The notes under the pieces: generated by a model
Databases searched by the model: none
What the model was told of the DNA's origin: nothing
What the model saw: the letters and a program-made list of their open reading frames with translations, nothing else
In this document: piece after piece, positions 1 to 64,000 of the stretch
How the letters are laid out: each line of letters starts with the position of its first letter
Position numbering within the stretch: position 1 is the stretch's first letter
Made by a program: the position numbers and the translations under genes
Assembly: GCA_016219965.1 (NCBI GenBank)
Contig: JACRJM010000007.1
Coordinates: 372,294 to 436,293 of the forward strand
Source of the DNA: Candidatus Schekmanbacteria bacterium
GTDB lineage: Bacteria > Schekmanbacteria > GWA2-38-11 > J061
DNA length: 64,000 bases
Reading direction: 5' to 3'

Positions 1-87
1 CCACGTCTTTGTAAAGAAGATGAAAGATTAAAATAATTCAAGTGTAAACCAGAGAGCCGCAGCTTTTAGTCTGCGGCATTTTATTTT

Positions 88-1260
88 ATGGGAAATGATA
101 ATCTATATCCTGTTTTTACAGCCGGCGTTTTCCTAAAACACCTTGAAGAACCGTACATCTACAACATATTAAATGACGAGCTTTACGAGATAAACGACGA
201 AGCGCTCGAATTTCTTATTAAATGTGATGGGATAACCCCCCTTTCCTCTCTTTCCTTCGATAATGAGTTCATGGATTACTGCTTAGAGGAAAAGCTTTTA
301 GAGCTAGCTGAAATCAGAATAGATAATCCAAAAAAACCGCCGGTCAGAAAGTCCCCTGTCCCGTCATTGAGATACCTTGAGCTTCAGATAACGGACAGGT
401 GTAACCTTGCCTGCCGCCATTGTTATCTTGGAGAGCCGAAAGGGAAAGAGCTTACGATTCAAAATATAAAGGATGTCTTCACACAGTTTGAAGAATTGCA
501 GGGACTCCGGATGATAGTCTCCGGCGGAGAGCCTATGCTTCACCGCGATTTTGCCATTATCAATGAAGAGATAAAAGGGCGCGCCTTCAGAGCTATACTT
601 CTTACTAACGGGACTATTATCAATGAAGAGAAAGCCAGGAATCTCAATTTCCAGGAGGTGCAGATAAGTCTCGACGGACTTGAAGAAGCACATGACCATC
701 TAAGGGGAAAAGGTAACTTTAAGAAAGCAGTTAAGGCTGCGAAAATTCTTATTGAAATGGGAATAGACGTCTCTGCGGCAACGATGATAACAAAGATGAA
801 CGCCAATGATTTCGAACCTTTGGAAGCTATGCTTAAAGATATGGGGGTAAAAGAGTGGGCTGTCGATGTGCCTGCAGGAACGGGTTTTGCGGCGGGAGGA
901 GGAGGTGATATCTTCTTGCCATCCAAAGAAGCTTCATTATATCTAAGATACGGATATGGAGGAGGGCTTTACCAGTCTACAGGGGAATATGCCTGCGGAG
1001 CCCACCTATGTGCGATAACACCTGACGGCAGCGTATGCAAATGCGGATTCTTCGCAGACAAGCCTGCCGGCAATATCAATGCTGACAGCCTTTCTGATTG
1101 CTGGGGCAGGATAGAGAAACAGAGATTCAGCGAGCTTGAATGCGGAAATTGCGAATATATTGCCGAGTGCCGCGGAGGATGCAGGTTCAGGGCAATGCTT
1201 GAGAGTTCCATGAATGCACCAGACAGTGTGAAATGCTTTGCGTATGGAATAAAAAAATAA
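88..1260 (+). CDS. Radical SAM/SPASM-domain peptide-modifying enzyme with N-terminal PqqD-like RRE (RiPP maturase-like)
   Basis: 390-aa ORF; CxxxCxxC cluster (DRCNLACRHCY); C-terminal SPASM-type Cys motifs (CGAHLC..CKCGFF and CGNCEYIAECRGGC); N-terminal ~85 aa (LYEINDEALEFLIKCDGITPL) resembles a PqqD/RRE peptide-binding domain. Confidence 0.8.
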   Translation: MGNDNLYPVFTAGVFLKHLEEPYIYNILNDELYEINDEALEFLIKCDGITPLSSLSFDNEFMDYCLEEKLLELAEIRIDNPKKPPVRKSPVPSLRYLELQITDRCNLACRHCYLGEPKGKELTIQNIKDVFTQFEELQGLRMIVSGGEPMLHRDFAIINEEIKGRAFRAILLTNGTIINEEKARNLNFQEVQISLDGLEEAHDHLRGKGNFKKAVKAAKILIEMGIDVSAATMITKMNANDFEPLEAMLKDMGVKEWAVDVPAGTGFAAGGGGDIFLPSKEASLYLRYGYGGGLYQSTGEYACGAHLCAITPDGSVCKCGFFADKPAGNINADSLSDCWGRIEKQRFSELECGNCEYIAECRGGCRFRAMLESSMNAPDSVKCFAYGIKK

Positions 1261-1476
1261 GTGGGAAAAGAATTTTCCCTTGATTTTTTTATAATGCGGA
1301 ATAACAATAAGGCCATTCGGCTCCATTTTAAAAACTTATTCGAATGCAGCATCCGAAAAGTGCATTTGAATTTATGGGAGGAGGTGATATTAAGTGAAGA
1401 TCAGAAAGATCGCAAAGTCAGCTTCTATTACCTGCAAATGTAAGTCATCTTGTTAGTATTAGATTTAATATAAAGA

Positions 1477-1516
1477 GGGGAAACATTGTAAACATATCGA
1501 TGTTTCCCTTTTTTTA
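1477..1516 (+). terminator. Intrinsic terminator hairpin
   Basis: GGGGAAACAT..ATGTTTCCC perfect inverted repeat followed by a T7 run; lies between the convergent rSAM and holB genes, A-rich on the 5' side so could act in both directions. Confidence 0.55.
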
Positions 1517-2884
1517 TAATGCCGCTGTCACATCAAGAAGGAAGTTTTCAAGGAGGAGTTCCTGATTTTCGTTTGATTGAAGCCGCTCTAATGCATCGCA
1601 TCCGTGGAAAAAAAGTTTATCAAGAGTGCCGACTGACAGCTCCCCAAAAGCTTTACTATGGATTATCTTATCCATGCTGACACAGAATTCCCCGTCAATA
1701 CCTGACTTATAAAATATAAGGTCTCTGATTATCCTTAAAAATATCTCCATAAAGTTTCTTATTTTTTGAATCTCATATCCCCGCGATGCATCAAGAATCC
1801 CTTGTTCAAAAAGCGGGAAACATATAAAGTTCGAGAGCTTGCTTTCCCCGCTTAGCAGAGCTTCGATGAAATCCCTGACTGCGGAATAACTCGCGTAATC
1901 AAATGACAGCGCATTGGCAGGACTTCCGGAAGACAAAATTGCAGCTGAAAATGAGTGCTCTTCCTGCAAAGAGGCTGATGCTGATAAAAACTCTTTAATC
2001 TCTCCGCTCTTTAAAGGAGCAAACCTCACTGTCTCGCATCTCGATCTTATAGTCTGAAGGATAGCTGCCGGCTTCGAAGTGACAAGGATTAAGATCGAAT
2101 CAGGCGGAGGCTCTTCAAGTGTTTTAAGAAAACAGTCCGCAGCTTCCTCGGTCATCCTGTGTGCGTTATCAATGATGAAGACCTTTTTCCTGCTCTCTAC
2201 AGGCTTCATATAAATATCGCTTATTATCCCTCTCACACTCTCTCCGATACCGCTCTCTCCGATCTTTAAGCTGTTGGAGTAGAATAAAGCAGAGCTTGAA
2301 ACAAGATAGCGGAAAACAGAGTTTGCTGTCTGATTCCGGCTCAATAATTTCTGCTGGATCGCCGCCATTACCTCGTACTCAATGTAGTAGCCCTGCTTTA
2401 CCTTGTCCGAGGAGAATATTTCATCCCTGTTCAGATAAACAGCGTCAAGTGCCCCGCCTCCCTTCCCTTCGGAAAGCCTTAAAGACAGGATATTCTCTTC
2501 TTCAAGAATTCTGAGAGCATTTAAATATTCTTCTTCTGAATCTTCGCGAGGGATAAGACTTCCGCCAAAAAGAACCTCCATCACTGAACCCCGTCTTAAA
2601 TAGATGGGGTCATTGATATCCTTGAATACCTTGATGTCAGGGTGAAAGAAATGTGGAGTTCCAAGTTTAACGCAACTGCTGCACGAGCAGCACGGATCTG
2701 CCCCTTTTCTATCAATGCAGTTTAGCGCCTTTGCAAAAACAATGGCCGCAAGTTTTTTACCTACGCCTTCGGGACCGGCAAAAAGAAAGGCATGAGGAAG
2801 CCTGTCTTTTTTTATCACCCTTTTTAAGAGTTCAAGGGCTCTGTCCTGCCCTATGATGGCGCTAAAATCCATTTCCTTAATCAT
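1514..2884 (-). CDS. holB: DNA polymerase III delta-prime subunit (clamp-loader AAA+)
   Basis: Walker A GPEGVGKK; zinc module CCSCSSC; VFIIDNAHRMTEEAADCFLKTLEEPP box; start placed at MIKEMDF (ORF-track start 2962 would overlap holA); unusually long for HolB (~456 aa). Confidence 0.7.
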   Translation of the reverse strand: MIKEMDFSAIIGQDRALELLKRVIKKDRLPHAFLFAGPEGVGKKLAAIVFAKALNCIDRKGADPCCSCSSCVKLGTPHFFHPDIKVFKDINDPIYLRRGSVMEVLFGGSLIPREDSEEEYLNALRILEEENILSLRLSEGKGGGALDAVYLNRDEIFSSDKVKQGYYIEYEVMAAIQQKLLSRNQTANSVFRYLVSSSALFYSNSLKIGESGIGESVRGIISDIYMKPVESRKKVFIIDNAHRMTEEAADCFLKTLEEPPPDSILILVTSKPAAILQTIRSRCETVRFAPLKSGEIKEFLSASASLQEEHSFSAAILSSGSPANALSFDYASYSAVRDFIEALLSGESKLSNFICFPLFEQGILDASRGYEIQKIRNFMEIFLRIIRDLIFYKSGIDGEFCVSMDKIIHSKAFGELSVGTLDKLFFHGCDALERLQSNENQELLLENFLLDVTAAL

Positions 2885-3987
2885 AATGAGACCAATGACA
2901 GGATAAGTTTCTCCACTATAATACCCTTTGACATACCGAAAGATTTCAATTCCACGTCGCATTCTCTAAGCACCCTGATTGCCTTAGCTGCAGACTGGGG
3001 AGAAAAATTCAATGCCGCAAGCATGAGGTTAAAAACATAAAATGGATGCCCTGAGATGAGATTCGCCTTCCCTGAGAGATAACTTTCATTGAAGGAACGG
3101 ATAAGAGGATGAATGCTTTTCATAAACATATCGTAGTTTATATTCCCTTTGGGTTTTCTGAATTCCATTTTTTCCATGAAATCATAGAACTGCAGAAATG
3201 AATGGAACCTCCTTGAAATCATATAAACGATTTGCATTTCTTCTTCGCCGCTTCTTACGAGCGCCCTGAAAAGCTCGACAGAGCGTCCTGCCTCTTTTCT
3301 ACCTATGGAATCTAAAAGTTCAAAAACCACGGTACTTTTGTTGGAAGTAACTATGCGCTCTACATCAGCTAAGGTTACTCTTACCCCCTTTCCGGAAGAA
3401 AGAGTGAGCATCAGCTTATCTGCCTCTATCCTTGTCTTGTAATAATCAAAATCGCTTTTGATGATAAGCTGCCTTAAGGCATCACTGTTTATTGAAAATC
3501 CCTTTTCTGAAAAATATCCGTTAAGTATCTGGGGAAGTTCGGAATCACTGATCTTGGTTTCCTTTGCAAATTCGAGCAGTTCCCAGCTCTTCTTAATCTG
3601 CTTATAAAAAGTTGTTCTTTTGTCCGGAACATCTTCCGGTATCACTATAAGAAAATTCCCTTCAGGAATTCCCGTTTCAATAGAGCTGGAAAACATTTTG
3701 AGATGCCTCTCCTCAATATTCTTCATGTCCCAGTCAATGAGGGCTAATATCTTGTTCCCCGGGAAAAAAGGGCGTGTCATGATGTTTGAGATTATATCCG
3801 GGACAGCAGGATGATTTTCTCCGTAAGATTCAAGGTTTGTATCAGGGGAGCCATCCTTCAGCAAGGCATCGCAAATAATCTTAAAAGCCTCCTTCTTCAA
3901 TCCTCTGTCGTCTCCCCCAATCAATATCAGAGGATTGGCTTTCCCCTCTGATATTTTTTTAATGAGGCTTTCAATGCCGGGTATCAA
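2881..3987 (-). CDS. holA: DNA polymerase III delta subunit (putative)
   Basis: 368-aa ORF immediately upstream of and co-directional with holB; N-terminal PLILIGGDDRGL pattern typical of delta subunits; assignment by context and weak motif. Confidence 0.5.
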   Translation of the reverse strand: MIPGIESLIKKISEGKANPLILIGGDDRGLKKEAFKIICDALLKDGSPDTNLESYGENHPAVPDIISNIMTRPFFPGNKILALIDWDMKNIEERHLKMFSSSIETGIPEGNFLIVIPEDVPDKRTTFYKQIKKSWELLEFAKETKISDSELPQILNGYFSEKGFSINSDALRQLIIKSDFDYYKTRIEADKLMLTLSSGKGVRVTLADVERIVTSNKSTVVFELLDSIGRKEAGRSVELFRALVRSGEEEMQIVYMISRRFHSFLQFYDFMEKMEFRKPKGNINYDMFMKSIHPLIRSFNESYLSGKANLISGHPFYVFNLMLAALNFSPQSAAKAIRVLRECDVELKSFGMSKGIIVEKLILSLVSL

Positions 3988-4136
3988 GTTAATTTCTCCC
4001 TATCTCTGCTTTTCATGTATTAGATTTTCAATTAATAACCGAGTTCTTTTAATTTGACAAGAAAGCATAACGGATTGTAGCATATTTTAATCATTAAACT
4101 ATTGGTAACATCAGGCTAACTTATAAGGCTTAAAAT

Positions 4137-5885
4137 ATGCGGATGATACGTGTCGGTGCAGCGCAGATAAATACAACTGTAGGGGACCTTGCCGGGAATA
4201 CGTCTAAGATGACGGAAATCATAAAAAAGGCCAAGGACTTATCTATTGATATTCTGACATTCCCCGAGCTTGCAATCACAGGCTACCCTCCCAAAGACCT
4301 TCTGCTCAAGAGAAAGTTCATTCAGGACAATATCCAGATGCTTGATAAAATATGTAATGCCTCAAAAGGGATCATAGTCATTGCCGGATTCGTTAACGAG
4401 GAAAATGACATTTTCAACTCCGCTGCAGTCATACAGAACGGAAAGATAGTCGGCATCCAGAACAAGATACACCTTCCTAATTACAGTGTCTTTGATGAAA
4501 AAAGATATTTCAGGAGCGGAAAGGAAAGCCTGCTTTTTAAAGGAAAGAACATGACCTTCGGCGTCAACATCTGTGAAGATATATGGATTCCCGGATACCC
4601 GACTGAAAACCAGGCAAGTTCCGGAGCCGAGCTTATAATCAACATATCGGCTTCCCCTTATCATGTCGGCAAACCTGCGTTCAGGGAGGAAATGCTTAAG
4701 ACACGATGCACTGACAACATTGTCGCCCTTGTGTTCAACAATCTTGTAGGGGGACAGGACGACCTTGTATTTGACGGGCGAAGCATGATCATAAACTGCA
4801 AAGGGGAAATCCTCAGGAGAGGAAAGCTTTTTGAGGAAGACCTTATAATGTCTGACATAAACCTTGATGACATAAAAAGGATGAGGCTCCAGGACCCGAG
4901 GGGAAGGGAAGAACTCATGACTCCCGATGAGCATAAAGTAACGATAGTAAATATTGACGGGAAAATTTCTTCAGCAAAACAGAAGAAGAGAATCAGAGTG
5001 AACAGCAAGGCAGAGAAGGCATCTGGAAACAAGATCAGCCGCGCTGAGGAAATCTACAAAGCACTGGTCCTGGGAGTAAGCGATTATCTCAGAAAAAACG
5101 GTTTCAAACAGGTAATCCTGGGATTGAGCGGCGGGATAGATTCTTCGCTTGTAGCGACTATTGCCGTTGACGCACTTGGCAAAGAAAATGTCATTGGGAT
5201 CGCAATGCCGACTTCCATATCCTCATCACACAGCATTGAAGATGCGCGCCATCTTGCAAAGAACCTCTCCATAAGATTCGAGGTGGTTCCAATACAGTCT
5301 GTCTTTGATGAATACACAGAGATACTTTCCCCGCTTTTCAAGGGACGCAAATGGGATGTAGCTGAAGAAAACATCCAGGCAAGGATAAGAGGAAACATAC
5401 TGATGGCTCTTTCCAATAAATTCGGATACCTGCTGCTCACAACAGGGAACAAGTCTGAGCTGAGCGTCGGCTATGCGACACTTTACGGTGACATGGCAGG
5501 TGGCCTTGCCGTAATATCCGATGTCCCGAAAACATGGGTATATGAACTTGCAAGGTACAGGAACTCAGTTGCAGGAAAATCGCTCATCCCTGAAAGGTGC
5601 ATCACAAAACCACCTTCAGCAGAGCTTCGGCCAAATCAGAAAGACACGGATTCTCTTCCCGAGTACGAAATCCTGGATCAGATACTTCATCTTTATATTG
5701 AAGAGGACAACAGCCTTGAAGAGATAGTACGCCGGGGGATTGATGAAAAAACCGCACGCGATATGATACAGAGGATAGACGGGAATGAATACAAGAGACA
5801 GCAGGCCCCTCCGGGCATAAGGATAACAACAAAGGCTTTCGGTTCTGGAAGAAGGATACCAATCACTAACAAGTACAGAGGTTAA
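4137..5885 (+). CDS. nadE: Glutamine-dependent NAD+ synthetase
   Basis: N-terminal nitrilase/CN-hydrolase domain fused to C-terminal NAD synthetase with PP-loop LGLSGGIDSS. Confidence 0.9.
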   Translation: MRMIRVGAAQINTTVGDLAGNTSKMTEIIKKAKDLSIDILTFPELAITGYPPKDLLLKRKFIQDNIQMLDKICNASKGIIVIAGFVNEENDIFNSAAVIQNGKIVGIQNKIHLPNYSVFDEKRYFRSGKESLLFKGKNMTFGVNICEDIWIPGYPTENQASSGAELIINISASPYHVGKPAFREEMLKTRCTDNIVALVFNNLVGGQDDLVFDGRSMIINCKGEILRRGKLFEEDLIMSDINLDDIKRMRLQDPRGREELMTPDEHKVTIVNIDGKISSAKQKKRIRVNSKAEKASGNKISRAEEIYKALVLGVSDYLRKNGFKQVILGLSGGIDSSLVATIAVDALGKENVIGIAMPTSISSSHSIEDARHLAKNLSIRFEVVPIQSVFDEYTEILSPLFKGRKWDVAEENIQARIRGNILMALSNKFGYLLLTTGNKSELSVGYATLYGDMAGGLAVISDVPKTWVYELARYRNSVAGKSLIPERCITKPPSAELRPNQKDTDSLPEYEILDQILHLYIEEDNSLEEIVRRGIDEKTARDMIQRIDGNEYKRQQAPPGIRITTKAFGSGRRIPITNKYRG

Positions 5886-8518
5886 GCTGAAAGGCTTAAA
5901 GGTGGCGTCGTCTGCTTATGGCATATTTTTAAAAACTCATCGAAATCCACACGTTCTGTCATTTTTGAATATGTGATATTAATCTTTTCCTCGACATCCC
6001 TGTCCTTCACGATAACAGGCCTGCGGGCAAATGTTTCAAGGTAAAGATCAACATGCCCTTTGTCGCGTGTTATCACTACTTCAACGTACTTGGCTGAATA
6101 GCGTAATTTCAAACGCATAATATAGAATACAAGGACTTCGATAAAATCACCCGCCTCTATTGCAGAATCAGGAAGACCGCAAAACCTGCGGTTGTCTATG
6201 TAGTTGTCATAGAGGTCTTTAAATAAATCAAACTCATCTTCAACAGCAGAAGTTTTAATTCTGAGCCTGAAAACTTCCATGCCTGTTCCATCAGGAACTG
6301 ATGCATATGCCGGAGCTGATACGTCTGCCGGAACAGATGTAATAGGCTCTGTCTTATTTTTTCCTGCCTGAGCTTCAGATGAGATTGAAACCGGTTTGCT
6401 GATATTTGCTGCTGGAATATTCTTATTCACTCCGTATGTCTCAACATATTCACTGTTGCAAACTTCGATGAGCTGATCCAGCGTGCGTGCTTTATACTTA
6501 TCAGACTCCATCTGGAAAACTACCCTGTTAATTTCTTTAAGGGTCGTAATACCTTTAAGCGATTTGTAAATCCCATCTTCCCTCAGTGAAATGAGTTCCG
6601 CCGCCTGCCTTGCAATATGCCTGATTTCAGATGAAGGCATTCTTTGAAGAATCGCATCTCTAATCGAGTCATTCAAAACAAGAAGTTCATGGATGGCAGT
6701 CCTTCCCTTGAATCCGGTATGATTGCATTTATCGCAACCTTTTCCTTTGTAAAATTTATGATTCTGTGCATCATCGGGTGATATGTGGAAGGAAGCCAGC
6801 ACTTCAGGATCCAGATCGGTATCTTCCACCTTGCAGTATCCGCATATTGTTCTTACAAGGCGCTGGGACATAACTGACACTATTGTTGATGAAATAAGAA
6901 ATGTCTCAATACCCATATCCATGAGCCTCAGCAGTGCGCTTGTACTGTCATCGGTATGGAAGGACGAGAGGACCTTATGTCCTGTCAGCGCTGCCTGGAT
7001 AGTTGCCTCGGCAGCCACTTTATCGCGCACCTCGCCAACCATCAGCACATCCGGGTCCTGCCTCATCATGGATTTTAAGAAATCCATATAGCTCATACCG
7101 AGTTTTGGATCCAGTTTTCCCTGAACAACCCCATCAATCATATACTCAACAGGGTCTTCAACAGTGATGATAGAGTAATTTTTTTTGTTCAGATAGCAGA
7201 GAACAGCATAAAGACTTGTCGTCTTACCCGAACCTGTAGGCCCTGTTGCAAGAATAACACCTGTAGGAGAATCGACAATCTTCCTGAACCTTGAGAGATT
7301 GATAGGCGAAAGCCCCAGGCTCTCTATATCAATTAATGACGACTGCCTGTGGAGTATCCTGATGACAATGGTTTCGCCATAGACTGAAGCGTAAGTTGAA
7401 ACCCTGAGGTCTATCTCTTTACCCATTACGTTTGCATATATCTTCCCATCCTGGTGCCGCCTTTTTTCAGAGATATCAAGCTGGCATACGGCTTTTATTC
7501 TTGAAGCCACGTTGGGAGCAATGCTGGAAGGCAAATCTGTTTTATGTACCATTACACCGTCAATCCTGTATCTTATTCTTAACCTGTTCTGCTGGGGCTC
7601 AATGTGAATATCGCTTGCACCCTCTTTTACTCCATTGGATATTATATAATTTACGACTGAAACTATTTTATCATCTCCCCTGCTCAAATCCACATTACCT
7701 ATTGTAAGCTGGCTCTTGCTTAAAGATGATGATTCACTGCCGTTAAAAGAGCCCAAGTCTTTAAGATGTACTTTCTCATAGACATTCTTTATGGCAAAAA
7801 GGATCTCTTCTTTTGAAGCTATTCCTACTATGACATTATCTTTGATTGTAGACTTAATGCTGATTATTAAATTTTCATCAAGCGGGTCAGCCATCGCAAT
7901 AGTAACATTGTTCTCATCGTTAAAAACAGGGATGAAGTAGTTTGTTTCGAGGAACTTCCTATTAAAACTGTTTAACAGCGATGCCTCTATAAGAAGCGGG
8001 TCTGGTTTTATCCTTGGGATATCGAGCTGATGGCTTAAAGCCATGATAAGGTTTTCTTCGTTTATACATCCCATCTCAACCAGTGTCTCTCCGAGCTTCT
8101 TATTAAGAACCTTCTGCTTTTGAAGTGCCTCCCCAACCTGTTTTTCATTGATGAGACCCATTGAAGTGAAAAGCTCACCTATTCTCATCTCCTTGCCATA
8201 TTGCTTTATGATGTTCTTGAGCTCATGCCTTGTAATAAGACCTTCAGCAATACATATCTCTCCAATGGGGAGATGTTCAGTAGATTCTTTTTGAAGGATA
8301 AGAAGCCTTTGAAGCTCTTCTTCTTTAATTATCTTTTCCTTTACCAGAATCTCGCCAAGTTTTAGCTTTGTCTTTGCAGGAACCATCTGTTTACATGCCT
8401 TGCCATAAAAAAATTGTGAGAACGTTTCTTCGTCACCACGCGCTCTAATATTAACATATCTAACATAACTATCATCTCTGTTAATGAAACAATTATCCAA
8501 TTCCATAAGACTTGACAA
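5882..8518 (-). CDS. GspE/PilB-family secretion ATPase with four N-terminal T2SSE_N-like repeats and a ~200-aa C-terminal extension
   Basis: Walker A GPTGSGKTT; tetracysteine CGYC..CDKC motif; four tandem LGE(I/L)..(E/Q)..L repeats at the N-terminus; extra C-terminal region of unknown function; true start may be an internal Met. Confidence 0.8.
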   Translation of the reverse strand: MSSLMELDNCFINRDDSYVRYVNIRARGDEETFSQFFYGKACKQMVPAKTKLKLGEILVKEKIIKEEELQRLLILQKESTEHLPIGEICIAEGLITRHELKNIIKQYGKEMRIGELFTSMGLINEKQVGEALQKQKVLNKKLGETLVEMGCINEENLIMALSHQLDIPRIKPDPLLIEASLLNSFNRKFLETNYFIPVFNDENNVTIAMADPLDENLIISIKSTIKDNVIVGIASKEEILFAIKNVYEKVHLKDLGSFNGSESSSLSKSQLTIGNVDLSRGDDKIVSVVNYIISNGVKEGASDIHIEPQQNRLRIRYRIDGVMVHKTDLPSSIAPNVASRIKAVCQLDISEKRRHQDGKIYANVMGKEIDLRVSTYASVYGETIVIRILHRQSSLIDIESLGLSPINLSRFRKIVDSPTGVILATGPTGSGKTTSLYAVLCYLNKKNYSIITVEDPVEYMIDGVVQGKLDPKLGMSYMDFLKSMMRQDPDVLMVGEVRDKVAAEATIQAALTGHKVLSSFHTDDSTSALLRLMDMGIETFLISSTIVSVMSQRLVRTICGYCKVEDTDLDPEVLASFHISPDDAQNHKFYKGKGCDKCNHTGFKGRTAIHELLVLNDSIRDAILQRMPSSEIRHIARQAAELISLREDGIYKSLKGITTLKEINRVVFQMESDKYKARTLDQLIEVCNSEYVETYGVNKNIPAANISKPVSISSEAQAGKNKTEPITSVPADVSAPAYASVPDGTGMEVFRLRIKTSAVEDEFDLFKDLYDNYIDNRRFCGLPDSAIEAGDFIEVLVFYIMRLKLRYSAKYVEVVITRDKGHVDLYLETFARRPVIVKDRDVEEKINITYSKMTERVDFDEFLKICHKQTTPPLSLSA

Positions 8519-8566
8519 TCTCCCCGCTATTGCCGGAATATGTGCTGATTTTTTAATAGGTTAACA

Positions 8567-9985
8567 ATGGCTAATATGAGACAAAAACTTTCATCACTGC
8601 ATATTGTCACAATCCTTATCGGGTGTGTCTATATCTGTTATTTCATCCTGAAAATCAGTATGTTTGCTCAACATTCAGAATCGATAAAATACGCTTTTGC
8701 CATTAAAGAGTTTCATAAAAACATTGTAAGCTTTACCTTATTTCCCAAATGGGCTTCAGGGTTTGGGAATGGCTATGGCTATCCTCTTTTTATATTCAGC
8801 CCTCCGCTTTTCTTTTTTTTAGCTGAGCCCTTCGCCTTAAGCGGGATAAGTCCATTCTCATTATTGAATATTATTTCTGTGCTCACCGTCTTTTGCTGCG
8901 CCATTTCCATGTTCAGACTTTCTGAAGATGTTTCTGGCATAAGAGGAGGGCTTATATCATCATTAATCTACCTCTTTTCCCCATCTCTCATATCAATACT
9001 TTTTAACCGCAATAATTTTGATGATATTTACTCTTTTCTCTTCCTCCCATTGTCATGCTGCATAGCTGGAAAATCATACAAAATAGAAGAAGCGGATTTA
9101 TCAATTAATACAAAACATTTTATAAAGTTATCTTTCTGCTGCTCTCTTCTATTTCTTTCATCAAAACCGACTTTTATGATGACTTTGTCATTGCTCTTAT
9201 ACTCACTATTTTATCATTTTATAGTCTGTAAAAATAAGAGGCCGTTGAGATTCTTATTAATCAATTCAGGAGGCATATTTACAGGGCTCTGGCTTTCTGC
9301 ATTTTTCTGGTTCCAGGCAGCATTGGAAGCTAAATATATCTATGGGAATGACTCTGAAGGCAATATTTTTCTTCCTCTGATTTTACCGGCTTCTTTTTTC
9401 ATCTCATTCCTGGCAGGACTGCTGTTTAAAGATAAATCCTACAATAAGCCTTATAAATTGAGGCTTCTCACAATCATATCTGTTCTGATTATTTTTATTG
9501 GAGGAGCATGGAATATTTCTGACAATATAAACAATATCAAAGAAACTACAGAAATCTACGAATGGCAGGACACACTTCCCTATTCCGTAGGGCAGGAATA
9601 CATGCCCATAGGGGTTAAGAAGATGCCGGACAATGAACCGCGAGTGCCTCTTGAAACGATCTCCGGGAAATTAGGAGTGCTAAGGAAAGAGATATCCCCG
9701 TCAGAAAGGGGGATAAGGGTAAAGGCAGTAGCTGGAAGTGCAACAGTACGTCTTAATTTATTTTACTTCCCAGGATGGACTCTTAAGATAAAAGATATTG
9801 AACCGGTACCGGTCCCCTTCACCGTCGATGACACCGGAAGAATAATCGCTAAACTTCCAGAAGGTGTTAATTTTCTGAGAGTGACTTTTGATCCCACCAT
9901 TGCAAGGATTGCAGGAGAGCTCATATCATTTACAGGGCTACTCTTCTGCCTCTTCCTGTTCATTTACAAAAAAGAGAAAAAATAA
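8567..9985 (+). CDS. Polytopic integral membrane protein with C-terminal soluble domain (possible membrane glycosyltransferase/polymerase)
   Basis: 472-aa ORF, many hydrophobic segments, adjacent to the glycosyltransferase cluster; no diagnostic motif recognised. Confidence 0.45.
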   Translation: MANMRQKLSSLHIVTILIGCVYICYFILKISMFAQHSESIKYAFAIKEFHKNIVSFTLFPKWASGFGNGYGYPLFIFSPPLFFFLAEPFALSGISPFSLLNIISVLTVFCCAISMFRLSEDVSGIRGGLISSLIYLFSPSLISILFNRNNFDDIYSFLFLPLSCCIAGKSYKIEEADLSINTKHFIKLSFCCSLLFLSSKPTFMMTLSLLLYSLFYHFIVCKNKRPLRFLLINSGGIFTGLWLSAFFWFQAALEAKYIYGNDSEGNIFLPLILPASFFISFLAGLLFKDKSYNKPYKLRLLTIISVLIIFIGGAWNISDNINNIKETTEIYEWQDTLPYSVGQEYMPIGVKKMPDNEPRVPLETISGKLGVLRKEISPSERGIRVKAVAGSATVRLNLFYFPGWTLKIKDIEPVPVPFTVDDTGRIIAKLPEGVNFLRVTFDPTIARIAGELISFTGLLFCLFLFIYKKEKK

Positions 9986-9988
9986 AGG

Positions 9989-12052
9989 TTATCTTGAGAC
10001 AAGTACACCTTCAATCTCACGCTCTATTCCATTTATTGTTTCTGAAAAAAGATATGACATTCTCACAGTCTGAACAGCGGCTTGTCCGGTTTTTCGTACC
10101 TCTTCAGGATTTTTTAATAGTCTCATAAGTATTGATTTCAGGAGCTCGATATTTCCGGGTTTGATTATATAGCCGTTCACACCATCCCTGATAATCTCTC
10201 CAATGCTCCCGGTATCAGATGCTATAACGGAAAGCCCGCTGGCCATAGCTTCGAGAATCACAAGTGGGAACCCTTCAGCATAGGAAGGAAGGACAAAGAT
10301 ACCGCACTCCCGCAACACCTTTCTTTTCCGCTCTCCATCCACCCATCCGGTGAGACTCACCTTTTTATCAAGGTTATGGTCACTGATAAATTTTTTCACA
10401 TTCCCATCGCTATCCACACCTGCCAGAACAAGCTTCGCATCAATTCCATCTTCCCCTGAAATCTCAGCAAAAGCTTTCAGAAGGTCATATATTCCTTTGC
10501 GCTCCTCAAGTTGTCCCATAAAAAGTATCCCGCCGGCCTTGTCATATTTCTTTTCTCTTCCATCTTCTGTGAAAAGCTCAAGCTCTGGAGAGGAAGGTGG
10601 AACAATGCTTATGTCTTCTCTTCCGGAAATATAGGAAAGGCTCTGCTTCCAGCAGTCAGAAAGCGCGATAAGCCTATCTGCGCGTTTAAAGATATAGTGC
10701 ATATATTTTTTTACTAACTCATTAGACCTTGCATAAAAATGGTCAATATCAAATGAATGACAGTAAATGACGGTCTTCACCCTAAAGAAATATGCAATAA
10801 GTGCAATGATGGACTTCCTGAAAAAGCTTGCATCCCCGCTCATGTAGATTAAGAGCATATGGGGCGGATTAAGTATAAGCTTAAGCTTCAACTTTACAAA
10901 TGCAGAAAGCGCTTTAAATAATTTTGAGATCTTCCCCCCCGAGACATGTGTCTCAAGGTAATCCAAACGGTATTTTTCTGAAAGTCTGCTCTTTAGAAGA
11001 AATCCAGCCTGTCTTGAAAGCCCTCCTTTCACCGAGAGAGCGGGGCCTGCAAGCATTATGCGCATCGAAGGAATAGTGTCTGAAAACGGTCTGAATTCAT
11101 CAAAGGGAAAAACAAGGAATCTGAAGTGCCCCTTTATTCGCGCGCTCTCCCTCTCTTCATCACCTATAGAAAGAGAGAATTTCAATATAGCTGCCAACAG
11201 TCTGATGATTGTGCCGGTTTTTTTTATGGCAATAAATATCTTCCCTTTCCAGAGAGGGCTCCTTCTTATAAATGCAAGGCATCCGCTCCTCTGGAACTCA
11301 AAGTACATTCTGCCGACCCATTCCGCATCCAGCTTCCCTGACTCCGGAAATGAGCTCTGTCTGTGTCTGTGAACCATCGTGGCATCCGGCACAAAACCTA
11401 TCTTCCAGCCAAGAGCCCTTGCCTTGAAACAAATATCTTCATCGCCTGTAAATGAAGTTTCATCAAAACCCCCGGTCTTTTCTATAGCCTTGCGCCTCAT
11501 TATCATTGCTGCGCCCATTATCCAGTCAGGGTATATCTTTTCCGATGAATCGCGCTTTTCTATTTCAGCAACCGGAAACTCTGCGATATTCTTAAAAAAT
11601 CTGTCTATGAAAAATGCCTCTGCTAAAGCCCTCAAAAGCGTTCTGTCCTTAAAACAGGTCGCTTGATTTCCTCCATCAGGATAAAATAGTCTGCACCCGG
11701 CAATCCCGACATCATTATTCTCTTCCATAAATTTTATGAGCCTGTTCAGCGCCTCCGGAAGCACAATTACATCATTATTGAGCACAAAAAGGTATTCTCC
11801 GGTAGCCACTCTCATTCCGGCATTTACAGCTTTTGTAAATCCAAGATTGCTTTCATTTCTGATGACCTTTGCTTCAGGAAATTGCTGGGAAAGCATCTCC
11901 ACAGTGCCGTCAGTCGAACCATTATCTATGACTATAGCCTCAGACTGAAACGAGGAAGGAGCCCCTTTCAGTGATTCGAGGCATTGAGCGAGCATCTCTT
12001 TTCCATTCCATGTTGGAATGACTATGGATAATTTGTAATTATATTCCTTCAT
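9989..12052 (-). CDS. Bifunctional glycosyltransferase (N-terminal GT2 + C-terminal GT4/GT1-type)
   Basis: N-term SIVIPTWNGKE..IVIDNGSTDGT (GT2); C-term EGFPLVILEAMASGLSVIASDTGSIGEIIRDGVNGYI (GT4 signature); start placed at MKEYNYKL to limit overlap with the downstream gene. Confidence 0.8.
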   Translation of the reverse strand: MKEYNYKLSIVIPTWNGKEMLAQCLESLKGAPSSFQSEAIVIDNGSTDGTVEMLSQQFPEAKVIRNESNLGFTKAVNAGMRVATGEYLFVLNNDVIVLPEALNRLIKFMEENNDVGIAGCRLFYPDGGNQATCFKDRTLLRALAEAFFIDRFFKNIAEFPVAEIEKRDSSEKIYPDWIMGAAMIMRRKAIEKTGGFDETSFTGDEDICFKARALGWKIGFVPDATMVHRHRQSSFPESGKLDAEWVGRMYFEFQRSGCLAFIRRSPLWKGKIFIAIKKTGTIIRLLAAILKFSLSIGDEERESARIKGHFRFLVFPFDEFRPFSDTIPSMRIMLAGPALSVKGGLSRQAGFLLKSRLSEKYRLDYLETHVSGGKISKLFKALSAFVKLKLKLILNPPHMLLIYMSGDASFFRKSIIALIAYFFRVKTVIYCHSFDIDHFYARSNELVKKYMHYIFKRADRLIALSDCWKQSLSYISGREDISIVPPSSPELELFTEDGREKKYDKAGGILFMGQLEERKGIYDLLKAFAEISGEDGIDAKLVLAGVDSDGNVKKFISDHNLDKKVSLTGWVDGERKRKVLRECGIFVLPSYAEGFPLVILEAMASGLSVIASDTGSIGEIIRDGVNGYIIKPGNIELLKSILMRLLKNPEEVRKTGQAAVQTVRMSYLFSETINGIEREIEGVLVSR

Positions 12053-12989
12053 CAAAGCCCTTATGCAGGTGGTAGAGAAAAGCGTTCTTTGCAAAAAAAG
12101 CTAACAGACCTGACATCTCATCATCTGGATTTTTTTTTGCCAGGATTTTTTCGACTATTCTTGCTGTAAAGCGGTTCCTGATTGCCCTTTTAATGAATCT
12201 TTTTTTTAGCACAAGCTTACCATCTTTTGATTCATAACCATAAGTAGCTGCAACCTCAGGCCATTTGGATAGAAATATCCTGAGAGCTCTTCCGCTTGTC
12301 TCCATCCTCGCGAGCAATCTGGAAAGTTCCTGCCTATGATTATGTTCAACCACTGCATTCTGGTTAAAAACAATCTTCATCCCTGCTTTTTCAAGCCTGT
12401 AGCCAAACTCGATATCCTCCCATGCCGCGGCAGGAAACTTCTCATCAAAAAATATGTTATTCTTTACAACAAAACTTTTTTTAAGAGAGAGATTTGAAGA
12501 ATAAAAATTGTGAAAATCCGTTTCATAGTTTTTCGAGCCTTCAGTTTTTTTAAACTGGAATTCTGCTTCATCAAGAAAGCGATGCAGACTGTTCCGTGCA
12601 ATGGATTTTTCCCACACAACAGCTCCTACCATAGCATACTCATCCCCACAGTAATCCTTCTCATGAAACCTGAGATGCTCATTTAATGTATCCGGAGAAA
12701 CAAGAATATCATCACCCGTAAAAAAAATAATATTCGAGCTAGCCGCCCTTATCCCTGTGTTTCTTGCTGAAGCAGGCCCCCTTTTCGCTGAAGGAATATA
12801 ATTTATCTTTTCCTTAAATTTCAAACATATCTCCCTGTTCCTATCCATCACAGCAGAGTCTGATCCATCATCAACAACGATAATCTCCATTTCACTTAAA
12901 AGAACTCCGGAGGAAACCAGTTTAGAAAGAGCATCTACAAGCTGCTCCGGACGGTTCCGCGTCGGGATTATAATTGAAATGCGGTTCAT
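12039..12989 (-). CDS. Family 2 glycosyltransferase
   Basis: ISIIIPTRNRPEQL..IIVVDDGSDS motifs. Confidence 0.75.
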   Translation of the reverse strand: MNRISIIIPTRNRPEQLVDALSKLVSSGVLLSEMEIIVVDDGSDSAVMDRNREICLKFKEKINYIPSAKRGPASARNTGIRAASSNIIFFTGDDILVSPDTLNEHLRFHEKDYCGDEYAMVGAVVWEKSIARNSLHRFLDEAEFQFKKTEGSKNYETDFHNFYSSNLSLKKSFVVKNNIFFDEKFPAAAWEDIEFGYRLEKAGMKIVFNQNAVVEHNHRQELSRLLARMETSGRALRIFLSKWPEVAATYGYESKDGKLVLKKRFIKRAIRNRFTARIVEKILAKKNPDDEMSGLLAFFAKNAFLYHLHKGFDEGI

Positions 12990-13855
12990 TTATTAATCCT
13001 TTGATTAACCCTTTTTAATGAAGCGGAAACCAATGCGGTCATTTCAACTGCAAAGGCAAGTATATCTATTAAGACAAATGAGAGTCTGCATTCATCCCAT
13101 TTTTTTTGAAGAAAATATCTTAAAGGATTCTTAATTATGATCTTAAGGTAATTAATAAAAAAACTCTTCCTGTTTTTGCTTAAAGCGATTATGCCCCAGT
13201 AATACCAGCGGTAAATAGCCTTAGTTAGCGAAGATAGGCTATCATGCTTTAGATGGGAAACCGTGGCAGATGGCTCGTAGATAAGCCTGTATCCTTTGTT
13301 TTTAAGCCTGGTGCCGATTTCAATATCCTCGCCGTTCGTTCTAAAATCAATATCAAATCCCCCTAAACTGCGAAGTATGTCAACTCTATACGATGAGCAT
13401 ACACCCCAGAGGAACATGGCATCGCCCCCCGAGCTATGCTCCTGCCTCATCCTTGAGCTTCTCCATCTGTCCCATAGGGTTTCCGCTTCAGCTTCAATCG
13501 CTTTTCCTCCGACGCCTGCAATGTTTTCATCCCTGTAGCAGGCAGCAATCTTTTCGAGAAAATCTTTGCGAGGTACTGTGTCGCTGTCAAAATACGCAAT
13601 TATATCGGTGTCGCATTGTGCAAGAGCGCTGTTCCGCGCAGATGCAAGCCCCATGTTCTTTTCATGTGTTATAACCACAACATCCGGAAACTCGGCAAGT
13701 ACTTTGGGAGTATTATCTATAGAGCCGTCATCAATCACTATTATACGGGATGGCTTGGGGTCGAGGTCTTTAATACCTGAAATGTTTCTTTTTAAATATT
13801 TTTCTGCATTGCAGGCTGGAATGGCTACTGTAATTCTTAATTTATCCTGCTTCAA
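12986..13855 (-). CDS. Family 2 glycosyltransferase
   Basis: RITVAIPACNAEKYL..IIVIDDGSIDNT motifs; 4-bp overlap with downstream GT2 suggests an operon. Confidence 0.75.
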   Translation of the reverse strand: MKQDKLRITVAIPACNAEKYLKRNISGIKDLDPKPSRIIVIDDGSIDNTPKVLAEFPDVVVITHEKNMGLASARNSALAQCDTDIIAYFDSDTVPRKDFLEKIAACYRDENIAGVGGKAIEAEAETLWDRWRSSRMRQEHSSGGDAMFLWGVCSSYRVDILRSLGGFDIDFRTNGEDIEIGTRLKNKGYRLIYEPSATVSHLKHDSLSSLTKAIYRWYYWGIIALSKNRKSFFINYLKIIIKNPLRYFLQKKWDECRLSFVLIDILAFAVEMTALVSASLKRVNQRINK

Positions 13856-13861
13856 GAGATA

Positions 13862-14713
13862 TTATCTTCTTATGACCATGTTATCTATAAGCCGCGTATT
13901 CCCTATCTTTACTGCCACGGCAACGAGCACGTTTTTTTCGAGGGTATCGAGGTCTTCAAGCGTATCCGGATCACAAAGCAAGATATAATCCACAACAATG
14001 TTTTTTTCTTTTTTCACGATTTTATGCAATGCAGAGAGGACAGCCTCCGGCTCAACCTCACCATTAATAATAAGATGCTCCGCTTCCTTGATTATCTTCC
14101 TTAAAATCTTCGCCCTTCCCCGGTCTTCAGGATTCAAATACTTGTTTCGCGAGCTCATTGCCACGCAATCCGGTTCGCGGACTATGGGCATAGCAACGAT
14201 AGCTGTATCAAGATTCAGGTCATTTACCATTTTCTTTATTATCTGGAGCTGCTGATAATCTTTCTCACCAAAGTAAGCCTTGTGGGGGAAAACAATATTG
14301 AAGAGCTTTAGCACTATGGTAGCAACGCCGTCAAAATGACCCGGTCTTGAAAGACCGCAAAGGTGAGTTTGAAGCAATTTTACGCTCACCGAAGTCTGGA
14401 ATCCTTCAGGATACATCTCTTCAACAGAAGGAGCGAAAATGACATCAACCTTTTCATTCATGCAATCCTCGCAATCCTGCTCAAAGATCCGCGGGTAGGC
14501 GGTATAATCCTCTTTGGGACCAAACTGCGTGGGATTCACAAATATGCTCACTACCGTAACATCGCAATCTTCCCTTGATTTTCTTATTAGCGATAAATGG
14601 CCGTCATGGAGGCATCCCATAGTGGGGACAAGTCCTATGGTTTTTCTCTCTTTTTTCCAGCGTGCAGATAGCTCTTTCATCTGTTGTATTTTTTCAACTA
14701 CTAGCATCATCAC
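13862..14713 (-). CDS. panC: Pantoate--beta-alanine ligase (pantothenate synthetase)
   Basis: GLVPTMGCLHDGHLSLIRKS HIGH-type motif and overall PanC pattern. Confidence 0.9.
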   Translation of the reverse strand: MMMLVVEKIQQMKELSARWKKERKTIGLVPTMGCLHDGHLSLIRKSREDCDVTVVSIFVNPTQFGPKEDYTAYPRIFEQDCEDCMNEKVDVIFAPSVEEMYPEGFQTSVSVKLLQTHLCGLSRPGHFDGVATIVLKLFNIVFPHKAYFGEKDYQQLQIIKKMVNDLNLDTAIVAMPIVREPDCVAMSSRNKYLNPEDRGRAKILRKIIKEAEHLIINGEVEPEAVLSALHKIVKKEKNIVVDYILLCDPDTLEDLDTLEKNVLVAVAVKIGNTRLIDNMVIRR

Positions 14714-15276
14714 TTCCCTACTGACAGATCCAGGGACTTCCTGAAATCACTGAAGTACTGAACACCGGAGATTACTGAGATCACAGCCGTGAAAAATATG
14801 AGCCCCAGGCCTGCGTTATAAAAATATATTATTTCCTGATTAGCTCCTGCAAGGATGAGAAGCAGAATGGCTATGATCTCGAAAACAGTCTTATATTTTG
14901 CGAGAGTGCTTGCCTGTATCACCAGCCCCTGTGTTGCAGCAATACTTCTTAATCCATCAATGCAGAAATCCCTTCCGATAATAAGCACCACTATCCATGC
15001 GGGAGCTTTTTGCAGATCAACAAGTGAAATAAGCGCTGAAGATGTGAGGAGTTTATCAGCTATCGGATCGAGGAGTTTCCCTAATGTAGTAATCTGATTC
15101 CGGTTCCTCGCTATGTAGCCATCAATTATATCTGTGAGAGAAGCGATGCCGAATATCAGTGCAGCCATGAGATGCATATAATATTTGCTTGAATAGAGCA
15201 GGAAAAAAACAATAAGCGGGATAAGGAATATCCTCACCGTAGTTATCCTATTCGCCAGGTTCATCTCAAAAAATGC
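14710..15276 (-). CDS. pgsA: CDP-alcohol phosphatidyltransferase (phosphatidylglycerophosphate synthase-like)
   Basis: DIIDGYIARNRNQITTLGKLLDPIADK matches the CDP-alcohol phosphatidyltransferase D-G-A-R-G-D-D signature; start placed at an internal Met. Confidence 0.8.
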   Translation of the reverse strand, partial: AFFEMNLANRITTVRIFLIPLIVFFLLYSSKYYMHLMAALIFGIASLTDIIDGYIARNRNQITTLGKLLDPIADKLLTSSALISLVDLQKAPAWIVVLIIGRDFCIDGLRSIAATQGLVIQASTLAKYKTVFEIIAILLLILAGANQEIIYFYNAGLGLIFFTAVISVISGVQYFSDFRKSLDLSVGK

Positions 15277-15403
15277 CATTCTTTTGGCCGCCTCCTCTGC
15301 CCGTAACTTATGGGCAACACCGCTATTTGTCAAGAAATTGTTAAATTGCTCATTGAATTCGCAAAGCTCATTTAATATAGTCTACATTACACTAAAATTA
15401 TCT

Positions 15404-16807
15404 ATGGCACGAATCGCATTCTTACAGAATTTCTGGTATGAATTTTTAGGCACCATGTATATCTCAGCTTTGCTGAAAGATAGGGGGCATACCTGCGAGG
15501 TATTTATTGAATCCGGAGAGAAAAACTTCACAGAAAGCATAACTCGCTTCAAACCTGACCTCATAGGCTTTTACACGACAACCGGCACTCATGGCTGGGC
15601 ATTATCGAGAGCTTCGAAACTAAAGAAATTAACCGGAAGCCGCGTTATCCTGGGAGGTCCGCATCCAACATTTTTTCCTGAAGTCATAGAGAATGAAGCT
15701 GTAGATATCATATGCATGGGTGAAGGAGAGTATGCCATGATCGAGCTTGCAGAAAGGTTAGACAGCGGGAAATCTTTCGCCGATATTCAAAACCTCCATG
15801 TAAAATCAAATGGGGCAATTACCAGAAACGATCTCAGACCTTTGATAGATGACCTTGATACCCTGCCGCCCCCTGACCGCGCGCTCTACGACAAGTATCC
15901 ATCGCTTCAGGACAATCTGAGCGTCTTTACCGGACGCGGTTGTCCCTTCGACTGCTCATTCTGTTTCAACAGACCCTACATCAAGCTTTACAAAGACAAG
16001 GGAAAGCCAATAAGGAGGCACAGCCCCCGCTGGGTGATAGAAGAATTAAAAAGGATAATAAGACTTTATAAAACGAAGTTCATACGTTTCGATGATGAGG
16101 TTTTCATCCTCAACAATAAATGGCTTACTGAATTTCTCCCCATTTATAAAAAAGAGATAGGACTTCCATTCACGTGCCTTCTCCATGTGAAGCTTGTTAC
16201 ACCTGAGGTAGTCGAATTGCTCAAAGAATCAGGATGCCAGATGGCATACTTCGGGATTGAAAGCGGCAATGAAGAAATAAGAAATGTTGCCTTGAGAAAA
16301 GGAATAAAAGAAGAGGAGATGATGAGGTCTGCCGAGCTTCTAAACAAGGCAGGCATTAAAATTGGCACATACAATATGCTTGGACTGCCCGGAGAAACTG
16401 TGGACAAGGCATTTGAAACCGTGCATATCAATCAGCGCATCGGTGTTGAATACCCGTGGTGCTCTTTATATCAGCCATATCCGGGAACAGACCTTGAAAA
16501 TTATTGCAGGGAAAAGGGACTGCTCGGAGAGGATTATTCCTGCGATTCCATATCTGCATCATTCTTTAAGAGAAGCGTAGTTGAAAACAAAGAGAAAAAA
16601 GAACTTGAGAGATTGCAGAAGCTTTTCCACATTGCCGTGCAGTTCCCAAGCCTTGAGCCGCTCATCAGGTTTGCTGTAAGGCTTCCAATCACATCGCTGC
16701 TGGACGTAATCTTCTATGCTACTTATGGGTATAGGTATATGAAGACATATAAGGTGTCGTTGTGGAGAGTTATCATCACTGGGTTGAGGTCGAGGGAATA
16801 TATCTAG
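15404..16807 (+). CDS. B12-binding domain radical SAM protein (class B rSAM)
   Basis: N-terminal cobalamin-binding-like domain followed by GRGCPFDCSFCFN (CxxxCxxC); start at MARIAFLQ rather than the ORF-track start, which overlaps pgsA. Confidence 0.85.
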   Translation: MARIAFLQNFWYEFLGTMYISALLKDRGHTCEVFIESGEKNFTESITRFKPDLIGFYTTTGTHGWALSRASKLKKLTGSRVILGGPHPTFFPEVIENEAVDIICMGEGEYAMIELAERLDSGKSFADIQNLHVKSNGAITRNDLRPLIDDLDTLPPPDRALYDKYPSLQDNLSVFTGRGCPFDCSFCFNRPYIKLYKDKGKPIRRHSPRWVIEELKRIIRLYKTKFIRFDDEVFILNNKWLTEFLPIYKKEIGLPFTCLLHVKLVTPEVVELLKESGCQMAYFGIESGNEEIRNVALRKGIKEEEMMRSAELLNKAGIKIGTYNMLGLPGETVDKAFETVHINQRIGVEYPWCSLYQPYPGTDLENYCREKGLLGEDYSCDSISASFFKRSVVENKEKKELERLQKLFHIAVQFPSLEPLIRFAVRLPITSLLDVIFYATYGYRYMKTYKVSLWRVIITGLRSREYI

Positions 16808-16821
16808 GTTAGGACATAGGC

Positions 16822-16926
16822 AAAAAGGGGACGCAACCCTTTTTTATTTGGTAAATTCAAGTTTTGTTTGCAAGAAGAAATCAATAGTTCAATAGCGCAA
16901 AAGAAAAAGGGTTGCGTCCCCCTTTT
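16822..16926. repeat. Inverted-repeat pair (~24 bp arms) separated by ~57 bp
   Basis: AAAAAGGGGACGCAACCCTTTTTT at 16822-16845 and its reverse complement GAAAAAGGGTTGCGTCCCCCTTTT at 16903-16926; each arm is itself a weak A-run/GGG/loop/CCC/T-run hairpin. Confidence 0.7.
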
Positions 16927-17064
16927 CTCCGTCTCCGGATTCCCGCTTTTGCGGGAATCTTCAGAGAGTATATTTAGGGAAATCTTTTTTATGTATCTTT
17001 TTTAAACTTTGGCCATTGATTGTAACCAACTTCTGGATTATTCGATTCATATTGAACTGGTGTT

Positions 17065-17090
17065 ATAAAAAACGGGCGCTGTCCCTATTT
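17065..17090. repeat. 26-bp direct repeat, copy 1 (TAAAAAACGGGCGCTGTCCCTATTTT)
   Basis: Identical 26-mer recurs at 17631-17656; the pair brackets the small secreted-protein gene. Confidence 0.8.
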
Positions 17091-17347
17091 TCCCCTATTT
17101 TCCCATGTCCCCCTTTTCCAAACAAAATTTTTTTAATCTGCAAAAAAATTTGCACCATACAAAACCTGATCAAGAACCATTATTTTACCACGGATAAAAA
17201 TTATCTCATTATTTCAGCTAGATACCATCAACCAGAATTAGCCCTACTGATTGGAATGATAATTGCAAAATCATAAGGCAACGGGCAGCGAAGAACAAAC
17301 ATTAAAGCAGCATGAACTTCCATTAGCTTTAATGAGGAGGCAGAAAA

Positions 17348-17569
17348 ATGAAACACATGAAGAAAATGTTGGCTATAATATTATTATCTTTAGCAACAAT
17401 GATTGTTTCCGCAGAAGACACCAGCAAGATTGTTCCCAAGTGCATCCAAATTATCAAAGACAGAAAAGCTCCACCTAAGACAGACTGCGAAAGCTGCCAC
17501 ATATATTGTAAGGGACAGATTGAAATAGTAGAAAAATTTTTAAGTAAGTTAGGAGACTCAAAAAAATGA
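17348..17569 (+). CDS. Small secreted cysteine-rich protein (73 aa), unknown function
   Basis: Strong RBS GAGGAGG 7 nt upstream of ATG; N-terminal signal-peptide-like segment MKKMLAIILLSLATMIVSA; five Cys in the mature part (CIQ..CESCHIYC). Confidence 0.5.
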   Translation: MKHMKKMLAIILLSLATMIVSAEDTSKIVPKCIQIIKDRKAPPKTDCESCHIYCKGQIEIVEKFLSKLGDSKK

Positions 17570-17630
17570 ATAGAGGAAGACACTGGATTCCAGCTTTCGG
17601 GTCAATGACAAGAATTTCGGCAAACTCAAC

Positions 17631-17656
17631 TAAAAAACGGGCGCTGTCCCTATTTT
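17631..17656. repeat. 26-bp direct repeat, copy 2
   Basis: Exact copy of 17065-17090. Confidence 0.8.
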
Positions 17657-17685
17657 TTTTAACACCAAAAATTGAAGTTGCCCCC

Positions 17686-18498
17686 TTAATTCATGCTGCC
17701 GCGTCGATAGCCTTCCAGGTCCAGTGCAACATACTTAAACCCAATAGCCTTTAATTTCTCTATCACCTGATGCCGGGTTTCCTTATCCATCATTTTCTCG
17801 ATTGCGTCCTTTTCAAGCTCTATCCTTGCTATTTCTCCATGATGGCGGACGCGAAGCTGTTTAAACCCAAGCTCTCTCAATACTCTCTCGGCGTCATCTA
17901 CCATGAGGAGCTTTTCGCGGGTAATGTCCGTGCCATAGGGAAAGCGAGATGAAAGGCACGCCATCTCAGGTTTGTCCCATGTCGGAAGGGAAAGCTTTTT
18001 TGAAAGATATCTTATTTCTTCCTTGTTGAGCTTTGCCTCGCAGAGCGGGCTTACAACTCCAAGCTCGCATGATGCGCGCATGCCGGGCCTGTGGTCGCTT
18101 GTAATATCATTGAAGTTTGTCCCGTCTGACACAAGGGCTATACCTTCTTTTTCAGCAATCTTCTTTAACTGCGAGAAAAGTTCGTACTTGCAGTAATAGC
18201 ATCTGTCCGGGGGGTTTTCCCTGAACTGAGGTATGTCAACCTCGCCTGATTCGATAAGTACCTGCCTTACTCCTATCTGGGATGCCATTTTTTTCGCTAT
18301 CTCAAGTTCCTCTTTCGCGTATGTTTCTGAGAGTGCAGTGACAGCGAGCACTTTGTCACCGAGAACATCCTTTGCGACTTTTAACAGGAACGTACTGTCC
18401 ACACCTCCTGAAAAAGCAATAAGAAGACTCTTGTATCCTAATAGGATTTTTTTCAGATCATCAAATTTCTTTTCTGTTTCAGTAACATTTATATCCAT
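17686..18498 (-). CDS. LarE-like PP-loop ATP pyrophosphatase (TIGR00268-type)
   Basis: PP-loop LIAFSGGVDSTFLL and overall LarE/ATP-utilising-enzyme pattern. Confidence 0.7.
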   Translation of the reverse strand: MDINVTETEKKFDDLKKILLGYKSLLIAFSGGVDSTFLLKVAKDVLGDKVLAVTALSETYAKEELEIAKKMASQIGVRQVLIESGEVDIPQFRENPPDRCYYCKYELFSQLKKIAEKEGIALVSDGTNFNDITSDHRPGMRASCELGVVSPLCEAKLNKEEIRYLSKKLSLPTWDKPEMACLSSRFPYGTDITREKLLMVDDAERVLRELGFKQLRVRHHGEIARIELEKDAIEKMMDKETRHQVIEKLKAIGFKYVALDLEGYRRGSMN

Positions 18499-18499
18499 C

Positions 18500-19657
18500 T
18501 CATTTTACCAGTTCTGATGCGAATACTATTTTTGTGCCTTCTGCTTCCAGTTCAGGAATTTTCATCTTAAGTGCCATGAGCGTTTCAGGATTAGGATGTC
18601 CTATTGCAATGGCGCTTCCATTCTTATCAGCCATCTCAGCCGCCTTAGAAATATTTTTCGAAATCTCAGGGACATCTTTTATATTGTCAAGGAAGATAGA
18701 ATTCTCTGCTGTTTTCACTCCCAGCTCCTTTGCAATTTCATAGGCGCGGCTCTTAGAGTTTGTCCTGCTGTCAATGAAGAACAAACCCCGCTTTTTTAGC
18801 TCTTCTAAAACTATTTTAATTTTTTCTGCATCACCTGTAAACTTCGAACCCATGTGATTGCTTATCCCTTTGATCCCCTGTAACTCACCAATATCATCTC
18901 CGAGAATCTTTATTATCTCATCATTACTCATTGAGACTTTCAATGCTCCGGGACCCGGATCTTCATCGTTACTTATTGATTCCATCGGGCAATGAAGTAT
19001 TGCCTCTTTCCCTTTTTCTCTGGAAAGTACTACTGACTGCCGCGTATATTGAAGCCCGGGGAGAACAGCTACAGTAACCGGAAAATCAAACCCAGCAACA
19101 AGTTCTGTTTTTTTGATGTCCCCGCCTATGTCATCTATGATAATCGCAAGCCTGCCTTTAAGTTTCTTTTCTCCTCCTGTGCCTGAATCAACAGCTATCG
19201 CAATTGCCTGAAGGATTGTATTCCCTTTGCTCATGGTTACATAAATTTCGCTGCTACTTCCTTTCAGTTCACTTGTTGGCGGAGCGGAAAATTCAAGTTT
19301 GTGCTTTTCCGAAAGTTTTTTCAGCGCTTCAATTATCTGGTTTGCATCTTCAGGGGTGTAGGCTTTTAAAGATTGCTTTCTTGTGACAACCTTTGTTTTG
19401 ATATCAACGTGTTTGGTTGTATCTATGAGGATGAAAGAAGTCTTAAAACGGGAAAGAGTCTCTTCAGTCTCGCTGTCTATCCTGGATGAAAATTCTCCTG
19501 ATACGCCCCCTCCTATCAATGATGTTAATGAAGGTTTAAGAGAGGGCTTGAAATAAAAGAATGCCGCTGCTGCTACAGCTAAAATGAGAATTACAAGAAA
19601 TGCTTTTGAGCTCGAAGCAGATCTCGGCTTTCCCTCTTTTTGCTTCTTAGATGCCAT
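18500..19657 (-). CDS. Divergent polysaccharide deacetylase family protein (YibQ-like)
   Basis: N-terminal membrane anchor; hallmark LAIIIDDIGGD motif. Confidence 0.7.
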   Translation of the reverse strand: MASKKQKEGKPRSASSSKAFLVILILAVAAAAFFYFKPSLKPSLTSLIGGGVSGEFSSRIDSETEETLSRFKTSFILIDTTKHVDIKTKVVTRKQSLKAYTPEDANQIIEALKKLSEKHKLEFSAPPTSELKGSSSEIYVTMSKGNTILQAIAIAVDSGTGGEKKLKGRLAIIIDDIGGDIKKTELVAGFDFPVTVAVLPGLQYTRQSVVLSREKGKEAILHCPMESISNDEDPGPGALKVSMSNDEIIKILGDDIGELQGIKGISNHMGSKFTGDAEKIKIVLEELKKRGLFFIDSRTNSKSRAYEIAKELGVKTAENSIFLDNIKDVPEISKNISKAAEMADKNGSAIAIGHPNPETLMALKMKIPELEAEGTKIVFASELVK

Positions 19658-19665
19658 CAGCTTTA

Positions 19666-21069
19666 CTATTTCTGTGTTTCAAATATCCTGTAACCTTTTA
19701 TAAGGTCAATAGCTCTCTGAAGCTGATAATCATTAGCCGGATCTATTTCCCTAATAAGGTGAGGCACTTTCTTTTCAGAATCAGGCTGAGACTCATCCCC
19801 TTCCGGCTGCGGCGCGGTTACTTCATCTTTCTCATTTTTCATAACAGGAACCTGCTCTGTTTCGCTCTGCGGAGTTTCCTTGTTCAGGATATGTTTATCC
19901 AAATCCTTTTCCCTGAATATAGGAAGAGTCTTTGTTTTCGAATTGAGATCTATCTGTTTTACATCTATGTCCGGCTCAATCCCTGTTTCCTGAATAAGCC
20001 TTCCATTGGGCGTATAATAAAGAGCTGTTGTAAGCCTTAACGCTGAGCCGTCTTTAAGCGGGATTACGGTCTGCACCGAGCCTTTGCCAAATGTCCTTGT
20101 TCCCATTATGACCCCGCGTTTCCAATCCTGCAATGCTCCTGCTACTATTTCAGAGGCACTGGCGCTCCCGCTGTTAACAAGGATGACCATGGGAAGCTCA
20201 GGAAAATATGGATCTGATTTTGATTCAAACTTCAGGCTCTTTGTGCCGTCCCTTTCCACTGTATAAACGATAAGCCTTTTCTTAGGGAGGAATCTCTCCG
20301 CAACTTCAGAAGCCATATTGAGAAGCCCGCCGGGGTTATTCCTGAGGTCAAGGATAATCCCCTGAATATGCTCTTTCTCAAGTGCTTTTAGCGCGTTGTC
20401 GAGCTCATTAGATGTATCCTCCTGAAACTGGCTTATCCTTATGTAGCCTACAGAGTTGAACACTTTTTGTTTAACGCTCTTTATTTTTATTATGTCCCTT
20501 ACAATGTGGTAGTCTTTAAGTTCTTTAAATCCTTCCCTCATAATGGTGAGAACAACTTCAGTCCCCTTGGCACCGCGCATCATCATTACTGCATCATTAA
20601 GGGTCATGCCGCGGGTGTTCTTCCCGTCAATCTTTATTATCTTGTCCAGTTCCTTGATACCTGCAATCGCTGCCGGAGTATCATCCAATGGCGCAATCAC
20701 GGTAAGCTGTTCATCAACTATGGATATCTGGATCCCAACTCCTCCGAACTGTCCTTTTGTTTCAATCTGCATCTCCTTGAACATGTCAGGAGTCATAAAA
20801 CTTGAATGGGGGTCAAGGGATTCAACCATTCCTTTGATGGCGCTATACACAAGGTCCTTTGTCCCAACCTTGTCCGCACTGACATACTGTTGTTTGATTA
20901 TCGTGAATGCCTGACTGAAGACAGATAGGTTATCGTACGACGAATCATCCTTTTTGCCGTCTACTGCTGAATTCAGCAGAAAACCTGCAGTCAGTACAAT
21001 TACGACTAAAATAACTGCCGTAAGGCTTCTTCTAAAACGCATTGAGCTCTCCTTGGTTTTCATCCGCAA
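19666..21069 (-). CDS. ctpA: Carboxyl-terminal processing protease (S41 family)
   Basis: PDZ segment GVGIQI..; catalytic region ILDLRNNPGGLL and VILVNSGSASASEIVAGALQD. Confidence 0.9.
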   Translation of the reverse strand: MRMKTKESSMRFRRSLTAVILVVIVLTAGFLLNSAVDGKKDDSSYDNLSVFSQAFTIIKQQYVSADKVGTKDLVYSAIKGMVESLDPHSSFMTPDMFKEMQIETKGQFGGVGIQISIVDEQLTVIAPLDDTPAAIAGIKELDKIIKIDGKNTRGMTLNDAVMMMRGAKGTEVVLTIMREGFKELKDYHIVRDIIKIKSVKQKVFNSVGYIRISQFQEDTSNELDNALKALEKEHIQGIILDLRNNPGGLLNMASEVAERFLPKKRLIVYTVERDGTKSLKFESKSDPYFPELPMVILVNSGSASASEIVAGALQDWKRGVIMGTRTFGKGSVQTVIPLKDGSALRLTTALYYTPNGRLIQETGIEPDIDVKQIDLNSKTKTLPIFREKDLDKHILNKETPQSETEQVPVMKNEKDEVTAPQPEGDESQPDSEKKVPHLIREIDPANDYQLQRAIDLIKGYRIFETQK

Positions 21070-21154
21070 ATCTCACATTTGCAATGATAAATTAAATGAT
21101 AAATTAGTTTATTCTTAATTACTCCAATTTGTAACAGATATCAACAAAACTGCA

Positions 21155-22321
21155 CTAAGGATGCAGCCATTCAATCGGATTCTGCGGCTCCCCCCTGTGA
21201 TTAATCTCGAAATATAGTTTACCGGAGCCCCCTGTGTCCAGATTAATTTTTCCAAGAATCTTTCCTGTAAAAATATTCTGTCCTTCTTTTACAAAAATAT
21301 TGCCATTAAATCCATAAACAGAATAATAGCCATCTCCATGATCCACTATAACAAGATTCCCATATTCCTTAAATGGCCCTGCAAAAGATATCTTCCCGCC
21401 GAATATGGACTGAACCACATCGCCCTTTGAAACAGATATCATGATGCCCCGTAAAGCCGGGCTGTTCCCGCCGCTTATTATCCGTTTTGCCGGCAGCTCG
21501 CCTTTAACGGGCCATCCCAGAAGTTTACGATTATCAGGAAAAAGCTCGTTAACTTTAGAATCATTTGCAGTTGCCTGAACATTCTCCTCACTTCTCATAT
21601 CAACTTCCTGAACAAGCGTGCCAAGTTCCGAGACCTGCTTTTTCAGACCCGCTATCTTTTTACCTGAAAGATACTCCTGGCTTCTCAGCATAGTGATTAG
21701 TTTATTCTTCTCCCGCTTTTTGTCAGCAAGCTCTTTCCCGAGTGCTGTCTCTTTGTCATAAACTTCCTTTGTCTTTGCCAGAGAAAGAGTAAGGGAATTT
21801 TGCAGCTTGTTTAAAGACATAACCTGCTCGTTGACCCTGTTGAAGTCCTTAAGCTCCCTTGATGAAATTATTTTCACTGTCATGACGTTATTGACAAAAT
21901 TGAGATAGCCTTTTGAATTGTAGATGACTTTGAGAGGGTAATCTTTCCCTCTCATGTAAACAAACTTCACCCTGTTAGAAATGTAATCTTTCAATTCCCG
22001 GACATTCGATTCTTCTTTTTGCAGGTTATCGCTGAGCTCTCTATTCATAGATGTAAGCTTCACATATTCTGTCTTGTACTTTGCAAGCTCTTTTTCTTTT
22101 TTCCTGAGAAGTGTCGTGATGTTTTTGATTTCTCCTTCCAGCCCACTCCTTTTTTTAGACAGCGACTGAAGCTTTGTTTCTTCGTCAGCAAGTTCTTTTT
22201 TTATTTCTTCAGGGTTTTTGGGGGTCTCTGTTTTCTTTTCAGCGGCAAAAGCATAAACAGGAAACAAAAAAAACAGGACAATGACAGCAGTTATTTTAAG
22301 CCTTGATTTTAAGAGTCTCAT
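21155..22321 (-). CDS. M23 peptidase-domain protein with N-terminal coiled coil (EnvC-like murein hydrolase activator)
   Basis: Signal peptide; long coiled-coil region; C-terminal LytM/M23 domain (VIVDHGDGYYSVYG); sits directly downstream of ftsEX. Confidence 0.8.
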   Translation of the reverse strand: MRLLKSRLKITAVIVLFFLFPVYAFAAEKKTETPKNPEEIKKELADEETKLQSLSKKRSGLEGEIKNITTLLRKKEKELAKYKTEYVKLTSMNRELSDNLQKEESNVRELKDYISNRVKFVYMRGKDYPLKVIYNSKGYLNFVNNVMTVKIISSRELKDFNRVNEQVMSLNKLQNSLTLSLAKTKEVYDKETALGKELADKKREKNKLITMLRSQEYLSGKKIAGLKKQVSELGTLVQEVDMRSEENVQATANDSKVNELFPDNRKLLGWPVKGELPAKRIISGGNSPALRGIMISVSKGDVVQSIFGGKISFAGPFKEYGNLVIVDHGDGYYSVYGFNGNIFVKEGQNIFTGKILGKINLDTGGSGKLYFEINHRGEPQNPIEWLHP

Positions 22322-23220
22322 TTCCTCAGAAACTTCGCTGTAGATATGCCTCCTCCGCAGATTCCCAGCAATATGCCTCCTCCTAATATGAAAAATATCG
22401 AGAGGGGGTCAAGGAATTCAAATCTCATCCCGGAGAATATTAATGAGAACGCACCTTCAAGATTGTTCTTCAGGAATGAATAAACAGCATAGAGTATCCC
22501 GACTGAAAGGAGTGAACCTCCTAAACCCTGCCATATCCCTTCAAATATGAAGGGCCCCTTTATAAACCAGTTGGTGGCACCTATGAGTTTCATTATCTCT
22601 ATCTGCGTTGAACGGGAATGGATGGTAATCTTCACTGTGTTATAAATGATAAAGACAACGCCTACTCCTATGAGGAGCATGATTATCCCGGCAACCAGTT
22701 TTATGAAGGAAAGGAAGCCGAAAAACCTGTTAATCCAGTCACCGGTGATATTCACATCTTCGATGCCGTCGATGCGGGAAAGCCCAGCCACAAAACGCTC
22801 CATGCTCTGCACATCCCTGGTGTTCTTTTTTAATTTTATCTCAATCGAAGACGGAAGCGGGTTAGATCCAGCAAAATCAATGAGCTTGTTATAATCAGGC
22901 ATTTCTTTCCTGAATTTTGCCAGTGCTTCATCGGATGAAACGAATTTTAAGGATTCAATAACAGAGTCCTCTTTAAGGCGCAGCTCTATCTTCTTGTAAA
23001 CATCATCACCCGGCTTGATATCAGGCTTTAGATAGACAGTCACATCAATGTCTGCATATATTGAATCTACGACCCTGTTGAGGTTAAAAGCAAAAAGCAG
23101 GACGATTCCGAAGATAAAGCAGGCAAGGGATATTATCACTACAACCGACAGGTGGAGATATGGATGGTTTTTAAAATCCCTGACAGACTGGGAAAGGAAA
23201 AATCCTGCGCTACTGAACAT
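22318..23220 (-). CDS. ftsX: Cell division permease FtsX
   Basis: 300-aa four-TM protein with FtsX-type periplasmic loop, overlapping the ftsE stop. Confidence 0.8.
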   Translation of the reverse strand: MFSSAGFFLSQSVRDFKNHPYLHLSVVVIISLACFIFGIVLLFAFNLNRVVDSIYADIDVTVYLKPDIKPGDDVYKKIELRLKEDSVIESLKFVSSDEALAKFRKEMPDYNKLIDFAGSNPLPSSIEIKLKKNTRDVQSMERFVAGLSRIDGIEDVNITGDWINRFFGFLSFIKLVAGIIMLLIGVGVVFIIYNTVKITIHSRSTQIEIMKLIGATNWFIKGPFIFEGIWQGLGGSLLSVGILYAVYSFLKNNLEGAFSLIFSGMRFEFLDPLSIFFILGGGILLGICGGGISTAKFLRK

Positions 23221-23893
23221 CAGACTCCCTCCCCGTTGAATCTTCCCTTATCTTCCCATTGTCAATATGCAGTGTCCTCTTTCCGAGTTCCCGAACCATC
23301 GCCACATTATGTGTTGCGACGATAACAGTGCTCCCCTTTGCGTTTACCTGGTTGAATATATCTATTATCCTTGCTGCGTTCTCAGGGTCAAGGTTTCCAG
23401 ACGGTTCATCTGCAAGTAGAAGAGCCGGGCTGTTCACTATGGCACGGGCGATGCAGACACGCTGCTGCTCGCCGCCTGAAAGGTTTTCCGGAACATCCCT
23501 GTATCTTTTTTCAAGTCCCACCATGCGGAGCACTTCCATGACCCTGCCGTTTATCTCTGAGTGTTTCCTGCCCAGAATCCTAAGTGCAAATGCAACATTA
23601 TCAAAAACATTGCTGTCGCGCAGGAGCTTGAAATCCTGGAACACAACGCCTATGTTGCGCCGGAAATAGGGGATGCTTCTTTTCTTGAGGCGGGAAGTGT
23701 TCTTTCCAAATATCACGACCTGTCCGTCTGAAAGAGTTTCAGCCATGTAGAGAAGTTTTAAAAGAGTGGTCTTGCCTGCACCGCTGGGACCGGTCAAAAA
23801 GACAAACTCGCCTTTCTTCACACTGAGGCTTATATCCCTCAATGCCCAAAGCCCACCGTCATATACTTTGTTTACATGGAAAAGCTGGATCAT
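23210..23893 (-). CDS. ftsE: Cell division ATP-binding protein FtsE
   Basis: Walker A GPSGAGKTT; ABC signature [14 protein letters not shown]; Walker B LLLADEP; start placed at MIQLFHVNKVY. Confidence 0.9.
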   Translation of the reverse strand: MIQLFHVNKVYDGGLWALRDISLSVKKGEFVFLTGPSGAGKTTLLKLLYMAETLSDGQVVIFGKNTSRLKKRSIPYFRRNIGVVFQDFKLLRDSNVFDNVAFALRILGRKHSEINGRVMEVLRMVGLEKRYRDVPENLSGGEQQRVCIARAIVNSPALLLADEPSGNLDPENAARIIDIFNQVNAKGSTVIVATHNVAMVRELGKRTLHIDNGKIREDSTGRESDVQ

Positions 23894-23960
23894 ATTGATT
23901 TTTTTATAAATTAGTAATACCCTCTTTGCAAGCACAAAACTCTATCTAAACTTAAATGCC

Positions 23961-24305
23961 ATGTATTTCAGAAATATATATATCAGGGGATTAAAGCCCG
24001 TAAAATTAAAGGTTGCCGACAAATTTAAAAAACCGTCAGCAAAAGATAACCTTAAAATATGGCCCAAAAGCTACAAGCGCTTTTCTGTGAGCAGCAATGA
24101 AGAGGAAAATTTTAAGGTTGAACCGCAGAAACACAATTACAAACTTCTATTGATTTCAATCGGGATTCTCCTGCTTCTCTGGTTTGTATTCATTAGGCCC
24201 ATTGAAAAGATAAAGACACCACATAGTACGCCGGACAAATCAATTGCAGTGCAACTTTCTGATAACAGCGCAGCAGAAAAACCGGATGGAGAAGAGTCGC
24301 ACTGA
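23961..24305 (+). CDS. Hypothetical small single-pass membrane protein
   Basis: 114-aa ORF filling the ftsE-htrA gap; one hydrophobic segment; no clear RBS. Confidence 0.25.
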   Translation: MYFRNIYIRGLKPVKLKVADKFKKPSAKDNLKIWPKSYKRFSVSSNEEENFKVEPQKHNYKLLLISIGILLLLWFVFIRPIEKIKTPHSTPDKSIAVQLSDNSAAEKPDGEESH

Positions 24306-24313
24306 GACTCCCG

Positions 24314-25792
24314 TCAATCACCGTCGGTTGAAAGATAGACACCTTTCCCGTCCCTGATTACCAGAAAAATAAAGGCATTGCTTGGAGATAATTCCTTTAG
24401 AACCCTGCTGAATTCCTTGCTGTCTTTAACCCGCAGTGTGTTTATTTCAAGGATAACATCCCCTTCCATAACCCGCGCCTTGTAACCTATTCCGCCATCT
24501 CCGACAGATTCAACAATGACTCCGGGTTCATTGACCTTGAATTGCTTGGCGAGCAAAGGGTTAAGGTCCGAAACGACAATCCCCATCCTGTCCTCGAAAT
24601 TCCCTGAAGACCTTATTAAGAAATTCCTTGATAGCTCTACCGGCGTGATCTGCATGTTAATTGTCTTACCTTCCCGGAAAACAGTGAGCGGGTATGGTTT
24701 TCCCGGAGATGATTTCTCTATGAGGGAATAAAGGTCTCTGCATGAGCTTACAATATTGCCTCCATAGTTTACTATGATATCACCGGTTTTTATCCCCGCC
24801 CGTTCTGCTGATGTGCCTACTGCAACGTCTCCCACCAAAGCACCCATCTCATCGCTCACGCCAAAGCTTTTAGCAATCAGCTTATCAACAGGCTGGATTC
24901 TCACACCGATCCAGGAGCGTTCCAATCTGCTGTTTGAAGCCATTTCCGCTACGGACTGTTTTATGCTGTTAATCGGTATGGCAAATCCTATCCCTGTGCC
25001 ATTGGCGATAATCGCAGAGTTTATCCCGACGACTTCGCCGTTGATATTGAGGAGCGGCCCTCCGCTGTTCCCCTGATTTATAGGAGCATCTGTCTGAATG
25101 AAAGAGTTGGTAGTCCCCATGCCGAGCAGTCTTCCTTTTGCACTAACTATGCCGGCAGTGACCGTATGCCCAAGCCCGAAGGGATTGCCGATGGCAACTA
25201 CCCATTCCCCAACTTCTGCCTTGTCTGAATTTCCAAGAGTCACGAATGGAAGATCTTTCCCGGAATAGATCTTAAGAAGCGCCACATCCTTGTCAGGGTC
25301 TCTTCCGATTATCTTCGCCTCAAACTCGCGCGTGTCGGACAAGGTGACATTTATCCTTGTAGAACTCTGAATGACATGGTTGTTGGTAAGAATGTAGCCG
25401 CTCTTGTTTATTATAAAACCTGAACCAAGGCTGATTCGCTGGTAATATTTTGAATTTTTCTTCCCGTTGAAATTATTAAAGAGGTCTCCGTACGGCACCC
25501 CCTTTTCTCTTTTCTCGTACTCCCAGTGATGGACGTCATCCTCTTCCTTTGCCGTTGAATAGGTGTTGATATTCACCACCGCACTGTCAATGGCATTTAC
25601 CAGAGGAACAAAAGTAAGCGGACGGGAGGAGCTGTCAGTCTCTATAATGGGATTAGGGTTTTTAACCTCTGTCCATATCCTCTCAGATATATTGCGGTTA
25701 AGATCCGACATGCGTCCCACAGTGACTGCAATAAATATAAGAAATACTAAAACTATTGCAGAGACATGATCTCTTTTTGAAGTTCCGTTCAT
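24314..25792 (-). CDS. htrA: Periplasmic serine endoprotease HtrA/DegP family (trypsin-like + 2 PDZ)
   Basis: N-terminal anchor; catalytic GNSGGPLLN; two PDZ-like C-terminal segments. Confidence 0.9.
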   Translation of the reverse strand: MNGTSKRDHVSAIVLVFLIFIAVTVGRMSDLNRNISERIWTEVKNPNPIIETDSSSRPLTFVPLVNAIDSAVVNINTYSTAKEEDDVHHWEYEKREKGVPYGDLFNNFNGKKNSKYYQRISLGSGFIINKSGYILTNNHVIQSSTRINVTLSDTREFEAKIIGRDPDKDVALLKIYSGKDLPFVTLGNSDKAEVGEWVVAIGNPFGLGHTVTAGIVSAKGRLLGMGTTNSFIQTDAPINQGNSGGPLLNINGEVVGINSAIIANGTGIGFAIPINSIKQSVAEMASNSRLERSWIGVRIQPVDKLIAKSFGVSDEMGALVGDVAVGTSAERAGIKTGDIIVNYGGNIVSSCRDLYSLIEKSSPGKPYPLTVFREGKTINMQITPVELSRNFLIRSSGNFEDRMGIVVSDLNPLLAKQFKVNEPGVIVESVGDGGIGYKARVMEGDVILEINTLRVKDSKEFSRVLKELSPSNAFIFLVIRDGKGVYLSTDGD

Positions 25793-25825
25793 GTTATTTA
25801 TTTTTATTCTTTCATTTTTCTTCTT

Positions 25826-27100
25826 TTATTTTTCATCCCTCATCGAGCAGAAAACTCCGCACATGGTACATACGTCGGGAGCCGCGGGTTTTGACGATTC
25901 CCTTATGGCAGCAGCCTTTTCAGGATTGATTGAAAGGCTTATCTGCTTCTTCCAGTCAAGATTTCTTCTCGCCCTGGCCATTTCAATATCCCTTTCCATG
26001 GCGCCCTTCTTCCCCTTTGCCACATCGGCGGCATGTGCGGCAATCCTTGCGACTATCACGGCTTCCTTCACATCATCAACCGTTGGAAGCCTTAAATGCT
26101 CGGACGGAGTCACATAACAGAGAAAATCCGCACCATAACTTCCTGCAAGTGCACCTCCTATGGCTGACGTAATGTGATCATAGCCAGGAGCAATATCGGT
26201 AACAAGAGGACCTAATACATAAAACGGCGCTCCTTTGCAAAGCTTTTTCTCCAAAAGTATATTGGTCTCAATCTGGTTAATTGGGACATGTCCGGGACCT
26301 TCTATCATAACCTGCACACCTACATTCCATGCAGACTGCGCAAGCTCACCCAGATGGATAAGCTCCTGCACCTGCGCCCTGTCAGTGGCATCGCTAAGAC
26401 ATCCCGGCCTTAAACCATCACCAAGGCTTATCGTTACATCATACTCCTTAAGGATCTCGAGGAGCCGTCCATAGTCCTCATAGTAAGGATTCTCTTTTTC
26501 ATTATGCCTCATCCATTTTGAAAGTATGGAACCGCCGCGGCTCACTATGCCGGTAATGCGTCCCTCTTTATCAAGGGCATCAAGAGCTCTTAATGTCACA
26601 CCGCAATGGACTGTTACGAAATCAACCCCTTCTTTAAGATGGTCTTCAACAGCCTTGAAAAAATCATCTTTCTTTATATCCTTTATGGACTTTCCATTTT
26701 CAAATGCATCAACTGCCGTCATATATATTGGCACAGTGCCTACCATAACATTGCTTGCTTTAATCACCCTGCGCAAGGTCTCTGCTAAGTTGCCGCCTGT
26801 GCTTAAATCCATTACTGCATCTGCTCCGGCTTTTACCGCAACTTCAACTTTTTTTATTTCCTCATCAATGTCGTGCATCTCAGGGGAAGTCCCGATATTG
26901 GCATTCACTTTTGTGAATAGCCCTTCACCTATGCCGCGCGGCTCTATCCCCCGCTTTCGTCGATTATTAAATGGAATCGCCACTTTCCCTTCTGCTATTT
27001 TTTTAGCAAGCTCTTCGCAGTCTATCCCTTCATAAGCGGAGACCCTTTCCATTTCAGGTGTCAGTTCCCCGCTTCTTGCTTTTTCAATTAATGTCTTCAT
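25826..27100 (-). CDS. thiC: Phosphomethylpyrimidine synthase
   Basis: ThiC-like sequence throughout; C-terminal CTMCGVFCSM Fe-S motif. Confidence 0.9.
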   Translation of the reverse strand: MKTLIEKARSGELTPEMERVSAYEGIDCEELAKKIAEGKVAIPFNNRRKRGIEPRGIGEGLFTKVNANIGTSPEMHDIDEEIKKVEVAVKAGADAVMDLSTGGNLAETLRRVIKASNVMVGTVPIYMTAVDAFENGKSIKDIKKDDFFKAVEDHLKEGVDFVTVHCGVTLRALDALDKEGRITGIVSRGGSILSKWMRHNEKENPYYEDYGRLLEILKEYDVTISLGDGLRPGCLSDATDRAQVQELIHLGELAQSAWNVGVQVMIEGPGHVPINQIETNILLEKKLCKGAPFYVLGPLVTDIAPGYDHITSAIGGALAGSYGADFLCYVTPSEHLRLPTVDDVKEAVIVARIAAHAADVAKGKKGAMERDIEMARARRNLDWKKQISLSINPEKAAAIRESSKPAAPDVCTMCGVFCSMRDEK

Positions 27101-28527
27101 TTATTTCCGCCTTTTGCTTTCCCTTCCGGATATGTCTTTTTCATTTCAAATGCAATCTTTAAAACCTTTTCTGCCGCCTCTTTGGCGCTTCTGCCAAACA
27201 CCCTGATCATTGGCTCTTTGCCTTCTCCCCCTTTGTCAAAAATAATATCAGGGCATTTTCCTTTTTTCCTCAGTATCTGCTCCACTCCCCAGTCAAGGGT
27301 TCTTCCTTCCTTTGAACTGTTGCTTTTTGGTTCGCTTTTCCTTGAAAATTCCGCAACCTCAAGACCGAGTTTTTTTGCCGCAGAAACTATTGATGGAGAA
27401 TATTTTATATTCATTGAACCTGCAATGCTTTTATCAAAACTGCGCGCTGTAAGAAGGACGCGGGCAATATGGCTTGATGCTCCCATTTTGGGAGAAGACA
27501 AAACTGCAATGTCATCGCCAAGCCTTACGATCCGTCCCGGAAATGCGGCTACATCATCTATAGTATTTCCTCTCACGGTTACAGAGGCTATGTTGGTCTG
27601 GACTTCAGGGATAAGAAAACCTAATTGCCTTCCCTTTAAAATCTCAAAAGCATTCTGTGCATCTTCGATTGCTGAAAGCTTCACTGCATCGCGGACAACC
27701 CATGATGATGGATCAGGCGGGCTTATGCCGTTCCCCACTCCCTCTGAATTAATAAGTGCGTTCTCAACATATTCCTTTGCTTTGGAGACTGCACTTTTAA
27801 GGTCAAAACCACAGGCTAGTAACGATGCGATAAAAGCTGAAAACATACAGCCTATGCCATGAGTATTTTTTGACTCGATCCGCTTCCCTTCGAACAATGT
27901 AAAAGCCCTGCCATTATAAAAGACATCAACGGGTGCGCCTTTAAGATGCCCTCCCTTTACAAGTACATTTTTTGCCCCAAGTTTAACTATCACTTTTGCA
28001 GCAGACTTCATGTCATCTATATTTTTTATATTTATACCGGAAAGCACAGTCGCCTCATCAATATTGGGAGTGACAAGGATAGAGAGAGGAAATATTTTTT
28101 CGACAAGGGATTTTATAGCCTCTTTTTTAAGAAGTATGTTTCCTCCCTTTGAAACCGTTACCGGGTCAACTACGAGATTCCTCACCTTGTAATGTTTAAG
28201 TCTGGCGGCTGTCACATTTATAAGAGCGCTTGTATAGAGCATCCCTGTCTTTACAGCATCAAATTTAATATCTCTTAGGACTGCATCAAGCTGGTTTTCC
28301 ACAATGTCAGCAGGCAATGAAAAAATGCTTTCAATGCCAAGAGTATTCTGTGCTGTAATGGCAGTTATGACCGTTGCACCGTAACCACCCATGCTGTTTA
28401 CTACTCTTAAATCAGCCTGAACGCCTGCACCGCCCCCTGAGTCTGAGCCGGCAATAGTCAATACCTTAAACACTATGAAATAATCCTCCTGATTTTCCTG
28501 GCTTCTTCTTCTGCGTCTCCTGCGCAA
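27097..28527 (-). CDS. thiDN: Bifunctional HMP/HMP-P kinase ThiD fused to a ThiN-type thiamine-phosphate synthase domain (ThiDN)
   Basis: N-terminal VLTIAGSDSGGGAGVQADL (ThiD); C-terminal ~180 aa ThiN-like domain; ORF-track start overlaps thiE, so the true start is probably an internal or non-ATG codon near 28470. Confidence 0.8.
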   Translation of the reverse strand: MRRRRRRRSQENQEDYFIVFKVLTIAGSDSGGGAGVQADLRVVNSMGGYGATVITAITAQNTLGIESIFSLPADIVENQLDAVLRDIKFDAVKTGMLYTSALINVTAARLKHYKVRNLVVDPVTVSKGGNILLKKEAIKSLVEKIFPLSILVTPNIDEATVLSGINIKNIDDMKSAAKVIVKLGAKNVLVKGGHLKGAPVDVFYNGRAFTLFEGKRIESKNTHGIGCMFSAFIASLLACGFDLKSAVSKAKEYVENALINSEGVGNGISPPDPSSWVVRDAVKLSAIEDAQNAFEILKGRQLGFLIPEVQTNIASVTVRGNTIDDVAAFPGRIVRLGDDIAVLSSPKMGASSHIARVLLTARSFDKSIAGSMNIKYSPSIVSAAKKLGLEVAEFSRKSEPKSNSSKEGRTLDWGVEQILRKKGKCPDIIFDKGGEGKEPMIRVFGRSAKEAAEKVLKIAFEMKKTYPEGKAKGGNK

Positions 28528-29102
28528 AGAATAGCCCTTATCATTGCCACACCGTCTGCCCCTGCATCAATCACATCTTTGCAGTTTTCGATATCAATCC
28601 CTCCGATGGCTATGACCGGCACTGAGACGTTCTTCCTTATCAGCTTTATTCCTTCAATACCGCGCGGCTCTATCAATCCTTCTTTTGAAGGGGTCTTAAA
28701 AACAGGACCATAGGTAATATAGTCAGCGCCTTCCTTTTCAGCCGTAACTGCATCTTCAACTCCATGGCATGAAACCCCTACAATCATGGAATAGGGTTTT
28801 AACAGTTTCTTTACCTCATAAAGAGGAAGCGACTTCCATCCAAGATGTATCCCGTCAACTCCTGCTGCAATCGCGACATCAACGCGGTCGTTGATTATTA
28901 TCTTTGCTGATTTCCCTGATGCTATTTTTATTTCCTGCACAAGCTTATAAAGTTCGCGGGCATTTAAATCCTTCTCGCGCACCTGGATTGAATCAACGCC
29001 GCCGCGTACAGCATCTCTCGCAATCCCGCACAAATTCCCTTTTGCAAGCGCCCTGTCTGTTACAAGGCAAAGTTTAAATGGAGTCTCTTTCAACCCGTTC
29101 AA
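28473..29102 (-). CDS. thiE: Thiamine-phosphate synthase
   Basis: LCLVTDRAL.. and GVDGIHLG.. ThiE motifs. Confidence 0.85.
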   Translation of the reverse strand: MNGLKETPFKLCLVTDRALAKGNLCGIARDAVRGGVDSIQVREKDLNARELYKLVQEIKIASGKSAKIIINDRVDVAIAAGVDGIHLGWKSLPLYEVKKLLKPYSMIVGVSCHGVEDAVTAEKEGADYITYGPVFKTPSKEGLIEPRGIEGIKLIRKNVSVPVIAIGGIDIENCKDVIDAGADGVAMIRAILCAGDAEEEARKIRRIIS

Positions 29103-29110
29103 GATATATC

Positions 29111-29893
29111 CTATTCGATCGTGCCATCAAAAGGGCTTGAAGCCGTTGCATAAAGTTTCTTCTGTATTCGTCCGGCAAGATAGGCAAGGCGTCCTGCATG
29201 CACTGCATATCTCATTGCCTCAGCCATGAGAAGCGGCTTTTTCGCTCCCGCGATGCCTGTGTTCATAAGCACTCCATCACAGCCAAGCTCCATTGCTATT
29301 GCAGCATCCGAGGCAGTGCCAACACCTGCATCAACAAGCACCGGGACTTTTACGGTCTCAAGGATTATTCTTATATTGTAGGGGTTCCTTATCCCAAGCC
29401 CTGAGCCAATAGGGGCGCCAAGGGGCATAACCGCAGAGGCACCGGCATCTTCAAGTTTCTTTGCCATGATTGGGTCGTCGTTTGTATATGGAAGAACTAT
29501 AAAACCTTCTTTAACTAACACTTTCGTAGCTTCAAGGAGAGCCTCGTTATCGGGGAAAAGTGTTTTCTCGCTCCCTATGACCTCAAGCTTTACCATGCTT
29601 GAAAGCCCTGCTTCGCGTCCAAGGCGGGCAGTCCTTATTGCATCATCCGCTGTATAGCATGCAGCAGTGTTTGGAAGTATTGTATATTTTTTCCTGTCTA
29701 TGTAATCGAGCAGGGATTCTTTCGTTGAGTCGCTTATGTTTATCCTTCGCACCGCGACAGTCACAATCTCAGCGCCTGAAAGTTCAAGCGCCTGCTTAGT
29801 CTCTTCGAAGCTTGCGTATTTTCCTGTCCCGACAATAAGCCTTGATTTGAATTTCTTATCACCGAGTATTAGATAATCTTCTGACATGTTCAT
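29111..29893 (-). CDS. thiG: Thiazole synthase
   Basis: [19 protein letters not shown] and overall ThiG TIM-barrel pattern. Confidence 0.9.
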
Positions 29894-30090
29894 CCTCCTC
29901 CAACAAAATGTATTATCTCAACAATGTCTCCGTCTTTTAAGGACACCGACATGTAATCTTCTTTTTTAATGACTTCCCTGTTAAGCTCCACGGCAACCTG
30001 TTTTCCGGCAATTCCCAAAGATTCCAGAAGTGCGTAAACCGTAAGCTCTCCGCTGAATTCTTTCAACTCACCGTTAATTTTTAATTGCAT
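29890..30090 (-). CDS. thiS: Sulfur carrier protein ThiS
   Basis: 66-aa [12 protein letters not shown] with C-terminal Gly-Gly; the ORF-track 107-aa version extends into the riboswitch and is rejected. Confidence 0.85.
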
Positions 30091-30099
30091 CAACTCACC

Positions 30100-30262
30100 G
30101 CACCAAAAATAAAAAAACCGGAAACCTAAAAGGTCCCGGCTATTATCAATAAGGCAAATCTTTGCTCCCTTCGCTGGCATTACCCAGATCAGGTTCAAAG
30201 GGTCACCCCGCAAACCGGGATTTCTCAGCCCTCATCAGGCTCCCCTAACAACCGCATATTAG
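30100..30262 (-). ncRNA. TPP (THI-box) riboswitch with terminator-type expression platform
   Basis: Minus-strand reads UAGGGGAGCCUGAUGAGGGCUGAGAAAUCCCGG..ACCCUUUGAACCUGAUCUGGGUAAUGCCAGCGAAGGGA, matching the conserved THI-element core (CUGAGA, ACCUGAUCUGG, UAAUGCCAGCG, AGGGA); followed by CCGGGA..UUUCCGG hairpin and U7 before the thiS start. Confidence 0.85.
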
Positions 30263-30298
30263 ACTTCCTGCTTTAATAGTCAAGGATTTTATGGAGTG

Positions 30299-30338
30299 GC
30301 AATTTACTCCGTAAACCCTTTTCCCTTCATATCTTCCA
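30299..30338. repeat. Remnant copy A of the GNAT gene 3' end
   Basis: Minus strand reads ..GATATGAAGGGAAAAGGGTTTACGGAGTAA (..DMKGKGFTE*), matching the genuine GNAT C-terminus at 31500-31535; located just after the isochorismatase stop. Confidence 0.75.
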
Positions 30339-30346
30339 TCCCATAT

Positions 30347-30973
30347 TTACTTGCCGGACTTAAGCGACATATAGCTGTTGATAAGGTTGCGGTAGTCGGG
30401 GATGTGCTTAGAGAACAACATTCCCAGACCCTCAACATCATTGCGCCAGTCTCGATGCAATTCGCAGGCCACACCGAACCAGGTCATAAGTTGCGCACCT
30501 GCGGCAGACATGCGATCCCAGGCGGAATGTCGTGTAACCTCGTTGAATGTGCCCGAGGCATCTGTTACGACAAAGACTTCAAAGCCTTCCTCCAAGGCCG
30601 ACAACGCCGGAAAAGCGACACATACTTCAGTCACTATGCCGGCAACGATCAACTGCTTCTTGCCGGTAGACTTTACTGCCTTGACGAACTCCTCATTATC
30701 CCAGGCATTGATCTGGCCGGGACGGGCAATGTAGGGTGCACCAGGGAAGGTTTCCTTCAACTCTGTCATCAACGGCCCATTCGGCCCATCTTCAAAACTT
30801 GTAGTTAGGATGGTTGGTAGCTTGAAATATTTTGCGAGATCGGCCAGAGCCAAGACGTTATTCCTGAATGTATCCGGATCGATATCGCGCACTAGTGACA
30901 AGAGGCCGGACTGGTGATCTACCAACAGTACAGCGGCATTGTTTTTATCAAGACGAACATAGGATTTGCTCAT
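30347..30973 (-). CDS. Isochorismatase-family cysteine hydrolase
   Basis: MSKSYVRLDKNNAAVLLVDHQ..VAGIVTEVCVAFPALSALEEGFEVFVVTDA pattern; RBS AAAGGAG before the MSKS start; visibly higher GC than neighbouring genes. Confidence 0.8.
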   Translation of the reverse strand: MSKSYVRLDKNNAAVLLVDHQSGLLSLVRDIDPDTFRNNVLALADLAKYFKLPTILTTSFEDGPNGPLMTELKETFPGAPYIARPGQINAWDNEEFVKAVKSTGKKQLIVAGIVTEVCVAFPALSALEEGFEVFVVTDASGTFNEVTRHSAWDRMSAAGAQLMTWFGVACELHRDWRNDVEGLGMLFSKHIPDYRNLINSYMSLKSGK

Positions 30974-31110
30974 GGCATGACTCCTTTCATGGTTTGAGTT
31001 TAGTCTCAGACATGAATGGGTGAGAGATGATAACATACGTCATAAATCTTTTCCTCATTCTATACGCTTCTATTTTAAAATTAAATTATTGAAAAGAAAT
31101 TTGCAAGGAA

Positions 31111-31147
31111 TCTACTCGGTAAATCCTTTTCCCTTCATCTCATCTGG
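31111..31147. repeat. Remnant copy B of the GNAT gene 3' end
   Basis: Minus strand CCAGATGAGATGAAGGGAAAAGGATTTACCGAGTAG (PDEMKGKGFTE*) with an in-frame stop immediately upstream, so non-coding. Confidence 0.75.
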
Positions 31148-31215
31148 TTTTTAATGAACGGGAGAAACAGACTGGATTGCCCTCTATACGGGAACAATAA
31201 GAAAGACAAGTTTAT

Positions 31216-31416
31216 CTATCTTAAATCTGAAAGATTTCCTTCCCAAAGTCCTTTATGTCTTCCTGTGAGAAGCTTCTTCCTTTTTAACCGGCTCACCAAC
31301 TCACGCAGAGCCAGCTCAACCACTTCCTTTTTTGTTTTCAAGGAAGTCAATTTCTTTGCCTCGTTTATTAGTTTGTCTTCCAAAACTATATTGGTTCTTT
31401 TGGTATACATAATCAT
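31216..31416 (-). CDS. VapB-family type II antitoxin-like protein (orphan)
   Basis: MYTKRTNIVLEDKLINEAKKLT..KTKKEVVELALRELV..GLWEGNLSDLR resembles VapB antitoxins; no PIN-domain toxin gene adjacent. Confidence 0.55.
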   Translation of the reverse strand: MIMYTKRTNIVLEDKLINEAKKLTSLKTKKEVVELALRELVSRLKRKKLLTGRHKGLWEGNLSDLR

Positions 31417-31499
31417 CCTTCTTTACACATTAAAAAAGCTTATTATTTTTATGCAAGCAATAAGAAAAATAGTTTATCGATAGACAATATGCGAGTAAT

Positions 31500-31922
31500 T
31501 TACTCTGTGAATCCTTTTCCCTTCATCTCATCTGCTTTTCTGAAGAGTGCCATGCCGGTCTTCATTTTCCGCAATCCTAATTTTCTGTAAAAATCTTCTT
31601 TACCGGGAGAGGCAAAGAGGATGACATTGCACTGCGAGAGACGGGAGAGGATGTTTGTAATAATTTTAGTTCCAATCCCCTTTTTTTGGAATTCAGGGAC
31701 AACAGCTACATCATAGATAGCGGCCTGATAAGCCCCATCGGAAATTGCCCTGCCAAAACCAATCAACTGTCCGTCATGATAGACAAACACAGCGACATAG
31801 CTGTTCTCAAAGGCTTTCCTGTGTATGCCGGGCTCATGATACCCCATTCCGACACGCTTTAGCGTTTCCGATACCACTTTCCACTCCACTCCGGAACATT
31901 CAAATTTAATCTCTATTTCCAC
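31500..31922 (-). CDS. GNAT family N-acetyltransferase
   Basis: Acetyl-CoA binding motif (Q/R)xxGxG/A as QKKGIGTKI and overall GNAT pattern; the last ~12 codons are the source of the repeated tail sequence. Confidence 0.85.
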   Translation of the reverse strand: MEIEIKFECSGVEWKVVSETLKRVGMGYHEPGIHRKAFENSYVAVFVYHDGQLIGFGRAISDGAYQAAIYDVAVVPEFQKKGIGTKIITNILSRLSQCNVILFASPGKEDFYRKLGLRKMKTGMALFRKADEMKGKGFTE

Positions 31923-32000
31923 AAAGACCCCCTGAGGACTGAATGGTATCAGAGTGTAACACTGAGAGTATCATGCGATATTCAATTTGTTATTTTTTAA

Positions 32001-32249
32001 TTACTCTGCAACTTGATGGATAATCTCAGAGATATAAGTTTGATATTTTATACCTATTTTTTTTGCTTTAACTTTTATTTTTTCAATATCTTCACTATTA
32101 ACTCTTATAGTCATTGTTATATCTTTCTTTCGTGATTTAAGAGACCTCTCTATTTTTTCAAGTTCTTTACCTTTTATCTTTTTATACTCACCACGCAGTA
32201 ATGCGCTTTCAATCTCTCGTTCTTCTTTAGTTAATCTAATTTTTTTCAT
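32001..32249 (-). CDS. BrnA/CopG-like ribbon-helix-helix antitoxin-like protein (orphan)
   Basis: 82 aa; ITMTIRVNSEDIEKIKVKAKKIGIKYQTYISEIIHQ resembles the BrnA antitoxin family; no BrnT-like toxin adjacent. Confidence 0.5.
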   Translation of the reverse strand: MKKIRLTKEEREIESALLRGEYKKIKGKELEKIERSLKSRKKDITMTIRVNSEDIEKIKVKAKKIGIKYQTYISEIIHQVAE

Positions 32250-32282
32250 TGTTTATCTTTCAGGATTTTGTTTTTTTCTTCA

Positions 32283-32413
32283 TTATCCACAAACCGTTGC
32301 AATATTAGAGATAAGTTTTTTGAGTATTTTAACCTTCTGAATTTTTCACAAAGCTATTTTGTCTCTCGACTTAAACATTTATGACTTACATTTGTTAGCT
32401 ATGAAGATTTGAC
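32283..32413. repeat. ~130-bp direct repeat R1 (upstream of the 82-aa gene)
   Basis: About three-quarters identical by eye to 33361-33490 (shared blocks GAGATAAGTTTTT, TTTTTCAC, ATTTATGACTTA(C/T)ATTTGT, TATGAA). Confidence 0.7.
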
Positions 32414-32448
32414 CTTATTACCCTTTTGAACTTAATACATAGACAACA

Positions 32449-33318
32449 TCATCCTGCTCGTTTAATATCATTTTTAGTTAACTGATATATTGCTGCCTTT
32501 AAAACTTGCCAGCATATTGCAGCAGTGTGTTTATCAGGATTAAACCCACTACTAACTTGCTCATATGGGTGAATATAGTTTCTAAAATATCTTAACGAAT
32601 GACTAAATTTTCGTACATCTTCCAGTAGGAGACCTACATCATATGCTACATCAATAAAATTGTTTAATGACCAATCTGGAAATTGTTTAACTTTTCCTTC
32701 CTTATCTTTTGGTGACATCTTTGATTGATTAAATTCTTTTGGATGTTTTAAAGCTATTCCAAGTAAAATACCCTCCAGTGTACTTCCTGCAAGAAATATT
32801 ACAGAAAGTGGCGCAGTGACAGATAAACATTTTTTCATTTCTTCAAATCGATATTTCAATGTCTCGGTAATAACTCCATCAAGTCCAATTTTCTCAAGTG
32901 AAATTTCGCTAAACTCTCTTTTTAAAAACTCATCTTCTTCTGTTTCACTTGAACTATCTTCGAAGTTTATTTTATCAGCTTTTGCAAATATTATTTCTTT
33001 TTCATTCCTGACAACTTTCCAATTATCAAATGCGAGATATTGATTAAACTCTTTGATGAATTTGTCTAAATCAGCAAATCGACCAATGAAGTTTACTGGT
33101 GCAAACAATTTCTTGATACATTTGTCCAATTCAGGAGTACCGTTGATTTTGGAAAGCTTTTCATCTGTGTACATCCATCTTGAAGGGAATCCTTGTAAAT
33201 ATTGATCCTTAAATCCTAACTCATTAAAAAAACTAACTAATTGAGGGCCGGAACGATATTCCGTTTCTTCATTAATCAGGTTTCTTAATTTCTCAAGTGA
33301 TTTTTTCTGAAGAATCAT
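32449..33318 (-). CDS. Hypothetical protein with AbiJ-like N-terminal region and C-terminal HEPN-like Rx6H motif
   Basis: 289 aa; C-terminal RYFRNYIH fits the HEPN R-x(4-6)-H motif; assignment tentative. Confidence 0.4.
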   Translation of the reverse strand: MILQKKSLEKLRNLINEETEYRSGPQLVSFFNELGFKDQYLQGFPSRWMYTDEKLSKINGTPELDKCIKKLFAPVNFIGRFADLDKFIKEFNQYLAFDNWKVVRNEKEIIFAKADKINFEDSSSETEEDEFLKREFSEISLEKIGLDGVITETLKYRFEEMKKCLSVTAPLSVIFLAGSTLEGILLGIALKHPKEFNQSKMSPKDKEGKVKQFPDWSLNNFIDVAYDVGLLLEDVRKFSHSLRYFRNYIHPYEQVSSGFNPDKHTAAICWQVLKAAIYQLTKNDIKRAG

Positions 33319-33360
33319 TTTAATCCTATATTTGAAACAATAGATGGGGACAAATCTTCG

Positions 33361-33490
33361 TTATCTACAAACTGCTCACTCTGAGAGATAAGTTTTTCGA
33401 AAATTTTCACCCTCTACTTTTTTCACGCAGTCATTTCGTTTCTTGTCTCACAAATTTATGACTTATATTTGTCGTTATGAAAATTTTACA
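33361..33490. repeat. ~130-bp direct repeat R2 (upstream of the 289-aa gene)
   Basis: Paralogous to R1 at 32283-32413. Confidence 0.7.
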
Positions 33491-33660
33491 CTACTAGCCT
33501 CATCTTGTCTCCTTCGATTTTTATTGATCTAACACAGAATTGAGTAATGAGTCACTGAAAGATAACAATATGCCTACAACTAATTGGCATCCATCATAGC
33601 AATGTAAGCAAAAAAAACGACCTAACGCACTCGTTCAAGTGCAGCGTGTACTGGGGGGGG

Positions 33661-34023
33661 TCAGTCACTATATTTGGAAGTCTGCCATGAGTTAACCTCG
33701 AATAGTACGGCACAATCACCGGAATTATTCCAGACAGTTTTCTCAAGTCCCCAAAACATGAAGTGTGTTGTAGACCCATCTTGGTTCTTCTGTTCACTTG
33801 GTGTTCCCGATTTTGTATAAAGGACTACGGAGTCCCCAGCGCGTACCTCTTTTGGCTTGAACCAGTATGCGTGCCGTTGGAGGTTTGAGATTGCATTCTG
33901 AGACGTATACGTTGTGTCAAACACAATAAAGTAATTTAGGTTCGTAGTAGCAATGACTTTAAGCCACAACCGCTCTTTGTTGGCTACACCTCTGTCGACG
34001 ATATTGACTATTTCAATCTTCAT
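33661..34023 (-). CDS. Hypothetical protein (~120 aa)
   Basis: ORF starting MKIEIVNIVDRG; translationally coupled to the upstream membrane-protein gene (4-bp overlap); GC higher than surrounding housekeeping genes; no recognisable motif. Confidence 0.4.
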   Translation of the reverse strand: MKIEIVNIVDRGVANKERLWLKVIATTNLNYFIVFDTTYTSQNAISNLQRHAYWFKPKEVRAGDSVVLYTKSGTPSEQKNQDGSTTHFMFWGLEKTVWNNSGDCAVLFEVNSWQTSKYSD

Positions 34024-34484
34024 CTTTTTACAATCCTCCCGACAGATGCGCCCACTATAATGCATAAACCAACTATACCAGCGATGACGCCATATTCGGA
34101 CTTCTCTCCCCAAAAAAACGGCATCAGACCGATGATAGCGCCCCCGAGACCTACTCCTACGCCAAAAAAAATCTCTATTGCTTTTTGAGTCAGTAATTTC
34201 TCAGAGAGTACTGCTGCTTTCTTGTCGGATTCATGATAGAGGTTTATGTATGATCTTAAATACTCCCGCTCATCATCAGCTTCTTCGAGCAGGCCGAGGA
34301 TAAGCTTCTGCACGCCAGGGGAGAACAACTCTTCGTCGGTCAATTGCCTTCTAACATCTCTGAATGCTGCTCGTCGTCCAGATGGTGGCACACCAGACTC
34401 AATCGTGCCAGTTTCACGTGGTTCTGTTTCCTTTTTTTGACTGGGAGGGCCCAATGCTGAAGCCTCAGTTTTAACATCATTCAT
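34020..34484 (-). CDS. Hypothetical membrane protein (N-terminal soluble region, two C-terminal TM helices)
   Basis: 154 aa; C-terminal glycine-rich hydrophobic segments FFGVGVGLGGAIIGL and GVIAGIVGLCIIVGA. Confidence 0.45.
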   Translation of the reverse strand: MNDVKTEASALGPPSQKKETEPRETGTIESGVPPSGRRAAFRDVRRQLTDEELFSPGVQKLILGLLEEADDEREYLRSYINLYHESDKKAAVLSEKLLTQKAIEIFFGVGVGLGGAIIGLMPFFWGEKSEYGVIAGIVGLCIIVGASVGRIVKR

Positions 34485-34693
34485 TTTTCGCCTCCATCAT
34501 AATTTCAAAGACCTAACATTCCTCTTTATATTTATTCCCTGATTGTCAATTTTATACTCATCATTAAAATACTTAGTCAAGAAAAAGTGCCTATAAGATA
34601 ATTTGAACGTGTAAAAAAAGATAACAAATATTATAAAATGATTTATGATTGACAATCCATTCCATCAACTCAGAAATCTTAAAAGGTAAGATA

Positions 34694-35425
34694 ATGATAT
34701 GTCCTAAATGCAAAATAGAACAGGCTGACGGAAATACTGAATGCACAAGGTGCGGGATTATTTTCGAAAAATATGAAGAGCATCAGAATTTACTTGCTGA
34801 AGAAAAGATTCCTAAGGCTTGTGATGATGAAACAGTATCTTCTCTCATCTCATTAAAAGACTTCTTGTTCTACGTAGCTCCCGGCACCAATCCCTTTTAT
34901 CTTGGCGGGAGAATAATTGTTTTCTTATTCATTCTGGCCTGGAGCATAAACTTTTTCCGTTTTCCAATGGAGAGCAATCATTCGGGGGAAAGTTTCCTCC
35001 ATTTCATAAACATCCCCTTCCATGAAGCAGGGCATATTATATTCATGCCCTTTGGGAGATTTATGAGCGCTCTTGGCGGCACACTGGGGCAACTGCTCAT
35101 ACCGTTTGCCTGTCTTTTCACTTTCCTTATAAAAACACGTGACACCTTCGGAGGATCAGTAGCATTGTGGTGGACTGGAGAAAATTTTCTTGATATTGCC
35201 CCCTATATAAATGATGCGAGGGATTTAAATCTTTTACTCCTGGGCGGAGTGACAGGAAAGGAAGTTGAGGGGCATGACTGGGAATTCATTCTTGGCAAAC
35301 TACAGGCTCTCCGGTATGATCACACTATTGCAAATATTATCCATAATGCCGGAATCGTCGTGATGATTCTTTCGCTTTTATGGGGAGGGTACATTATTTT
35401 TAAACAGGTGATTTCAAGAGCATGA
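34694..35425 (+). CDS. Membrane protein with N-terminal zinc ribbon and HExxH motif (putative intramembrane zinc metallopeptidase)
   Basis: CPKC..CTRC zinc ribbon, then several TM segments containing FHEAGHIIF; start placed at MICPKCK after the AAGGTAAG RBS. Confidence 0.5.
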   Translation: MICPKCKIEQADGNTECTRCGIIFEKYEEHQNLLAEEKIPKACDDETVSSLISLKDFLFYVAPGTNPFYLGGRIIVFLFILAWSINFFRFPMESNHSGESFLHFINIPFHEAGHIIFMPFGRFMSALGGTLGQLLIPFACLFTFLIKTRDTFGGSVALWWTGENFLDIAPYINDARDLNLLLLGGVTGKEVEGHDWEFILGKLQALRYDHTIANIIHNAGIVVMILSLLWGGYIIFKQVISRA

Positions 35426-36099
35426 AGCTGATAAAGAATATTCCAATAAAAATTGATAAAGATGAGCTGTTAAAGATCCTGAAAATAAAAAAGGAGTCTG
35501 CGGGAAAAATCAATGACAATCTCGCAAGGCTGATAGATGAAGAAATAGCGCGGGGGATGAAACTCGCAAGGCCTCAGGCGCTTTATGAATTTAGAAAAGT
35601 AATAAATTCTGATGGTGACGGTGTTGAAATAGAAGGCGGCATAAAGATTGGCGAAAACACTTTCAAGAATTACATGACATCAATTGACCGAATCTGTTTT
35701 GCCCTTGTGACCATAGGTCCTGCCCTTGAAGAGGAGGCTGACAAGCTTCAAAAGGATGGCGAATACACCCGTGCAATGATACTCGATGCTGTAGGGTCAG
35801 TTGCAGTTGAAGATGCGGCAGGGAATTTAAACCACATGATTTGCGACAAATTAAAAGGGAAGAAAACCGGAATATCCCGCCGCTTCAGTCCTGGATATGG
35901 AAAGTTCAAGGTTAAGGAACAGAAAAAAATATCAGACATAATCCCATTCAAAAAAATTGGAGTGGCTCTCACATCATCATTCATGATGGTGCCTCAAAAG
36001 AGCATAAGCTTTTGCCTTTATACTGGAAAGCTTAAAAAAGAAATCCCCGGAACCTGTAATATATGCGGGATGAAGGATTGCCCTTACCGCAGCTGTTGA
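35422..36099 (+). CDS. Hypothetical protein with methionine-synthase-activation-domain-like RFSPGYG motif and C-terminal Cys cluster
   Basis: 225 aa; start overlaps the upstream stop (ATGA); RRFSPGYG; C-terminal CNICGMKDCPYRSC. Confidence 0.4.
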   Translation: MKLIKNIPIKIDKDELLKILKIKKESAGKINDNLARLIDEEIARGMKLARPQALYEFRKVINSDGDGVEIEGGIKIGENTFKNYMTSIDRICFALVTIGPALEEEADKLQKDGEYTRAMILDAVGSVAVEDAAGNLNHMICDKLKGKKTGISRRFSPGYGKFKVKEQKKISDIIPFKKIGVALTSSFMMVPQKSISFCLYTGKLKKEIPGTCNICGMKDCPYRSC

Positions 36100-36977
36100 C
36101 CGGTCTTATCTTTTTCCGGAATGAATGACCTTATCTGTTTGAGGCAGAAAAAATAGCTCAGGGTTTTTGTTGATACAAGAAGGAAGAGATAGAAAAGTGC
36201 GAAGGGCATATAAGACATGCCTTTAAGAAATATCTCATAAATATAAAAAACCGCCCCTGCCATGAAAAACAATTCTGTGAAAAGTCCTGCAATGCCTGCG
36301 CGGAAGAATCCAGTCTTCATATATGCGCCTCCCGGGATCAAAAGAGAATCCTGAAGAAGTTTCTTGTCATCCTTGAATTTTTTACCGCATGCCTGACAGC
36401 AAAAAACACCTTCTCTCAGAAGAGAAAGACAGTCAGGGCAGACATGATATGCAAACTTTACATTACCATTCTGTATGCTTCGCGGGGCGCTCAATATCCT
36501 GTTCTTAAGCCTTCCTGCAATATCTTCAATATCGGCTTTGCTAAGGTTCTCATAGGATAATGCAAGATTATCTCTGCATTTTACATCAAGGCTTTTCCAG
36601 ATTCCTGCTGAGCATCTGATATCTTTTATTGCAGAATATCTTACAATTCTTATCCTGTTTCCTAAGAGCAAAGGACCGCCGGTTGATATTTCAATAAGTC
36701 TCCTGTCAGTGAATACAAGAACGACTTTTTTGACAGTGTAAGCATAACAGAGAGTTATTACCGCCTCCCAGATTTTTATCTTTTCAGCGGCAGATACCAG
36801 CGCAAGGACTTCCTCATTTTTTTCGATCAGACTGGAAAGAAGCCCGGATATCTCTTCAAATGTTTTTATTTTAGACTTAGTTTGTTTATCATTTAATACT
36901 TTACTTGGCGGATCAACGAGCACCGCCCCGGGGAACTTAAAAGCTACTGTTTTAGTATTCATAATAACGTCACTCAT
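36084..36977 (-). CDS. Membrane protein with bacterial PH-like domain and CxxC zinc ribbon
   Basis: 297 aa; VVLVFTDRRLIEI bPH-like segment; CPDC..CQAC; C-terminal TM helices; RBS AGAGG before the start. Confidence 0.5.
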   Translation of the reverse strand: MSDVIMNTKTVAFKFPGAVLVDPPSKVLNDKQTKSKIKTFEEISGLLSSLIEKNEEVLALVSAAEKIKIWEAVITLCYAYTVKKVVLVFTDRRLIEISTGGPLLLGNRIRIVRYSAIKDIRCSAGIWKSLDVKCRDNLALSYENLSKADIEDIAGRLKNRILSAPRSIQNGNVKFAYHVCPDCLSLLREGVFCCQACGKKFKDDKKLLQDSLLIPGGAYMKTGFFRAGIAGLFTELFFMAGAVFYIYEIFLKGMSYMPFALFYLFLLVSTKTLSYFFCLKQIRSFIPEKDKTGQQLR

Positions 36978-37142
36978 ATAAGCCTCTATTTTTTAATTAG
37001 TCACTTTTAGAGCTATTTACAAGTGAGGGTTTCGGTTCACTGGAGGGATACTTAAGCAGTCAAATTATTTGGAGTAATTGGTAATAAAAAAGAATCGAAG
37101 GATTTAGAGATGACAAATCTGACGGCACGTTCGGGGAACGTG

Positions 37143-37246
37143 CCCTACAGAAGCGTAACATGTCCTACAGAAAATGATGCAGGGTCTGTGAGTTTATTTG
37201 TAGGGTCTGTGAGAATAGTTGTAGGGTCTGCTCCCCGAGCAGACCG
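37143..37246. promoter_or_regulatory. Array of five 21-bp-phased repeats plus a terminal palindrome (operator/iteron-like)
   Basis: CCCTACAG (37143), TCCTACAG (37163), then inverted-orientation TGCAGGGTCTGTGAG (37178), TGTAGGGTCTGTGAG (37199), TGTAGGGTCTGCTCC (37220), ending in palindrome GGTCTGCTC-CCC-GAGCAGACC; lies in the promoter region of the 36977 minus-strand gene. Confidence 0.5.
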
Positions 37247-37338
37247 GATAATTCATTAGAAAAGGAAGTGGTTTTCTATGAAAAAGTATTTATGAGCCAG
37301 TCACTGACGAAGTATAATGTTAAAATATTACGCTTGAG

Positions 37339-37638
37339 TCAGTGGTTATTGATGGGTTTAGAGGTAAGCCCGCTGATGAAATGCTTAAAACTTGCCCTCT
37401 CAATTATTTCTTCATCGGTCTGGGAGCAGTTATTCTCTTCAAGAAAAGCTTCCCAGCACTGATGCGTATAAACACATTTTGTAAAACAATACTCAGCGTA
37501 TTCTTTTTCCTCAGTCAGAAAGTCTATTGGATTATCTTCTGCCTCATTTATGGCATAATAACCATTTCCAAAGCACCAGCAACCAATACATCCGAATTTC
37601 TCAGCAAGCTGACTGGATCTGTCTTTTCTTTCACCCAT
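37339..37638 (-). CDS. Small cysteine-rich protein (99 aa), unknown function
   Basis: Strong RBS AGGAGA; seven Cys (CIGCWC..C..C..C..C). Confidence 0.5.
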   Translation of the reverse strand: MGERKDRSSQLAEKFGCIGCWCFGNGYYAINEAEDNPIDFLTEEKEYAEYCFTKCVYTHQCWEAFLEENNCSQTDEEIIERASFKHFISGLTSKPINNH

Positions 37639-37765
37639 ATTATTATCTCCTGATTAGATGTTATTTATCACTACTTCCCATGATATTCAAGAAATAATTT
37701 ATTTGAGCAATTTAGTATATTCCGCCCAGCTTTACTTTTAGTTTATTACATTGTAAAATCTGTGA

Positions 37766-38530
37766 ATGATAGATATTCATTGCCATATATTGCCTTCCAT
37801 AGATGACGGTCCTGACAATATTGACGAGTCAATTGAAATGGCTAAAATTGCCGAAGCCGACGGCATAAAAAAAATAGTTGCTACCCCACATCAGCTCGAA
37901 GGCCTGTACCAGCCCAAACCGGATTATATCCTTGCTAAAATAGAAGAGCTGAACAATCTGTTAACAGACAGGGGGTGCAATGTTGAAATCCTTCCCGGTT
38001 CCGATGCGCACATTTCCCATGATCTAATAAGCAAGATCGAGTCAAATGAAGTTTTTACGCTAAACCGGAAAAACCACATTCTCCTTGAGTTTCCAAATCA
38101 GTTTGTATCCGAAAGGATAAAAGAGCTTTTATCAAGTCTTATTTTAAAACGGATCACACCTGTAATCAGCCATCCTGAAAGAAATTTGATGTTTCAGCGC
38201 AACCCGAACCTTCTGTTTGAAATGATAGGAATCGGAGCGCTTTCTCAGATAACCGCAATGAGTGTGATTGGAGAATTTGGATATGATGCAAAAAAATCGG
38301 CAAAAAAATTCATCTCCCACAGGATGGTTCATTTTGTCGCATCTGACGCACATTCATCAGTGGGAAGGACTCCTGAAATAAGCATTTGCATCAAGCATCT
38401 TAAGAAAATCATATCTGAAGATGAAGTCGAAGAGATTCTTTTTACGAACCCGGAACTCGTTATACTGGGAAAGAGCGTCTATCCGCGCCAGGCGGAAAAA
38501 ATACGATCCTTTTTTGGCCTCTTTGGGTAA
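37766..38530 (+). CDS. PHP-family protein-tyrosine phosphatase (CpsB/YwqE-like)
   Basis: N-terminal MIDIHCHILPSIDDG and downstream His-rich PHP motifs. Confidence 0.8.
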   Translation: MIDIHCHILPSIDDGPDNIDESIEMAKIAEADGIKKIVATPHQLEGLYQPKPDYILAKIEELNNLLTDRGCNVEILPGSDAHISHDLISKIESNEVFTLNRKNHILLEFPNQFVSERIKELLSSLILKRITPVISHPERNLMFQRNPNLLFEMIGIGALSQITAMSVIGEFGYDAKKSAKKFISHRMVHFVASDAHSSVGRTPEISICIKHLKKIISEDEVEEILFTNPELVILGKSVYPRQAEKIRSFFGLFG

Positions 38531-38540
38531 ATAAAAAAAA

Positions 38541-38612
38541 GGCGGCATCCGGACTCGAACCGGAGAATAACGGTTTTGCAGACCGCTGCCTTAGCCACTT
38601 GGCTATGCCGCC
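38541..38612 (-). tRNA. tRNA-Cys (GCA)
   Basis: 72-nt cloverleaf on the minus strand GGCGGCAUAGCCAAGUGGCUAAGGCAGCGGUCUGCAAAACCGU..GGUUCGAGUCCGGAUGCCGCC; anticodon loop CUGCAAA. Confidence 0.9.
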
Positions 38613-38642
38613 GGATTGATTTCTTTCTGCCAAAAAGCAAAA

Positions 38643-38719
<77 letters not shown>

Positions 38720-38801
38720 AATAATGCAAAAAGAGATAATACAAATTCAAAGCCGTTTGTCAATCGGAAAGGGAAGCCCTAGAGTTTTCAACATTATTTC
38801 T

Positions 38802-40286
38802 TCATAGCTTGAAAATAATTATTTTTGTGTCTTGATAGCTGATTAGATACTTCGCAGCTAAAAATTTTCCAATAGGGCTAACTTTTAAAAAGTTTTTACT
38901 ATTATTTTCTTTTTTCTCAAAGGACATCACAAGAAATGCCGTGCCATTATCACTATTGTGCTTAATCCATTTCTTATTTAGCTTGCTTAAGGAGTGATGG
39001 ACTGTCTTTCTTTCACAGTAATACGTAAACTGAACCCACCTCGGTTTATCATTTACAAAAGCAACAAGTGAATCCCGCTGTGCTATTCTCTGTGTTATCA
39101 TACCTGCCTTGAGAGTTTGCTCGGAATGGAGCCTGTAATAATTTTTCACATAGACCGGAACAAGACAACAGAAAAAAAACAGAATTACTGCGACAAATGC
39201 AGTCCGGAACCGTTCGTATTTTCCAGTTTTCTGAAAGAAAACTGAAATCCAGCCAGCAGAGTAGTATATAAAAGCACCGATCATAATTGAAGCCGGCACC
39301 ATAAGAGGAACCTGATAATAATTATGCTTCATGCTTCCACGCGCAAACATGATAATAAAGACAAACATCCCGACCATCCATGCTTTAATATACCCTTGCT
39401 CCGGCTTCTCTTTTCTCAAAAAAATTCCACCTGCAAATAATAATAAACCAAGGGGAGTTAACGCATTCAAAAACATCTCAAAGATTGTAAGATAGAAACG
39501 CGGATCAATCAGAATATGAATATCAGCAAAACGCCAGGTGCCGCTCCCTTCGCTTCCGAAGATAGTTATCCCGCTCCATTTATAAGTCCAATAAGAATGT
39601 AAATACCATAAGATATTTGGAACAAGGACAATGATGGAGAAAATGACAGCTTTAGAGCTCAACAATCTTCTCTTCCTGTACCAGATGTATGCAAGCGGGA
39701 TTGCAAGATATACTGCTGCCATAAGCTTTATCAACAATGCCAGGCTTGCTGCAACCGCCGAGAACAGGAAATATCTGTTTTTCTCTTTTTCACTCCACAT
39801 TATGGAATAGAAAATTGAACATGTGGTGAAGAAAGAGAGCATCGGTTCGGGTATAAAAGCCCTGGTGAAAAAAAGATTGAGAGGAAGTATGGAGAATGAA
39901 AAAGAAGCTAAAAGAGCTATTTCCTGATTCCATAACTTCCTCGTAAGCTTATAGATAAACAATAAAGTTATGGTAAAAAAAAAGATTGATATCAATCTTC
40001 CCAAGTATTCATTTACACCGAAAAGCTTATAAAGCAGGGCAACAGCATAAGGATAAATAGGAAATTCTGTTTGTGCGTAGCCGGAAGATTTGCCTGCCCA
40101 GTCAACCTGAGGATAGAGAAAATTCATCCCATTATTAGAAAAATTCCTGGCTATCATAGCTCTGTTCGTTTGTCTCCAAGCATGTTCATCTGCAATTGGA
40201 TTGTCGATGCAAATAAAACGTATAGAAACAGAAAAGATGATAATCAGAATAAGAGCATAATTTGCTTTTTCTCTTGTCAGTAACAT
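38802..40286 (-). CDS. GT-C-type membrane glycosyltransferase (family 39/ArnT/PMT-like)
   Basis: 494 aa, many TM helices; N-terminal loop DNPIADEHAWRQ fits the GT39 acidic-loop pattern. Confidence 0.65.
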   Translation of the reverse strand: MLLTREKANYALILIIIFSVSIRFICIDNPIADEHAWRQTNRAMIARNFSNNGMNFLYPQVDWAGKSSGYAQTEFPIYPYAVALLYKLFGVNEYLGRLISIFFFTITLLFIYKLTRKLWNQEIALLASFSFSILPLNLFFTRAFIPEPMLSFFTTCSIFYSIMWSEKEKNRYFLFSAVAASLALLIKLMAAVYLAIPLAYIWYRKRRLLSSKAVIFSIIVLVPNILWYLHSYWTYKWSGITIFGSEGSGTWRFADIHILIDPRFYLTIFEMFLNALTPLGLLLFAGGIFLRKEKPEQGYIKAWMVGMFVFIIMFARGSMKHNYYQVPLMVPASIMIGAFIYYSAGWISVFFQKTGKYERFRTAFVAVILFFFCCLVPVYVKNYYRLHSEQTLKAGMITQRIAQRDSLVAFVNDKPRWVQFTYYCERKTVHHSLSKLNKKWIKHNSDNGTAFLVMSFEKKENNSKNFLKVSPIGKFLAAKYLISYQDTKIIIFKL

Positions 40287-40416
40287 TATTTATTTTTTAT
40301 ATGCTAAAATTTAGACTTCACAAATCAATATTTGCTGGAAATATTTTTTTACATTATATTTGATTCTAGTTTACACGGGAATCACAAAGATAAGCGGAAT
40401 GACATTATTTTTTGCA

Positions 40417-41658
40417 CTAATCGAAGCGCAGCACCTCCGCCGGATTAAGCTTCGAAGCATACTTAGACGGATAAAGCGTAGAAAGAAATGAAAGCGCAAG
40501 GCTTGAAACAATAATTAGTGCCACTGTGAGCGGTTCAACATCAACCGGTATTTTAGAGGTATAAAAAACCGTGTCATCAAGCTTCACTATCTCATACTTT
40601 TCGAGCAGAAATGAAAGTAAGAGTCCCAGCCCTGAACCTGCAAATGTCCCTATAAACCCTGTAAGCAGACCTTCAATCATGAATATCCTCATTATCTCGC
40701 GGCTTGATGCGCCAATTGATTTAAGGATTGCCACATCACCTCTTTTCTCGATAACCATCATTATTAGAGTATTCGCCACATTGAAGACTGCCACTATGAC
40801 GATTAAAAGCAGGATTGAAAACATGGCTATCTTTTCAAGCTTAAGCGCCGCGAAGAGATGTTTGTTCATCTCCTCCCATGTGCGCACCCTCATATTTTGT
40901 AGTGAACCGGAAAGCACAGAGGCTGTCTCACCAGCGCTGAAGATATCCTTAAGCTCTATATCAATATTCGTTACAGAGTTTGAAATGCCGAGCAGGTCGC
41001 GTGCATCATTTATATCTATATAGGCGGTCGCCATGTCATACTGATAAATGCCGCTCTGGAAAATTCCTTTTACGCGGAACTTCCTTACCGTGGGCACATT
41101 GCCAAAAGGGGTAACTCTTCCTTCGGGAAGCATTATGCGCACCATGTCGCCAGTTGAGACTGCAAGGCTTCTTGCAAGTTCCCGCCCCATGATTATTCCT
41201 TTATCATTTCCACTATTATTTTCAGAAGACTTGATGCTCTCTGCAATTGCCGAAGACGTTATCTTCTCTATTCTCTCCCTGCTAAAAGCATCAGAAGAAT
41301 CAATACCTGTGAGCTCAAGTCCCGTTGCACCTGAAATACTTAAAGCCATAGCCTGTGTCCTTATGACCGGATAAACTCCCTTTATGCCGCGAAATCCCTT
41401 TGCTTTTTTAACAACATCTTCCCAGTGGTCTATCAATCCTCCGCCCGACTTCTGTATCATGATGTGGGGTTGGGCAATCAGAATCTTTTCCCTTAAATCC
41501 CTCTGAAAGCCGTTCATCACGGAGATTATTATTATGAGGGCCATGACGCCTATAGTTATTCCAAGGACCGAGATAAGGGAAATAGCAGAGAGAAGCCTGT
41601 TCCTCTTCTTTCCCTTAAAATATCTCAAAGCCAGAAAAAGATCGCATCTAAAACTCAC
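40417..41658 (-). CDS. Lipoprotein-release ABC permease LolC/LolE family (FtsX-like domain)
   Basis: N-terminal TM, large periplasmic domain, C-terminal three-TM FtsX-like module; typical LolC/E length. Confidence 0.8.
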   Translation of the reverse strand: MSFRCDLFLALRYFKGKKRNRLLSAISLISVLGITIGVMALIIIISVMNGFQRDLREKILIAQPHIMIQKSGGGLIDHWEDVVKKAKGFRGIKGVYPVIRTQAMALSISGATGLELTGIDSSDAFSRERIEKITSSAIAESIKSSENNSGNDKGIIMGRELARSLAVSTGDMVRIMLPEGRVTPFGNVPTVRKFRVKGIFQSGIYQYDMATAYIDINDARDLLGISNSVTNIDIELKDIFSAGETASVLSGSLQNMRVRTWEEMNKHLFAALKLEKIAMFSILLLIVIVAVFNVANTLIMMVIEKRGDVAILKSIGASSREIMRIFMIEGLLTGFIGTFAGSGLGLLLSFLLEKYEIVKLDDTVFYTSKIPVDVEPLTVALIIVSSLALSFLSTLYPSKYASKLNPAEVLRFD

Positions 41659-41679
41659 GGTATGTTCCTCCTGCTAATC

Positions 41680-42894
41680 CTATTCATATCTTAAAAGCTC
41701 GACAGGGTTAAGTTTTGAAGCCTGCCACGCAGGGAAGAGGGAGAAAAAAAGGCTCACTGCAAGAGAGTATATGGATATGAGTCCGAAAGTCACAGGATTG
41801 ATTGATACAGGAAGAGTCTTTAAAAAATAAACAGTATAGTCAATCTTTATGAATGGATAGACCTTAAGCAGATAACAGCATAGAAGTCCTATGATATTCC
41901 CTGCCACCGTACCGCATATGCCTATCACCGCTCCCTTTATCAGAAAAAGCTTTAGAAGGGCACGCTTTGAAGCGCCTACAGATTTTAAGACTGCTATGTC
42001 GCGTCTTCTTTCAAGGACGCTTATGAGAAGAGTGCTCATTATGTTGAATGACGCAACAACAAGGATTAGCATTACTATTATGAAAAGCATTACCTTCTGC
42101 ACATAAAGGGCTGAAAAAAGATTGCGGTTCATCTTGCGCCAGTCGTTCATGTGATAGGGAAACGGGAACTTTGCTGACAGGGGTTCCAGGATAGAAGCGA
42201 CCTTCTCTGGGTCATCAAGCCTTATCTCAATTGCAGAAGCCTTTCCTTCTGCGCCAATTATGTTTCCTACGGTATCTATATCACCGTAGGCAAGGTTCAA
42301 ATCCCACTCGTACATCCCGCTTTCAAATATGCCCGCTACAACAAATGTGAATACTCGCGGCATGACAGTGCCTCCTCCCATTCCACGGGGAATAAGGCAG
42401 TTTACTTCGCCTCCCGGAATAACGCCCAGCTCATCAGCCAGTTCCTTTCCGAGGATTATCTTTTTCGCTCCTCCTGTAAAATTCTTATCAGCAAGATCAA
42501 GCCTTGAGAATTTCCTTATTACGTCAAGATAGGAAGGCTCCACTCCTTTAAGCACTATTCCTCTTTTCCCCTTAGAAGTTGAAAGCATTGCCTGAAGATA
42601 AAAAAATGGGTCAGCCCGTGAGACTCCGGGCTCGCTTGATATTGTGTTTGCAACATTCTGATAGCCGGAGATTAATCCGTTATCCGCTGCTTTGAACATG
42701 ATTATATGGGAATTGGATCCGAGGATCTTGTTCTTCATCTCCGCCTCATAGCCGTCTATTACTGAGATGACTATGAGGAGTACGGCAACGCCGAGCGCAA
42801 CACCAGCCGCTGACACAATGGTGATAATGGAAAGGAACCTGTTCCCCTCTTTTCCTTTGAGGAAACGAAACCCGACAAAGGTTTCAAATGACAT
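41680..42894 (-). CDS. Lipoprotein-release ABC permease LolC/LolE family (paralog)
   Basis: Same architecture as the 40417-41658 gene. Confidence 0.8.
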   Translation of the reverse strand: MSFETFVGFRFLKGKEGNRFLSIITIVSAAGVALGVAVLLIVISVIDGYEAEMKNKILGSNSHIIMFKAADNGLISGYQNVANTISSEPGVSRADPFFYLQAMLSTSKGKRGIVLKGVEPSYLDVIRKFSRLDLADKNFTGGAKKIILGKELADELGVIPGGEVNCLIPRGMGGGTVMPRVFTFVVAGIFESGMYEWDLNLAYGDIDTVGNIIGAEGKASAIEIRLDDPEKVASILEPLSAKFPFPYHMNDWRKMNRNLFSALYVQKVMLFIIVMLILVVASFNIMSTLLISVLERRRDIAVLKSVGASKRALLKLFLIKGAVIGICGTVAGNIIGLLCCYLLKVYPFIKIDYTVYFLKTLPVSINPVTFGLISIYSLAVSLFFSLFPAWQASKLNPVELLRYE

Positions 42895-42897
42895 GGC

Positions 42898-44397
42898 TTA
42901 ATTCTCAGGCTTTAGCTGCGGGAAAAATATCACATCCCTGATTGACGGGGAGCCGGTAAGTATCATTACAAGCCTGTCTATCCCTATTCCTTCTCCGGCA
43001 GTGGGAGGCATCCCGTATTCAAGGGCCCTTACATAATCATGGTCCATCTGATGAGCTTCTTCGTCTCCCTCCTGTCTTTCGCGAACCTGTTCCTGAAACC
43101 TCTCGAACTGGTCAATAGGATCGTTAAGTTCGCTGAAAGCATTGGCAAGCTCAAAGCCGGCAATGTACAACTCAAACCTCTCGACTATCGTTGTATCGCT
43201 GTCCTTCCTTCTCGAAAGAGGAGAAACCTCAACAGGAAAATCATAGATGAATGTCGGGTTGATAAGCTTTGGTTCAACGACAGTCTCGAATATGGAGAGT
43301 ATTATCTTCCCAAGCGTAGTTCCTTTTTCAAGTTTTATGCCAAGTTCACCAGCCTCGGCAGAAGCAGACCTAATGTCAGAAAGTTTTTCTCTTGTTATCC
43401 CGGTATGCTTTTCTATAGCCTCGAACATGGTCATTCGCGTCCACGGTGGAGAAAGGTTTATCTCATTTCCTTCAAAGGGAAATTTCAAATCATCAGAAAT
43501 AGTCTTAGCCACTGTTGATATGAGACGCTCCGTAAAATCCATGAGCCCTGTATAGGTCTGGTAAGCATGGTAAAATTCCATCATTGTAAACTCAGGGTTG
43601 TGATGGGTGGAAATACCCTCATTCCTGAAGTTCCTGTTTATCTCGTATATCCTGTGAAAGCCTCCTACCACGAGCCTTTTCAAATAAAGCTCGGGCGCAA
43701 TGCGGAGATAAAGGTCCATGCCGAGCGCGTTGTGATGTGTCTTAAACGGACGCGCTGCCGCACCTCCCGGGATAGACTGCATCATCGGAGTCTCAACCTC
43801 AAGGAAGCCGCTGTCATCCATGAATTTTCTTATATTTTTTATGATAAGGCACCGTTTCTCAAAGACCTCTTTCACTTCCGGATTTGCAATCAGGTCAACA
43901 TAACGCTGGCGATAGCGTATCTCAATATTCTTTAATCCATGCCACTTTTCAGGCAATGGTCTCAAACTCTTAGTGAGAATCCTTACCTTTGTACACCATA
44001 TGGTAAGCTCCCCTGTCTTTGTCCTGAAGACCTTTCCCGTTGCACCTACAAAATCTCCGATATCAAAATATTTTTTGGCAAACTGATAGTCTTCTTCTCC
44101 AAGGTCGTTGAAGCGGAGCATTATCTGGATTTTCCCTGATGAGTCCTGTATATGGGCAAAGGTGGTTTTCCCCATGACGCGCATGGTCAAAATCCTTCCT
44201 GCAACAGAAAGCGGTGGGCTGACATCATCCGACTCTTCAGGTTTCAAATCAGCATATTTAGCTACAATGCCGCTTACCAGAAGGTCCGAGACAAAATCAT
44301 TAGGGAAGGGATTTATCCCCTTCTCTCTGAGCTCCGCAAGCTTCTCTTTGCGTTTCGCTATCAGTTCATTTTCTTCAGTCACTACTTTTTCTCCCAT
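42898..44397 (-). CDS. lysS: Lysine--tRNA ligase (class II)
   Basis: OB-fold anticodon-binding N-terminus plus class II motifs (FLEVETPMMQ.., NFRNEGISTHHNPEFTMMEFY). Confidence 0.95.
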   Translation of the reverse strand: MGEKVVTEENELIAKRKEKLAELREKGINPFPNDFVSDLLVSGIVAKYADLKPEESDDVSPPLSVAGRILTMRVMGKTTFAHIQDSSGKIQIMLRFNDLGEEDYQFAKKYFDIGDFVGATGKVFRTKTGELTIWCTKVRILTKSLRPLPEKWHGLKNIEIRYRQRYVDLIANPEVKEVFEKRCLIIKNIRKFMDDSGFLEVETPMMQSIPGGAAARPFKTHHNALGMDLYLRIAPELYLKRLVVGGFHRIYEINRNFRNEGISTHHNPEFTMMEFYHAYQTYTGLMDFTERLISTVAKTISDDLKFPFEGNEINLSPPWTRMTMFEAIEKHTGITREKLSDIRSASAEAGELGIKLEKGTTLGKIILSIFETVVEPKLINPTFIYDFPVEVSPLSRRKDSDTTIVERFELYIAGFELANAFSELNDPIDQFERFQEQVRERQEGDEEAHQMDHDYVRALEYGMPPTAGEGIGIDRLVMILTGSPSIRDVIFFPQLKPEN

Positions 44398-44458
44398 GAA
44401 TAAAATGAATAAATTTCTTCGCTGTATTTTAACTTATTTGCAGATCAGATAAAACCAA

Positions 44459-45569
44459 TTACCCTTGCTTATTTCCTGAAAACTTTAAAAGGTATGTGTC
44501 TATAAACTTGTCTAACTCTCCATCAAGGACAGCGTCAGCATTGCCTGTTTCAACGTCAGTGCGGTGGTCCTTTACCATCCTGTAAGGGTGGAGCACATAA
44601 GACCTTATCTGGCTCCCCCATGCAATATCTTTTTTCTGGCTGTGGAACTCGTCCATCTTCTCTTTATCCTGTTCAAGCTTCAGCTCATAGAGCTTGGACC
44701 TCAATATCTTCATCGCCGTAACCTTGTTCTGATACTGCGACCTTTCGTTCTGGCAGGCGACAACTATATTGGTAGGAAGATGGGTTATCCTCACCGCAGT
44801 GTCTGATTTGTTTACATGCTGGCCTCCCGCACCTCCTGCCCTGAATGTATCAACTTTGAGTTCGTCATCCTTTATCTCGATCTCAGCATCATCTTCAATT
44901 TCTGGAATAACAAATACGGACACAAAGGAAGTGTGACGCCTTTTATTGGCATCAAAGGGAGATATCCTTACAAGCCTGTGTACGCCGCTTTCAGCTTTAA
45001 GATATCCATAGGCATACTCTCCCTTGATGGAGATAGTTGCGCTTTTAACACCCGCCTCTTCTCCGGGGAGCATGTCGTTTATCTCGACCGAATATCCTCT
45101 TCTCTCTGCCCATCTTATGTACATCCGCATCAGCATCTGCGCCCAGTCCTGCGACTCGGTGCCGCCTGCGCCCGGGTGAATGGTTAGAATGGCATTGCTT
45201 GAATCATGCTCACCCGAGAGGATGAATTTGAGTTCGCTTTTGGAAAGTTCTTCTTCAAGTGCGGCTATCTCAACGGCAAGCTCTTTTTCCATGACTTCAT
45301 CAGGCTCGCTGCGCACAAGCTCGTAGAGTTCTGAGGCATCCTTGTATCTTCTCCAGAGTTTGTCCCATTCCTGGACAACCCTGTCTATCCCTTTTCGTTC
45401 AGCAAGGATTTTCTTTGCCCCCTCCTTGTCCTGCCAGAAATCACCGGTGCCTATAAGGCCCTCAAGCTCTTCAAGACGGATTTTCTTGGATGGGAGGTCA
45501 AAGATGCCTCCCGAGATCATCTATTCTGCGCGCGATGTTCTCTATCATCTGTATTGTGCCGTATTCCAT
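44459..45569 (-). CDS. prfB: Peptide chain release factor 2, expressed via programmed +1 ribosomal frameshift
   Basis: GGQ motif (GAGGQHVN) and RF2-specific SPF motif; 23-codon frame-0 leader MEYGTIQMIENIARRIDDLGRHL ends at CTT TGA C (45503-45497) preceded by the internal SD-like GGGAGG; +1 frame continues DLPSKKI.. Confidence 0.9.
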
Positions 45570-45586
45570 AAACTGCTAATCCCTTC

Positions 45587-46381
45587 TCATCTTAAAAATA
45601 TTATACATATATACCATACAGGCGCTGTAAAAAGAAGCGCATCTATTCTGTCGAGTATCCCTCCATGCCCGGGGAAGATTGAGCCTGAATCCTTTACCCC
45701 AACACCTCTTTTAATGATTGATTCAAGAAGGTCGCCGGCAGTGGCTGAAACGGAAATCGCTATTCCGAAAATAACGGCCTGCCACAAGGCAATTATGCCG
45801 ATCCCCCACCATATGAGGAAAGCCGCAATAGTCAGCAATATCCCCCCCATGAGTCCCTCAATGGTCTTGTTAGGGCTTATAAGAGGAGCAAGTTTTCTTC
45901 TCCCGAATTTTTTCCCGGCAAGATAAGCGCCTGTATCGCTTGCCCATGTTGCCATGAGGAGTATGTATATGAAACTCAACCCGCCGTCTATTCTTCTGAT
46001 GTTAATCAAACATCCAACAGGGAAAGTTATATAAACAATGCTGAACAGGGAAAAAACAACGGAATAAACAGAATTCATAGGGCCTTTGTAAAAAACCATC
46101 TTCAGAACCGAGACGATTATGACGCATAAAAAATATGAAAGCAGGACAAGCCATATTCTTCCGCTGTAAAAACCATAACAGGCTCCGACTCCGCATAACA
46201 TGACCGGAGCTAAAGACAGATCAACTTCAAGATTCTTAAAAAGGGTCTTTAATTCATAAAGAGAAATGATGCTGACCAGGGTGACAATAATGGAAAATAC
46301 CGCAAAGCCCCCAAATTCAAGGAGGAGCATGAGCGCTGCCACCAATATGAGGGCTGTCGTGTACCTTCTGATTTCGCTCAT
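45587..46381 (-). CDS. cdsA: Phosphatidate cytidylyltransferase
   Basis: Polytopic membrane protein with C-terminal CTP-transferase signature (ASDTGAYLAGKKFGRRKLAPLISPNKTIEG). Confidence 0.9.
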   Translation of the reverse strand: MSEIRRYTTALILVAALMLLLEFGGFAVFSIIVTLVSIISLYELKTLFKNLEVDLSLAPVMLCGVGACYGFYSGRIWLVLLSYFLCVIIVSVLKMVFYKGPMNSVYSVVFSLFSIVYITFPVGCLINIRRIDGGLSFIYILLMATWASDTGAYLAGKKFGRRKLAPLISPNKTIEGLMGGILLTIAAFLIWWGIGIIALWQAVIFGIAISVSATAGDLLESIIKRGVGVKDSGSIFPGHGGILDRIDALLFTAPVWYICIIFLR

Positions 46382-46411
46382 AGCGCGATGATTTCTTTTA
46401 TAGGTGTAATA

Positions 46412-47161
46412 TCAGTATATGAAAACTTTTTTCTTTTCCTGTATCTGTTCACCTGTGAGCCCGAACCTTCTTTCTCTCTTTTGATAATCCTCTATGGCGG
46501 CAAACAGATGCTCTTTTTTAAAATCAGGCCAGAGGACTGGAGTGATCCATATCTCAGAGTACGCGGACTGCCAGAGAAGAAAATTGGATATCCTCATTTC
46601 CCCGCTTGTGCGTATCATAAGATCCGGGTCAGGAAGCCCGGCAGTATAAAGGTTGTCCGTTACCTCTTTCTCATCAATATCGGAGACATCAATTTCTCCA
46701 TTTTTGACCCTTGCAGCTATCTTCTTTATGGCATCAACTATCTCTGCGCGGCTGCCGTAGCTCAACGCGAGATTTAATATCATCCCATTGTTAGATGATG
46801 TCTTTGAGATAACGTTATCGAGGATAAGCCGTACATCGGAGGGGATAAGCTCAAGTCTGCCGGAAGCGATGAGCCTCACATTATTCTCCTGCATCTCTTC
46901 AAACTCTTCAATGAGGAACTGTTTTAAGAGCATCATGAGAGCCTTCACTTCGGCACGGGGTCTTTTCCAGTTTTCAAGTGAAAAAGTATACAGCGTCAGG
47001 ACATCCACATTGAGTTCCCGGCATGTCATTACGACAGTCCTCACGGTTTCCGTAGCACGTCTATGACCCTGGATGCGGTTGAGCCTCCTTTGCTTTGCCC
47101 ACCTTCCGTTCCCATCCATAATAATAGCAATATGTGACGGGATTTTCCGCTCTCCTTGCAC
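46412..47161 (-). CDS. uppS: Undecaprenyl diphosphate synthase
   Basis: HIAIIMDGNGRWAKQRRL.. motif. Confidence 0.9.
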   Translation of the reverse strand: MQGERKIPSHIAIIMDGNGRWAKQRRLNRIQGHRRATETVRTVVMTCRELNVDVLTLYTFSLENWKRPRAEVKALMMLLKQFLIEEFEEMQENNVRLIASGRLELIPSDVRLILDNVISKTSSNNGMILNLALSYGSRAEIVDAIKKIAARVKNGEIDVSDIDEKEVTDNLYTAGLPDPDLMIRTSGEMRISNFLLWQSAYSEIWITPVLWPDFKKEHLFAAIEDYQKRERRFGLTGEQIQEKKKVFIY

Positions 47162-47242
47162 TTTCTCAGTCCCCCATAAAGAAAGTCAAAAAGGGCGAAG
47201 AAAATTCAACCTTCTTCGCCCTCCTGATATATTTGCCTTGCT

Positions 47243-47431
47243 TCACGCCCCTGGCTTAATAGCATCAACCGGGCAAGACTCAACACATGTAGCGCAATCC
47301 GTACATGAATCATTGATTTTATATACATCTCCAGCTTCTTCGATAGCCTGAACAGGACATACCTCTGCACATGTCCCGCATGCGATACATTCATCTGTAA
47401 TTACGTGCATTGCATTTCCACCTCCTTCCAA
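47243..47431 (-). CDS. 2x[4Fe-4S] ferredoxin
   Basis: Two CxxCxxCxxxCP motifs in 62 aa (CIACGTCAEVCP and CTDCATCVESCP). Confidence 0.8.
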   Translation of the reverse strand: MEGGGNAMHVITDECIACGTCAEVCPVQAIEEAGDVYKINDSCTDCATCVESCPVDAIKPGA

Positions 47432-47452
47432 ATATCTTTTAAATTAACAAAA

Positions 47453-48010
47453 TCAAAACTTCATTATTTCATCTTCTTTGTTCTTCAGAATATCATCTAT
47501 TTTTTTAATATATTTGTCTGTCAGCTTTTGCATCTCATCATGCGCTCTGGTGTAATCATCTTTAGAAATTTTACTATCTTTTTCAAGCTTTTTAAGTTTC
47601 TCGTTCCCGTCCCTTCGTTCATTCCGGACTGTCACCCTTTCACGTTCCGCTATCTTTCTCACAAGCTTTACAAGTTCATGCCTTCTTTCCTCGGTAAGCT
47701 CAGGAACAGGCAGACGTATGACCTTGCCGTCACTGCTCGGTGTAAGCCCGAGGTCTGATTTCATTATCGCCCTCTCTATCTCGGGAATGACAGTAGGGTC
47801 CCAGGGTTGGAGAACGACAAGGCGGTTCTCAGGGATAGATATGGTCGCTACCTGATTAAGGGGAGTCCGTGTGTTGTAGTAGTTGACTTTTATTCCCTCA
47901 AAAAGGGTGACGCTAGCCCTTCCTGTCCTCACTCCTCCAAACTCCTTGACAAGAAAATTAAACGACTTTTCCATTAATTGTTCTACTTCATGCATGACTT
48001 CTTTATACAT
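47453..48010 (-). CDS. frr: Ribosome recycling factor
   Basis: 185 aa with typical RRF sequence. Confidence 0.95.
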   Translation of the reverse strand: MYKEVMHEVEQLMEKSFNFLVKEFGGVRTGRASVTLFEGIKVNYYNTRTPLNQVATISIPENRLVVLQPWDPTVIPEIERAIMKSDLGLTPSSDGKVIRLPVPELTEERRHELVKLVRKIAERERVTVRNERRDGNEKLKKLEKDSKISKDDYTRAHDEMQKLTDKYIKKIDDILKNKEDEIMKF

Positions 48011-48014
48011 GGTA

Positions 48015-48737
48015 TTACCCCTTGACTAATGTCCCTACACTCTCGCCTTTTATTATCCGCTTGAGGTTTCCGGGTTTGTTAAGGTTAAATACAACAATGC
48101 TTACGTCATTATCCATGCAAAGCGACACCGCTGTTGCATCCATTACAGCCAGTCTTTTCTCAAGCAGCTGGAGATATGAAAGGGTTTTGAACATCTTCGC
48201 TGATTTGTCTTTCATGGGATCGGAAGTATAAACTCCGTCCACCTTTGTTGCTTTTAGTATTATATCAGCCCTGATCTCAATGGCGCGCAGTGATGCGGCT
48301 GTGTCGGTGGTAAAAAAGGGATTTCCTGTGCCTGCTCCGAAGATGACAACTCTTTTTTTCTCAATATGCCTTATGGCGCGTCTTCGGATATAAGGCTCGG
48401 CAACATCCCTCATCTCTATGGCAGAAAGAACACGGGTAAAAACACCAACATTCTCAAGTGTGCTTTGAAGTGCAAGGGCATTTATTACTGTGGCAAGCAT
48501 CCCCATATAGTCAGCGGATGCACGGTCTTCCATTTCATGGGCTGATGCGCTGACTCCGCGGAAGATATTCCCTCCACCCACCACAATGGCAATCTCAACA
48601 CCAAGCTGATGGATGCCCTTTATCTCTAAGGCAATCTTCTTTATGCATTCAAGGTCAATACCATAACCTTTAGTGCCTGCAAGGATTTCCCCTGAAAGCT
48701 TTAGAAGTATTCTCTTATATTTTACCTTTTCAGGCAT
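48015..48737 (-). CDS. pyrH: UMP kinase
   Basis: [21 protein letters not shown] motifs. Confidence 0.95.
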
Positions 48738-48776
48738 AAAAAATTATGATGGGGTTACCCTAATGAATCTTAATCT

Positions 48777-49376
48777 TCAGCTCTCTTCGCCAAGCTGAAA
48801 ACGAACAAAACGTTTAACAGAAATATTTTCGCCTGTCTTGGCAATGATGCCGTCAATAATATCCTTAACGCTCTTTTCAGAATCTTTTATGAAAATCTGG
48901 TCAATAAGACAAACCGATTCATAATATTTTTCCAGTTTCCCGTCGGCAATCTTATCCAGTATTTTTTCCGGTTTCCCAGACTCTTTAGCCTGTTCAATGT
49001 AAATCCGTTTCTCCTTTGCCAGCTCTTCAGCGGGAACATCATCTCTTTTTACATACTTTGGTGTAGCAGCAGCGATCTGCATGGCAAGGTCCTTCACAAG
49101 TTCCTGAAACGCCTCGGTTCTGGCAACAAAATCAGTTTCGCAATTCACCTCTATGAGTACGCCTATTTTACCGCCTGCATGTATATATGAGCCGACAAGT
49201 CCGTTGGAAGTTGCCCTTGCAGACCTTTTCTGAGCTGAAGCAAGACCTTTCTTCCTCAGAAACTCGATTGCTTTTTCAAAATCTCCGCCGCTGTTCTCAA
49301 GGGCATCTTTGCAATCAAGCATACCGGCGCCTGTTTTCTCTCTTAGTTCCTTAACTGTGCTTGCTGATACTGCCAT
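48777..49376 (-). CDS. tsf: Elongation factor Ts (short form)
   Basis: N-terminal VKELREKTGAGMLDCKDAL UBA-like motif. Confidence 0.9.
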   Translation of the reverse strand: MAVSASTVKELREKTGAGMLDCKDALENSGGDFEKAIEFLRKKGLASAQKRSARATSNGLVGSYIHAGGKIGVLIEVNCETDFVARTEAFQELVKDLAMQIAAATPKYVKRDDVPAEELAKEKRIYIEQAKESGKPEKILDKIADGKLEKYYESVCLIDQIFIKDSEKSVKDIIDGIIAKTGENISVKRFVRFQLGEES

Positions 49377-49508
49377 CTTTATCTCCTGATCACATTTATC
49401 TGAAAATTGTTAATTGAAATCTTAACTGTCGTTAGAGTATTCCTGAAGAAATTCAGGATGTCCTGGCGGTTACATTTTCATAAAAGCAGAGCTGATACAA
49501 TACACTCT

Positions 49509-50318
49509 TTATTCAAAATCGCCCACACCTTTTAGCTTTTCTGTCTCCTCAATCTCATCAGTAATTTCATCTGCAATACTGTCCGCCTGCACAGCATCAG
49601 CTTCCTTTTTTTCCTCTTCGAAGGTTCTTTCAGTGATAAAAGTTCTTCCCTCAAGGACAGCATCAGCCATTTTCGATGAAATAAGTTTTATTGACCTTAT
49701 GGCATCATCGTTACCGGGGATTATGTAATCAATGAGATCAGGATCGCAGTTAGTATCAACAAGGCCTACAATCGGTATCCCCATTGTTTTGGCTTCATTG
49801 ACCGCTATTCTTTCTTTCCTCGGATCTATAACGAACAGAACATCAGGGAGCCTATCCAGAGTTTTTATACCGCCGAAGTAGCGTTCAAGCTTGATACGTT
49901 CCCTCTCAAGCTTTATCGCATCTTTTTTCGACATTGCTTCATAAATGCCCGCTGATTTCATTTCTTCTATTTCATTAAGTTTTTTTGTACTTTTCGATAT
50001 GGTCTGGAAGTTTGTGATTGTACCGCCAAGCCATCTTTCCGTTACAAATGAACAGCCGGCCCTTTCAGCTTCTTCCCTTATAATAAGGGATGCCTGCTTC
50101 TTAGTGCCGACGAAAAGGACATTACCGCCTGTTGCAACAGTATCTCTCACGAATTTAAAAGCTTCTTTAAAAAGCCTTAAAGTCTTCTGGAGATCTATAA
50201 TGTAAATATCATGCTTTGCACCGAAAATGTATTTCTTCATCTTCGGGTTCCATTTTTTTGTCTGGTGTCCGAAATGCACACCGCTTTCAAGAAGGGCTTT
50301 CATAGAGATTGTACTCAA
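49509..50318 (-). CDS. rpsB: 30S ribosomal protein S2
   Basis: [19 protein letters not shown] start; acidic C-terminal tail. Confidence 0.95.
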
Positions 50319-50444
50319 AAACTGACTCCTTTCTTTATAGTCTAGTTAAAAGGTTGCTTTTCTGCTAACTAATCTAAGTTAAAGTTTTAATCCTGTATCC
50401 CTACCACAACGATATTTTTTTGCAAGTAAAAATAGAGCCTTTAC

Positions 50445-50903
50445 TCAGTATGCTCCGTTAAAATAGTCTTCCAGTATTTTCCCATGGTCAAAAACTATCG
50501 GACTCGGAAGGGTGTTAGAGCTAAAGAGACATGCCTCCTTGGCATCGCTGTCGGCCTTGAGTTTTCCCCCCATTGCCCTGGCTATGAAAACAGTAGATAT
50601 GTTGTGCTGTCTTTCATCCCGCAATGGGTCTGAATACGTATGGAACTGCCTTATAAGTTCAACATCAAGAGATGTCTCTTCTTTGGCCTCCCTTACAGCA
50701 CATGCCTCAAGGGATTCCCCATAGTCGAGATAACCTCCGGGGATTGCCCATCCTACAGGAGGGTTTTTGCGCTTAATAAGCACAATCTTCTTTTCCCCTC
50801 CCGCGCCAGCCACCTCTATTATGATGTCAACCGTCGGTACGGGATTTTTAAAAAGCTCTACTTTCCCGCCACAATCCGGACAGCATATCCACTTCTCTGT
50901 CAA
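50445..50903 (-). CDS. NUDIX hydrolase with N-terminal zinc ribbon
   Basis: CPDCGG zinc ribbon; Nudix box [24 protein letters not shown]. Confidence 0.8.
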
Positions 50904-50905
50904 TT

Positions 50906-53749
50906 CTATTTCTTCTCTTTAAGCGTTGCCTGTGCAGCAGCAAGCCTTGCGATAGGCACCCTGAAAGGCGAACAGCTTACATAGTCAAGCCCTATCTTGT
51001 TGAAAAACTCTATTGAATCAGGGTCTCCTCCATGTTCACCGCATATGCCTATCTTTAATGTATGCTTTGTGGAACGCCCTTTTTCTACCCCTATGCGGAC
51101 AAGTTCTCCCACACCGCGCTGGTCTATTGTAGCAAAGGGATCCTTATCCATGATCCCTGCTTCCATATAGTATTTTAGGAATTTCCCTGAATCATCGCGT
51201 GAAAAGCCGAGAGTTGTCTGGGTCATGTCATTGGTTCCGAAGGAGAAGAATTGCGCCTCTTTAGCAATCTCATCAGCCGTAATAGCCCCGCGGGGAAGCT
51301 CTATCATTGTCCCTACAAGATATTCGATCTTGACCTTCTTCTCTTTCATTACCTTTTCCGCTTCATCAACAACTATCTGTTTCTGGGCTTTAAGCTCTGA
51401 AACATTGCCAACGAGCGGTATCATTATCTCAGGGACTACATTTATCTTCTCCTTTGCAAGTTCACAGGCTGCAAGAAATATTGCCCGTGCCTGCATCCTT
51501 GTGATCTCAGGATATGTTATGCCAAGCCTGCATCCCCTATGCCCCAGCATCGGATTGAACTCATGGAGTTCTTCGACTCTCTCAAGGAGAGACTCTTTTT
51601 CTTCTATCTTTGACTTGTTCTTCTTTTCTCCAAGAGCCTTTAAAGTTGCAACCTCAACCATGAGCTCTTCGCGCTTGGGAAGGAATTCATGGAGCGGCGG
51701 ATCAAGGGTCCTGATAGTCACAGGCATCCCCTTCATTTCTTTGAATATCCCGTAGAAATCCCCTTTCTGCATGGGGAGGAGTTTTGCAAGTGATTCCATA
51801 TAATCCTTTATTGAGGAACGGTATTCTGTCTCAACTTCCTTGATATTGTTCTTTATCTCTTTTGCTTTTTCATTGTTTGATTTTTCAAGCTCTTTTTTAA
51901 GTTCCTCTAATATATCAATCCCTCTTTGTCCTTTTGCAGCTGAAAGTATCATCTTTACAACGATAGGTATCCTTTTCTCTTCGAAGAACATATGCTCTGT
52001 CCTGCAAAGTCCGATTCCCTTTGCGCCGAATGCCCTTGCCACCATCGCATCAGTCGGGGTATCTGCGTTTGCCCTTACATTCATCCTCTTTACTTCATCT
52101 GCCCATGTGAGGAGTTTGTCAAAGTAACCGTATATCTTGCTTTTTTTGGCATTCAATTTTCCGGTTACAACCCTGATAATCTCAGATGGTATGGTAGGCA
52201 TATTTTCAAGGAACACTTCGCCTGTCGTACCTTCTATTGAGATAAAATCTCCCCTTTTCTTATGCATTCCGCCAATGGTGAGCTTTCCGGCTTTAATATC
52301 TATCTGAAGCCCGCCGCATCCGACAACACTGGGCTTTCCCATCTGTCTGCCGACAACAGCCGCATGTGAGGTCATTCCTCCGGTTGCAGTCAATACGCCC
52401 TCTGAAACATGCATTCCATGAATGTCATCAGGAACTGTTTCCATCCTGACAAGGACGATTCTTTTCCCTTTCTTTGCCCATTCAACAGCCTCTTCAGCGG
52501 TGAAAACTATATGGCCGGCGGCAGCACCCGGAGATGCCGGAAGACCCTTGCCTACAGCTTTTGCCCTGGCTCGTTTTACAGGATCAAAAACAGGGTGAAG
52601 AAGCTGTTCAATGGCTGAAGGATGAATCCTTCCCACAGCTTCCTCTTTTGTTATAAGTCCTTCTTCAACCATATCAACTGCAATCTTTACCGCCGCAAGA
52701 CCAGTCCTTTTCCCGCTGCGTGTCTGAAGCATGTAGAGTTGTTTATCCTGTATGGTAAACTCAAAATCCTGAATATCCCTGTAATGTTTCTCAAGCCTTG
52801 AAGTTATCTCCCTGAGCTCGCCAAATGCCTGAGGCATTACTTTTTTCAGTTTCTCGATAGGCTGGGGGGTTCTGATTCCTGCCACGACATCTTCTCCCTG
52901 TGCATTGACAAGGAATTCCCCGTAAAATTCTTTCTCACCTGATGCAGGGTTCCTTGTAAAACCAACGCCGGTCGCAGATGTGTTCCCGAGGTTTCCGAAT
53001 ACCATTGCCTGCACATTGACAGCAGTACCGAGGTCTTCAGATATGTTATTAAGCTTCCTGTAGGTCTTTGCCCTTGGGTTGTGCCATGATTTGAAAACCG
53101 CTTCAATCGCCATTGAAAGCTGTACCTTGCAGTTTTGAGGAAAGATAATTCCTGCAACCCGTTTTATCTCTTTCTTGTAATCCTTTACGATTTCCTCAAG
53201 GTCAGAAGCCGTAAGATCAACATCAAGTTTTATTTTTTTTGCATTCTTCTTTCTCATGAGTATATGTTCAAAGACATCCTTATCTATTCCAAGAACCACG
53301 TTCCCGAACATCTGGATGAATCGTCTGTAGCTGTCATAGGAAAAACGTTTGTTGCCTGTCCTGGAAACAATGCCGTCAACAGTCTTATCATTTAACCCGA
53401 GGTTCAGTATTGTATCCATCATACCAGGCATGGAAAACTTGGCGCCTGAACGAACTGAAAGCAGCAAAGGAGATTTTTCATCCCCAAGTGTAGAGCCAAG
53501 CGAATCTTCGAGCTTTTTCAATGCCTCGTCAATCTCCCACCTTATCCTCTGGCTGAGCGTCTGGTTGCTCTCGTAGTAGCTTTTACAGACCTCAGTCGTT
53601 ATTGTAAAACCTGGCGGAACAGGTATTTTTGCATTTGTCATCTCTGCGAGCCCCGCACCTTTTCCACCGAGCAGGTCCTTCATTCCGCCAGTACCCTCGG
53701 CCTCTCCATTACCAAAAAAATAAACATATTTTCCCATGCTCTCCTCCAA
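50906..53749 (-). CDS. ppdK: Pyruvate, phosphate dikinase
   Basis: 947 aa; ATP-grasp N-terminus; phosphohistidine motif [12 protein letters not shown]; C-terminal PEP-utilising TIM barrel. Confidence 0.95.
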
Positions 53750-53753
53750 AAAT

Positions 53754-55859
53754 TTAATTATTCTTACCAGGAGAAATCTGCCTGAAATCAGCTATATCTG
53801 AAAAAAGCCTGACAATACGCCGCAAGATATTGAGGCGGTTGTTCTTTAACGCCTCATCTTCGGCCATGACAAGCACCTCATCAAAGAACCTGTCAATATC
53901 TTCTTTAATACTGCACACTATCTTAAGTGCTCCGTAATAGTCAAACACAGCAAGTGCTGTGCGGCTTTTATTTTCCACCCTCTCTACTGACGCGAAAAGA
54001 ATTTTCTCACCTTCGTCCGTTAACAGTTGAGCCTTTACAGAACCCTCTCCGCAATCCCCCTGAGGTATAATTCTCATGGCTCTTTTAAAGGCAATTGAAA
54101 GAGACTCAAACCAGGGTTCAATCCGAAGTCTTTCAAGCGCTTCAACTCGTTGCGTAGCATCGTTAATATCATCGAATCTCGCGGCAATCACGGAATTTAC
54201 TATATCAGACCGGTAATTTTTAGAATCAAGGATATTCTGGTATCTTGTCATGAAGAAGCTTTTCATCTGAGCTGCTGCCTCTTTCTTTTTCCCGTCATCA
54301 ATGCCATAAAAACTGAGTCCTGCATCGATCAATTCATTGATATCCACAGAAAAGCCTTTTTCTGCGATTATATTGATTATGCCGATGGCAGCACGCCTTA
54401 ATCCGAATGGGTCCTCTGAACCGGTGGGTATAAGTCCAATCGAAAAACATCCTGAAATGGTGTCTATCCTGTCTGCAATTGCAAGAACTGCTGACTCTGG
54501 AAAACCGGGGAGACTGTCAGTTGAAAAACGGGGAAGGTAATGTTCAAACACTGCATCGGAAACTTTCCGCACCTCTCCCTGCCGGAAAAAGTATTCCCGT
54601 CCCATAATTCCCTGAAGCTCAGGAAACTCTTTTACCATATCAGTTAAGAGGTCGTTTTTGCATAATAAAGCCGCTCTTTCGCAAACTGATGAATCAAAAT
54701 TCTGAGAAAGATTTTTTATTATACCAGATGAAAGCTTTCCTGCAATTCCTTTAATGCGATGCACTTTATCATAGATGCTGCCGAGCTTTTCAAGGAATAC
54801 AACCCGCTTTAATTCATCAATCCGTTCTGCAAGAGGTACTTTTAAATCTTCCTCGAAAAAGAACATTGCGTCTGCCAATCTAGCACGAAGCACCCGTTCA
54901 TTGCCATTTTTAATATTCCCGGAAACATCCTTGTCCCTATCATAGGTTGCGGCAAAGGCATTGAGAAGGCGTCCTTCTCCATCTTTTCCGGTTCCTTTAA
55001 CTGCAAAATACATCTGCTGTTTCTGCATGGGGCACAAAAGGACTTCGTCAGGGAGAGCAAGATATTTTTCAGGAAAATGACCTGCAATGACGCCCGGGTA
55101 TTCAGCCATATAGGTTAAAAGATTTAGAAGGTCTTCATTCTCAACAAGTGTCCCCCCTGCTTTTATCGCAGCATTGTGGAGATTCTTATTAAGGATTTCT
55201 TTACGTTTATCCTGATTCAGCATCACTCCTGCTTTTTCAAGTTTTTCAGCATAATCTGCAAAGCTTGAGAATTCTATTTTCTCCGGTGCAATGAACCTAT
55301 GTCCATACGTGGCATTGGAACTTACAATATCTTCTATGCTGAAGGAGAGAACATTCCCGTCGAATATGGCTGCTATCCATTTTAAGGGACGGACAAACCT
55401 GAAATCACCATCACCCCATCTCATTGTCTTGGAAAAGCTGATACCGCAGATTATGTTCTTTGCAATTTGAGGAAGAAGCTCTGATGTTGGGCTTCCCTTA
55501 TAGAATTTTCTTGCACAGAGGACTTTTCCCTTGGGACTGTCTATGATTAACAGATCTTTAACATCAACCCCCTGTTTCTTTGCAAAACCATGAGCCGCCT
55601 TTGTTGGGTTCCCTTTATCGTCAAAGGCTATGCTTGCAGGCGGACCTGAAATCTCCTCTTCACGGTCTTTCTGGGTTTGCACTAAATCCGAGACATGAAG
55701 AGTGAATCTTCTGTGAGTTCCGAATGTATCAACCTTACCAAACTCTATGCCGGCTGCATTTAACTCTTTTTCTGCAAGAGATTTTATCTGCAAAAGCGCA
55801 TCAGGCATAAAGCGCGCAGGGATGTCTTCAGCCCCTATCTCTAAAATGAATTCAGCCAA
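53754..55859 (-). CDS. glyS: Glycine--tRNA ligase beta subunit
   Basis: 701 aa, typical GlyS; overlaps the glyQ stop. Confidence 0.95.
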
Positions 55860-56730
55860 TTTTCTTCCTCAGCAACGGGAATCCTTTTGTTTCTCTTCCT
55901 TTAACATACCCTTCAGCGCACTTCCTTGCTATTCCCCGAACTCTTGCAATGTAACCTACCCGCTCGGAAACGCTTATGGCTCCGCGCGCATCAAGTAGGT
56001 TAAAGACGTGTGAAGTTTTTAGACAATAATCATAGGCAGGAAGAACCAACCCCTTTTCAGTGAGACGAAGTGCTTCTTTTTCGTACATGTCAAAGAGAGA
56101 AAAAAGCATGTTGACATCAGCTTCTTCAAAATTATAGGTGGAAAATTCCACTTCCGAGGCAGAATGGATATCTCCATACTTAATGCCATGTGCCCATTCT
56201 ATGTCGTAAACGCTTTCAACTCCTTGTAAATATGTAGCAATTCTTTCTACGCCATAGGTTATCTCGACAGAGACCGGATTAAGATCTATCCCACCAACCT
56301 GCTGAAAATATGTAAATTGAGTTATTTCCATCCCATCAAGCCAGACTTCCCATCCTAATCCCCATGCTCCAAGTGTAGGAGACTCCCAATCATCCTCAAT
56401 AAAGCGTATATCGTGGGATGAGATATCAATTCCAAAGGATTTTAAGCTCTCAAGATATATGTTCTGGATATCAGAAGGGGATGGCTTCATAATAACCTGA
56501 AATTGATAATAGTGCTGAAGGCGGTTGGGATTCTCGCCGTAGCGTCCATCAGTTGGTCTCCGGGATGGCTCAACATAGGCAACATTCCATGGCTCCGGAC
56601 CCAGGACTCGCAAAAATGTGGCTGGGTTGAATGTACCGGCGCCCACTTCAATGTCATAGGGCTGCTGGATAATACATCCTTGTTTTGCCCAGAAATGCTG
56701 AAGGTTAAGTATTAATTCCTGAAAAGTCAT
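55852..56730 (-). CDS. glyQ: Glycine--tRNA ligase alpha subunit
   Basis: [19 protein letters not shown].. Confidence 0.95.
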
Positions 56731-56734
56731 TTTA

Positions 56735-57451
56735 TCAAACTGTCCCTGCTTTTACATCTATCTGCGTAAGCTTCCCATGCTCAAGCCGCAATACCCTGTC
56801 AGACTTACTTGCAATATCAAAGTTATGCGTTGCAATTACAAAGCTTTCGTTCTTGCTTTTATTAAGATTCCGCAAAAGTTCAAATACCTCATCCCCGGTC
56901 TCTCTGTCAAGGTTTCCGGTAGGCTCATCGGCAAGGACTATCTTCGGACTCATTGCCAGGGCCCTTGCTAATGCAACCCTTTGCTGCTCACCTCCGGAAA
57001 GCTCTGAAGGACGATGCTCAACCCTTTCGCCAAGCCCCACTTCTGAAAGGAGGTTAACCGCCAACTCCCTTGCCTCCTTCATGCTTTTCCCGTTGATCAA
57101 TTGCGGTATCATTACATTCTCAAGGCTTGAAAATTCCATAAGAAGGTGGTGGAACTGGAACACAAATCCAATGTTTACGTTCCTGAATCTTGCCCTCTCC
57201 TCTTCCTTGAACTTCCAGATGTCTTCAGAGCCGTAAAAAATCTCCCCGCCATCAGGAGAGTCAAGCAAACCAAGCAAATGAAGCAGTGTACTCTTACCAG
57301 TACCCGATGCACCGACGATGCTCACAAGCTCACCCTGTTTCAGGGAAAAGCTGAGACCCTTTAAGACCTCTATCTTTGCATCTCCCATCTGGTAGGATTT
57401 GCTGAGGTCTTTAGCTTCTAAAATAATATTATTAGACAATTCGCACTTCAT
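56735..57451 (-). CDS. lolD: Lipoprotein-releasing system ATP-binding protein
   Basis: Walker [10 protein letters not shown]; ABC signature [14 protein letters not shown]; Walker [12 protein letters not shown]. Confidence 0.85.
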
Positions 57452-58001
57452 TTGTTGATTACCTTACGACACGGCAAACAGGGCATTATATAAAAAAGTT
57501 CCGGTCATACTTTTAAGCTTCAAGCCTTACCGAAACAAATGCTTTCAACGAAAATAACAAAATAAAACAGGTATGTAAAAAGCCAAATAATTGTGCGAGT
57601 TATATAGGTCGGGGATTAAAAGTCAAGGAAAAATGGCAGCGGATAAAACCGGTACTTATGATATTTTGAAGAAAGAAAACAAGTAGAAAAAAACATAACA
57701 AGCTAAATAAAACCGTCGAATATTTGAACACTTTAAGTCGTTTAAAATCAATATGTTCTAAAAACTCACTAAAAAGTGTGCAGTTTAGTGAACAGTTTAG
57801 TAGGAGTTTATATTAACCTATCCAAGCTATACGACACATTTAAACCTAATATTTTCAAGCAAATCAGTATGTTATTATCTTCGAGTTACCTTCTGGCACA
57901 TTCTTTGCTTATTTTATATAGAATATTTTTTAAGTTTACTATTTAAGTCTTGTATATAGCCTGTAAAATTTTTTTCCACTTCAGAATAAGGGGGTATTGT
58001 G

Positions 58002-60512
58002 ATGAGGCGTAAATCAATTCTATTCATTATTGTTTTCTCAATTCTGTTAATTCCTCTTCTTGCTTTTGCAAACACATCACCTGATACATCAAAAGTTTTA
58101 GCCAAGGCCGCAAAGCTTCAGATACCTTTCATAGAGAACAAGGGACAGGTTCAGGACAAGTCTGTAAGATTTTATGCAAACACCTTCGCAGGCAATGTGT
58201 TTGTTACGGATAAAGGAGAGATAGTTTACGGGCTGGCAAACGGAGAAAGCTTTACTCCCCTTCGCGAAACTCTCCTTGGTACAATACCGTCAACTATAAA
58301 AGGCGAGAGCAAATCAGCAACACAGGTAAATTACTTCGTTGGCAATAAAGAAAACTGGAAGTCAAACATCTCCACATGGGACAGCGTAAATCTCGGCGAA
58401 GTCTATGAAGGTGTAGAGCTAAAGCTCAAAGCATATGGGAAAAATGTTGAAAAGCTTTTCTATGTAAATGAATGCGGAGATGTTGATGATATTAAACTAA
58501 CATTCGACGGCGCAGAAGATATTTCAGTTAACAAAGATGGCGAGCTTGAAATTGAAACAGCTCTCGGCACAGTGAAATTTACAAAGCCCTTCGCCTATCA
58601 GGAAATTGATGGAAAAAAGGTTGAAGTGAAATGCGACTTCGTAACTAATTCTTTCTCCTATGGCTTCCAGGTCACCTCATACAACAAAAACTATCCTCTG
58701 GTTATTGACCCATCTATTGTTTATTCAACATATCTTGGCGGAAGTAGTTTTGATTATGGTTACGGCATTGACGCTGACTGTTCAGGAAATGTTTATGTCA
58801 TAGGTGGCACCGAATCGACTGATTTTATAATTTCTTCTCCATATCAAGGGGATAGTGGTGGTTCTGCAGACATCTTTGTTACAAAAATAAATTCATCTGG
58901 TTCTGTTATCTACTCTACTTATATTGGTGGGAATGGGTATGACAGAGGTTACGATATTGCAGTTGACTGCTCAGGGAATGCTTACATCACTGGCTTTACA
59001 GAGTCTAGTAATTTCCCTACAGTTTCACCGATTCGTGCTACTAATGGTGGAGGTATGGATGTTTTTATTACAAAAATCAATCCCTCAGGCTCAAGCCTGA
59101 TATATTCAACTTATTTAGGAGGTAATTCCAGCGACGTTGGATTTGCTATCGCTGTTAACGCTTCCGGAAATGCATACATTACCGGAAGTACTTTATCATC
59201 AAACTTTCCAAAATATCATAATGTAATCCCAAATTCAAAGTATGGAACCACAGATGCAAGTGACGCTTTTATTGTAAAAATAAATTTATCCGGTACGGGT
59301 CTATTGTATTCCATGCTTCTTGGAGGAAATAATGATGATGAAGCAAAGGGCATCGCTGTTGACGGCAATGGAAACATCTATGTAGCTGGGAACACAAATT
59401 CGTCTGATTTCCCTACTGTTCTTCCTATTCAAGCTACAAAAGCAGGAACTGGCACTACAAGTGATGCTTTTGTCACAAAGATAAATGCCGCTGGAACAGC
59501 AATTTTATATTCTACCTACATTGGAGGTAGTAATATAGATTATGCTAATGGAGCTGACGTAGATAGTGCTGGTAATGTTTATATTACTGGGGCAACTAAA
59601 TCCAATAATTTCCCTACAGTCTTACCAATTAAAGGGTATGGCGGTGGGTATGATGCTTTTGTTACAAAGATTAATGAATCTGGTTCAGCTATTGTTTATT
59701 CTACTTACCTTGGAAGTGGTTATGGAGATTTTGGTAACGGCATCGCTGTTGATAATTCTGGGAATGCTTATGTTGCTGGCAATACAGGTGGGAATTTCCC
59801 TCAAGTATTGCCTGTTCAAACTACAAATTTAGACGGAGGTGATGCTTTTATTACAAAAATAAATGCATCCGGAGATGCTTTTGTTTTTTCCACACGTTAT
59901 GGAGGACAAGAAAGTGATGATGCAAGAGCGATTGCCATTGATAGCAGTGGAAATATTTACATCACAGGAAACACGTCTTCTACTAATTTTCAAATAGCTG
60001 CTCCAATACAACGCGCATATAATGGAGTATGGGACGCTTTTGTTGCAAAGATTGGAGAAGCGTCGGATAGTGATTCGGATGGGATTGCAGATTCAGCAGA
60101 TAATTGTCCTACAGTTTCAAATTCCGACCAAGCTGATTATAATAATAATGGACAAGGTGATGCATGTGACCCGCCTCCAACGTTAATAACCCTTTCCTCT
60201 TTTGAAGCCAAACAATCTGGCAAAAAAGTCTTAATAACTTGGCAGACCGCCACAGAGATCGACAACCTCGGTTTCAACATCCTGCGCAGTGAGACTGCTG
60301 ATGGAGAATATGTTAAGATAAATAAAAAACTCATCAAAGCCAAAGGTAGTTCAACAAAAGGTGCGAGTTACAAGTTCAAAGATAAGAATATCGAGGCAGG
60401 AAAGACTTATTTCTACAAACTCGAAGATATTGACAGTAGCACAGGACCAAATCTGTCTGATGCGGTGAAAGTTGAAGTGACTGCGAGGAAGGGAAAAGAG
60501 AAGAAGAAATAA
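58002..60512 (+). CDS. Secreted SBBP-type beta-propeller repeat protein with thrombospondin-type-3-like Asp-rich segment and conserved C-terminal domain (paralog 1)
   Basis: Signal peptide MRRKSILFIIVFSILLIPLLAFA; about nine tandem units of pattern (V/I)YSTY(L/I)GG..D.G.GIA(V/I)D.SGN.Y(V/I)TG.T.S.NFP; DSDSDGIADSADNCPTVSNSDQADYNNNGQGDACD; C-terminal ~110 aa ending in Lys-rich tail; ATG at 58002 follows RBS AAGGGGG. Confidence 0.8.
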   Translation: MRRKSILFIIVFSILLIPLLAFANTSPDTSKVLAKAAKLQIPFIENKGQVQDKSVRFYANTFAGNVFVTDKGEIVYGLANGESFTPLRETLLGTIPSTIKGESKSATQVNYFVGNKENWKSNISTWDSVNLGEVYEGVELKLKAYGKNVEKLFYVNECGDVDDIKLTFDGAEDISVNKDGELEIETALGTVKFTKPFAYQEIDGKKVEVKCDFVTNSFSYGFQVTSYNKNYPLVIDPSIVYSTYLGGSSFDYGYGIDADCSGNVYVIGGTESTDFIISSPYQGDSGGSADIFVTKINSSGSVIYSTYIGGNGYDRGYDIAVDCSGNAYITGFTESSNFPTVSPIRATNGGGMDVFITKINPSGSSLIYSTYLGGNSSDVGFAIAVNASGNAYITGSTLSSNFPKYHNVIPNSKYGTTDASDAFIVKINLSGTGLLYSMLLGGNNDDEAKGIAVDGNGNIYVAGNTNSSDFPTVLPIQATKAGTGTTSDAFVTKINAAGTAILYSTYIGGSNIDYANGADVDSAGNVYITGATKSNNFPTVLPIKGYGGGYDAFVTKINESGSAIVYSTYLGSGYGDFGNGIAVDNSGNAYVAGNTGGNFPQVLPVQTTNLDGGDAFITKINASGDAFVFSTRYGGQESDDARAIAIDSSGNIYITGNTSSTNFQIAAPIQRAYNGVWDAFVAKIGEASDSDSDGIADSADNCPTVSNSDQADYNNNGQGDACDPPPTLITLSSFEAKQSGKKVLITWQTATEIDNLGFNILRSETADGEYVKINKKLIKAKGSSTKGASYKFKDKNIEAGKTYFYKLEDIDSSTGPNLSDAVKVEVTARKGKEKKK

Positions 60513-60522
60513 AAGATTCTGG

Positions 60523-60583
60523 ATCCCGCATCAAGTGCGGGATGACAAAAGTGACTGTGTTGGATGCCGGCTCAAGTCCGGCA
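60523..60583 (+). other. Tandem stem-loop pair between the large gene and the small peptide gene
   Basis: ATCCCGCA-TCAAG-TGCGGGAT and ATGCCGG-CTCAAGT-CCGGCAT, each followed by GACA; same pair recurs at 63282-63342. Confidence 0.6.
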
Positions 60584-60630
60584 TGACAGATTATTAAGGA
60601 ATGACAACAGGATTAATAGGAGAATATAAA

Positions 60631-60786
60631 ATGAATAAGATGAAAAAAATTTATAAAAAACCAACTATCAGAAAAGTAAAACTTGTTCCTGAAGAAGCAG
60701 TTCTCGGTGTTTGCAAGAGCGACACAGGCGCGGGACCAAATCAGTCAGTCTGCATCATCCCACAATGCTTTAATCCGGGAAGCTGA
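60631..60786 (+). CDS. Conserved 51-aa three-cysteine peptide (paralog 1), unknown function
   Basis: MNKMKKIYKKPTIRKVKLVPEEAVLGVCKSDTGAGPNQSVCIIPQCFNPGS; RBS AGGAGA 7 nt upstream; copy 2 differs at 17 codons, 13 of them synonymous. Confidence 0.65.
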   Translation: MNKMKKIYKKPTIRKVKLVPEEAVLGVCKSDTGAGPNQSVCIIPQCFNPGS

Positions 60787-60820
60787 TTATTTTATAAAAC
60801 AAATATCTGGGGGTATTGTG

Positions 60821-63271
60821 ATGGGGCGTAAATCAATTCTATTTATTATTGTGTTCTCAATCCTGTTAATTCCTTTCATTACTTTTGCAAACACACAACC
60901 TGATACATCAAAAGTTTTAGCTAAGGCGGCTAAGCTCCAGATACCTTTCATAGAGAACAAGGGACAGGTTCAGGACAAGTCTGTAAGATTTTATGCAAAC
61001 ACTTTTGCAGGCAATGTGTTCGTTACTGATAAAGGAGAGATAGTTTACGGGTTGGTAAACGGAGAAAGCTTTACTCCCCTTCGCGAAACTCTCATTGGTA
61101 CAATACCGTCAACTATAAAGGGCGAGAGCAAATCAGCAACACAGGTAAATTACTTCGTTGGTAATAAAGAAAACTGGAAGTCAAACATCTCCACATGGGA
61201 CAGCGTAAATCTCGGTGAAGTCTATGAAGGTGTGGAGTTAAAGCTCAAAGCATACGGACAAAATGTAGAAAAGCTTTTCTATGTAAATGAATGCGGAGAT
61301 GTTGATGATATTAAACTAACATTCGACGGTGCAGAAGATATTTTTGTCAATGAAAGCGGAGAACTTGAAGTAGAGACAGAACTCGGCACAGTGAAATTTA
61401 CCAAGCCCTTCGCCTATCAGGAGCTTGATGGAAAAAAGATTGAGGTAAAATGCAACTTCATCGTCCCTTCCTCTACCCTGCGGGGAGAGGAACGAGGTGA
61501 GGGGGAACTCTCCTACGGCTTCCAGGTCGCCTCATACGACAAGAACTATCCGCTGGTCATAGATCCATCTATTGTTTATTTTGGAACATTTGGTGGAGGT
61601 GTAACAACCATCCCCTATGATGTAACTCTCGATAATTCAGGAAATGTGTACATCACAGGACAAACTTATGGCACTCTCGGTGATTTTCCACTAATTTCTC
61701 CATTATATAGTTATAATAAAGGGGACAGTGATGTGTTTGTTTTAAAAATTAATGCAAGCGGCACCGCACTTGTTTATTCAACTTTTATCGGTGGAACCGG
61801 GGTTGATGTCGGCTATGGTATCGCAGTTGATAGCTCAGAGAATATTTATATTACAGGTTCGACAACATCATCTAATTTTCCCTTAATGTCTCCAATACAA
61901 GCTTTGAAAGCTGGAACAAATGATGCATTTATTACCAAAATAAATTCATCCGGAACATCCCTTATTTATTCAACATATCTGGGAGGTAGCAATTCTGATT
62001 ACTGTACCGCAATAGCAGTTGATAACTCGGGGAATGCCTATGTTACAGGAAATACCAATTCTACAAATTTCCCCTTGTCATCTCCATTGCAGGGAAGTTT
62101 TGGGGGAGGAAGTTACGACGCATTTTTAACAAAAATTAATTCTTCAGGAAATGTTTTTGTTTATTCTACATACCTTGGTGGAAGCGACTGGGAAAGGGGG
62201 AATAGTATTGCCGTTGATTCAGCAGGCAATGCATATGTGACTGGAAGCACACAATCAACAAATTTCCCTATATATAATGCCTTTCAATCAACTATGAAAG
62301 ACAACAATGGTTATTATTCCCAACATGCTTTTATAACAAAGATTAATTCTTCAGGCACGACATTTATTTTTTCAACATATTTTGGAGGAACTTTCGGTGC
62401 TGTTGGTAAAGGCATTGCAGTTGATTCATACGGTAATATCTATGTAGGCGGTGAAACTTTTTCCTATGATCTTCCAGTTACCAACTATCTTTCAAATCCT
62501 TTCCCTATGAGCACTAATGCCTTTGTAAGTAAATTTGACACAACAGGCGCCACACTTCTTTATTCTACTTTTTTCGGTGGAAGTTGGGAACAGACAGTAA
62601 ATGACATTGCTATAGACGGAGGCGGCAATATTTATATTGTCGGTTCAACATACTCTTATGTCGATTTTCCAGTTTATAGAGCCTTCCAGCCGCAATTCAA
62701 CAATACAAGTGGTCTTAAAGATGGTTTTGTAAGCAAAATAAATCCGGCAACCCAATCTTTTGAATATTCCTCTTATTTAGGTAGTTATAGTTATGGAGTT
62801 GATAATGTGGCATATGGGGTTGCCGCATCACTTGATGGCACTGCATATGTAGCGGGAGTATCTGGTTTGCCAAGAATTAACAGTCCTTCAGGTTTAAATG
62901 GCGGGGACGCTTTTATTGCTAAAATTGCAGATATCCCAACAGCTATAACTCTTTCATTATTTGAAATAAATCAGCACGGCAAAAAAGTCCTTTTAACTTG
63001 GCAAACCGCCACAGAGATCGACAACCTCGGATTCAACATCCTGCGCAGTGAGACTGCTGATGGTCAATATGTTAAGATAAATAACAGACTCATCAAAGCC
63101 AAAGGGAGTTCAACAAAAGGTGTGAGTTACAAGTTCAAAGATAAGAATATTGAGGCAGGAAAGACTTACTTCTACAAACTCGAAGATATTGACAGCAACA
63201 CAGGACCAAATCTGTCTGATGCGGTGAAAGTTAAAGTGACCGCAAGGAAGGGAAAAGAGAAGAAGAAATAA
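60821..63271 (+). CDS. Secreted SBBP-type beta-propeller repeat protein (paralog 2)
   Basis: Start at MGRKSILF after the same GGGGGTATTGTG RBS block; N-terminal ~240 aa and C-terminal ~110 aa near-identical to paralog 1 at DNA level, central repeat region divergent; ORF-track start at 60683 rejected. Confidence 0.8.
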   Translation: MGRKSILFIIVFSILLIPFITFANTQPDTSKVLAKAAKLQIPFIENKGQVQDKSVRFYANTFAGNVFVTDKGEIVYGLVNGESFTPLRETLIGTIPSTIKGESKSATQVNYFVGNKENWKSNISTWDSVNLGEVYEGVELKLKAYGQNVEKLFYVNECGDVDDIKLTFDGAEDIFVNESGELEVETELGTVKFTKPFAYQELDGKKIEVKCNFIVPSSTLRGEERGEGELSYGFQVASYDKNYPLVIDPSIVYFGTFGGGVTTIPYDVTLDNSGNVYITGQTYGTLGDFPLISPLYSYNKGDSDVFVLKINASGTALVYSTFIGGTGVDVGYGIAVDSSENIYITGSTTSSNFPLMSPIQALKAGTNDAFITKINSSGTSLIYSTYLGGSNSDYCTAIAVDNSGNAYVTGNTNSTNFPLSSPLQGSFGGGSYDAFLTKINSSGNVFVYSTYLGGSDWERGNSIAVDSAGNAYVTGSTQSTNFPIYNAFQSTMKDNNGYYSQHAFITKINSSGTTFIFSTYFGGTFGAVGKGIAVDSYGNIYVGGETFSYDLPVTNYLSNPFPMSTNAFVSKFDTTGATLLYSTFFGGSWEQTVNDIAIDGGGNIYIVGSTYSYVDFPVYRAFQPQFNNTSGLKDGFVSKINPATQSFEYSSYLGSYSYGVDNVAYGVAASLDGTAYVAGVSGLPRINSPSGLNGGDAFIAKIADIPTAITLSLFEINQHGKKVLLTWQTATEIDNLGFNILRSETADGQYVKINNRLIKAKGSSTKGVSYKFKDKNIEAGKTYFYKLEDIDSNTGPNLSDAVKVKVTARKGKEKKK

Positions 63272-63390
63272 AAGATTCTGGATCCCGCATCAAGTGCGGG
63301 ATGACAAAAGTGACTGTGCTGGATGCCGGCTCAAGTCCGGCATGACAGATTATTAAAGAATGACAACAGGATTAATAGGAGAATATAATA

Positions 63391-63546
63391 ATGAATAAGG
63401 TAAAGAAGGCTTACAGAAAACCAACCATCAGAAAAGTAAAACTTGTTCCGGAAGAGGCAGTCCTTGGCGTATGCAAGAGCGACACAGGCGCAGGCCCAAA
63501 TCAGTCAACCTGCATCATCCCGCAATGCTTTAATCCGGGAAGCTGA
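63391..63546 (+). CDS. Conserved 51-aa three-cysteine peptide (paralog 2)
   Basis: MNKVKKAYRKPTIRKVKLVPEEAVLGVCKSDTGAGPNQSTCIIPQCFNPGS; below the ORF-track size cutoff but clearly the copy of 60631-60786. Confidence 0.65.
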   Translation: MNKVKKAYRKPTIRKVKLVPEEAVLGVCKSDTGAGPNQSTCIIPQCFNPGS

Positions 63547-63600
63547 TAGAATTATTATGAGCCGCTGCAACTTTTTATATAAATTGAATAAGGAGCGGGT

Positions 63601-64000
63601 TATGGTAAATCAAAAATTGATTTCTACCATGTTGTTTTTAATCACAGCATCCGCCTTTCTATTTACAACGAGTTCTGGCGCAGGCGAAATCACATTAGCT
63701 CCGATTGCAGACGGATCAGTGGCAAGACAATATACGACATATTCAATATTTACACCAGGTTCAGTTAAATTTGGCGAAGGAAATACTGTAGTTTCTAATG
63801 ACAATATTACAGTTCATCAACAAAGGGGTTATAGTTTCAATGATGTTGAATGTGAAGAAGGTATAATCGAGTTTGATATTACTTCTCTGAGCGAGCTATC
63901 TCCGGGTAGTTTCAATGCAGAATTAATACTCACTGTAGACAACTCAAACTGGCCTGCCGTACAATATCCTTCGACAGCGTATAACGAATTATTTGTTTAT
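63601..64000 (+). CDS. Secreted hypothetical protein, 5' partial (runs off window end)
   Basis: RBS AAGGAG then ATG; signal-peptide-like MVNQKLISTMLFLITASAFLFTTSSGAGE; open frame to the window edge. Confidence 0.5.

What the first reader, a model, noticed from the sequence alone, without database searches (positions are those of the whole stretch)
1..1516. RRE-containing radical SAM/SPASM maturase with its likely substrate off the window edge
The rSAM/SPASM enzyme has an N-terminal PqqD-like recognition domain typical of RiPP maturases. The window opens with the last 11 codons of an upstream same-strand ORF (..PRLCKEDERLK*, ending at 36), followed by a hairpin GCCGCAG..CTGCGGC and a T-run at about 56-90, then the maturase RBS. 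A terminator between a short upstream gene and the maturase is the usual precursor-attenuator-maturase layout, but the upstream gene is truncated so this cannot be confirmed here.
Basis: partly seen in the sequence, partly recalled or inferred. Interest (0 to 1): 0.55.

Follow-up and report, generated by a model that had tools for sequence, protein, structure and literature searches.

The report
Radical SAM enzyme with overlooked 20-residue peptide
The enzyme is a real peptide-modifying radical SAM maturase, but its likely substrate is an unannotated 20-codon gene just downstream inside the window (not off the upstream edge), and this enzyme–peptide pair recurs almost unchanged in at least seven bacterial phyla without matching any described family.

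Summary

The same contig, recovered with 453 more bases upstream, shows a 77-aa TusA sulfur carrier ending at position 31, preceded by IscU. It is not a precursor peptide. The hairpin plus T-run (56-87) is real, but two of four close relatives lack it.

It is a 20-codon ORF (1394-1456, MKIRKIAKSASITCKCKSSC) with a GGAGGAGGTGAT ribosome-binding site and a strong terminator.

An ORF of exactly 20 codons (M.I[KR]KV.KK....CKCK[AS]SC) follows homologous enzymes in 61 of about 78 informative loci. These come from Chloroflexota, Nitrospirota, Actinomycetota, Thermodesulfobacteriota, Betaproteobacteria, Nitrospinota and the Schekmanbacteria lineage. Variation is concentrated at third codon positions.

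No Pfam or NCBIfam model, exact-sequence record or paper matches the peptide.

Best reading: a new radical SAM RiPP-type pair with a cross-phylum invariant core. The product is probably a thioether-crosslinked, intracellular peptide. The chemistry is untested.

The parts
1..31 (+). 3' end (last 9 full codons plus stop) of a 77-aa TusA-family sulfur-carrier gene. It is not part of the module and is not a precursor peptide.
Evidence: The contig L001 extends the window 453 nt upstream. ORF L001 251-484 is MQPDEVIDAVGLYCPMP...FHVFVKKMKD*, matching Pfam TusA at 5.5e-25.
56..87 (+). Terminator-like hairpin (stem 56-77: 7 pairs, 6 of them G-C, loop of 8) with a T-rich tail that runs up to the enzyme's ATG.
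   Evidence: z = -2.4. An analogous hairpin of different sequence is present in L002 (z = -4.7). It is absent in L084 and L086, where the TusA-to-enzyme gap is 22-24 nt.
88..1260 (+). Radical SAM/SPASM peptide maturase, 390 aa.
   Evidence: Pfam Radical_SAM 5.6e-22. AF2 model with pLDDT 92 and pTM 0.91. Foldseek top hits are SkfB, CteB and SuiB at E about 1e-15. The PDB profile search gives SkfB at 4e-22.
106..309 (+). N-terminal RRE (PqqD-like winged helix) domain, residues 7-74. It is strongly acidic: net charge -13 over residues 12-75.
400..423 (+). Radical SAM cluster motif C105-x3-C109-x2-C112 (CNLACRHC).
   Evidence: These residues are invariant in 30 homologues.
994..1236 (+). SPASM domain with the full seven-Cys set: C303, C319, C352, C355, C361, C365 and C383 (CX10GX4C ... 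CX2CX5CX3C ... C).
   Evidence: All seven Cys are invariant in 30 homologues.
1263..1289 (+). Weak hairpin with a T-rich tail directly after the enzyme's stop codon. Its role is unknown.
   Evidence: The 1258-1395 spacer as a whole folds no better than shuffles (z = -0.44).
1377..1388 (+). Shine-Dalgarno sequence GGAGGAGGTGAT, 5 nt before the GTG start. An in-frame TAA at 1391-1393 fixes the ORF at 20 codons.
   Evidence: An AGGAGGTG-type site precedes all 62 homologous ORFs.
1394..1456 (+). Candidate precursor peptide gene, 20 codons: (M)KIRKIAKSASITCKCKSSC*. It has a Lys-rich leader (residues 1-13) and a C-terminal CKCKSSC core.
   Evidence: There are 62 ORFs of exactly 20 codons in 61 loci. 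I3, K5, C14, K15, C16 and C20 are invariant. Summed entropy by codon position is 11.0, 12.9 and 26.7.
1477..1515 (.). Intrinsic terminator: stem 1477-1508 (GGGGAAACAT..ATGTTTCCC), T-run 1509-1515, with an A-tract on the 5' side. It could serve both the peptide gene and the convergent holB gene (stop codon at 1514-1516 on the - strand).
   Evidence: z = -5.7; 0 of 200 shuffles fold as well. Hairpins of different sequence with a T-run sit in the same place in L002 (z = -4.3), L084 and L086.

Best explanation
Window 88-1515 holds a two-gene RiPP-type module: an RRE-containing radical SAM/SPASM maturase and, 133 nt downstream, its 20-residue precursor peptide.

Proposed mechanism:
1. The strongly translated peptide docks its Lys-rich N-terminal half (M-x-I-[KR]-K-V-x-K-K) onto the acidic N-terminal RRE of the enzyme.
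2. The radical SAM cluster generates a 5'-deoxyadenosyl radical that abstracts a hydrogen atom from the C-terminal core C-K-C-K-x-S-C.
3. The two auxiliary SPASM clusters help to resolve the radical. The most likely outcome is Cys-derived intramolecular thioether (sactionine or ranthionine type) crosslinks.

The core is invariant across phyla and no protease or exporter travels with the pair. The product is therefore more likely a small intracellular molecule with a conserved role (redox, sulfur or metal handling) than a secreted antibiotic.

Shown here: the enzyme's domain anatomy, the existence of the ORF, purifying selection on it, and its tight linkage to the enzyme.

Inferred: that the peptide is the substrate, how it binds, the chemistry, and the role of the product.
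For: Enzyme:
- CX3CX2C motif plus a complete seven-Cys SPASM motif, all invariant in 30 homologues.
- Confident AF2 model whose best PDB matches are the peptide maturases SkfB, CteB and SuiB over the full length.

Peptide:
- An ORF of exactly 20 codons is found next to the homologous enzyme in 61 loci, always on the same strand. It lies downstream in 60 of them; in L017 it sits upstream of the matched enzyme, behind a second paralogue. There are 62 copies and 53 distinct sequences.
- I3, K5, C14, K15, C16 and C20 are invariant. Every copy has an AGGAGGTG-type ribosome-binding site.
- Third-codon-position entropy is 26.7, against 11.0 and 12.9 at positions 1 and 2.
- 22 copies start between 23 nt before and 1 nt after the enzyme's stop codon, which suggests translational coupling.
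- Apart from the small Cys-rich protein in some lineages, the rest of the neighbourhood changes between phyla, while this pairing persists.
- All four loci of the Schekmanbacteria lineage carry it with a GTG start, the same ribosome-binding site and a terminator whose stem sequence differs.

Complementarity: the RRE has net charge -13 (family median -7) and the peptide +6 (range +4 to +8).

Context:
- 27 of 82 loci have rubrerythrin-like, SOD, flavodiiron or nitroreductase genes within 5 kb.
- 20 of 82 loci have NifS, NifU, TusA or TudS-like genes within 5 kb.
- Transporter genes are uncommon: an ABC ATPase cluster occurs in 10 loci and an FtsX-like permease cluster in 6. No protease cluster is shared.
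Against: - No biochemical data exist. Thioether formation is an analogy with Cys-rich substrates of SkfB-, CteB- and PapB-type enzymes, from published knowledge (PMC10114670), and the enzyme belongs to none of those families.
- About 17 loci with enough downstream sequence lack the peptide. These include a clean clade of six Ca. Methanoperedens loci that keep the RRE, so either the peptide gene can sit elsewhere or those enzymes use another substrate.
- A second small conserved partner sits directly upstream in 31 loci, with a related ~110-aa form in 16 more. This 55-70 aa three-Cys protein could be a substrate or co-factor. It is absent from this window.
- The neighbourhood counts have no background control, and related genomes are not independent samples.
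Confidence: 0.65

Rival explanations
1. One reading: the precursor is the short same-strand gene upstream (off the window edge), separated from the maturase by an attenuator or terminator.
For: A hairpin plus T-run does sit between the upstream gene and the enzyme, both here and in L002. The upstream gene is short (77 aa).
Against: - The upstream gene is a canonical TusA (Pfam 5.5e-25, CPxP-type Cys) that follows IscU and NifS.
- The hairpin is missing in L084 and L086.
- Outside the Schekmanbacteria lineage, TusA is upstream in only one other locus (L069, three genes away).
- The downstream 20-mer is found in 61 loci.
Confidence: 0.03
2. The enzyme works on, or with, a small Cys protein: TusA here, and the 55-70 aa three-Cys protein in other phyla. 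For example, that protein could donate sulfur, or be itself the substrate, with the 20-mer acting as sulfur acceptor, scaffold or second substrate.
For: - A small Cys-containing protein sits immediately upstream on the same strand in most lineages. It is the three-Cys protein in 31 loci and TusA in the four Schekmanbacteria-lineage loci. A related form sits divergently in 16 Nitrospirota loci.
- The six Methanoperedens loci keep the three-Cys protein but lack the 20-mer.
- Sulfur-trafficking genes recur nearby: NifS, NifU, DsrE-like, rhodanese and TudS-like.
Against: - The three-Cys protein and TusA are unrelated (hhalign probability 1.3%), so sharing a position is weak evidence of shared function.
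- In the Schekmanbacteria lineage TusA may simply be the last gene of a nif/isc-type operon, and a terminator-like hairpin separates it from the enzyme here and in L002.
- RRE domains are known to bind short peptide leaders, and the 20-mer is the most widely linked partner.
Confidence: 0.15
3. The enzyme is a non-RiPP SPASM enzyme (cofactor or protein maturase such as NirJ/AhbD-like or an anaerobic sulfatase maturase). On this view the 20-codon ORF is an unrelated micropeptide or a regulatory leader ORF.
For: Among the best NCBIfam hits are the heme-pathway enzymes NirJ (110 bits) and AhbD (95 bits). anSME is among the structural matches.
Against: - All of those models are missed by a wide margin (cutoffs 350-650 bits).
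- Those enzymes lack an N-terminal RRE, which this protein has.
- The ORF lies downstream of the enzyme and ends at a terminator, so it cannot act as an upstream leader or attenuator for it.
- Its amino-acid sequence, not its RNA, is what is conserved, and no Rfam family matches.
- The peptide has no C/S-x-P/A-x-R sulfatase motif.
Confidence: 0.08

Closest known systems
SCIFF peptide with its radical SAM/SPASM maturase (CteB/Tte1186; ranthipeptides)
   Same: Both pair a short, Cys-rich, highly conserved peptide with an adjacent RRE-containing SPASM maturase. Both are widespread in anaerobes, have no dedicated exporter or protease, and have an unknown physiological role. CteB is among the top structural matches.
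   Different: The peptide here is 20 aa with 3 Cys (CKCKxSC at the very C-terminus), not about 45 aa with 6 Cys. The SCIFF maturase model is not among the 25 best NCBIfam hits, and none of the hits reaches its cutoff. The host phyla also differ: Nitrospirota, Chloroflexota, Thermodesulfobacteriota and others, rather than Clostridia.
Mycofactocin (MftA/MftB/MftC) and PQQ (PqqA/PqqD/PqqE) cofactor pathways
   Same: Both start from a very short ribosomal peptide whose modified residues are invariant across phyla, acted on by a SPASM enzyme guided by a PqqD-type RRE. The product is used inside the cell. PqqE and PqqD are detectable sequence and fold relatives.
   Different: The MftC model scores 97 bits against a cutoff of 265, and PqqE 60 against 381. 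The peptide has no Tyr or Glu to crosslink or decarboxylate. No MftD/E/F or PqqB/C/F equivalents are present. Here the RRE is fused to the enzyme.
Sactipeptide synthases (SkfB, AlbA, StsB)
   Same: SkfB is the best sequence-profile and Foldseek match. These enzymes share the RRE plus radical SAM plus auxiliary-cluster architecture and use Cys-donor substrates.
   Different: StsB scores 102 bits against a cutoff of 625. Sactipeptide precursors are longer, vary between strains, and come with an immunity or export gene. None of that is seen here.
Anaerobic sulfatase maturating enzyme (anSME)
   Same: It shares the radical SAM plus seven-Cys SPASM core and is a structural match at Foldseek E about 1e-12.
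   Different: anSME has no RRE and acts on a sulfatase C/SxPxR motif. Its model TIGR03942 scores 68 bits against a cutoff of 349.

Membership tests
Radical SAM superfamily | CX3CX2C motif for the SAM-binding [4Fe-4S] cluster within a partial TIM barrel | tested here: met
   C105/C109/C112, invariant in 30 homologues. Pfam PF04055 at 5.6e-22. Fold matches radical SAM enzymes.
SPASM subgroup of radical SAM enzymes | C-terminal seven-Cys motif (CX9-15GX4C, CX2CX5CX3C, C) that binds two auxiliary [4Fe-4S] clusters | tested here: met
   C303, C319, C352, C355, C361, C365 and C383 are all present and invariant. The Pfam SPASM model is just under threshold (19.5 against 21.5 bits). Full-length fold matches are SPASM and Twitch enzymes. 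Cluster binding itself was not tested.
RRE (PqqD-like RiPP recognition element) | Winged helix-turn-helix of about 80-90 aa: three or four beta strands followed by three helices | tested here: met
RiPP biosynthetic system | A genetically linked, ribosomally made precursor with leader and core regions | tested here: met
   The 20-codon ORF is linked to the enzyme in 61 loci and is under purifying selection. The leader/core division is inferred from the conservation pattern.
RiPP biosynthetic system | The precursor is post-translationally modified by the linked enzyme | not testable with these tools
   This needs co-expression and mass spectrometry.
SCIFF / ranthipeptide maturases (CteB, PapB) | A score above the curated family cutoff, and a SCIFF-type (~45 aa, six-Cys) or CX3D-repeat precursor | tested here: not met
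   PapB model NF047865 scores 61.5 against 340. The SCIFF maturase is not among the top 25 hits. The precursor is 20 aa with 3 Cys and has no Asp.
Mycofactocin maturase MftC / PqqE | A score above the curated cutoff, and a precursor ending in GVY (MftA) or containing E-x3-Y (PqqA) | tested here: not met
   TIGR03962 scores 97.3 against 265 and TIGR02109 scores 59.6 against 381. The peptide has no Tyr.
Anaerobic sulfatase maturase | A score above the TIGR03942 cutoff, no RRE, and a sulfatase substrate motif | tested here: not met
   68.3 bits against 349. An RRE is present.
Sactipeptide synthases | A score above a curated sactisynthase cutoff, and Cys-to-alpha-carbon thioethers in the product | tested here: inconclusive
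   StsB scores 102 against 625, so the sequence criterion is not met. SkfB is the closest solved relative. The product chemistry cannot be tested here.

The most novel reading that the evidence does not exclude
The 20-residue CKCKxSC peptide may be the precursor of a so far unrecognised, conserved peptide-derived small molecule of anaerobic and microaerophilic bacteria. It could be a thiol/thioether redox cofactor or a sulfur or metal carrier, comparable in status to PQQ or mycofactocin.

Gene callers would have missed it because they do not report 20-codon ORFs. Its recurrent neighbours would be its functional partners. These are rubrerythrin, SOD, flavodiiron protein, NifS/NifU/TusA, a TudS-like desulfurase and, in Thermodesulfobacteriota, an ATP-grasp ligase that could extend the C-terminal Cys.
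Probability: 0.3. Interest if true: 0.8.

Novelty: new member of a known kind. Interest (0 to 1): 0.6.

Why it matters
RRE-guided radical SAM/SPASM enzymes paired with short peptides are a known kind of system. This particular pair appears to be undescribed:
- The enzyme reaches no curated NCBIfam cutoff.
- The peptide matches no Pfam or NCBIfam model.
- None of ten peptide variants exists as a called protein among about 15 billion sequences.
- The core strings occur in no searchable paper.

The pair is nevertheless common. At least 457 related stretches were found among species-representative genomes. Its core is invariant across at least seven bacterial phyla, which is the signature that previously led to PQQ, mycofactocin and SCIFF.

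This gives a directly testable two-gene system for new radical SAM chemistry on a Cys-Lys-rich core. It may also point to a new small molecule in redox or sulfur physiology of uncultured anaerobes.

There is a practical lesson too.

Tried and rejected
- Pfam and NCBIfam scans of the 20-mer (four variants) and of the upstream three-Cys protein found no family.
- Exact look-up of ten peptide variants found none on record.
- Literature searches found nothing relevant. I tried the core strings and radical SAM/SPASM combined with host taxa or rubrerythrin. The rSAM-RiPP compendium PMC10288494 mentions none of these taxa.
- Haft and Basu 2011 was not held under the PMC id I recalled.
- An Rfam scan of 1-1700 at E <= 1 gave only sub-threshold chance hits, so there is no riboswitch or known RNA.
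- An HMM search of the whole window for the three-Cys protein and the ATP-grasp partner found both absent.
- The three-Cys protein has no credible PDB match and no relationship to TusA.
- A search for an alternative Cys-rich short ORF in the six Methanoperedens loci found nothing conserved.
- The promoter scan found no consensus site in the enzyme-peptide spacer, and overall counts were at chance. I therefore make no promoter claim.
- The 60-aa ORF at 1261-1443 overlaps the spacer, matched no other locus in the neighbourhood clustering (singleton) and is treated as spurious.
Full report
**1. Observation check**

The + strand ORF at 88-1260 (390 aa) is real. So is the hairpin GCCGCAG/CTGCGGC at 56-77 with a T-rich tail. 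The hairpin folds better than 196 of 200 shuffles (z = -2.4). The consensus terminator scan as a whole is not above chance in this 3-kb stretch (6 sites found, 3.1 +/- 1.8 expected).

An exact-protein look-up recovered the same contig with 453 more bases upstream (L001). That frame is closed 17 codons upstream. The true upstream gene is in the next frame and ends at window position 31. It is a complete 77-aa TusA sulfur carrier (Pfam 5.5e-25), preceded by an IscU-type NifU_N gene.

No Shine-Dalgarno sequence precedes ATG 88.

**2. The upstream genes are an Fe-S and sulfur-trafficking string, not a precursor**

Three relatives of the same lineage share 56-59% identity with the window enzyme: L002, L084 and L086 (L085 is a second copy of L084's contig). 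The NCBI records name the window protein and P0003 as Candidatus Schekmanbacteria. In these loci the order is:
- rubrerythrin-like (68 aa)
- NifU
- DsrE-like
- NifS
- IscU
- TusA
- the radical SAM enzyme
- then convergent holB and holA.

The hairpin between TusA and the enzyme has a counterpart of different sequence in L002 (z = -4.7). In L084 and L086 the gap is only 22-24 nt, with no room for a hairpin. It is therefore not a conserved attenuator.

**3. The enzyme**

The protein has these features:
- the radical SAM motif C105-x3-C109-x2-C112;
- a complete seven-Cys SPASM motif (C303, C319, C352, C355, C361, C365, C383), with all of these residues invariant in 30 homologues;
- a confident AF2 model (pLDDT 92, pTM 0.91).

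The best PDB matches of the model are the RiPP maturases SkfB, CteB and SuiB, aligned over the full length at E about 1e-15. The anaerobic sulfatase maturase comes next. A profile search of PDB sequences puts SkfB first (4e-22), followed by PqqE, BlsE and CteB.

- 7.7 to TfuB1
- 7.4 to TbiB1
- 7.2 to the PbtF RRE
- 6.4 to PqqD.

NisB, LynD, MibB, TglI and SuiB also appear in the list. The Foldseek top five are leader-bound RREs, although with weak E-values.

No NCBIfam family is reached. The best hit is ScmE at 113 bits against a cutoff of 400, and anSME scores 68 against 349.

**4.

At 1394-1456 there is a 20-codon ORF, (M)KIRKIAKSASITCKCKSSC. It has these features:
- a GTG start;
- the ribosome-binding site GGAGGAGGTGAT 5 nt upstream;
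- an in-frame TAA directly before the start, which fixes its length;
- a strong terminator at 1477-1515 (z = -5.7).

The same ORF follows the enzyme in the 58%-identical relative L002 and in a 46%-identical enzyme from an unrelated metagenomic contig, L003.

I then scanned 80 species-representative genome loci fetched with a family profile. These are all MAGs, from:
- Dehalococcoidia and Chloroflexia
- Nitrospirota and Thermodesulfovibrionales
- Thermoleophilia and other Actinomycetota
- Syntrophaceae and other Thermodesulfobacteriota
- Nitrospinota
- Betaproteobacteria
- Ca. Methanoperedens.

The scan found 62 copies in 61 loci, every one exactly 20 codons. The main properties are:
- The consensus is M-x-I-[KR]-K-V-x-K-K-x-x-x-x-C-K-C-K-[AS]-S-C.
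- I3, K5, C14, K15, C16 and the terminal C20 are invariant.
- K8, K17 and S19 are nearly invariant.
- Every copy has an AGGAGGTG-type ribosome-binding site.
- All three stop codons are used.
- Summed column entropy is 11.0, 12.9 and 26.7 for codon positions 1, 2 and 3, so selection acts on the protein sequence.
- 22 copies start between 23 nt before and 1 nt after the enzyme's stop codon, which suggests translational coupling.
- 35 copies lie 32-134 nt downstream.
- All copies are on the enzyme's strand.

All four loci of the Schekmanbacteria lineage have the ORF with a GTG start and a terminator of different stem sequence.

About 17 loci with enough downstream sequence lack the ORF. These include a clean clade of six Methanoperedens loci and scattered Nitrospirota members. 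One locus (L078) shows a degenerate remnant.

**5. Context across the family**

I clustered neighbouring ORFs across the loci and scanned representatives against Pfam and NCBIfam. The recurrent neighbours are:
- a 55-70 aa three-Cys protein (LICxHCxFYKE..LECGAFK) directly upstream on the same strand in 31 loci, with a related ~110-aa form divergently upstream in 16 Nitrospirota loci. Neither matches any family or structure.
- an ATP-grasp-like gene directly after the peptide in 19 Thermodesulfobacteriota loci.
- an FAD oxidoreductase in 12 loci.
- rubrerythrin-like genes in 23 loci.
- Fe/Mn SOD in 9 loci.
- flavodiiron protein in 5 loci.
- nitroreductase in 6 loci.
- NifU in 10 loci and NifS in 8.
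- a TudS-like desulfurase in 10 loci.

Overall, 46 of 82 loci carry at least one oxidative-stress or sulfur/Fe-S gene within 5 kb. No background control was run and related genomes are not independent. However, the rubrerythrin link appears in four lineages in different arrangements.

No protease cluster is shared. Transporter genes are uncommon: an ABC ATPase cluster occurs in 10 loci and an FtsX-like permease cluster in 6. This window lacks the three-Cys protein and the ATP-grasp gene, so the minimal module here is the enzyme plus the peptide.

**6. How it most likely works**

*Shown:* the enzyme's domain anatomy, the ORF, purifying selection on it, and its linkage to the enzyme.

*Inferred:*
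- The acidic RRE has net charge -13 here (family median -7). It binds the Lys-rich N-terminal half of the peptide, which has net charge +6 (range +4 to +8).
- By analogy with solved RRE-leader complexes, the leader probably binds as an added beta strand.
- The radical SAM site then modifies the CKCKxSC core.

By analogy with Cys-rich substrates of SkfB-, CteB- and PapB-type enzymes (background in PMC10114670), I consider Cys-derived thioether crosslinks the most likely chemistry, at roughly 35-40%.

From memory only, and untested: the spacing S/A11-x-x-C14, T13-x-x-C16 and K17-x-x-C20 recalls the NxxC ranthipeptide motif. The strictly terminal Cys could also allow C-terminal chemistry such as decarboxylation, or ligation by the ATP-grasp enzyme.

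The core is invariant across phyla and export genes are not consistently linked. This points to an intracellular, cofactor-like or carrier role rather than an antibiotic.

**7. Rivals**

- *A small Cys protein (TusA or the three-Cys protein) as sulfur donor or true substrate.* It is kept at about 0.15, mainly because Methanoperedens loci keep that protein but lack the 20-mer. However, TusA and the three-Cys protein are unrelated.
- *A non-RiPP SPASM enzyme with an unrelated micropeptide.* This is unlikely given the RRE, the strength of the linkage and the failed family cutoffs.

**8. Comparison with known systems and novelty**

In logic, the module resembles three known systems:
- SCIFF with CteB: a conserved Cys-rich peptide in anaerobes, with no exporter and an unknown role.
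- PQQ and mycofactocin: a tiny peptide with an invariant core, acted on by a SPASM enzyme with a PqqD-type RRE.
- The sactisynthases, structurally.

It is a member of none of them. Every curated model is missed by a wide margin, and the precursor has neither the six-Cys SCIFF pattern nor Tyr or Glu.

The peptide appears to be undescribed:
- It has no family model.
- None of ten variants was found as a called protein among about 15 billion sequences.
- The core strings are absent from the searchable literature.

I rate it a new member (a new family) of a known kind. The novel reading still open is a new peptide-derived cofactor or carrier of anaerobes.

Noticed in passing
L003 5799-6017, L016 5832-6017 and 29 other loci; absent from the window: An unannotated family of 55-70 aa three-Cys proteins (LICxHCxFYKExDxDLECGAFKIL...) sits directly upstream of the enzyme in 31 loci, including all six Ca. 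Methanoperedens loci that lack the 20-mer. A related ~110-aa form is divergently placed in 16 Nitrospirota loci. There is no Pfam, NCBIfam or PDB match, and it is unrelated to TusA.
   Followed up: partly
L023 7338-8249, L016, L018 and 16 other Thermodesulfobacteriota loci: An ATP-grasp-like gene of about 304 aa (weak RimK, YheC/D and TTL hits) follows the peptide gene directly. It could ligate something to the peptide's C-terminal Cys.
   Followed up: partly
L015, L053, L055, L065, L068, L072 (1-2 kb downstream of the main enzyme): A second, shorter radical SAM paralogue of about 330 aa lies next to rubrerythrin, nitroreductase and flavodiiron protein genes in several Nitrospirota loci. I did not check whether it has an RRE.
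   Followed up: no
L006 1758-1820 and 3201-3263; L078 just after 7143: L006 carries two identical peptide copies with near-identical ribosome-binding-site regions. L078 has what looks like a frameshifted or degenerate peptide remnant (IQKVIRKFFGLCQRRPPC).
   Followed up: no
L046, L051, L056, L062, L080, L083 (Ca. Methanoperedens and a related archaeon): Archaeal homologues (43-45% identity) keep the RRE region but have no CKCK peptide within the fetched loci. Two conserved genes of unknown function lie on the opposite strand downstream. Their substrate is unexplained.
   Followed up: partly
window 30149-30256 (-): TPP riboswitch (Rfam RF00059, 68 bits, above the gathering score).
   Followed up: no
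window 38540-38612 and 38647-38719 (-): Two tRNA genes (Rfam RF00005).
   Followed up: no
window 1477-1515: The terminator after the peptide gene has an A-tract on one side and a T-tract on the other, and it overlaps the stop codon of the convergent holB gene (1514-2962, - strand). It may terminate transcription in both directions.
   Followed up: partly
L003 3250-5757 and L007: In Chloroflexia-type loci the genes upstream of the module are a rhodanese, a rubrerythrin, a metallo-beta-lactamase/rhodanese fusion (persulfide-dioxygenase-like) and a 59-aa CxxC...CxxC protein. This is another sulfur-handling context, distinct from the NifS/TusA context of this window.
   Followed up: no

What the first reader, a model, noticed from the sequence alone, without database searches (positions are those of the whole stretch)
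5882..8518. Stand-alone PilB/GspE-like ATPase with expanded N-terminal repeats and a C-terminal extension
The ATPase core and tetracysteine motif are canonical, but the protein has four tandem T2SSE_N-type helical repeats (LGEILVKEKIIKEEELQRL.., IGEICIAEGLITRHEL.., IGELFTSMGLINEKQV.., LGETLVEMGCINEENL..) and ~200 extra C-terminal residues. No pilin, platform or secretin genes are adjacent; the neighbours are nadE and a glycosylation cluster. Such stand-alone extended ATPases can act as signalling-regulated motors (some N-terminal domains of this type bind c-di-GMP).
Basis: partly seen in the sequence, partly recalled or inferred. Interest (0 to 1): 0.45.

Follow-up and report, generated by a model that had tools for sequence, protein, structure and literature searches.

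The report
Orphan c-di-GMP-sensing PilB-like ATPase
This is a real, intact secretion/pilus-type motor ATPase that sits alone in the genome. It has a doubled sensor for the bacterial signal c-di-GMP at its front end and a conserved, uncharacterised extra domain at its tail, and it belongs to a widespread family from uncultured bacteria that nobody has studied.

Summary
ORF 5882-8518 (-) encodes a PilB/GspE/MshE-class ATPase (Pfam T2SSE, E 6e-116) with intact Walker A/B, Asp and His boxes and two CxxC pairs.

About 40 N-terminal residues of the deposited gene model are probably a start-site artefact. The repeats and the ~210-residue C-terminal extension are not.

The extension is a short helix, a disordered linker and a ~125-residue domain (pLDDT >90). 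That domain is a remote homologue of the uncharacterised MXAN_5187 C-terminal domain (hhalign 98%, E 1.8e-13). Its fold looks like a lid-less SpoIIAB/RsbW-type module without ATP-binding boxes.

All 120 closest homologues have four repeats, and 93 also have the C-domain. All named ones come from metagenome-assembled genomes (MAGs).

No pilus or T2SS gene lies in the 64-kb window or in the eleven gene-annotated related loci. In 13 of 30 related loci (12 if one contig fetched twice counts once), but not in this window, a REC/degenerate-GGDEF protein that keeps its RxxD I-site lies immediately upstream.

Verdict: new variant of a known kind. The output of the motor is unknown.

The parts
5882..8386 (-). 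Most likely coding sequence of the ATPase (834 aa, start ATG at 8386, stop at 5882-5884)
   Evidence: The ORF runs 5882-8518. Homologues start at residue ~41-46 of the long model. The region upstream of 8386 does not align with Schekmanbacteria relatives.
8387..8518 (-). Upstream in-frame open stretch (TTG 8518 / ATG 8506), included in the deposited 874-aa model; probably 5' untranslated
   Evidence: It is not conserved in any homologue.
8198..8362 (-). First MshEN_N motif pair (repeats R1 at residues 49-72 and R2 at 80-103, 7-residue spacer); non-canonical (K at position 10 of R1; P at position 1 and Y at position 24 of R2)
   Evidence: NF053729 scores 44.2 bits against a cut-off of 38. The AF2 model shows four helices at pLDDT ~90.
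8027..8185 (-). Second MshEN_N motif pair (R3 at residues 108-131 and R4 at 137-160, 5-residue spacer KVLNK); near-canonical c-di-GMP site
7775..8026 (-). MshEN_C / N1 alpha-beta subdomain (residues 161-244)
6524..7678 (-). N2 and C-terminal ATPase domains (T2SSE, residues 277-661) with Walker A (7217-7243), Asp box (7142-7168), Walker B (7022-7057), His box (6953-6988) and tetracysteine CxxC...CxxC (6833-6844, 6725-6736)
   Evidence: Pfam E 6.1e-116. The nearest solved relatives are PilF 6f8l, PilB 5tsg and GspE 4pht.
6455..6508 (-). Conserved post-ATPase segment (residues 667-684, family consensus NESDxxxPRSxEEIIxLCE), of which residues 676-684 are modelled as a helix; followed by a variable, low-confidence linker (residues ~685-742, window 6281-6454)
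   Evidence: Alignment. AF2 gives helix 676-684, and the linker blocks average pLDDT 44-51.
5900..6280 (-). C-terminal globular domain (residues 743-869): beta-alpha-alpha-beta-beta-beta-alpha; a remote MXAN_5187_C-like domain with a lid-less GHKL-like fold

Best explanation
**What it is**
- The gene encodes an assembly-type (PilB/MshE/PilF/GspE-class) hexameric ATPase with an intact catalytic core and a zinc-type tetracysteine site.
- Its activity or partner engagement is gated by c-di-GMP. The ligand most likely binds the near-canonical second MshEN_N motif pair (R3-R4, 5-residue spacer).
- The extra first pair (R1-R2) is a degenerate copy. It lacks the motif-II arginine and glutamine, so it probably binds weakly, not at all, or serves another contact.

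**The C-terminal domain**
- A flexible ~55-residue linker carries a compact C-terminal domain. It is homologous to the uncharacterised MXAN_5187 C-terminal domain.
- The domain has no nucleotide-binding boxes. It is most likely a protein-protein docking or oligomerisation module through which the motor is recruited or read out.

**How it is deployed**
- The gene is monocistronic and is not linked to any filament or secretion machine, here or in relatives.
- In many relatives a receiver/degenerate-GGDEF protein that keeps its RxxD I-site is encoded immediately upstream.
- The family therefore looks like a dedicated c-di-GMP effector module. It would either plug into a type IV filament machine encoded elsewhere or act as a signalling ATPase.

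**Shown versus inferred**
- Shown: domain anatomy, motif content, family conservation, orphan context, and the partner linkage in relatives.
- Inferred: c-di-GMP binding, hexamer formation, and the docking role of the C-domain.
- Unknown: what the motor drives.
For: **ATPase core**
- T2SSE at E 6e-116, with all catalytic boxes and the tetracysteine present.
- The closest solved relatives are the extension ATPases PilF (3.6e-125) and Geobacter PilB, and GspE.

**c-di-GMP module**
- NF053729 scores 86.6 bits for the whole protein, with two matching stretches. Each pair alone is above the 38-bit cut-off.
- The motif definition, the 5-residue spacer and the existence of tandem (MshEN_N)2 come from PMC5013675.
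- In PilF GSPII-A, a construct that bound c-di-GMP again carried the motif-II Arg and Gln restored, along with other mutations and a truncation (PMC12002112). This supports treating R1-R2 as degenerate.

**Family and C-domain**
- All 120 top homologues carry four repeats, and 93 carry the C-domain.
- The C-domain profile finds only 36 representative proteins among 1.84 billion. The strong hits are T2SSE C-termini.
- Remote homology to NF041621 rests.

**Orphan context**
- The window scan found no pilus or T2SS parts.
- The same holds for the eleven Pfam-annotated related loci fetched around the ATPase's homologues.

**Partner protein**
- A REC/degenerate-GGDEF protein lies immediately upstream on the same strand in 13 of the 30 related loci (L001-L030). 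L006 and L014 are the same contig fetched twice, so this is 12 distinct places.
- It aligns over its full length at 24-52% identity between distinct loci. GGDEF is replaced by ETASF, KGGNF and similar, while RK[SA]DI[VI]A[RQK] sits in the exact I-site register.
Against: - No binding, ATPase or genetic data exist for any member of the family.
- None of the four repeats matches the published strict or relaxed regular expression exactly. Each has one deviation: K10, C6, T7 and C11 respectively.
- Across the family, position 1 of R3 is variable, so even the second pair is not uniformly canonical.
- The partner protein is absent from this window, from the related Schekmanbacteria loci and from the Binatia loci. 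The module idea may therefore not apply to this organism.
- Only 64 kb of a contig of at least 516 kb was visible. A pilus or T2SS machine elsewhere in the genome cannot be excluded.
Confidence: 0.55

Rival explanations
1. It is an ordinary pilus (or T2SS) extension ATPase whose machine genes are scattered elsewhere in the genome. The extra domains only fine-tune it. It would be the house PilB, or a spare MshE-like paralogue serving a type IV filament.
For: - The best NCBIfam scores are to GspE and PilB equivalogs (about 494 bits each).
- The nearest solved structures are PilF, PilB and GspE.
- c-di-GMP-dependent MshE, PilB and PilF are established pilus motors (PMC5013675, PMC11656802).
- Scattered pil genes are common in bacteria (general knowledge).
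Against: - Scores are below both equivalog cut-offs (630 and 676 bits).
- None of the eleven Pfam-annotated related loci (nine distinct genomic contexts, from several phyla), nor this 64-kb window, places a platform protein, pilin, PilM-Q, PilT or secretin within 8-10 kb.
- The one recurrent neighbour, where there is one, is a signalling protein.
- One MAG carries two paralogous ATPase-partner pairs (L014 and L024).
Confidence: 0.35
2. It is a c-di-GMP-controlled regulator of envelope glycan or exopolysaccharide production. It would act on the neighbouring membrane protein and glycosyltransferases, by analogy with PilB signalling to EPS in Myxococcus and with the MshEN-bearing glycosyltransferase NfrB.
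For: - The divergent neighbour is a multi-pass membrane protein whose Schekmanbacteria orthologue has a weak PTPS_related hit. GT2-GT4, GT2 and GT2 genes follow.
- The membrane-protein/ATPase pair is kept in three Schekmanbacteria-type loci.
- The MshEN motif pairs also hit the NfrB and EpsG models.
- M. xanthus PilB signals to EPS (PMC5544727, title and abstract listed).
Against: - The ATPase is separated from the GT run by an opposite-strand gene and shares no transcript with it.
- In the same three loci the nadE-holA-holB-radical-SAM synteny is equally conserved. The adjacency may therefore be inherited gene order.
- Outside Schekmanbacteria the neighbours are unrelated housekeeping genes or the REC/GGDEF-like partner.
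Confidence: 0.1
3. The C-terminal extension and/or the extra N-terminal pair are non-functional relics or gene-model artefacts on an otherwise standard ATPase.
For: - The first ~40 residues of the deposited model do look like an artefact.
- The linker is low-complexity and variable.
Against: - The four repeats lie downstream of every plausible start and are present in 120 of 120 homologues, with position-specific conservation such as P1 of R2 in 116 of 120.
- The C-domain is conserved down to about 22% identity across phyla, folds at pLDDT above 90, and has detectable homologues as a free-standing domain family.
Confidence: 0.03

Closest known systems
Vibrio cholerae MshE (MSHA pilus extension ATPase; MshEN c-di-GMP receptor, PDB 5HTL)
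   Same: - Same overall class: MshEN_N four-helix motif pair, MshEN_C, N2, then an ATPase domain with tetracysteine.
- It uses the 24+5+24-residue motif layout.
   Different: - An additional, degenerate motif pair sits in front with no MshEN_C of its own.
- It has a ~210-residue C-terminal extension with a globular domain.
- It is not encoded in a pilus operon.
- Binding of c-di-GMP is untested.
Thermus thermophilus PilF (three GSPII/MshEN domains, PDB 6F8L, 8PDK, 9G1W)
   Same: - It is the best solved sequence relative (E 3.6e-125).
- It also has a multiplied N-terminal c-di-GMP module in which some copies bind and one does not (PMC12002112).
   Different: - PilF repeats the complete GSPII domain (N and C subdomains) three times. 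This protein duplicates only the 53-residue-type helical module.
- PilF has no C-terminal extension and serves a known pilus and DNA-uptake machine.
NCBIfam NF041621 'MXAN_5187 C-terminal domain' (uncharacterised; ~200-aa hypothetical proteins and the ~600-aa MXAN_5187 family)
   Same: - The core beta-alpha-alpha-beta-beta of the C-terminal domain aligns at hhalign probability 98.0%, E 1.8e-13, over 79 columns.
- 9 of 29 family C-domains hit the model, best E 2.5e-5.
- The weak library hits of the C-domain profile include proteins that pass the NF041621 cut-off: 7 of the 8 scanned.
   Different: - The window protein scores 15.2 bits against a cut-off of 30.
- This version is fused to a T2SSE ATPase and carries extra C-terminal strands and a helix.
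- No function is known for either, and no paper mentions MXAN_5187 in the searched library.
SpoIIAB / RsbW / SiaB anti-sigma-factor serine kinases (GHKL fold)
   Same: - The beta-alpha-alpha-beta-beta order is the same.
   Different: - The alignment has no N-box Asn and no G1 or G2 glycine boxes, and the ATP-lid segment is missing.
- Foldseek E-values are not significant.
- The only sequence hint is PhoQ CA at E 0.53.
- This is a fold resemblance only.
Degenerate-GGDEF I-site receptors with receiver domains (e.g. Caulobacter PopA; from general knowledge) - applies to the partner gene seen in relatives, not to the window
   Same: - The partner has an N-terminal REC and a C-terminal GGDEF-family domain.
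- The GG[DE]EF active site is lost and RxxD is retained five residues upstream, in the exact register.
   Different: - It is a different middle domain and a distinct orthologous family.
- It is genetically coupled to a T2SSE-type ATPase.
- It is absent from this window.

Membership tests
T2SSE / PilB-GspE-PilT superfamily secretion ATPase (Pfam PF00437) | Profile match above the gathering score | tested here: met
   387.5 bits against a cut-off of 24.9, residues 277-661.
T2SSE / PilB-GspE-PilT superfamily secretion ATPase (Pfam PF00437) | Walker A, Asp box, Walker B with catalytic Glu, and His box | tested here: met
   GPTGSGKTT, ITVEDPVEY, DPDVLMVGEVRD and LTGHKVLSSFHT, read from the translation.
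Assembly-type subclass (PilB/GspE/MshE) | Tetracysteine zinc site in the C-terminal domain, and an N1 (GSPII/MshEN) domain | tested here: met
   CGYC at 555-558 and CDKC at 591-594. PF05157 at 161-244. Metal binding itself is not testable here.
Type IV-A pilus PilB equivalog (TIGR02538) | Score at or above the curated equivalog cut-off | tested here: not met
   493.9 bits against a cut-off of 675.65.
T2SS GspE equivalog (TIGR02533) | Score at or above the curated equivalog cut-off | tested here: not met
   494.7 bits against a cut-off of 630.25.
Type IV pilus / T2SS gene system | Platform protein (PilC/GspF), pilins or pseudopilins, alignment complex or secretin encoded with the ATPase | tested here: not met
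   None among the 57 ORFs scanned across the 64-kb window, nor in the eleven Pfam-annotated related loci. The rest of the genome is not visible.
MshEN c-di-GMP receptor domain | [quoted passage not shown] | tested here: met
   - R3-R4 is RIGELFTSMGLINEKQVGEALQKQ, then KVLNK, then KLGETLVEMGCINEENLIMALSHQ.
- NF053729 scores 61.5 bits against 38.
- The exact regular expression fails at one core position in each motif (T7 and C11).
MshEN c-di-GMP receptor domain | The same motif pair in the extra N-terminal copy (R1-R2) | tested here: inconclusive
   - NF053729 scores 44.2 bits against 38.
- The spacer is 7 residues. R1 has K at position 10.
- R2 has P at position 1 and Y at position 24, so the Arg and Gln contacts are lost. 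This resembles non-binding PilF GSPII-A.
MshEN c-di-GMP receptor domain | Four-helix bundle plus alpha-beta MshEN_C fold | tested here: met
   [not shown]
MshEN c-di-GMP receptor domain | Measured c-di-GMP binding | not testable with these tools
   Needs ITC or DRaCALA on the purified N-terminus.
MXAN_5187 C-terminal domain (NCBIfam NF041621) | Score at or above the curated cut-off (30 bits) | tested here: not met
   The window C-domain scores 15.2 bits, E 0.021.
MXAN_5187 C-terminal domain (NCBIfam NF041621) | Profile-level homology to bona fide members | tested here: met
   hhalign gives 98.0%, E 1.8e-13, over 79 columns. The members used pass NF041621.
GHKL ATPase / anti-sigma-factor kinase (HATPase_c) | Bergerat fold | tested here: inconclusive
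   [not shown]
GHKL ATPase / anti-sigma-factor kinase (HATPase_c) | N-box Asn, G1 DxGxG and G2 GxxGxG nucleotide-binding boxes, and an ATP lid | tested here: not met
   The 29-sequence alignment has no such conserved residues. The invariant or near-invariant positions are R, R, Y, F and E. There is no Pfam HATPase_c hit.
PilZ domain | Pfam PilZ match in the N- or C-terminal regions | tested here: not met
   No PilZ hit at E up to 1.

The most novel reading that the evidence does not exclude
The four-repeat PilB-like ATPases, with or without the MXAN_5187_C-like tail, form a filament-independent c-di-GMP effector module. A hexameric motor is switched on by c-di-GMP at its doubled MshEN_N sensor. 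It works together with a dedicated receiver/degenerate-GGDEF I-site receptor where that partner is present, and it uses its tethered C-terminal domain to capture or remodel a target protein instead of extruding a pilus. That would be a new use of a secretion-type ATPase as a signalling machine.
Probability: 0.2. Interest if true: 0.7.

Novelty: new variant of a known kind. Interest (0 to 1): 0.45.

Why it matters
- **Known background:** c-di-GMP-binding MshE/PilB/PilF ATPases are established switches between motile and attached lifestyles.
- **What is new here:** this clade is widespread in uncultured Desulfobacterota, Binatia, Schekmanbacteria and other lineages. It (i) duplicates only the ligand-binding helical module, (ii) often adds a conserved tail domain belonging to a family with no known function, (iii) is never encoded next to a filament machine in the loci examined, and (iv) is frequently paired with a second putative c-di-GMP receptor.
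- **If it drives a pilus machine encoded elsewhere:** it defines a new regulatory layer.
- **If it does not:** it would be a secretion-type motor repurposed for signalling.
- **Either way:** it gives the orphan MXAN_5187_C domain its first functional context and offers a tractable set of binding and interaction experiments.
- **Annotation:** the NCBI record names it a 'TadA' Flp-pilus ATPase, which is imprecise. It is PilB/GspE/MshE-class.

Tried and rejected
- **afdb50 library:** the Foldseek search against afdb50 could not be run because the library is not installed.
- **First genome scan:** The search for related loci with the 29-sequence C-terminal alignment failed for lack of a conserved stretch. 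A tighter 8-sequence alignment worked. It is biased towards Desulfobacterales- and Binatia-type members and returned only MAGs.
- **C-domain against PDB sequences:** the profile gave only PhoQ CA at E 0.53, which is not significant.
- **Pfam on the C-domain and its weak relatives:** nothing found.
- **PilZ:** no hit at E up to 1. Rejected.
- **Riboswitch idea:** a c-di-GMP riboswitch or other RNA element upstream was tested. Rfam found nothing at gathering scores over the whole window, and nothing at E up to 1 in 8300-8700.
- **Promoter and terminator scans:** the counts were near those expected from shuffled sequence and were not used.
- **Binatia upstream gene:** the ~235-aa gene was checked as a possible cut-down partner. 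It is a CDP-alcohol-phosphatidyltransferase-like membrane protein, unrelated.
- **L028 downstream gene:** the 228-aa gene was checked as a possible detached C-domain. It is not one.
- **Context of free-standing MXAN_5187_C proteins:** the contigs were too short or uninformative, with cdaA-ybbR-glmM next door.
- **Literature:** searches found no description of C-terminally extended PilB-like ATPases, of the ATPase-partner pair, or of MXAN_5187.
- **Not attempted:** a comparison with a SpoIIAB sequence recalled from memory was deliberately left out.

Full report
**1. The observation**

- ORF 5882..8518 on the minus strand is present. Read from ATG 8506, it gives an 874-aa protein identical to one deposited from a Candidatus Schekmanbacteria MAG on a 516-kb contig. 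NCBI names that protein 'Flp pilus assembly complex ATPase component TadA'.
- Pfam finds T2SSE at residues 277-661 (E 6.1e-116) and MshEN at 161-244 (E 2e-12).
- NCBIfam's best hits are the GspE and PilB equivalogs at about 494 bits each. Both are below their curated cut-offs of 630 and 676 bits.
- Walker A, the Asp box, Walker B, the His box and the two CxxC pairs are all intact.
- The nearest solved relatives are T. thermophilus PilF (3.6e-125), Geobacter PilB and GspE/EpsE. None of them covers anything beyond residue ~669.

**2. Start site**

- Homologues begin 3-8 residues before the first repeat, which corresponds to M41 of the long model.
- The 120 nt upstream of that ATG (8386) do not align with the two closest Schekmanbacteria loci, whereas the coding sequence downstream does.
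- The first ~40 residues are therefore probably an artefact of start choice. Neither the repeats nor the C-terminal extension depends on this.

**3. The four repeats**

- The repeats lie at residues 49-72, 80-103, 108-131 and 137-160.
- They are copies of the 24-residue MshEN_N motif. Wang et al. (PMC5013675) defined it as RLGxx(L/V/I)(L/V/I)xxG(L/V/I)(L/V/I)xxxxLxxxLxxQ. Two copies joined by five residues form a 53-residue four-helix bundle that binds one c-di-GMP.
- R3 and R4 are joined by exactly five residues (KVLNK). They keep R/K at position 1, G3, G10, a hydrophobic residue at 17, L21 and Q24.
- R1 and R2 are joined by seven residues. R1 has K for G10. R2 has P at position 1 and Y at position 24.
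- Each repeat misses even the relaxed published pattern at one position.
- Even so, each pair alone passes the curated cut-off of NCBIfam NF053729 'c-di-GMP_motif': 44.2 bits for R1-R2 and 61.5 bits for R3-R4, against 38.
- An AF2 model of residues 41-262 has pLDDT 90.1 and shows eight helices followed by an alpha-beta subdomain.
- In PilF GSPII-A, a construct that bound c-di-GMP again carried the motif-II Arg and the terminal Gln restored, along with other mutations and a truncation (PMC12002112). By that analogy the first pair here is probably a weak binder or a non-binder. This is an inference.
- Tandem (MshEN_N)2 arrangements were already noted by Wang et al., so the duplication itself is not new.

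**4. Family**

- All 120 best homologues carry four repeats with position-specific conservation:
  - R1 and R4 are canonical, with K/R at position 1 and Q at position 24.
  - R2 has a nearly invariant P at position 1 (116 of 120) and no Q at position 24.
  - R3 has a variable position 1 but keeps Q at position 24.
- 93 of the 120 also carry the C-terminal domain.
- Named sources are all MAGs: Desulfobacterales, Syntrophaceae, Syntrophobacteraceae, Desulfatiglandaceae, Binatia, Nitrospinota, Verrucomicrobiia and Schekmanbacteria.

**5. The C-terminal extension**

- After the ATPase comes a conserved segment with family consensus NESDxxxPRSxEEIIxLCE, whose last residues (676-684) are modelled as a helix. 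A variable linker follows, then a conserved domain of about 125 residues with a conserved terminal helix.
- AF2 on residues 655-874 with 29 aligned sequences gives block means of 85-97 (mostly above 90) for residues 743-869. The order of elements is beta-alpha-alpha-beta-beta-beta-alpha. The linker blocks average pLDDT 44-51.
- No Pfam family matches.
- An exhaustive HMM search of 1.84 billion representative proteins with the domain profile found only 36 proteins at E up to 1e-3. The strong hits are C-termini or fragments of T2SSE ATPases.
- Among the weak hits, 7 of the 8 scanned pass the curated cut-off of NCBIfam NF041621, 'MXAN_5187 C-terminal domain'.
- 9 of 29 family C-domains hit that model, best E 2.5e-5. 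The window protein scores 15.2 bits against a cut-off of 30.
- Profile-profile comparison gives 98.0% probability, E 1.8e-13, over 79 columns.
- The tail domain is therefore a divergent, extended member of an uncharacterised domain family. That family is otherwise seen mainly in ~200-aa hypothetical proteins and is absent from the searched literature.

**6. Context**

- The gene is bracketed by a convergent nadE and a divergent 472-aa multi-pass membrane protein. It is therefore monocistronic.
- 57 of the window's larger ORFs (150 aa or more) were scanned against Pfam. No platform protein, pilin, secretin, PilMNOP or PilT turned up. The content is housekeeping, thiamine, glycosylation and envelope genes.
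- The same three-gene arrangement, and the holA-holB-radical-SAM genes beyond it, recur in three Schekmanbacteria-type loci. The neighbourhood of glycosyltransferases may therefore be inherited synteny.
- In 13 of the 30 related loci (L001-L030) the gene immediately upstream on the same strand is a ~480-580-aa orthologous protein with an N-terminal receiver, a middle domain and a GGDEF-family domain. L006 and L014 are the same contig fetched twice, so this is 12 distinct places.
  - The set includes one locus whose ATPase lacks the C-domain.
  - It also includes two paralogous pairs in a single MAG.
- In the 11 sequences aligned, GG[DE]EF is replaced (ETASF, KGGNF, KDSTF and similar) and the upstream metal-site and substrate motifs are lost. 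RK[SA]DI[VI]A[RQK] keeps RxxD in the exact I-site register. The register is judged against the canonical RxxD-5-GG[DE]EF spacing from general knowledge.
- This looks like a second c-di-GMP receptor, not a cyclase.
- The partner is absent from the window and from the Schekmanbacteria and Binatia loci.
- None of the eleven Pfam-annotated loci (nine distinct contexts) shows pilus or T2SS genes.

**7. Mechanism**

- Best supported: a c-di-GMP-gated, assembly-type hexameric ATPase. Its tethered C-terminal domain mediates docking or read-out. It is deployed as an orphan effector.
- What it drives is open. My estimates are:
  - roughly 0.35 that it drives a type IV filament machine encoded elsewhere;
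  - roughly 0.2 that it is a filament-independent signalling motor;
  - roughly 0.1 that it has a glycan-regulatory role.
- My overall confidence that the anatomy and ligand assignment are right is about 0.8. My confidence in the stated best explanation as a whole is about 0.55.

**8. Novelty**

- MshEN-bearing T2SSE ATPases and tandem MshEN_N modules are known.
- I found no description in the searched literature of the fusion to an MXAN_5187_C-like domain, of the consistent orphan location, or of the coupling to a degenerate-GGDEF receiver protein.
- I rate it a new variant of a known kind, of moderate interest.

Noticed in passing
L001 8504-9994, L002 8441-9976, L006 6547-7962, and L007-L010, L021-L024, L027 (upstream of each ATPase): A conserved orthologous family of REC / middle-domain / degenerate-GGDEF proteins. 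The active site is lost but the RxxD I-site is kept. It is encoded immediately upstream of four-repeat PilB-like ATPases. I found no description of this pair in the searched literature.
   Followed up: partly
P0153 (271 aa, from the representative library): A protein consisting of an MshEN-like N-terminus fused directly to the C-terminal MXAN_5187_C-like domain, with no ATPase in between. This suggests the two end domains can work together without the motor.
   Followed up: no
L014 and L024 (same MAG, JBLIRR01 scaffolds 49 and 27): Two divergent paralogous ATPase-partner gene pairs occur in one genome.
   Followed up: no
window 49-160 of the protein; family alignment: Across the family the outer motifs (R1, R4) keep the canonical K/R at position 1 and Q at position 24. 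The inner ones deviate: R2 has an invariant P at position 1 and no Q, and R3 has a variable position 1. The pattern is unexplained and might reflect a non-standard arrangement of the eight helices.
   Followed up: partly
window 30149-30256 (-): A TPP riboswitch (68.1 bits) lies upstream of the thiamine cluster: thiG 29111-29893, thiE 28473-29102, a ThiD-ThiN fusion 27097-28527, and thiC 25826-27100.
   Followed up: no
window 32001-34500: GC content drops to 0.34, against about 0.42 elsewhere. ORFs 32449-33318, 33661-34113 and 34020-34484 have no Pfam match. This may be foreign or fast-evolving DNA.
   Followed up: no
window 57999-60512 (+) and 60683-63271 (+): Two adjacent large paralogues (837 and 862 aa) carry DUF7948 plus multiple SBBP beta-propeller repeats. 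One also has a thrombospondin type 3 repeat. They are probably secreted or surface proteins.
   Followed up: no
window 9989-12094 (-): A 701-aa fusion of a GT2 and a GT4 glycosyltransferase is followed by two further GT2 genes, then panC and a CDP-alcohol phosphatidyltransferase in the same direction.
   Followed up: no
window 1514-2962 (-): The DNA polymerase III delta-prime-like protein is long (482 aa), and its DNA_pol3_delta2 match is split into two stretches. The same split appears in the Schekmanbacteria relatives L003 and L004. An insertion is possible.
   Followed up: no
window 5882-5885: The stop regions of the ATPase (minus strand) and nadE (plus strand) overlap by 4 bp, so there is no room for separate terminators between the convergent genes.
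   Followed up: no
NCBI record of P0001: The deposited product name, 'Flp pilus assembly complex ATPase component TadA', does not fit. The protein has an MshEN N1 domain and a tetracysteine, and it scores best to the PilB and GspE models.
   Followed up: yes

Follow-up and report, generated by a model that had tools for sequence, protein, structure and literature searches.

REP-type dispersed repeats linked to RAYT-like transposases cluster around an orphan gene in Candidatus Schekmanbacteria

INTRODUCTION

Two exact copies of one 26-nt repeat on either side of a single tiny gene raise the question of whether the gene travels with the repeats or is simply located among them. This arrangement is found in a 64-kb stretch of DNA from Candidatus Schekmanbacteria, analyzed here as a whole and referred to as the window, in which an intergenic gap of 878 nt (16808–17685; ~880 bp in an initial annotation of the sequence) lies between a radical-SAM gene and larE and holds an ORF for a 73-aa protein (17348–17569, [+] strand). 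The initial annotation suspected mobile DNA. To answer the question, we consider what the repeats are, where else they occur, which enzymes accompany them, and whether the gene shows any sign of having moved.

RESULTS

Two repeat families occupy the gap

We found that the gap contains one inverted doublet of a repeat that we call REP-2, two single copies of a second repeat, REP-1, and tail fragments of both. The REPIN-like doublet (16822–16926) starts 15 nt past the radical-SAM stop codon and consists of a copy on the (−) strand (16822–16844; the [+] strand reads AAAAAGGGGACGCAACCCTTTTT) and a copy on the (+) strand (16904–16926; AAAAAGGGTTGCGTCCCCCTTTT), with their tails pointing outward and a 59-nt spacer between them. 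The arm search that delimited these copies bore out the inverted-repeat pair of the initial annotation, with arms of 23 nt and one mismatch (0 expected), and the pair extends to 48-nt arms that are 77% complementary. The 105-nt doublet folds stably as DNA (−25.4 kcal/mol, z = −5.8) and as RNA (−47.6 kcal/mol, z = −5.4), and the U-tract that follows it counts just four residues on the (+) strand and five on the (−) strand; a single REP-2 unit forms an A/T-rich stem of 8 pairs. It is because of this doublet that short-read assemblies break here, and a Logan contig of the same genome starts within it.

REP-1 is represented by an exact 26-mer, TAAAAAACGGGCGCTGTCCCTATTTT, which occurs twice in the window, both times on the (+) strand, and has zero matches in shuffled sequences even at three mismatches. 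Copy 1 lies at 17066–17091 (its start had been given as 17065) and copy 2, placed correctly before, at 17631–17656, 29 nt from the larE stop codon, with the 73-aa ORF and larE converging around it. The lone 26-mer folds at −1.9 to −3.5 kcal/mol (z = −0.3 to −1.2), which is the level of shuffles, so its earlier description as a weak bidirectional terminator reflects the look of an A-run and a T-run and not a measurable structure. Directly after copy 1, the REP-1 tail is repeated (CCCCTATTTT and then CCCAT; 17092–17106, [+] strand, as read from the sequence), followed by a REP-2 tail fragment (GTCCCCCTTTTC; 17107–17118, [+] strand). Similar iterations of the REP-1 tail were seen in L004, L013, L018, and L019, with about eight of them in L028. 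Common to both families is the core GTCCC(C or TA)TTTT; the tetranucleotide preceding GGGAC is ATAG in REP-1, and the foot of REP-2 is AAAG/AAGG.

The perfect hairpin recognized previously is present at 16938–16959 (9-bp stem with a TTTT loop; −10.9 kcal/mol as DNA, z = −5.1). It belongs to neither repeat family, is without a U-tract, and has no second copy in the window or in any fetched locus. All of the repeat features were confirmed as real and well beyond chance. With two copies of REP-1 and two of REP-2 per 64 kb, all within one spacer, the families are not abundant in the window. At gathering scores, Rfam returned only a TPP riboswitch and two tRNAs for the whole window, and at E ≤ 10 the region 16600–17900 gave only microRNA-precursor models on the long hairpin, far under their thresholds; a known RNA family was rejected for this lack of fit, and a tRNA/tmRNA fragment or att site was rejected because the gap has no tRNA gene in its vicinity. 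The counts from a promoter/terminator scan were not above those of shuffles, and literature searches with the motif strings returned only human primer matches or nothing.

Both repeats are dispersed among distant genomes

The exact 23-mer of REP-1 was found in 22 copies on 18 stretches of six other genomes, among them Deltaproteobacteria bin23 (3.4 Mb; 13 exact copies), Ca. Scalindua rubra, and a Nitrospirae MAG, and the flanks of these copies are unrelated. Nearly all of them (21/22) are placed between ORFs, many 6–75 nt past a stop codon and in either orientation, and L010 contains one perfect doublet. A phage origin was rejected on the ground that the 23-mer has 0 matches in IMG/VR.

For REP-2, the 21-mer AAAAGGGTTGCGTCCCCYTTT matched at least 120 metagenome loci, which carry at least 239 copies, and the G+C content of the hosts spans 32–74% among the matches listed. 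The same matches include 69 close doublets, all in the −/+ geometry and none in the +/− geometry. In a crude test confined to low-GC loci, 22% of REP-2 positions fall inside ORFs versus 67% of random positions; at high GC, this six-frame test is useless, as 95% of random positions are in long ORFs. The 105-nt doublet recurs together with its spacer at unrelated sites (L122, 2081–2180; L056, 152–239) and is present in two copies in L020, the single close relative of the window. A plasmid vehicle was rejected, since PLSDB has no match to a REP-2 doublet and plasmid homologues of the transposases described below are just 31–38% identical.

Each repeat brackets its own clade of Y1 transposases

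At 7/7 of the REP-1-type transposase loci examined, which come from Brocadiales, Nitrospirota, Thermodesulfovibrionales, and Deltaproteobacteria, a gene for a Y1 transposase of ~221 aa lies between inverted REP-1 copies. All seven share one layout, with AAAATAGGGACAGCG… and a TTGACA-like box upstream and …GCTGTCCCTATTT directly after the stop codon. The bracketing repeats match the REP-1 of the window exactly in L017 and L011 and with one to four mismatches in L028–L034. The L017 (224 aa) and L011 (227 aa) proteins match Pfam Y1_Tnp above the cut-off (E = 4e-12 and 3e-14, respectively), and the solved structure closest to them is 4ER8, E. coli TnpA-REP, whose HmH and YIyiNP align with the HuH and Tyr motifs of the transposases. 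Their top NCBIfam model is the REP-associated tyrosine transposase (66–67 bits versus 18–22 bits for IS200); scores of 66.1, 67.2, and 67.6 bits miss the 80-bit cut-off of this model (NF047646), which is still the best one by far.

Inverted REP-2 copies occur on both flanks of RAYT homologues at at least five loci (L085, L144, L064, L039, and L137), and in L110, whose contig is cut off within the transposase gene, the sole visible flank carries REP-2. The (+) strand reading of the window's reverse copy, AAAAAGGGGACGCAACCCTTTTT, is itself found upstream of the RAYT genes of L085, L144, L039, and L137; in L064, a version with a single mismatch takes this position. The motifs NHVH, WQ, and YVE[RNL]NP are present in 11/11 of the proteins associated with REP-1 or REP-2. 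These proteins group by repeat type, with 54–81% and 50–83% identity within the types and 41–54% between them, and the REP-2 transposases form a sister clade of the REP-1 transposases; L144 has two tandem transposase genes, each with its own repeat type. REP-1 and REP-2 are the terminal inverted repeats of two separate clades of ~221-aa HUH/Y1 RAYT-type transposases, one clade per family. No tnpB adjoins the transposase gene in the eight loci with called genes listed.

Deltaproteobacteria bin23 has one transposase gene copy among the fetched loci, neither the 64-kb window nor L020 contains such a gene, and no cognate REP-1 transposase was found for the lineage of the window. For REP-2, the L085 transposase falls in the same cluster (≥90% identity) as MBI5374698.1, annotated as a transposase of Candidatus Schekmanbacteria bacterium, which probably comes from the window's own MAG, judging by organism name and nearby accession numbers.

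The spacer shows signs of instability and its gene is an orphan

L020 is 92–93% identical to the window and has ~2 kb of additional genes between the same repeats, one of them HEPN-like and two unknown, including one of 259 aa. Every indel breakpoint between the two sequences lies at or beside a repeat copy, and the differences form a mosaic at the repeat edges. In one L020 doublet, REP-1 takes the place of the left arm; homology to L020 restarts at the REP-2 tail fragment, at whose site L020 carries a complete REP-2 copy (3897–3919 of L020); REP-1 copy 2 is present in L020 (3401–3424) with different immediate flanks; and the hairpin is absent. Alignment with L020 also revealed a remnant on the (−) strand (16985–17056), which is 90% identical to 5021–5093 of L020, where a 48-aa ORF of the additional 2-kb segment has its 3′ part. 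Gene gain and loss have a local hot spot in this spacer.

The 73-aa ORF lies amid the repeats and in neither repeat family. A strong ribosome-binding site and a signal peptide had been ascribed to it, and we found both a Shine-Dalgarno-like GAGGAGG (17334–17340, [+] strand) 7 nt ahead of the ATG and, in the protein (MBI5375797.1, Candidatus Schekmanbacteria bacterium), a signal-peptide-like N terminus whose hydrophobic segment ends in VSA (…MIVSA–ED). We counted four cysteines (positions 32, 47, 50, and 54) in place of the reported five, and Cys 47 and Cys 50 are part of a CXXCH motif (CESCH). The marks of a c-type cytochrome are an export signal, CXXCH for haem attachment, a distal His or Met ligand, and homology to a cytochrome family. 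The mature part of the 73-aa protein has no Met and no second His, and its matches to cytochrome c7 in NCBIfam (E = 0.006, 17 bits, cut-off 120) and to the tetrahaem 2A3M in PDB (E = 0.016) are weak. A single-sequence AlphaFold model predicts a two-helix hairpin (pLDDT 65.8) that is too weak and small for a fold search. No toxin, bacteriocin, or immunity signature was found in the protein with Pfam, NCBIfam, or PADLOC, and the defense-system models of PADLOC matched neither the ORF nor the additional genes of L020. The suggested bacteriocin or toxin role is unsupported, and CXXCH is the only motif found; the product is possibly a small secreted Cys/haem-binding protein.

The gene occupies the same place in L020. 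In searches of 5.8 billion clustered and 1.8 billion representative proteins, its product has no homologue beyond L020, and hence there is no sign of past movement. In the distant relatives L022, L024, and L027, the gene is absent and synteny changes directly after larE. The ORF region is 96.5–97.9% identical to L020 (local range, 89–97%), and other 200-nt bins equal this value, for which reason a recent transfer deduced from excess conservation was rejected. The ORFs of the window and L020 differ by five substitutions, two synonymous and three not, which are too few to judge selection. The 73-aa gene is a lineage-specific orphan in a repeat-rich spacer and not repeat cargo.

DISCUSSION

The gap is very probably a small cluster of dispersed repeats of the REP type, made by transposase families of the RAYT/TIRYT type, and the 73-aa gene is not carried by them. 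This ordinary explanation replaces a speculative "toxin cassette" in the window. Both repeats are dispersed with an extragenic bias, they bracket transposase genes, transposase clade and repeat type match, REP-2 doublets have a single geometry, and L020 differs from the window at repeat edges. Among described types, the TIRYT of "TIRtrons" (RAYT subclass 2.1) comes closest, as judged by motif signatures and length. By analogy with the biochemical behavior of TnpA-REP from E. coli and of IS200/IS605 transposases, a single-copy transposase would recognize the repeat in single-stranded DNA, cut and rejoin at the repeat edges, and thereby seed single copies and inverted doublets in intergenic DNA, mostly just past genes. 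Once seeded, the copies may act as breakpoints for deletion, insertion, and the swapping of units. The transposase would be catalytic and may be active at present, and this subclass is not known to transpose such repeats. The host may also make use of the −47 kcal/mol doublet, e.g., for transcription termination after the radical-SAM gene.

The initial annotation proposed a miniature mobile or recombined cassette, delimited by the two direct 26-mers and carrying a secreted peptide, perhaps a bacteriocin-like toxin or signal. Exact direct repeats do flank a single small gene, close relatives differ by rearrangements of the region, distant relatives lack the gene and shift in synteny after larE, and the ORF region sits at the upper end of the local identity range. 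The idea of mobile DNA survives in that both repeats are dispersed and bracket a RAYT-type Y1 transposase elsewhere. The two 26-mers, however, are direct repeats, as opposed to the inverted, tail-outward copies of every transposase-bearing element and of 69/69 REP-2 doublets, and are not the edges of a unit with the peptide gene. Moreover, the 26-mer stands alone, with unrelated flanks, in six other genomes, while the protein is found nowhere else except at the same site in L020; with other bins equally conserved and toxin, bacteriocin, and immunity signatures lacking in the three resources searched, we consider such a cassette highly unlikely. That the 26-mer is common between genes and that the gene sits at the same site in the sole relative having it are essentially the two findings that the annotation itself had named as speaking against its proposal. 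Small unrelated genes each bordered by repeat copies, as seen in L020, might also recall integrons, in which attC-type recombination sites would stand between cassettes without promoters of their own, namely the 73-aa gene of the window and, in L020, the HEPN-like and 259-aa genes. An attC site is an imperfect palindrome of 57–141 nt with RYYYAAC…GTTRRRY core sites. The repeats measure 23–26 nt and have no GTTRRRY core on either strand, the genes stand in both orientations, and the enzyme is an HUH Y1 transposase and not an IntI tyrosine recombinase; we give this reading next to no credence.

Could the motifs instead be terminators selected by the host, or operator sites of a conserved DNA-binding protein, with only an incidental link to a transposase? 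An intrinsic terminator is a stable G+C-rich stem-loop with a U-tract directly after it. The motifs do have the shape of an A-run, a G+C core, and a T-run just past genes or between convergent genes, the promoter/terminator scan marked 16822–16844 as terminator-like, the REP-2 doublet makes a very stable RNA hairpin, and two articles report REP elements in termination and mRNA stabilization (PMC3733652, PMC2817692). REP-1, however, has no significant fold, and the stable REP-2 doublet is followed by short U-runs. Exact 21–23-mers across phyla, in hosts of 32–74% GC, are unlike convergent terminators, and both orientations are found after genes. Since doublets number 69 versus 0 for two equally foldable geometries and repeat type follows transposase clade, host-selected sites are a quite improbable explanation. 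A secondary terminator role of the doublet is nevertheless compatible with the transposase-made repeat cluster that we favor.

These findings place RAYT-type repeat systems in Candidatus Schekmanbacteria and in other candidate or poorly cultured phyla and indicate that the least-studied RAYT branch (TIRYT/subclass 2.1) does carry dispersed repeats. GCGCTGTCCCTATTT and GGGTTGCGTCCCC provide exact tags for finding such elements in metagenomes, and the repeats, which have a fixed tail in common and differ from one enzyme clade to the other in a short inner module, offer a convenient natural experiment on the reading of single-stranded DNA by HUH transposases. A broader reading, toward which we are tentative and somewhat doubtful, is that TIRYT/subclass 2.1 RAYTs keep REPIN-like populations in many uncultivated phyla (Nitrospirota, anammox Planctomycetota, Desulfobacterota-type bacteria, and Schekmanbacteria), with recognition sequences that stay letter-identical while the enzymes fall to 50–57% identity and their hosts span 32–74% G+C. 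If so, the identical 21–23-nt sites would imply either that transposases and their repeats often pass together from one phylum to another, contrary to the "strictly vertical" view of REPIN-RAYT systems, or that protein-DNA recognition follows an unusually rigid code, in which a swappable inner module of 6–7 nt precedes the fixed GTCCC(C/TA)TTTT. Subclass 2.1 RAYTs have been reported without REPs, no REP-like sequences having been found near their genes (PMC6006769), and their repeat families have been described as few and lineage-bound.

Comparison with known systems

The feature is of a known kind and unusual only in the breadth of its exact-sequence conservation. A BIME is a composite cluster of REP copies that alternate in orientation, and the gap is a comparable cluster. 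As in the REP/REPIN-RAYT systems (REP/BIME with TnpA-REP in E. coli and REPINs in Pseudomonas fluorescens), the repeats are ~20–26 nt long, intergenic, and arranged as singles, inverted doublets, and clusters (PMC2817692, PMC3116915, PMC3479197, PMC8266576); inverted copies of the same repeat stand on either side of a Y1/HUH transposase gene, and the doublet and its spacer recur at unrelated sites like a REPIN. The GTAG head of classical REPs is missing from both REP-1 and REP-2, REP-1 shows no measurable palindrome, and the enzyme scores under the NCBIfam RAYT cut-off. Their exact sequences are common to several phyla with hosts of 32–74% GC, whereas a preprint describes classical REPIN-RAYT systems as specific to their lineages and passed on vertically (bioRxiv 10.1101/2022.05.22.493013).

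IS200/IS605 elements and their MITE-like derivatives share the fold (Pfam Y1_Tnp), and their short ends can outlast the gene. They differ in that the IS200 model scores 18–33 bits here against 66–68 bits for the RAYT model, in the Y motif (Y---NP here, Y---Q there), and in having distinct left and right subterminal hairpins in place of symmetric inverted-repeat ends. With Rho-independent terminators, the repeats share their positions after stop codons or between convergent genes, the A-run/T-run flanks, and, for the REP-2 doublet, a strong hairpin; unlike them, REP-1 is without a stable stem, and it is sequence and not structure that is conserved across phyla.

Di Nocera et al. 2013 (PMC3733652) describe TIRYT genes as lying between terminal inverted repeats (TIRs) with a common GGGGWSAS, some of which are dispersed in moderately abundant families that comprise singles, dimers, and groups; TIRYT has been equated with subclass 2.1 of TnpA-Y1, the Group 1 of Bertels (PMC6006769, PMC5581495). 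In a comparison with the consensus only, the L123 variant GGGGACAG fits GGGGWSAS at 8/8 positions and both REP-2 (GGGGACGC) and REP-1 (AGGGACAG) at 7/8. NHVH, WQ, and YVE[RNL]NP, a "WSS" tail, and a size of ~221–238 aa agree, on motifs and length alone, with subclass 2.1 in Table 1 of PMC6006769. In contrast to the subclass 2.1 genes of that study, every gene examined here has repeats, and these are dispersed too. The hosts (uncultivated Nitrospirota, Brocadiales, Desulfobacterota-type, and Schekmanbacteria MAGs) lie outside the surveys of TIRYT/subclass 2.1, and in them, as in TIRtrons, a RAYT-like gene stands between terminal inverted repeats and not between classical REP hairpins.

Repeats in the intergenic gap

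The gap between the stop codon of a B12-binding radical-SAM gene (16807) and that of the convergent larE (17686) spans 878 nt. It contains a 26-mer, TAAAAAACGGGCGCTGTCCCTATTTT, which occurs exactly twice in the window, both times on the (+) strand (17066–17091 and 17631–17656), and has zero matches in shuffled sequences, even at three mismatches. Upstream, the 23-nt arm AAAAAGGGGACGCAACCCTTTTT (16822–16844) and its reverse complement (16904–16926, one mismatch) extend into a 105-nt imperfect palindrome, here called the doublet, which folds at −25.4 kcal/mol as DNA (z −5.8 vs shuffles) and −47.6 kcal/mol as RNA (z −5.4); the fold of the 26-mer alone is not significant (z −0.3 to −1.2). A perfect 9-bp hairpin, GATTCCCGC TTTT GCGGGAATC (16938–16959), is unique in the window and among all loci that we fetched from other genomes and metagenomes (L numbers). 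The exact duplication, the inverted arms and the perfect hairpin noted in the initial annotation are real, with the first 26-mer copy starting at 17066 rather than 17065.

The hairpin has no U-tract and is absent from L020, the window's close relative. The 58 nt in which it lies are specific to the window and are bounded on one side by the doublet and on the other by what is left of the relative's 48-aa ORF. A Logan contig of the same genome, assembled independently from short reads (SRR12113407_14837, L001), starts at ~16892, inside the doublet, which fits a doublet that is present in several copies or is so palindromic that the assembler halted there. The doublet may also terminate or stabilize the radical-SAM transcript. 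Rfam and ARAGORN found nothing in the window beyond a TPP riboswitch (68.1 bits; 30149–30256, (−) strand) and the adjacent tRNA-Cys(GCA) and tRNA-Gly(GCC) (38540–38612 and 38647–38719, both (−) strand).

Two related families of dispersed repeats

The 26-mer and the palindrome arm belong to two related repeat families dispersed in intergenic DNA, which we term REP-1 and REP-2, respectively. The initial annotation had proposed a genome-wide count of the 26-mer; when each GTDB species was represented by one genome, exact matching of the 23-nt core gave 22 copies in 18 stretches, of which 13 were in the closed Deltaproteobacteria MAG CP070770 and 5 in another deltaproteobacterial MAG, with one each in Ca. 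Scalindua rubra, a Nitrospirae MAG, and two further genomes. All but one of the copies (21/22) lie between ORFs, in both orientations, many of them 6–75 nt past a stop codon or between convergent genes, and the neighboring genes are ordinary housekeeping ones (LptF/G, ABC transporters, CoA ligases). The flanks are unrelated from copy to copy, even inside one genome, and the conserved unit is therefore only about 24–26 nt, with GGGCGCTGTCCCTATTTT the best-conserved stretch among variants. At orthologous response-regulator/PilZ genes (74% identical) of two deltaproteobacterial MAGs, REP-1 copies lie downstream in the same orientation (L007:5691–5713 and L013:7019–7041), which suggests that this copy is old and vertically inherited at its site.

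Past the unit, further iterations of the REP-1 tail, CC(C)TATTTT, are common (one or several), as in the window at 17092–17106. Short re-iterations also occur in L004, L013, L018, and L019, and about eight tandem CTATTTCCTA iterations follow the downstream repeat of a transposase gene in the Brocadiales loci L028 (2189–2290) and L029 (1221–1320). These iterations may have arisen by slippage or by successive rounds of cleavage and rejoining.

In its forward orientation REP-2, GGGTTGCGTCCCCCTTTT, aligns with REP-1 without gaps at 12 of 18 equal positions, and GTCCC…TTTT is common to both. A metagenome scan with AAAAGGGTTGCGTCCCCYTTT returned at least 120 loci; among the matches listed, we counted 239 REP-2 copies (one mismatch allowed in the 13-nt core) in hosts of 32 to 74% G+C, and REP-1 was absent from these 120 REP-2 loci. 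Doublets have a single geometry: among the matches listed, 69 close pairs are reverse-then-forward vs 0 in the opposite order, although both orders are equally foldable. Deleting the gene from a transposase-bearing element would leave this geometry. The whole 105-nt doublet, with its spacer, is found again at one unrelated site each in L122 and L056 and two times in L020, and so acts as a single unit, as a REPIN (an inverted REP doublet) does.

Transposases bracketed by the repeats

Each repeat family brackets its own clade of HUH/Y1 transposase. An all-against-all comparison of ORFs near REP-1 copies revealed one recurrent protein in two phyla: a 224-aa gene in a deltaproteobacterium (L017) is flanked by an inverted pair of exact REP-1 copies, and its homologue in a Nitrospirae MAG (L011; 57% identical) is likewise bracketed by inverted REP-1. 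Both proteins match Pfam Y1_Tnp above threshold, and among solved structures they are closest to E. coli TnpA-REP (4ER8), to which their HuH and catalytic Tyr motifs align. The top NCBIfam model is "REP-associated tyrosine transposase" (RAYT; 66–67 bits, below the 80-bit cut-off), far ahead of the IS200 model (18–22 bits). At E ≤ 1e-20 the family numbers 2,696 homologues, almost all about 221 aa long, and those with a named source come from Nitrospirota, Brocadiales, and Thermodesulfovibrionales.

The flanks are alike in all seven REP-1-type loci examined, four of which were fetched as further family members: upstream stands AAAATAGGGACAGCG[A/C]C…TTTT, followed in most by a TTGACA-like box, and …G[C/T]GCTGTCCCTATTT comes directly past the stop codon. 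Transposase homologues were also present in about ten REP-2 loci among the matches listed. Inverted REP-2 copies enclose the gene in L085, L144, L064, L039, and L137; the L110 contig ends within the gene, and its sole visible flank carries REP-2; in L123 the brackets are a third variant (AAAAGGGGACAGGTTA / TAACCTGTCCCCTTTT). The motifs NHVH, WQ, and YVE[R/N/L]NP are found in 11/11 REP-1- and REP-2-associated proteins, and the enzymes cluster by repeat type, with identities of 54–81% within the REP-1 type and 50–83% within the REP-2 type vs 41–54% between types. A compact natural example of this co-variation is L144:260–1747, where two tandem RAYT-type genes, about 40% identical to each other, are flanked by REP-2 (the first) and by the REP-1-like variant TAGGGACACATCCC (the second).

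No transposase gene of this RAYT-type family lies in the window. The REP-2-bracketed L085 enzyme, from the JGI sample that also yielded the window's closest relative, clusters at ≥90% identity with MBI5374698.1, "transposase [Candidatus Schekmanbacteria bacterium]", which is encoded on a 658-kb contig. This accession number is 1,099 away from that of MBI5375797.1 (HZA77_10200), a 73-aa protein encoded in the gap, on a 516-kb contig of the Candidatus Schekmanbacteria MAG; MBI5374698.1 and the window are therefore likely from the same MAG. We found no cognate REP-1 transposase for the window's lineage.

Comparison with relatives and the 73-aa gene

Rearrangements between the relatives start or finish at repeat edges. 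L020 (larE 96% identical as protein, DNA 92–93%) shares the window's gene order, and L020:3667–6135 corresponds to window 16808–17347, with about 2 kb extra between the radical-SAM and 73-aa genes. This extra DNA includes three ORFs that the window lacks, each bordered by REP-1 or REP-2 copies: a 221-aa HEPN-like protein with RNNADH (below the Pfam cut-offs, at E 2e-4 for HEPN and 1e-3 for DUF4145), a 48-aa ORF, and a 259-aa ORF with no family or PDB match; it may be a small defense-type islet in a repeat-bounded hot spot. Also within this stretch are two more REP-1 copies plus two degenerate ones, a complete REP-2 copy where the window retains only GTCCCCCTTTTC, and a second doublet in which REP-1 replaces the left REP-2 arm, edge to edge. 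REP-1 lies downstream of the 73-aa gene in both, with different immediate flanks. All differences beyond point mutations begin or end at a repeat copy, as would be expected of repeats that undergo cutting and rejoining, or recombination; the comparison is of two sequences and gives no ancestral state.

The 73-aa ORF (17348–17569) has GAGGAGG 7 nt before its ATG and a signal-peptide-like N-terminus; given the ribosome-binding site, the signal peptide, and in-frame conservation, it is plausibly a real gene. L020 differs at 5 of 222 nt (two synonymous changes, three not; too few for a selection test), and neighboring bins cover a range of identity that takes in the local value. In the comparison with relatives that the initial annotation proposed, the gene keeps its place in L020 and is absent from more distant relatives (larE 73–78% identical), in which synteny changes directly after larE. 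The L020/L021 copy is the protein's one homologue in 5.8 billion clustered proteins and an exhaustive HMMER search of 1.8 billion representatives. The protein has four Cys, not the five first reported, two of them in CESCH (a CXXCH motif); its mature part lacks Met and has no other His than that of CESCH, and a single-sequence structure model gives a two-helix hairpin (pLDDT 65.8). The only functional hints are the CXXCH motif and similarity, below threshold, to two multihaem cytochromes (cytochrome c7, E 0.006; 2A3M, E 0.016), and nothing points to the suggested bacteriocin-like peptide. The proposal of miniature mobile DNA holds for the repeats, but not as a cassette carrying the peptide gene. 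A 62-aa ORF in the Logan annotation (17566–17754, (+) strand), which runs through the second REP-1 copy, overlaps the larE 3′ end on the other strand, and has no family match, is probably spurious.

Proposed mechanism and relation to known systems

By analogy with the biochemistry of TnpA-REP and IS200/IS605 (PMC3479197, PMC8266576), a single-copy enzyme would bind the repeat in single-stranded DNA and cleave and rejoin at its edges, and would thereby seed single copies and doublets downstream of genes. The invariant tail GTCCC(C/TA)TTTT would be the common recognition or cleavage part, and the inner 6–7 nt (GGGCGCT, GGGTTGC, TAACCT) the clade-specific part.

The system resembles REP/REPIN-RAYT systems in its workings (PMC2817692, PMC3116915), but it differs from the classical ones in having no GTAG head, no palindromic REP-1 unit, and enzyme scores below the NCBIfam cut-off. 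In motifs and length, the proteins fit TnpA-Y1 subclass 2.1 (Bertels Group 1), which is characterized by NHVH / W[EQ] / YIELNP, about 238 aa, and an "SS" tail motif (PMC6006769). In that study REP-like sequences were not found near subclass 2.1 genes, and the repeat association of Group 1 is weak according to PMC5581495. Two points may be noteworthy to specialists, both based on scans for exact matches and on roughly a dozen transposase loci: dispersed repeats occur in what is probably a RAYT branch assumed to lack REPs, and repeats of 21–23 nt are conserved letter for letter across phyla, in hosts of 32–74% G+C, while the enzymes have diverged to 50–57% identity.

Subclass 2.1 is also that of the TIRYTs (PMC6006769), the RAYT-like enzymes of TIRtrons, and the TIRtron is the nearest kind of system described (PMC3733652). 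As set out there, a TIRYT gene lies between terminal inverted repeats sharing GGGGWSAS, and some TIRtron repeats make up families of moderate abundance, with copies occurring singly, as dimers, and in groups. Of the forms that this motif takes in the present repeats, GGGGACAG agrees with GGGGWSAS at 8/8 positions, and GGGGACGC and AGGGACAG at 7/8 each.
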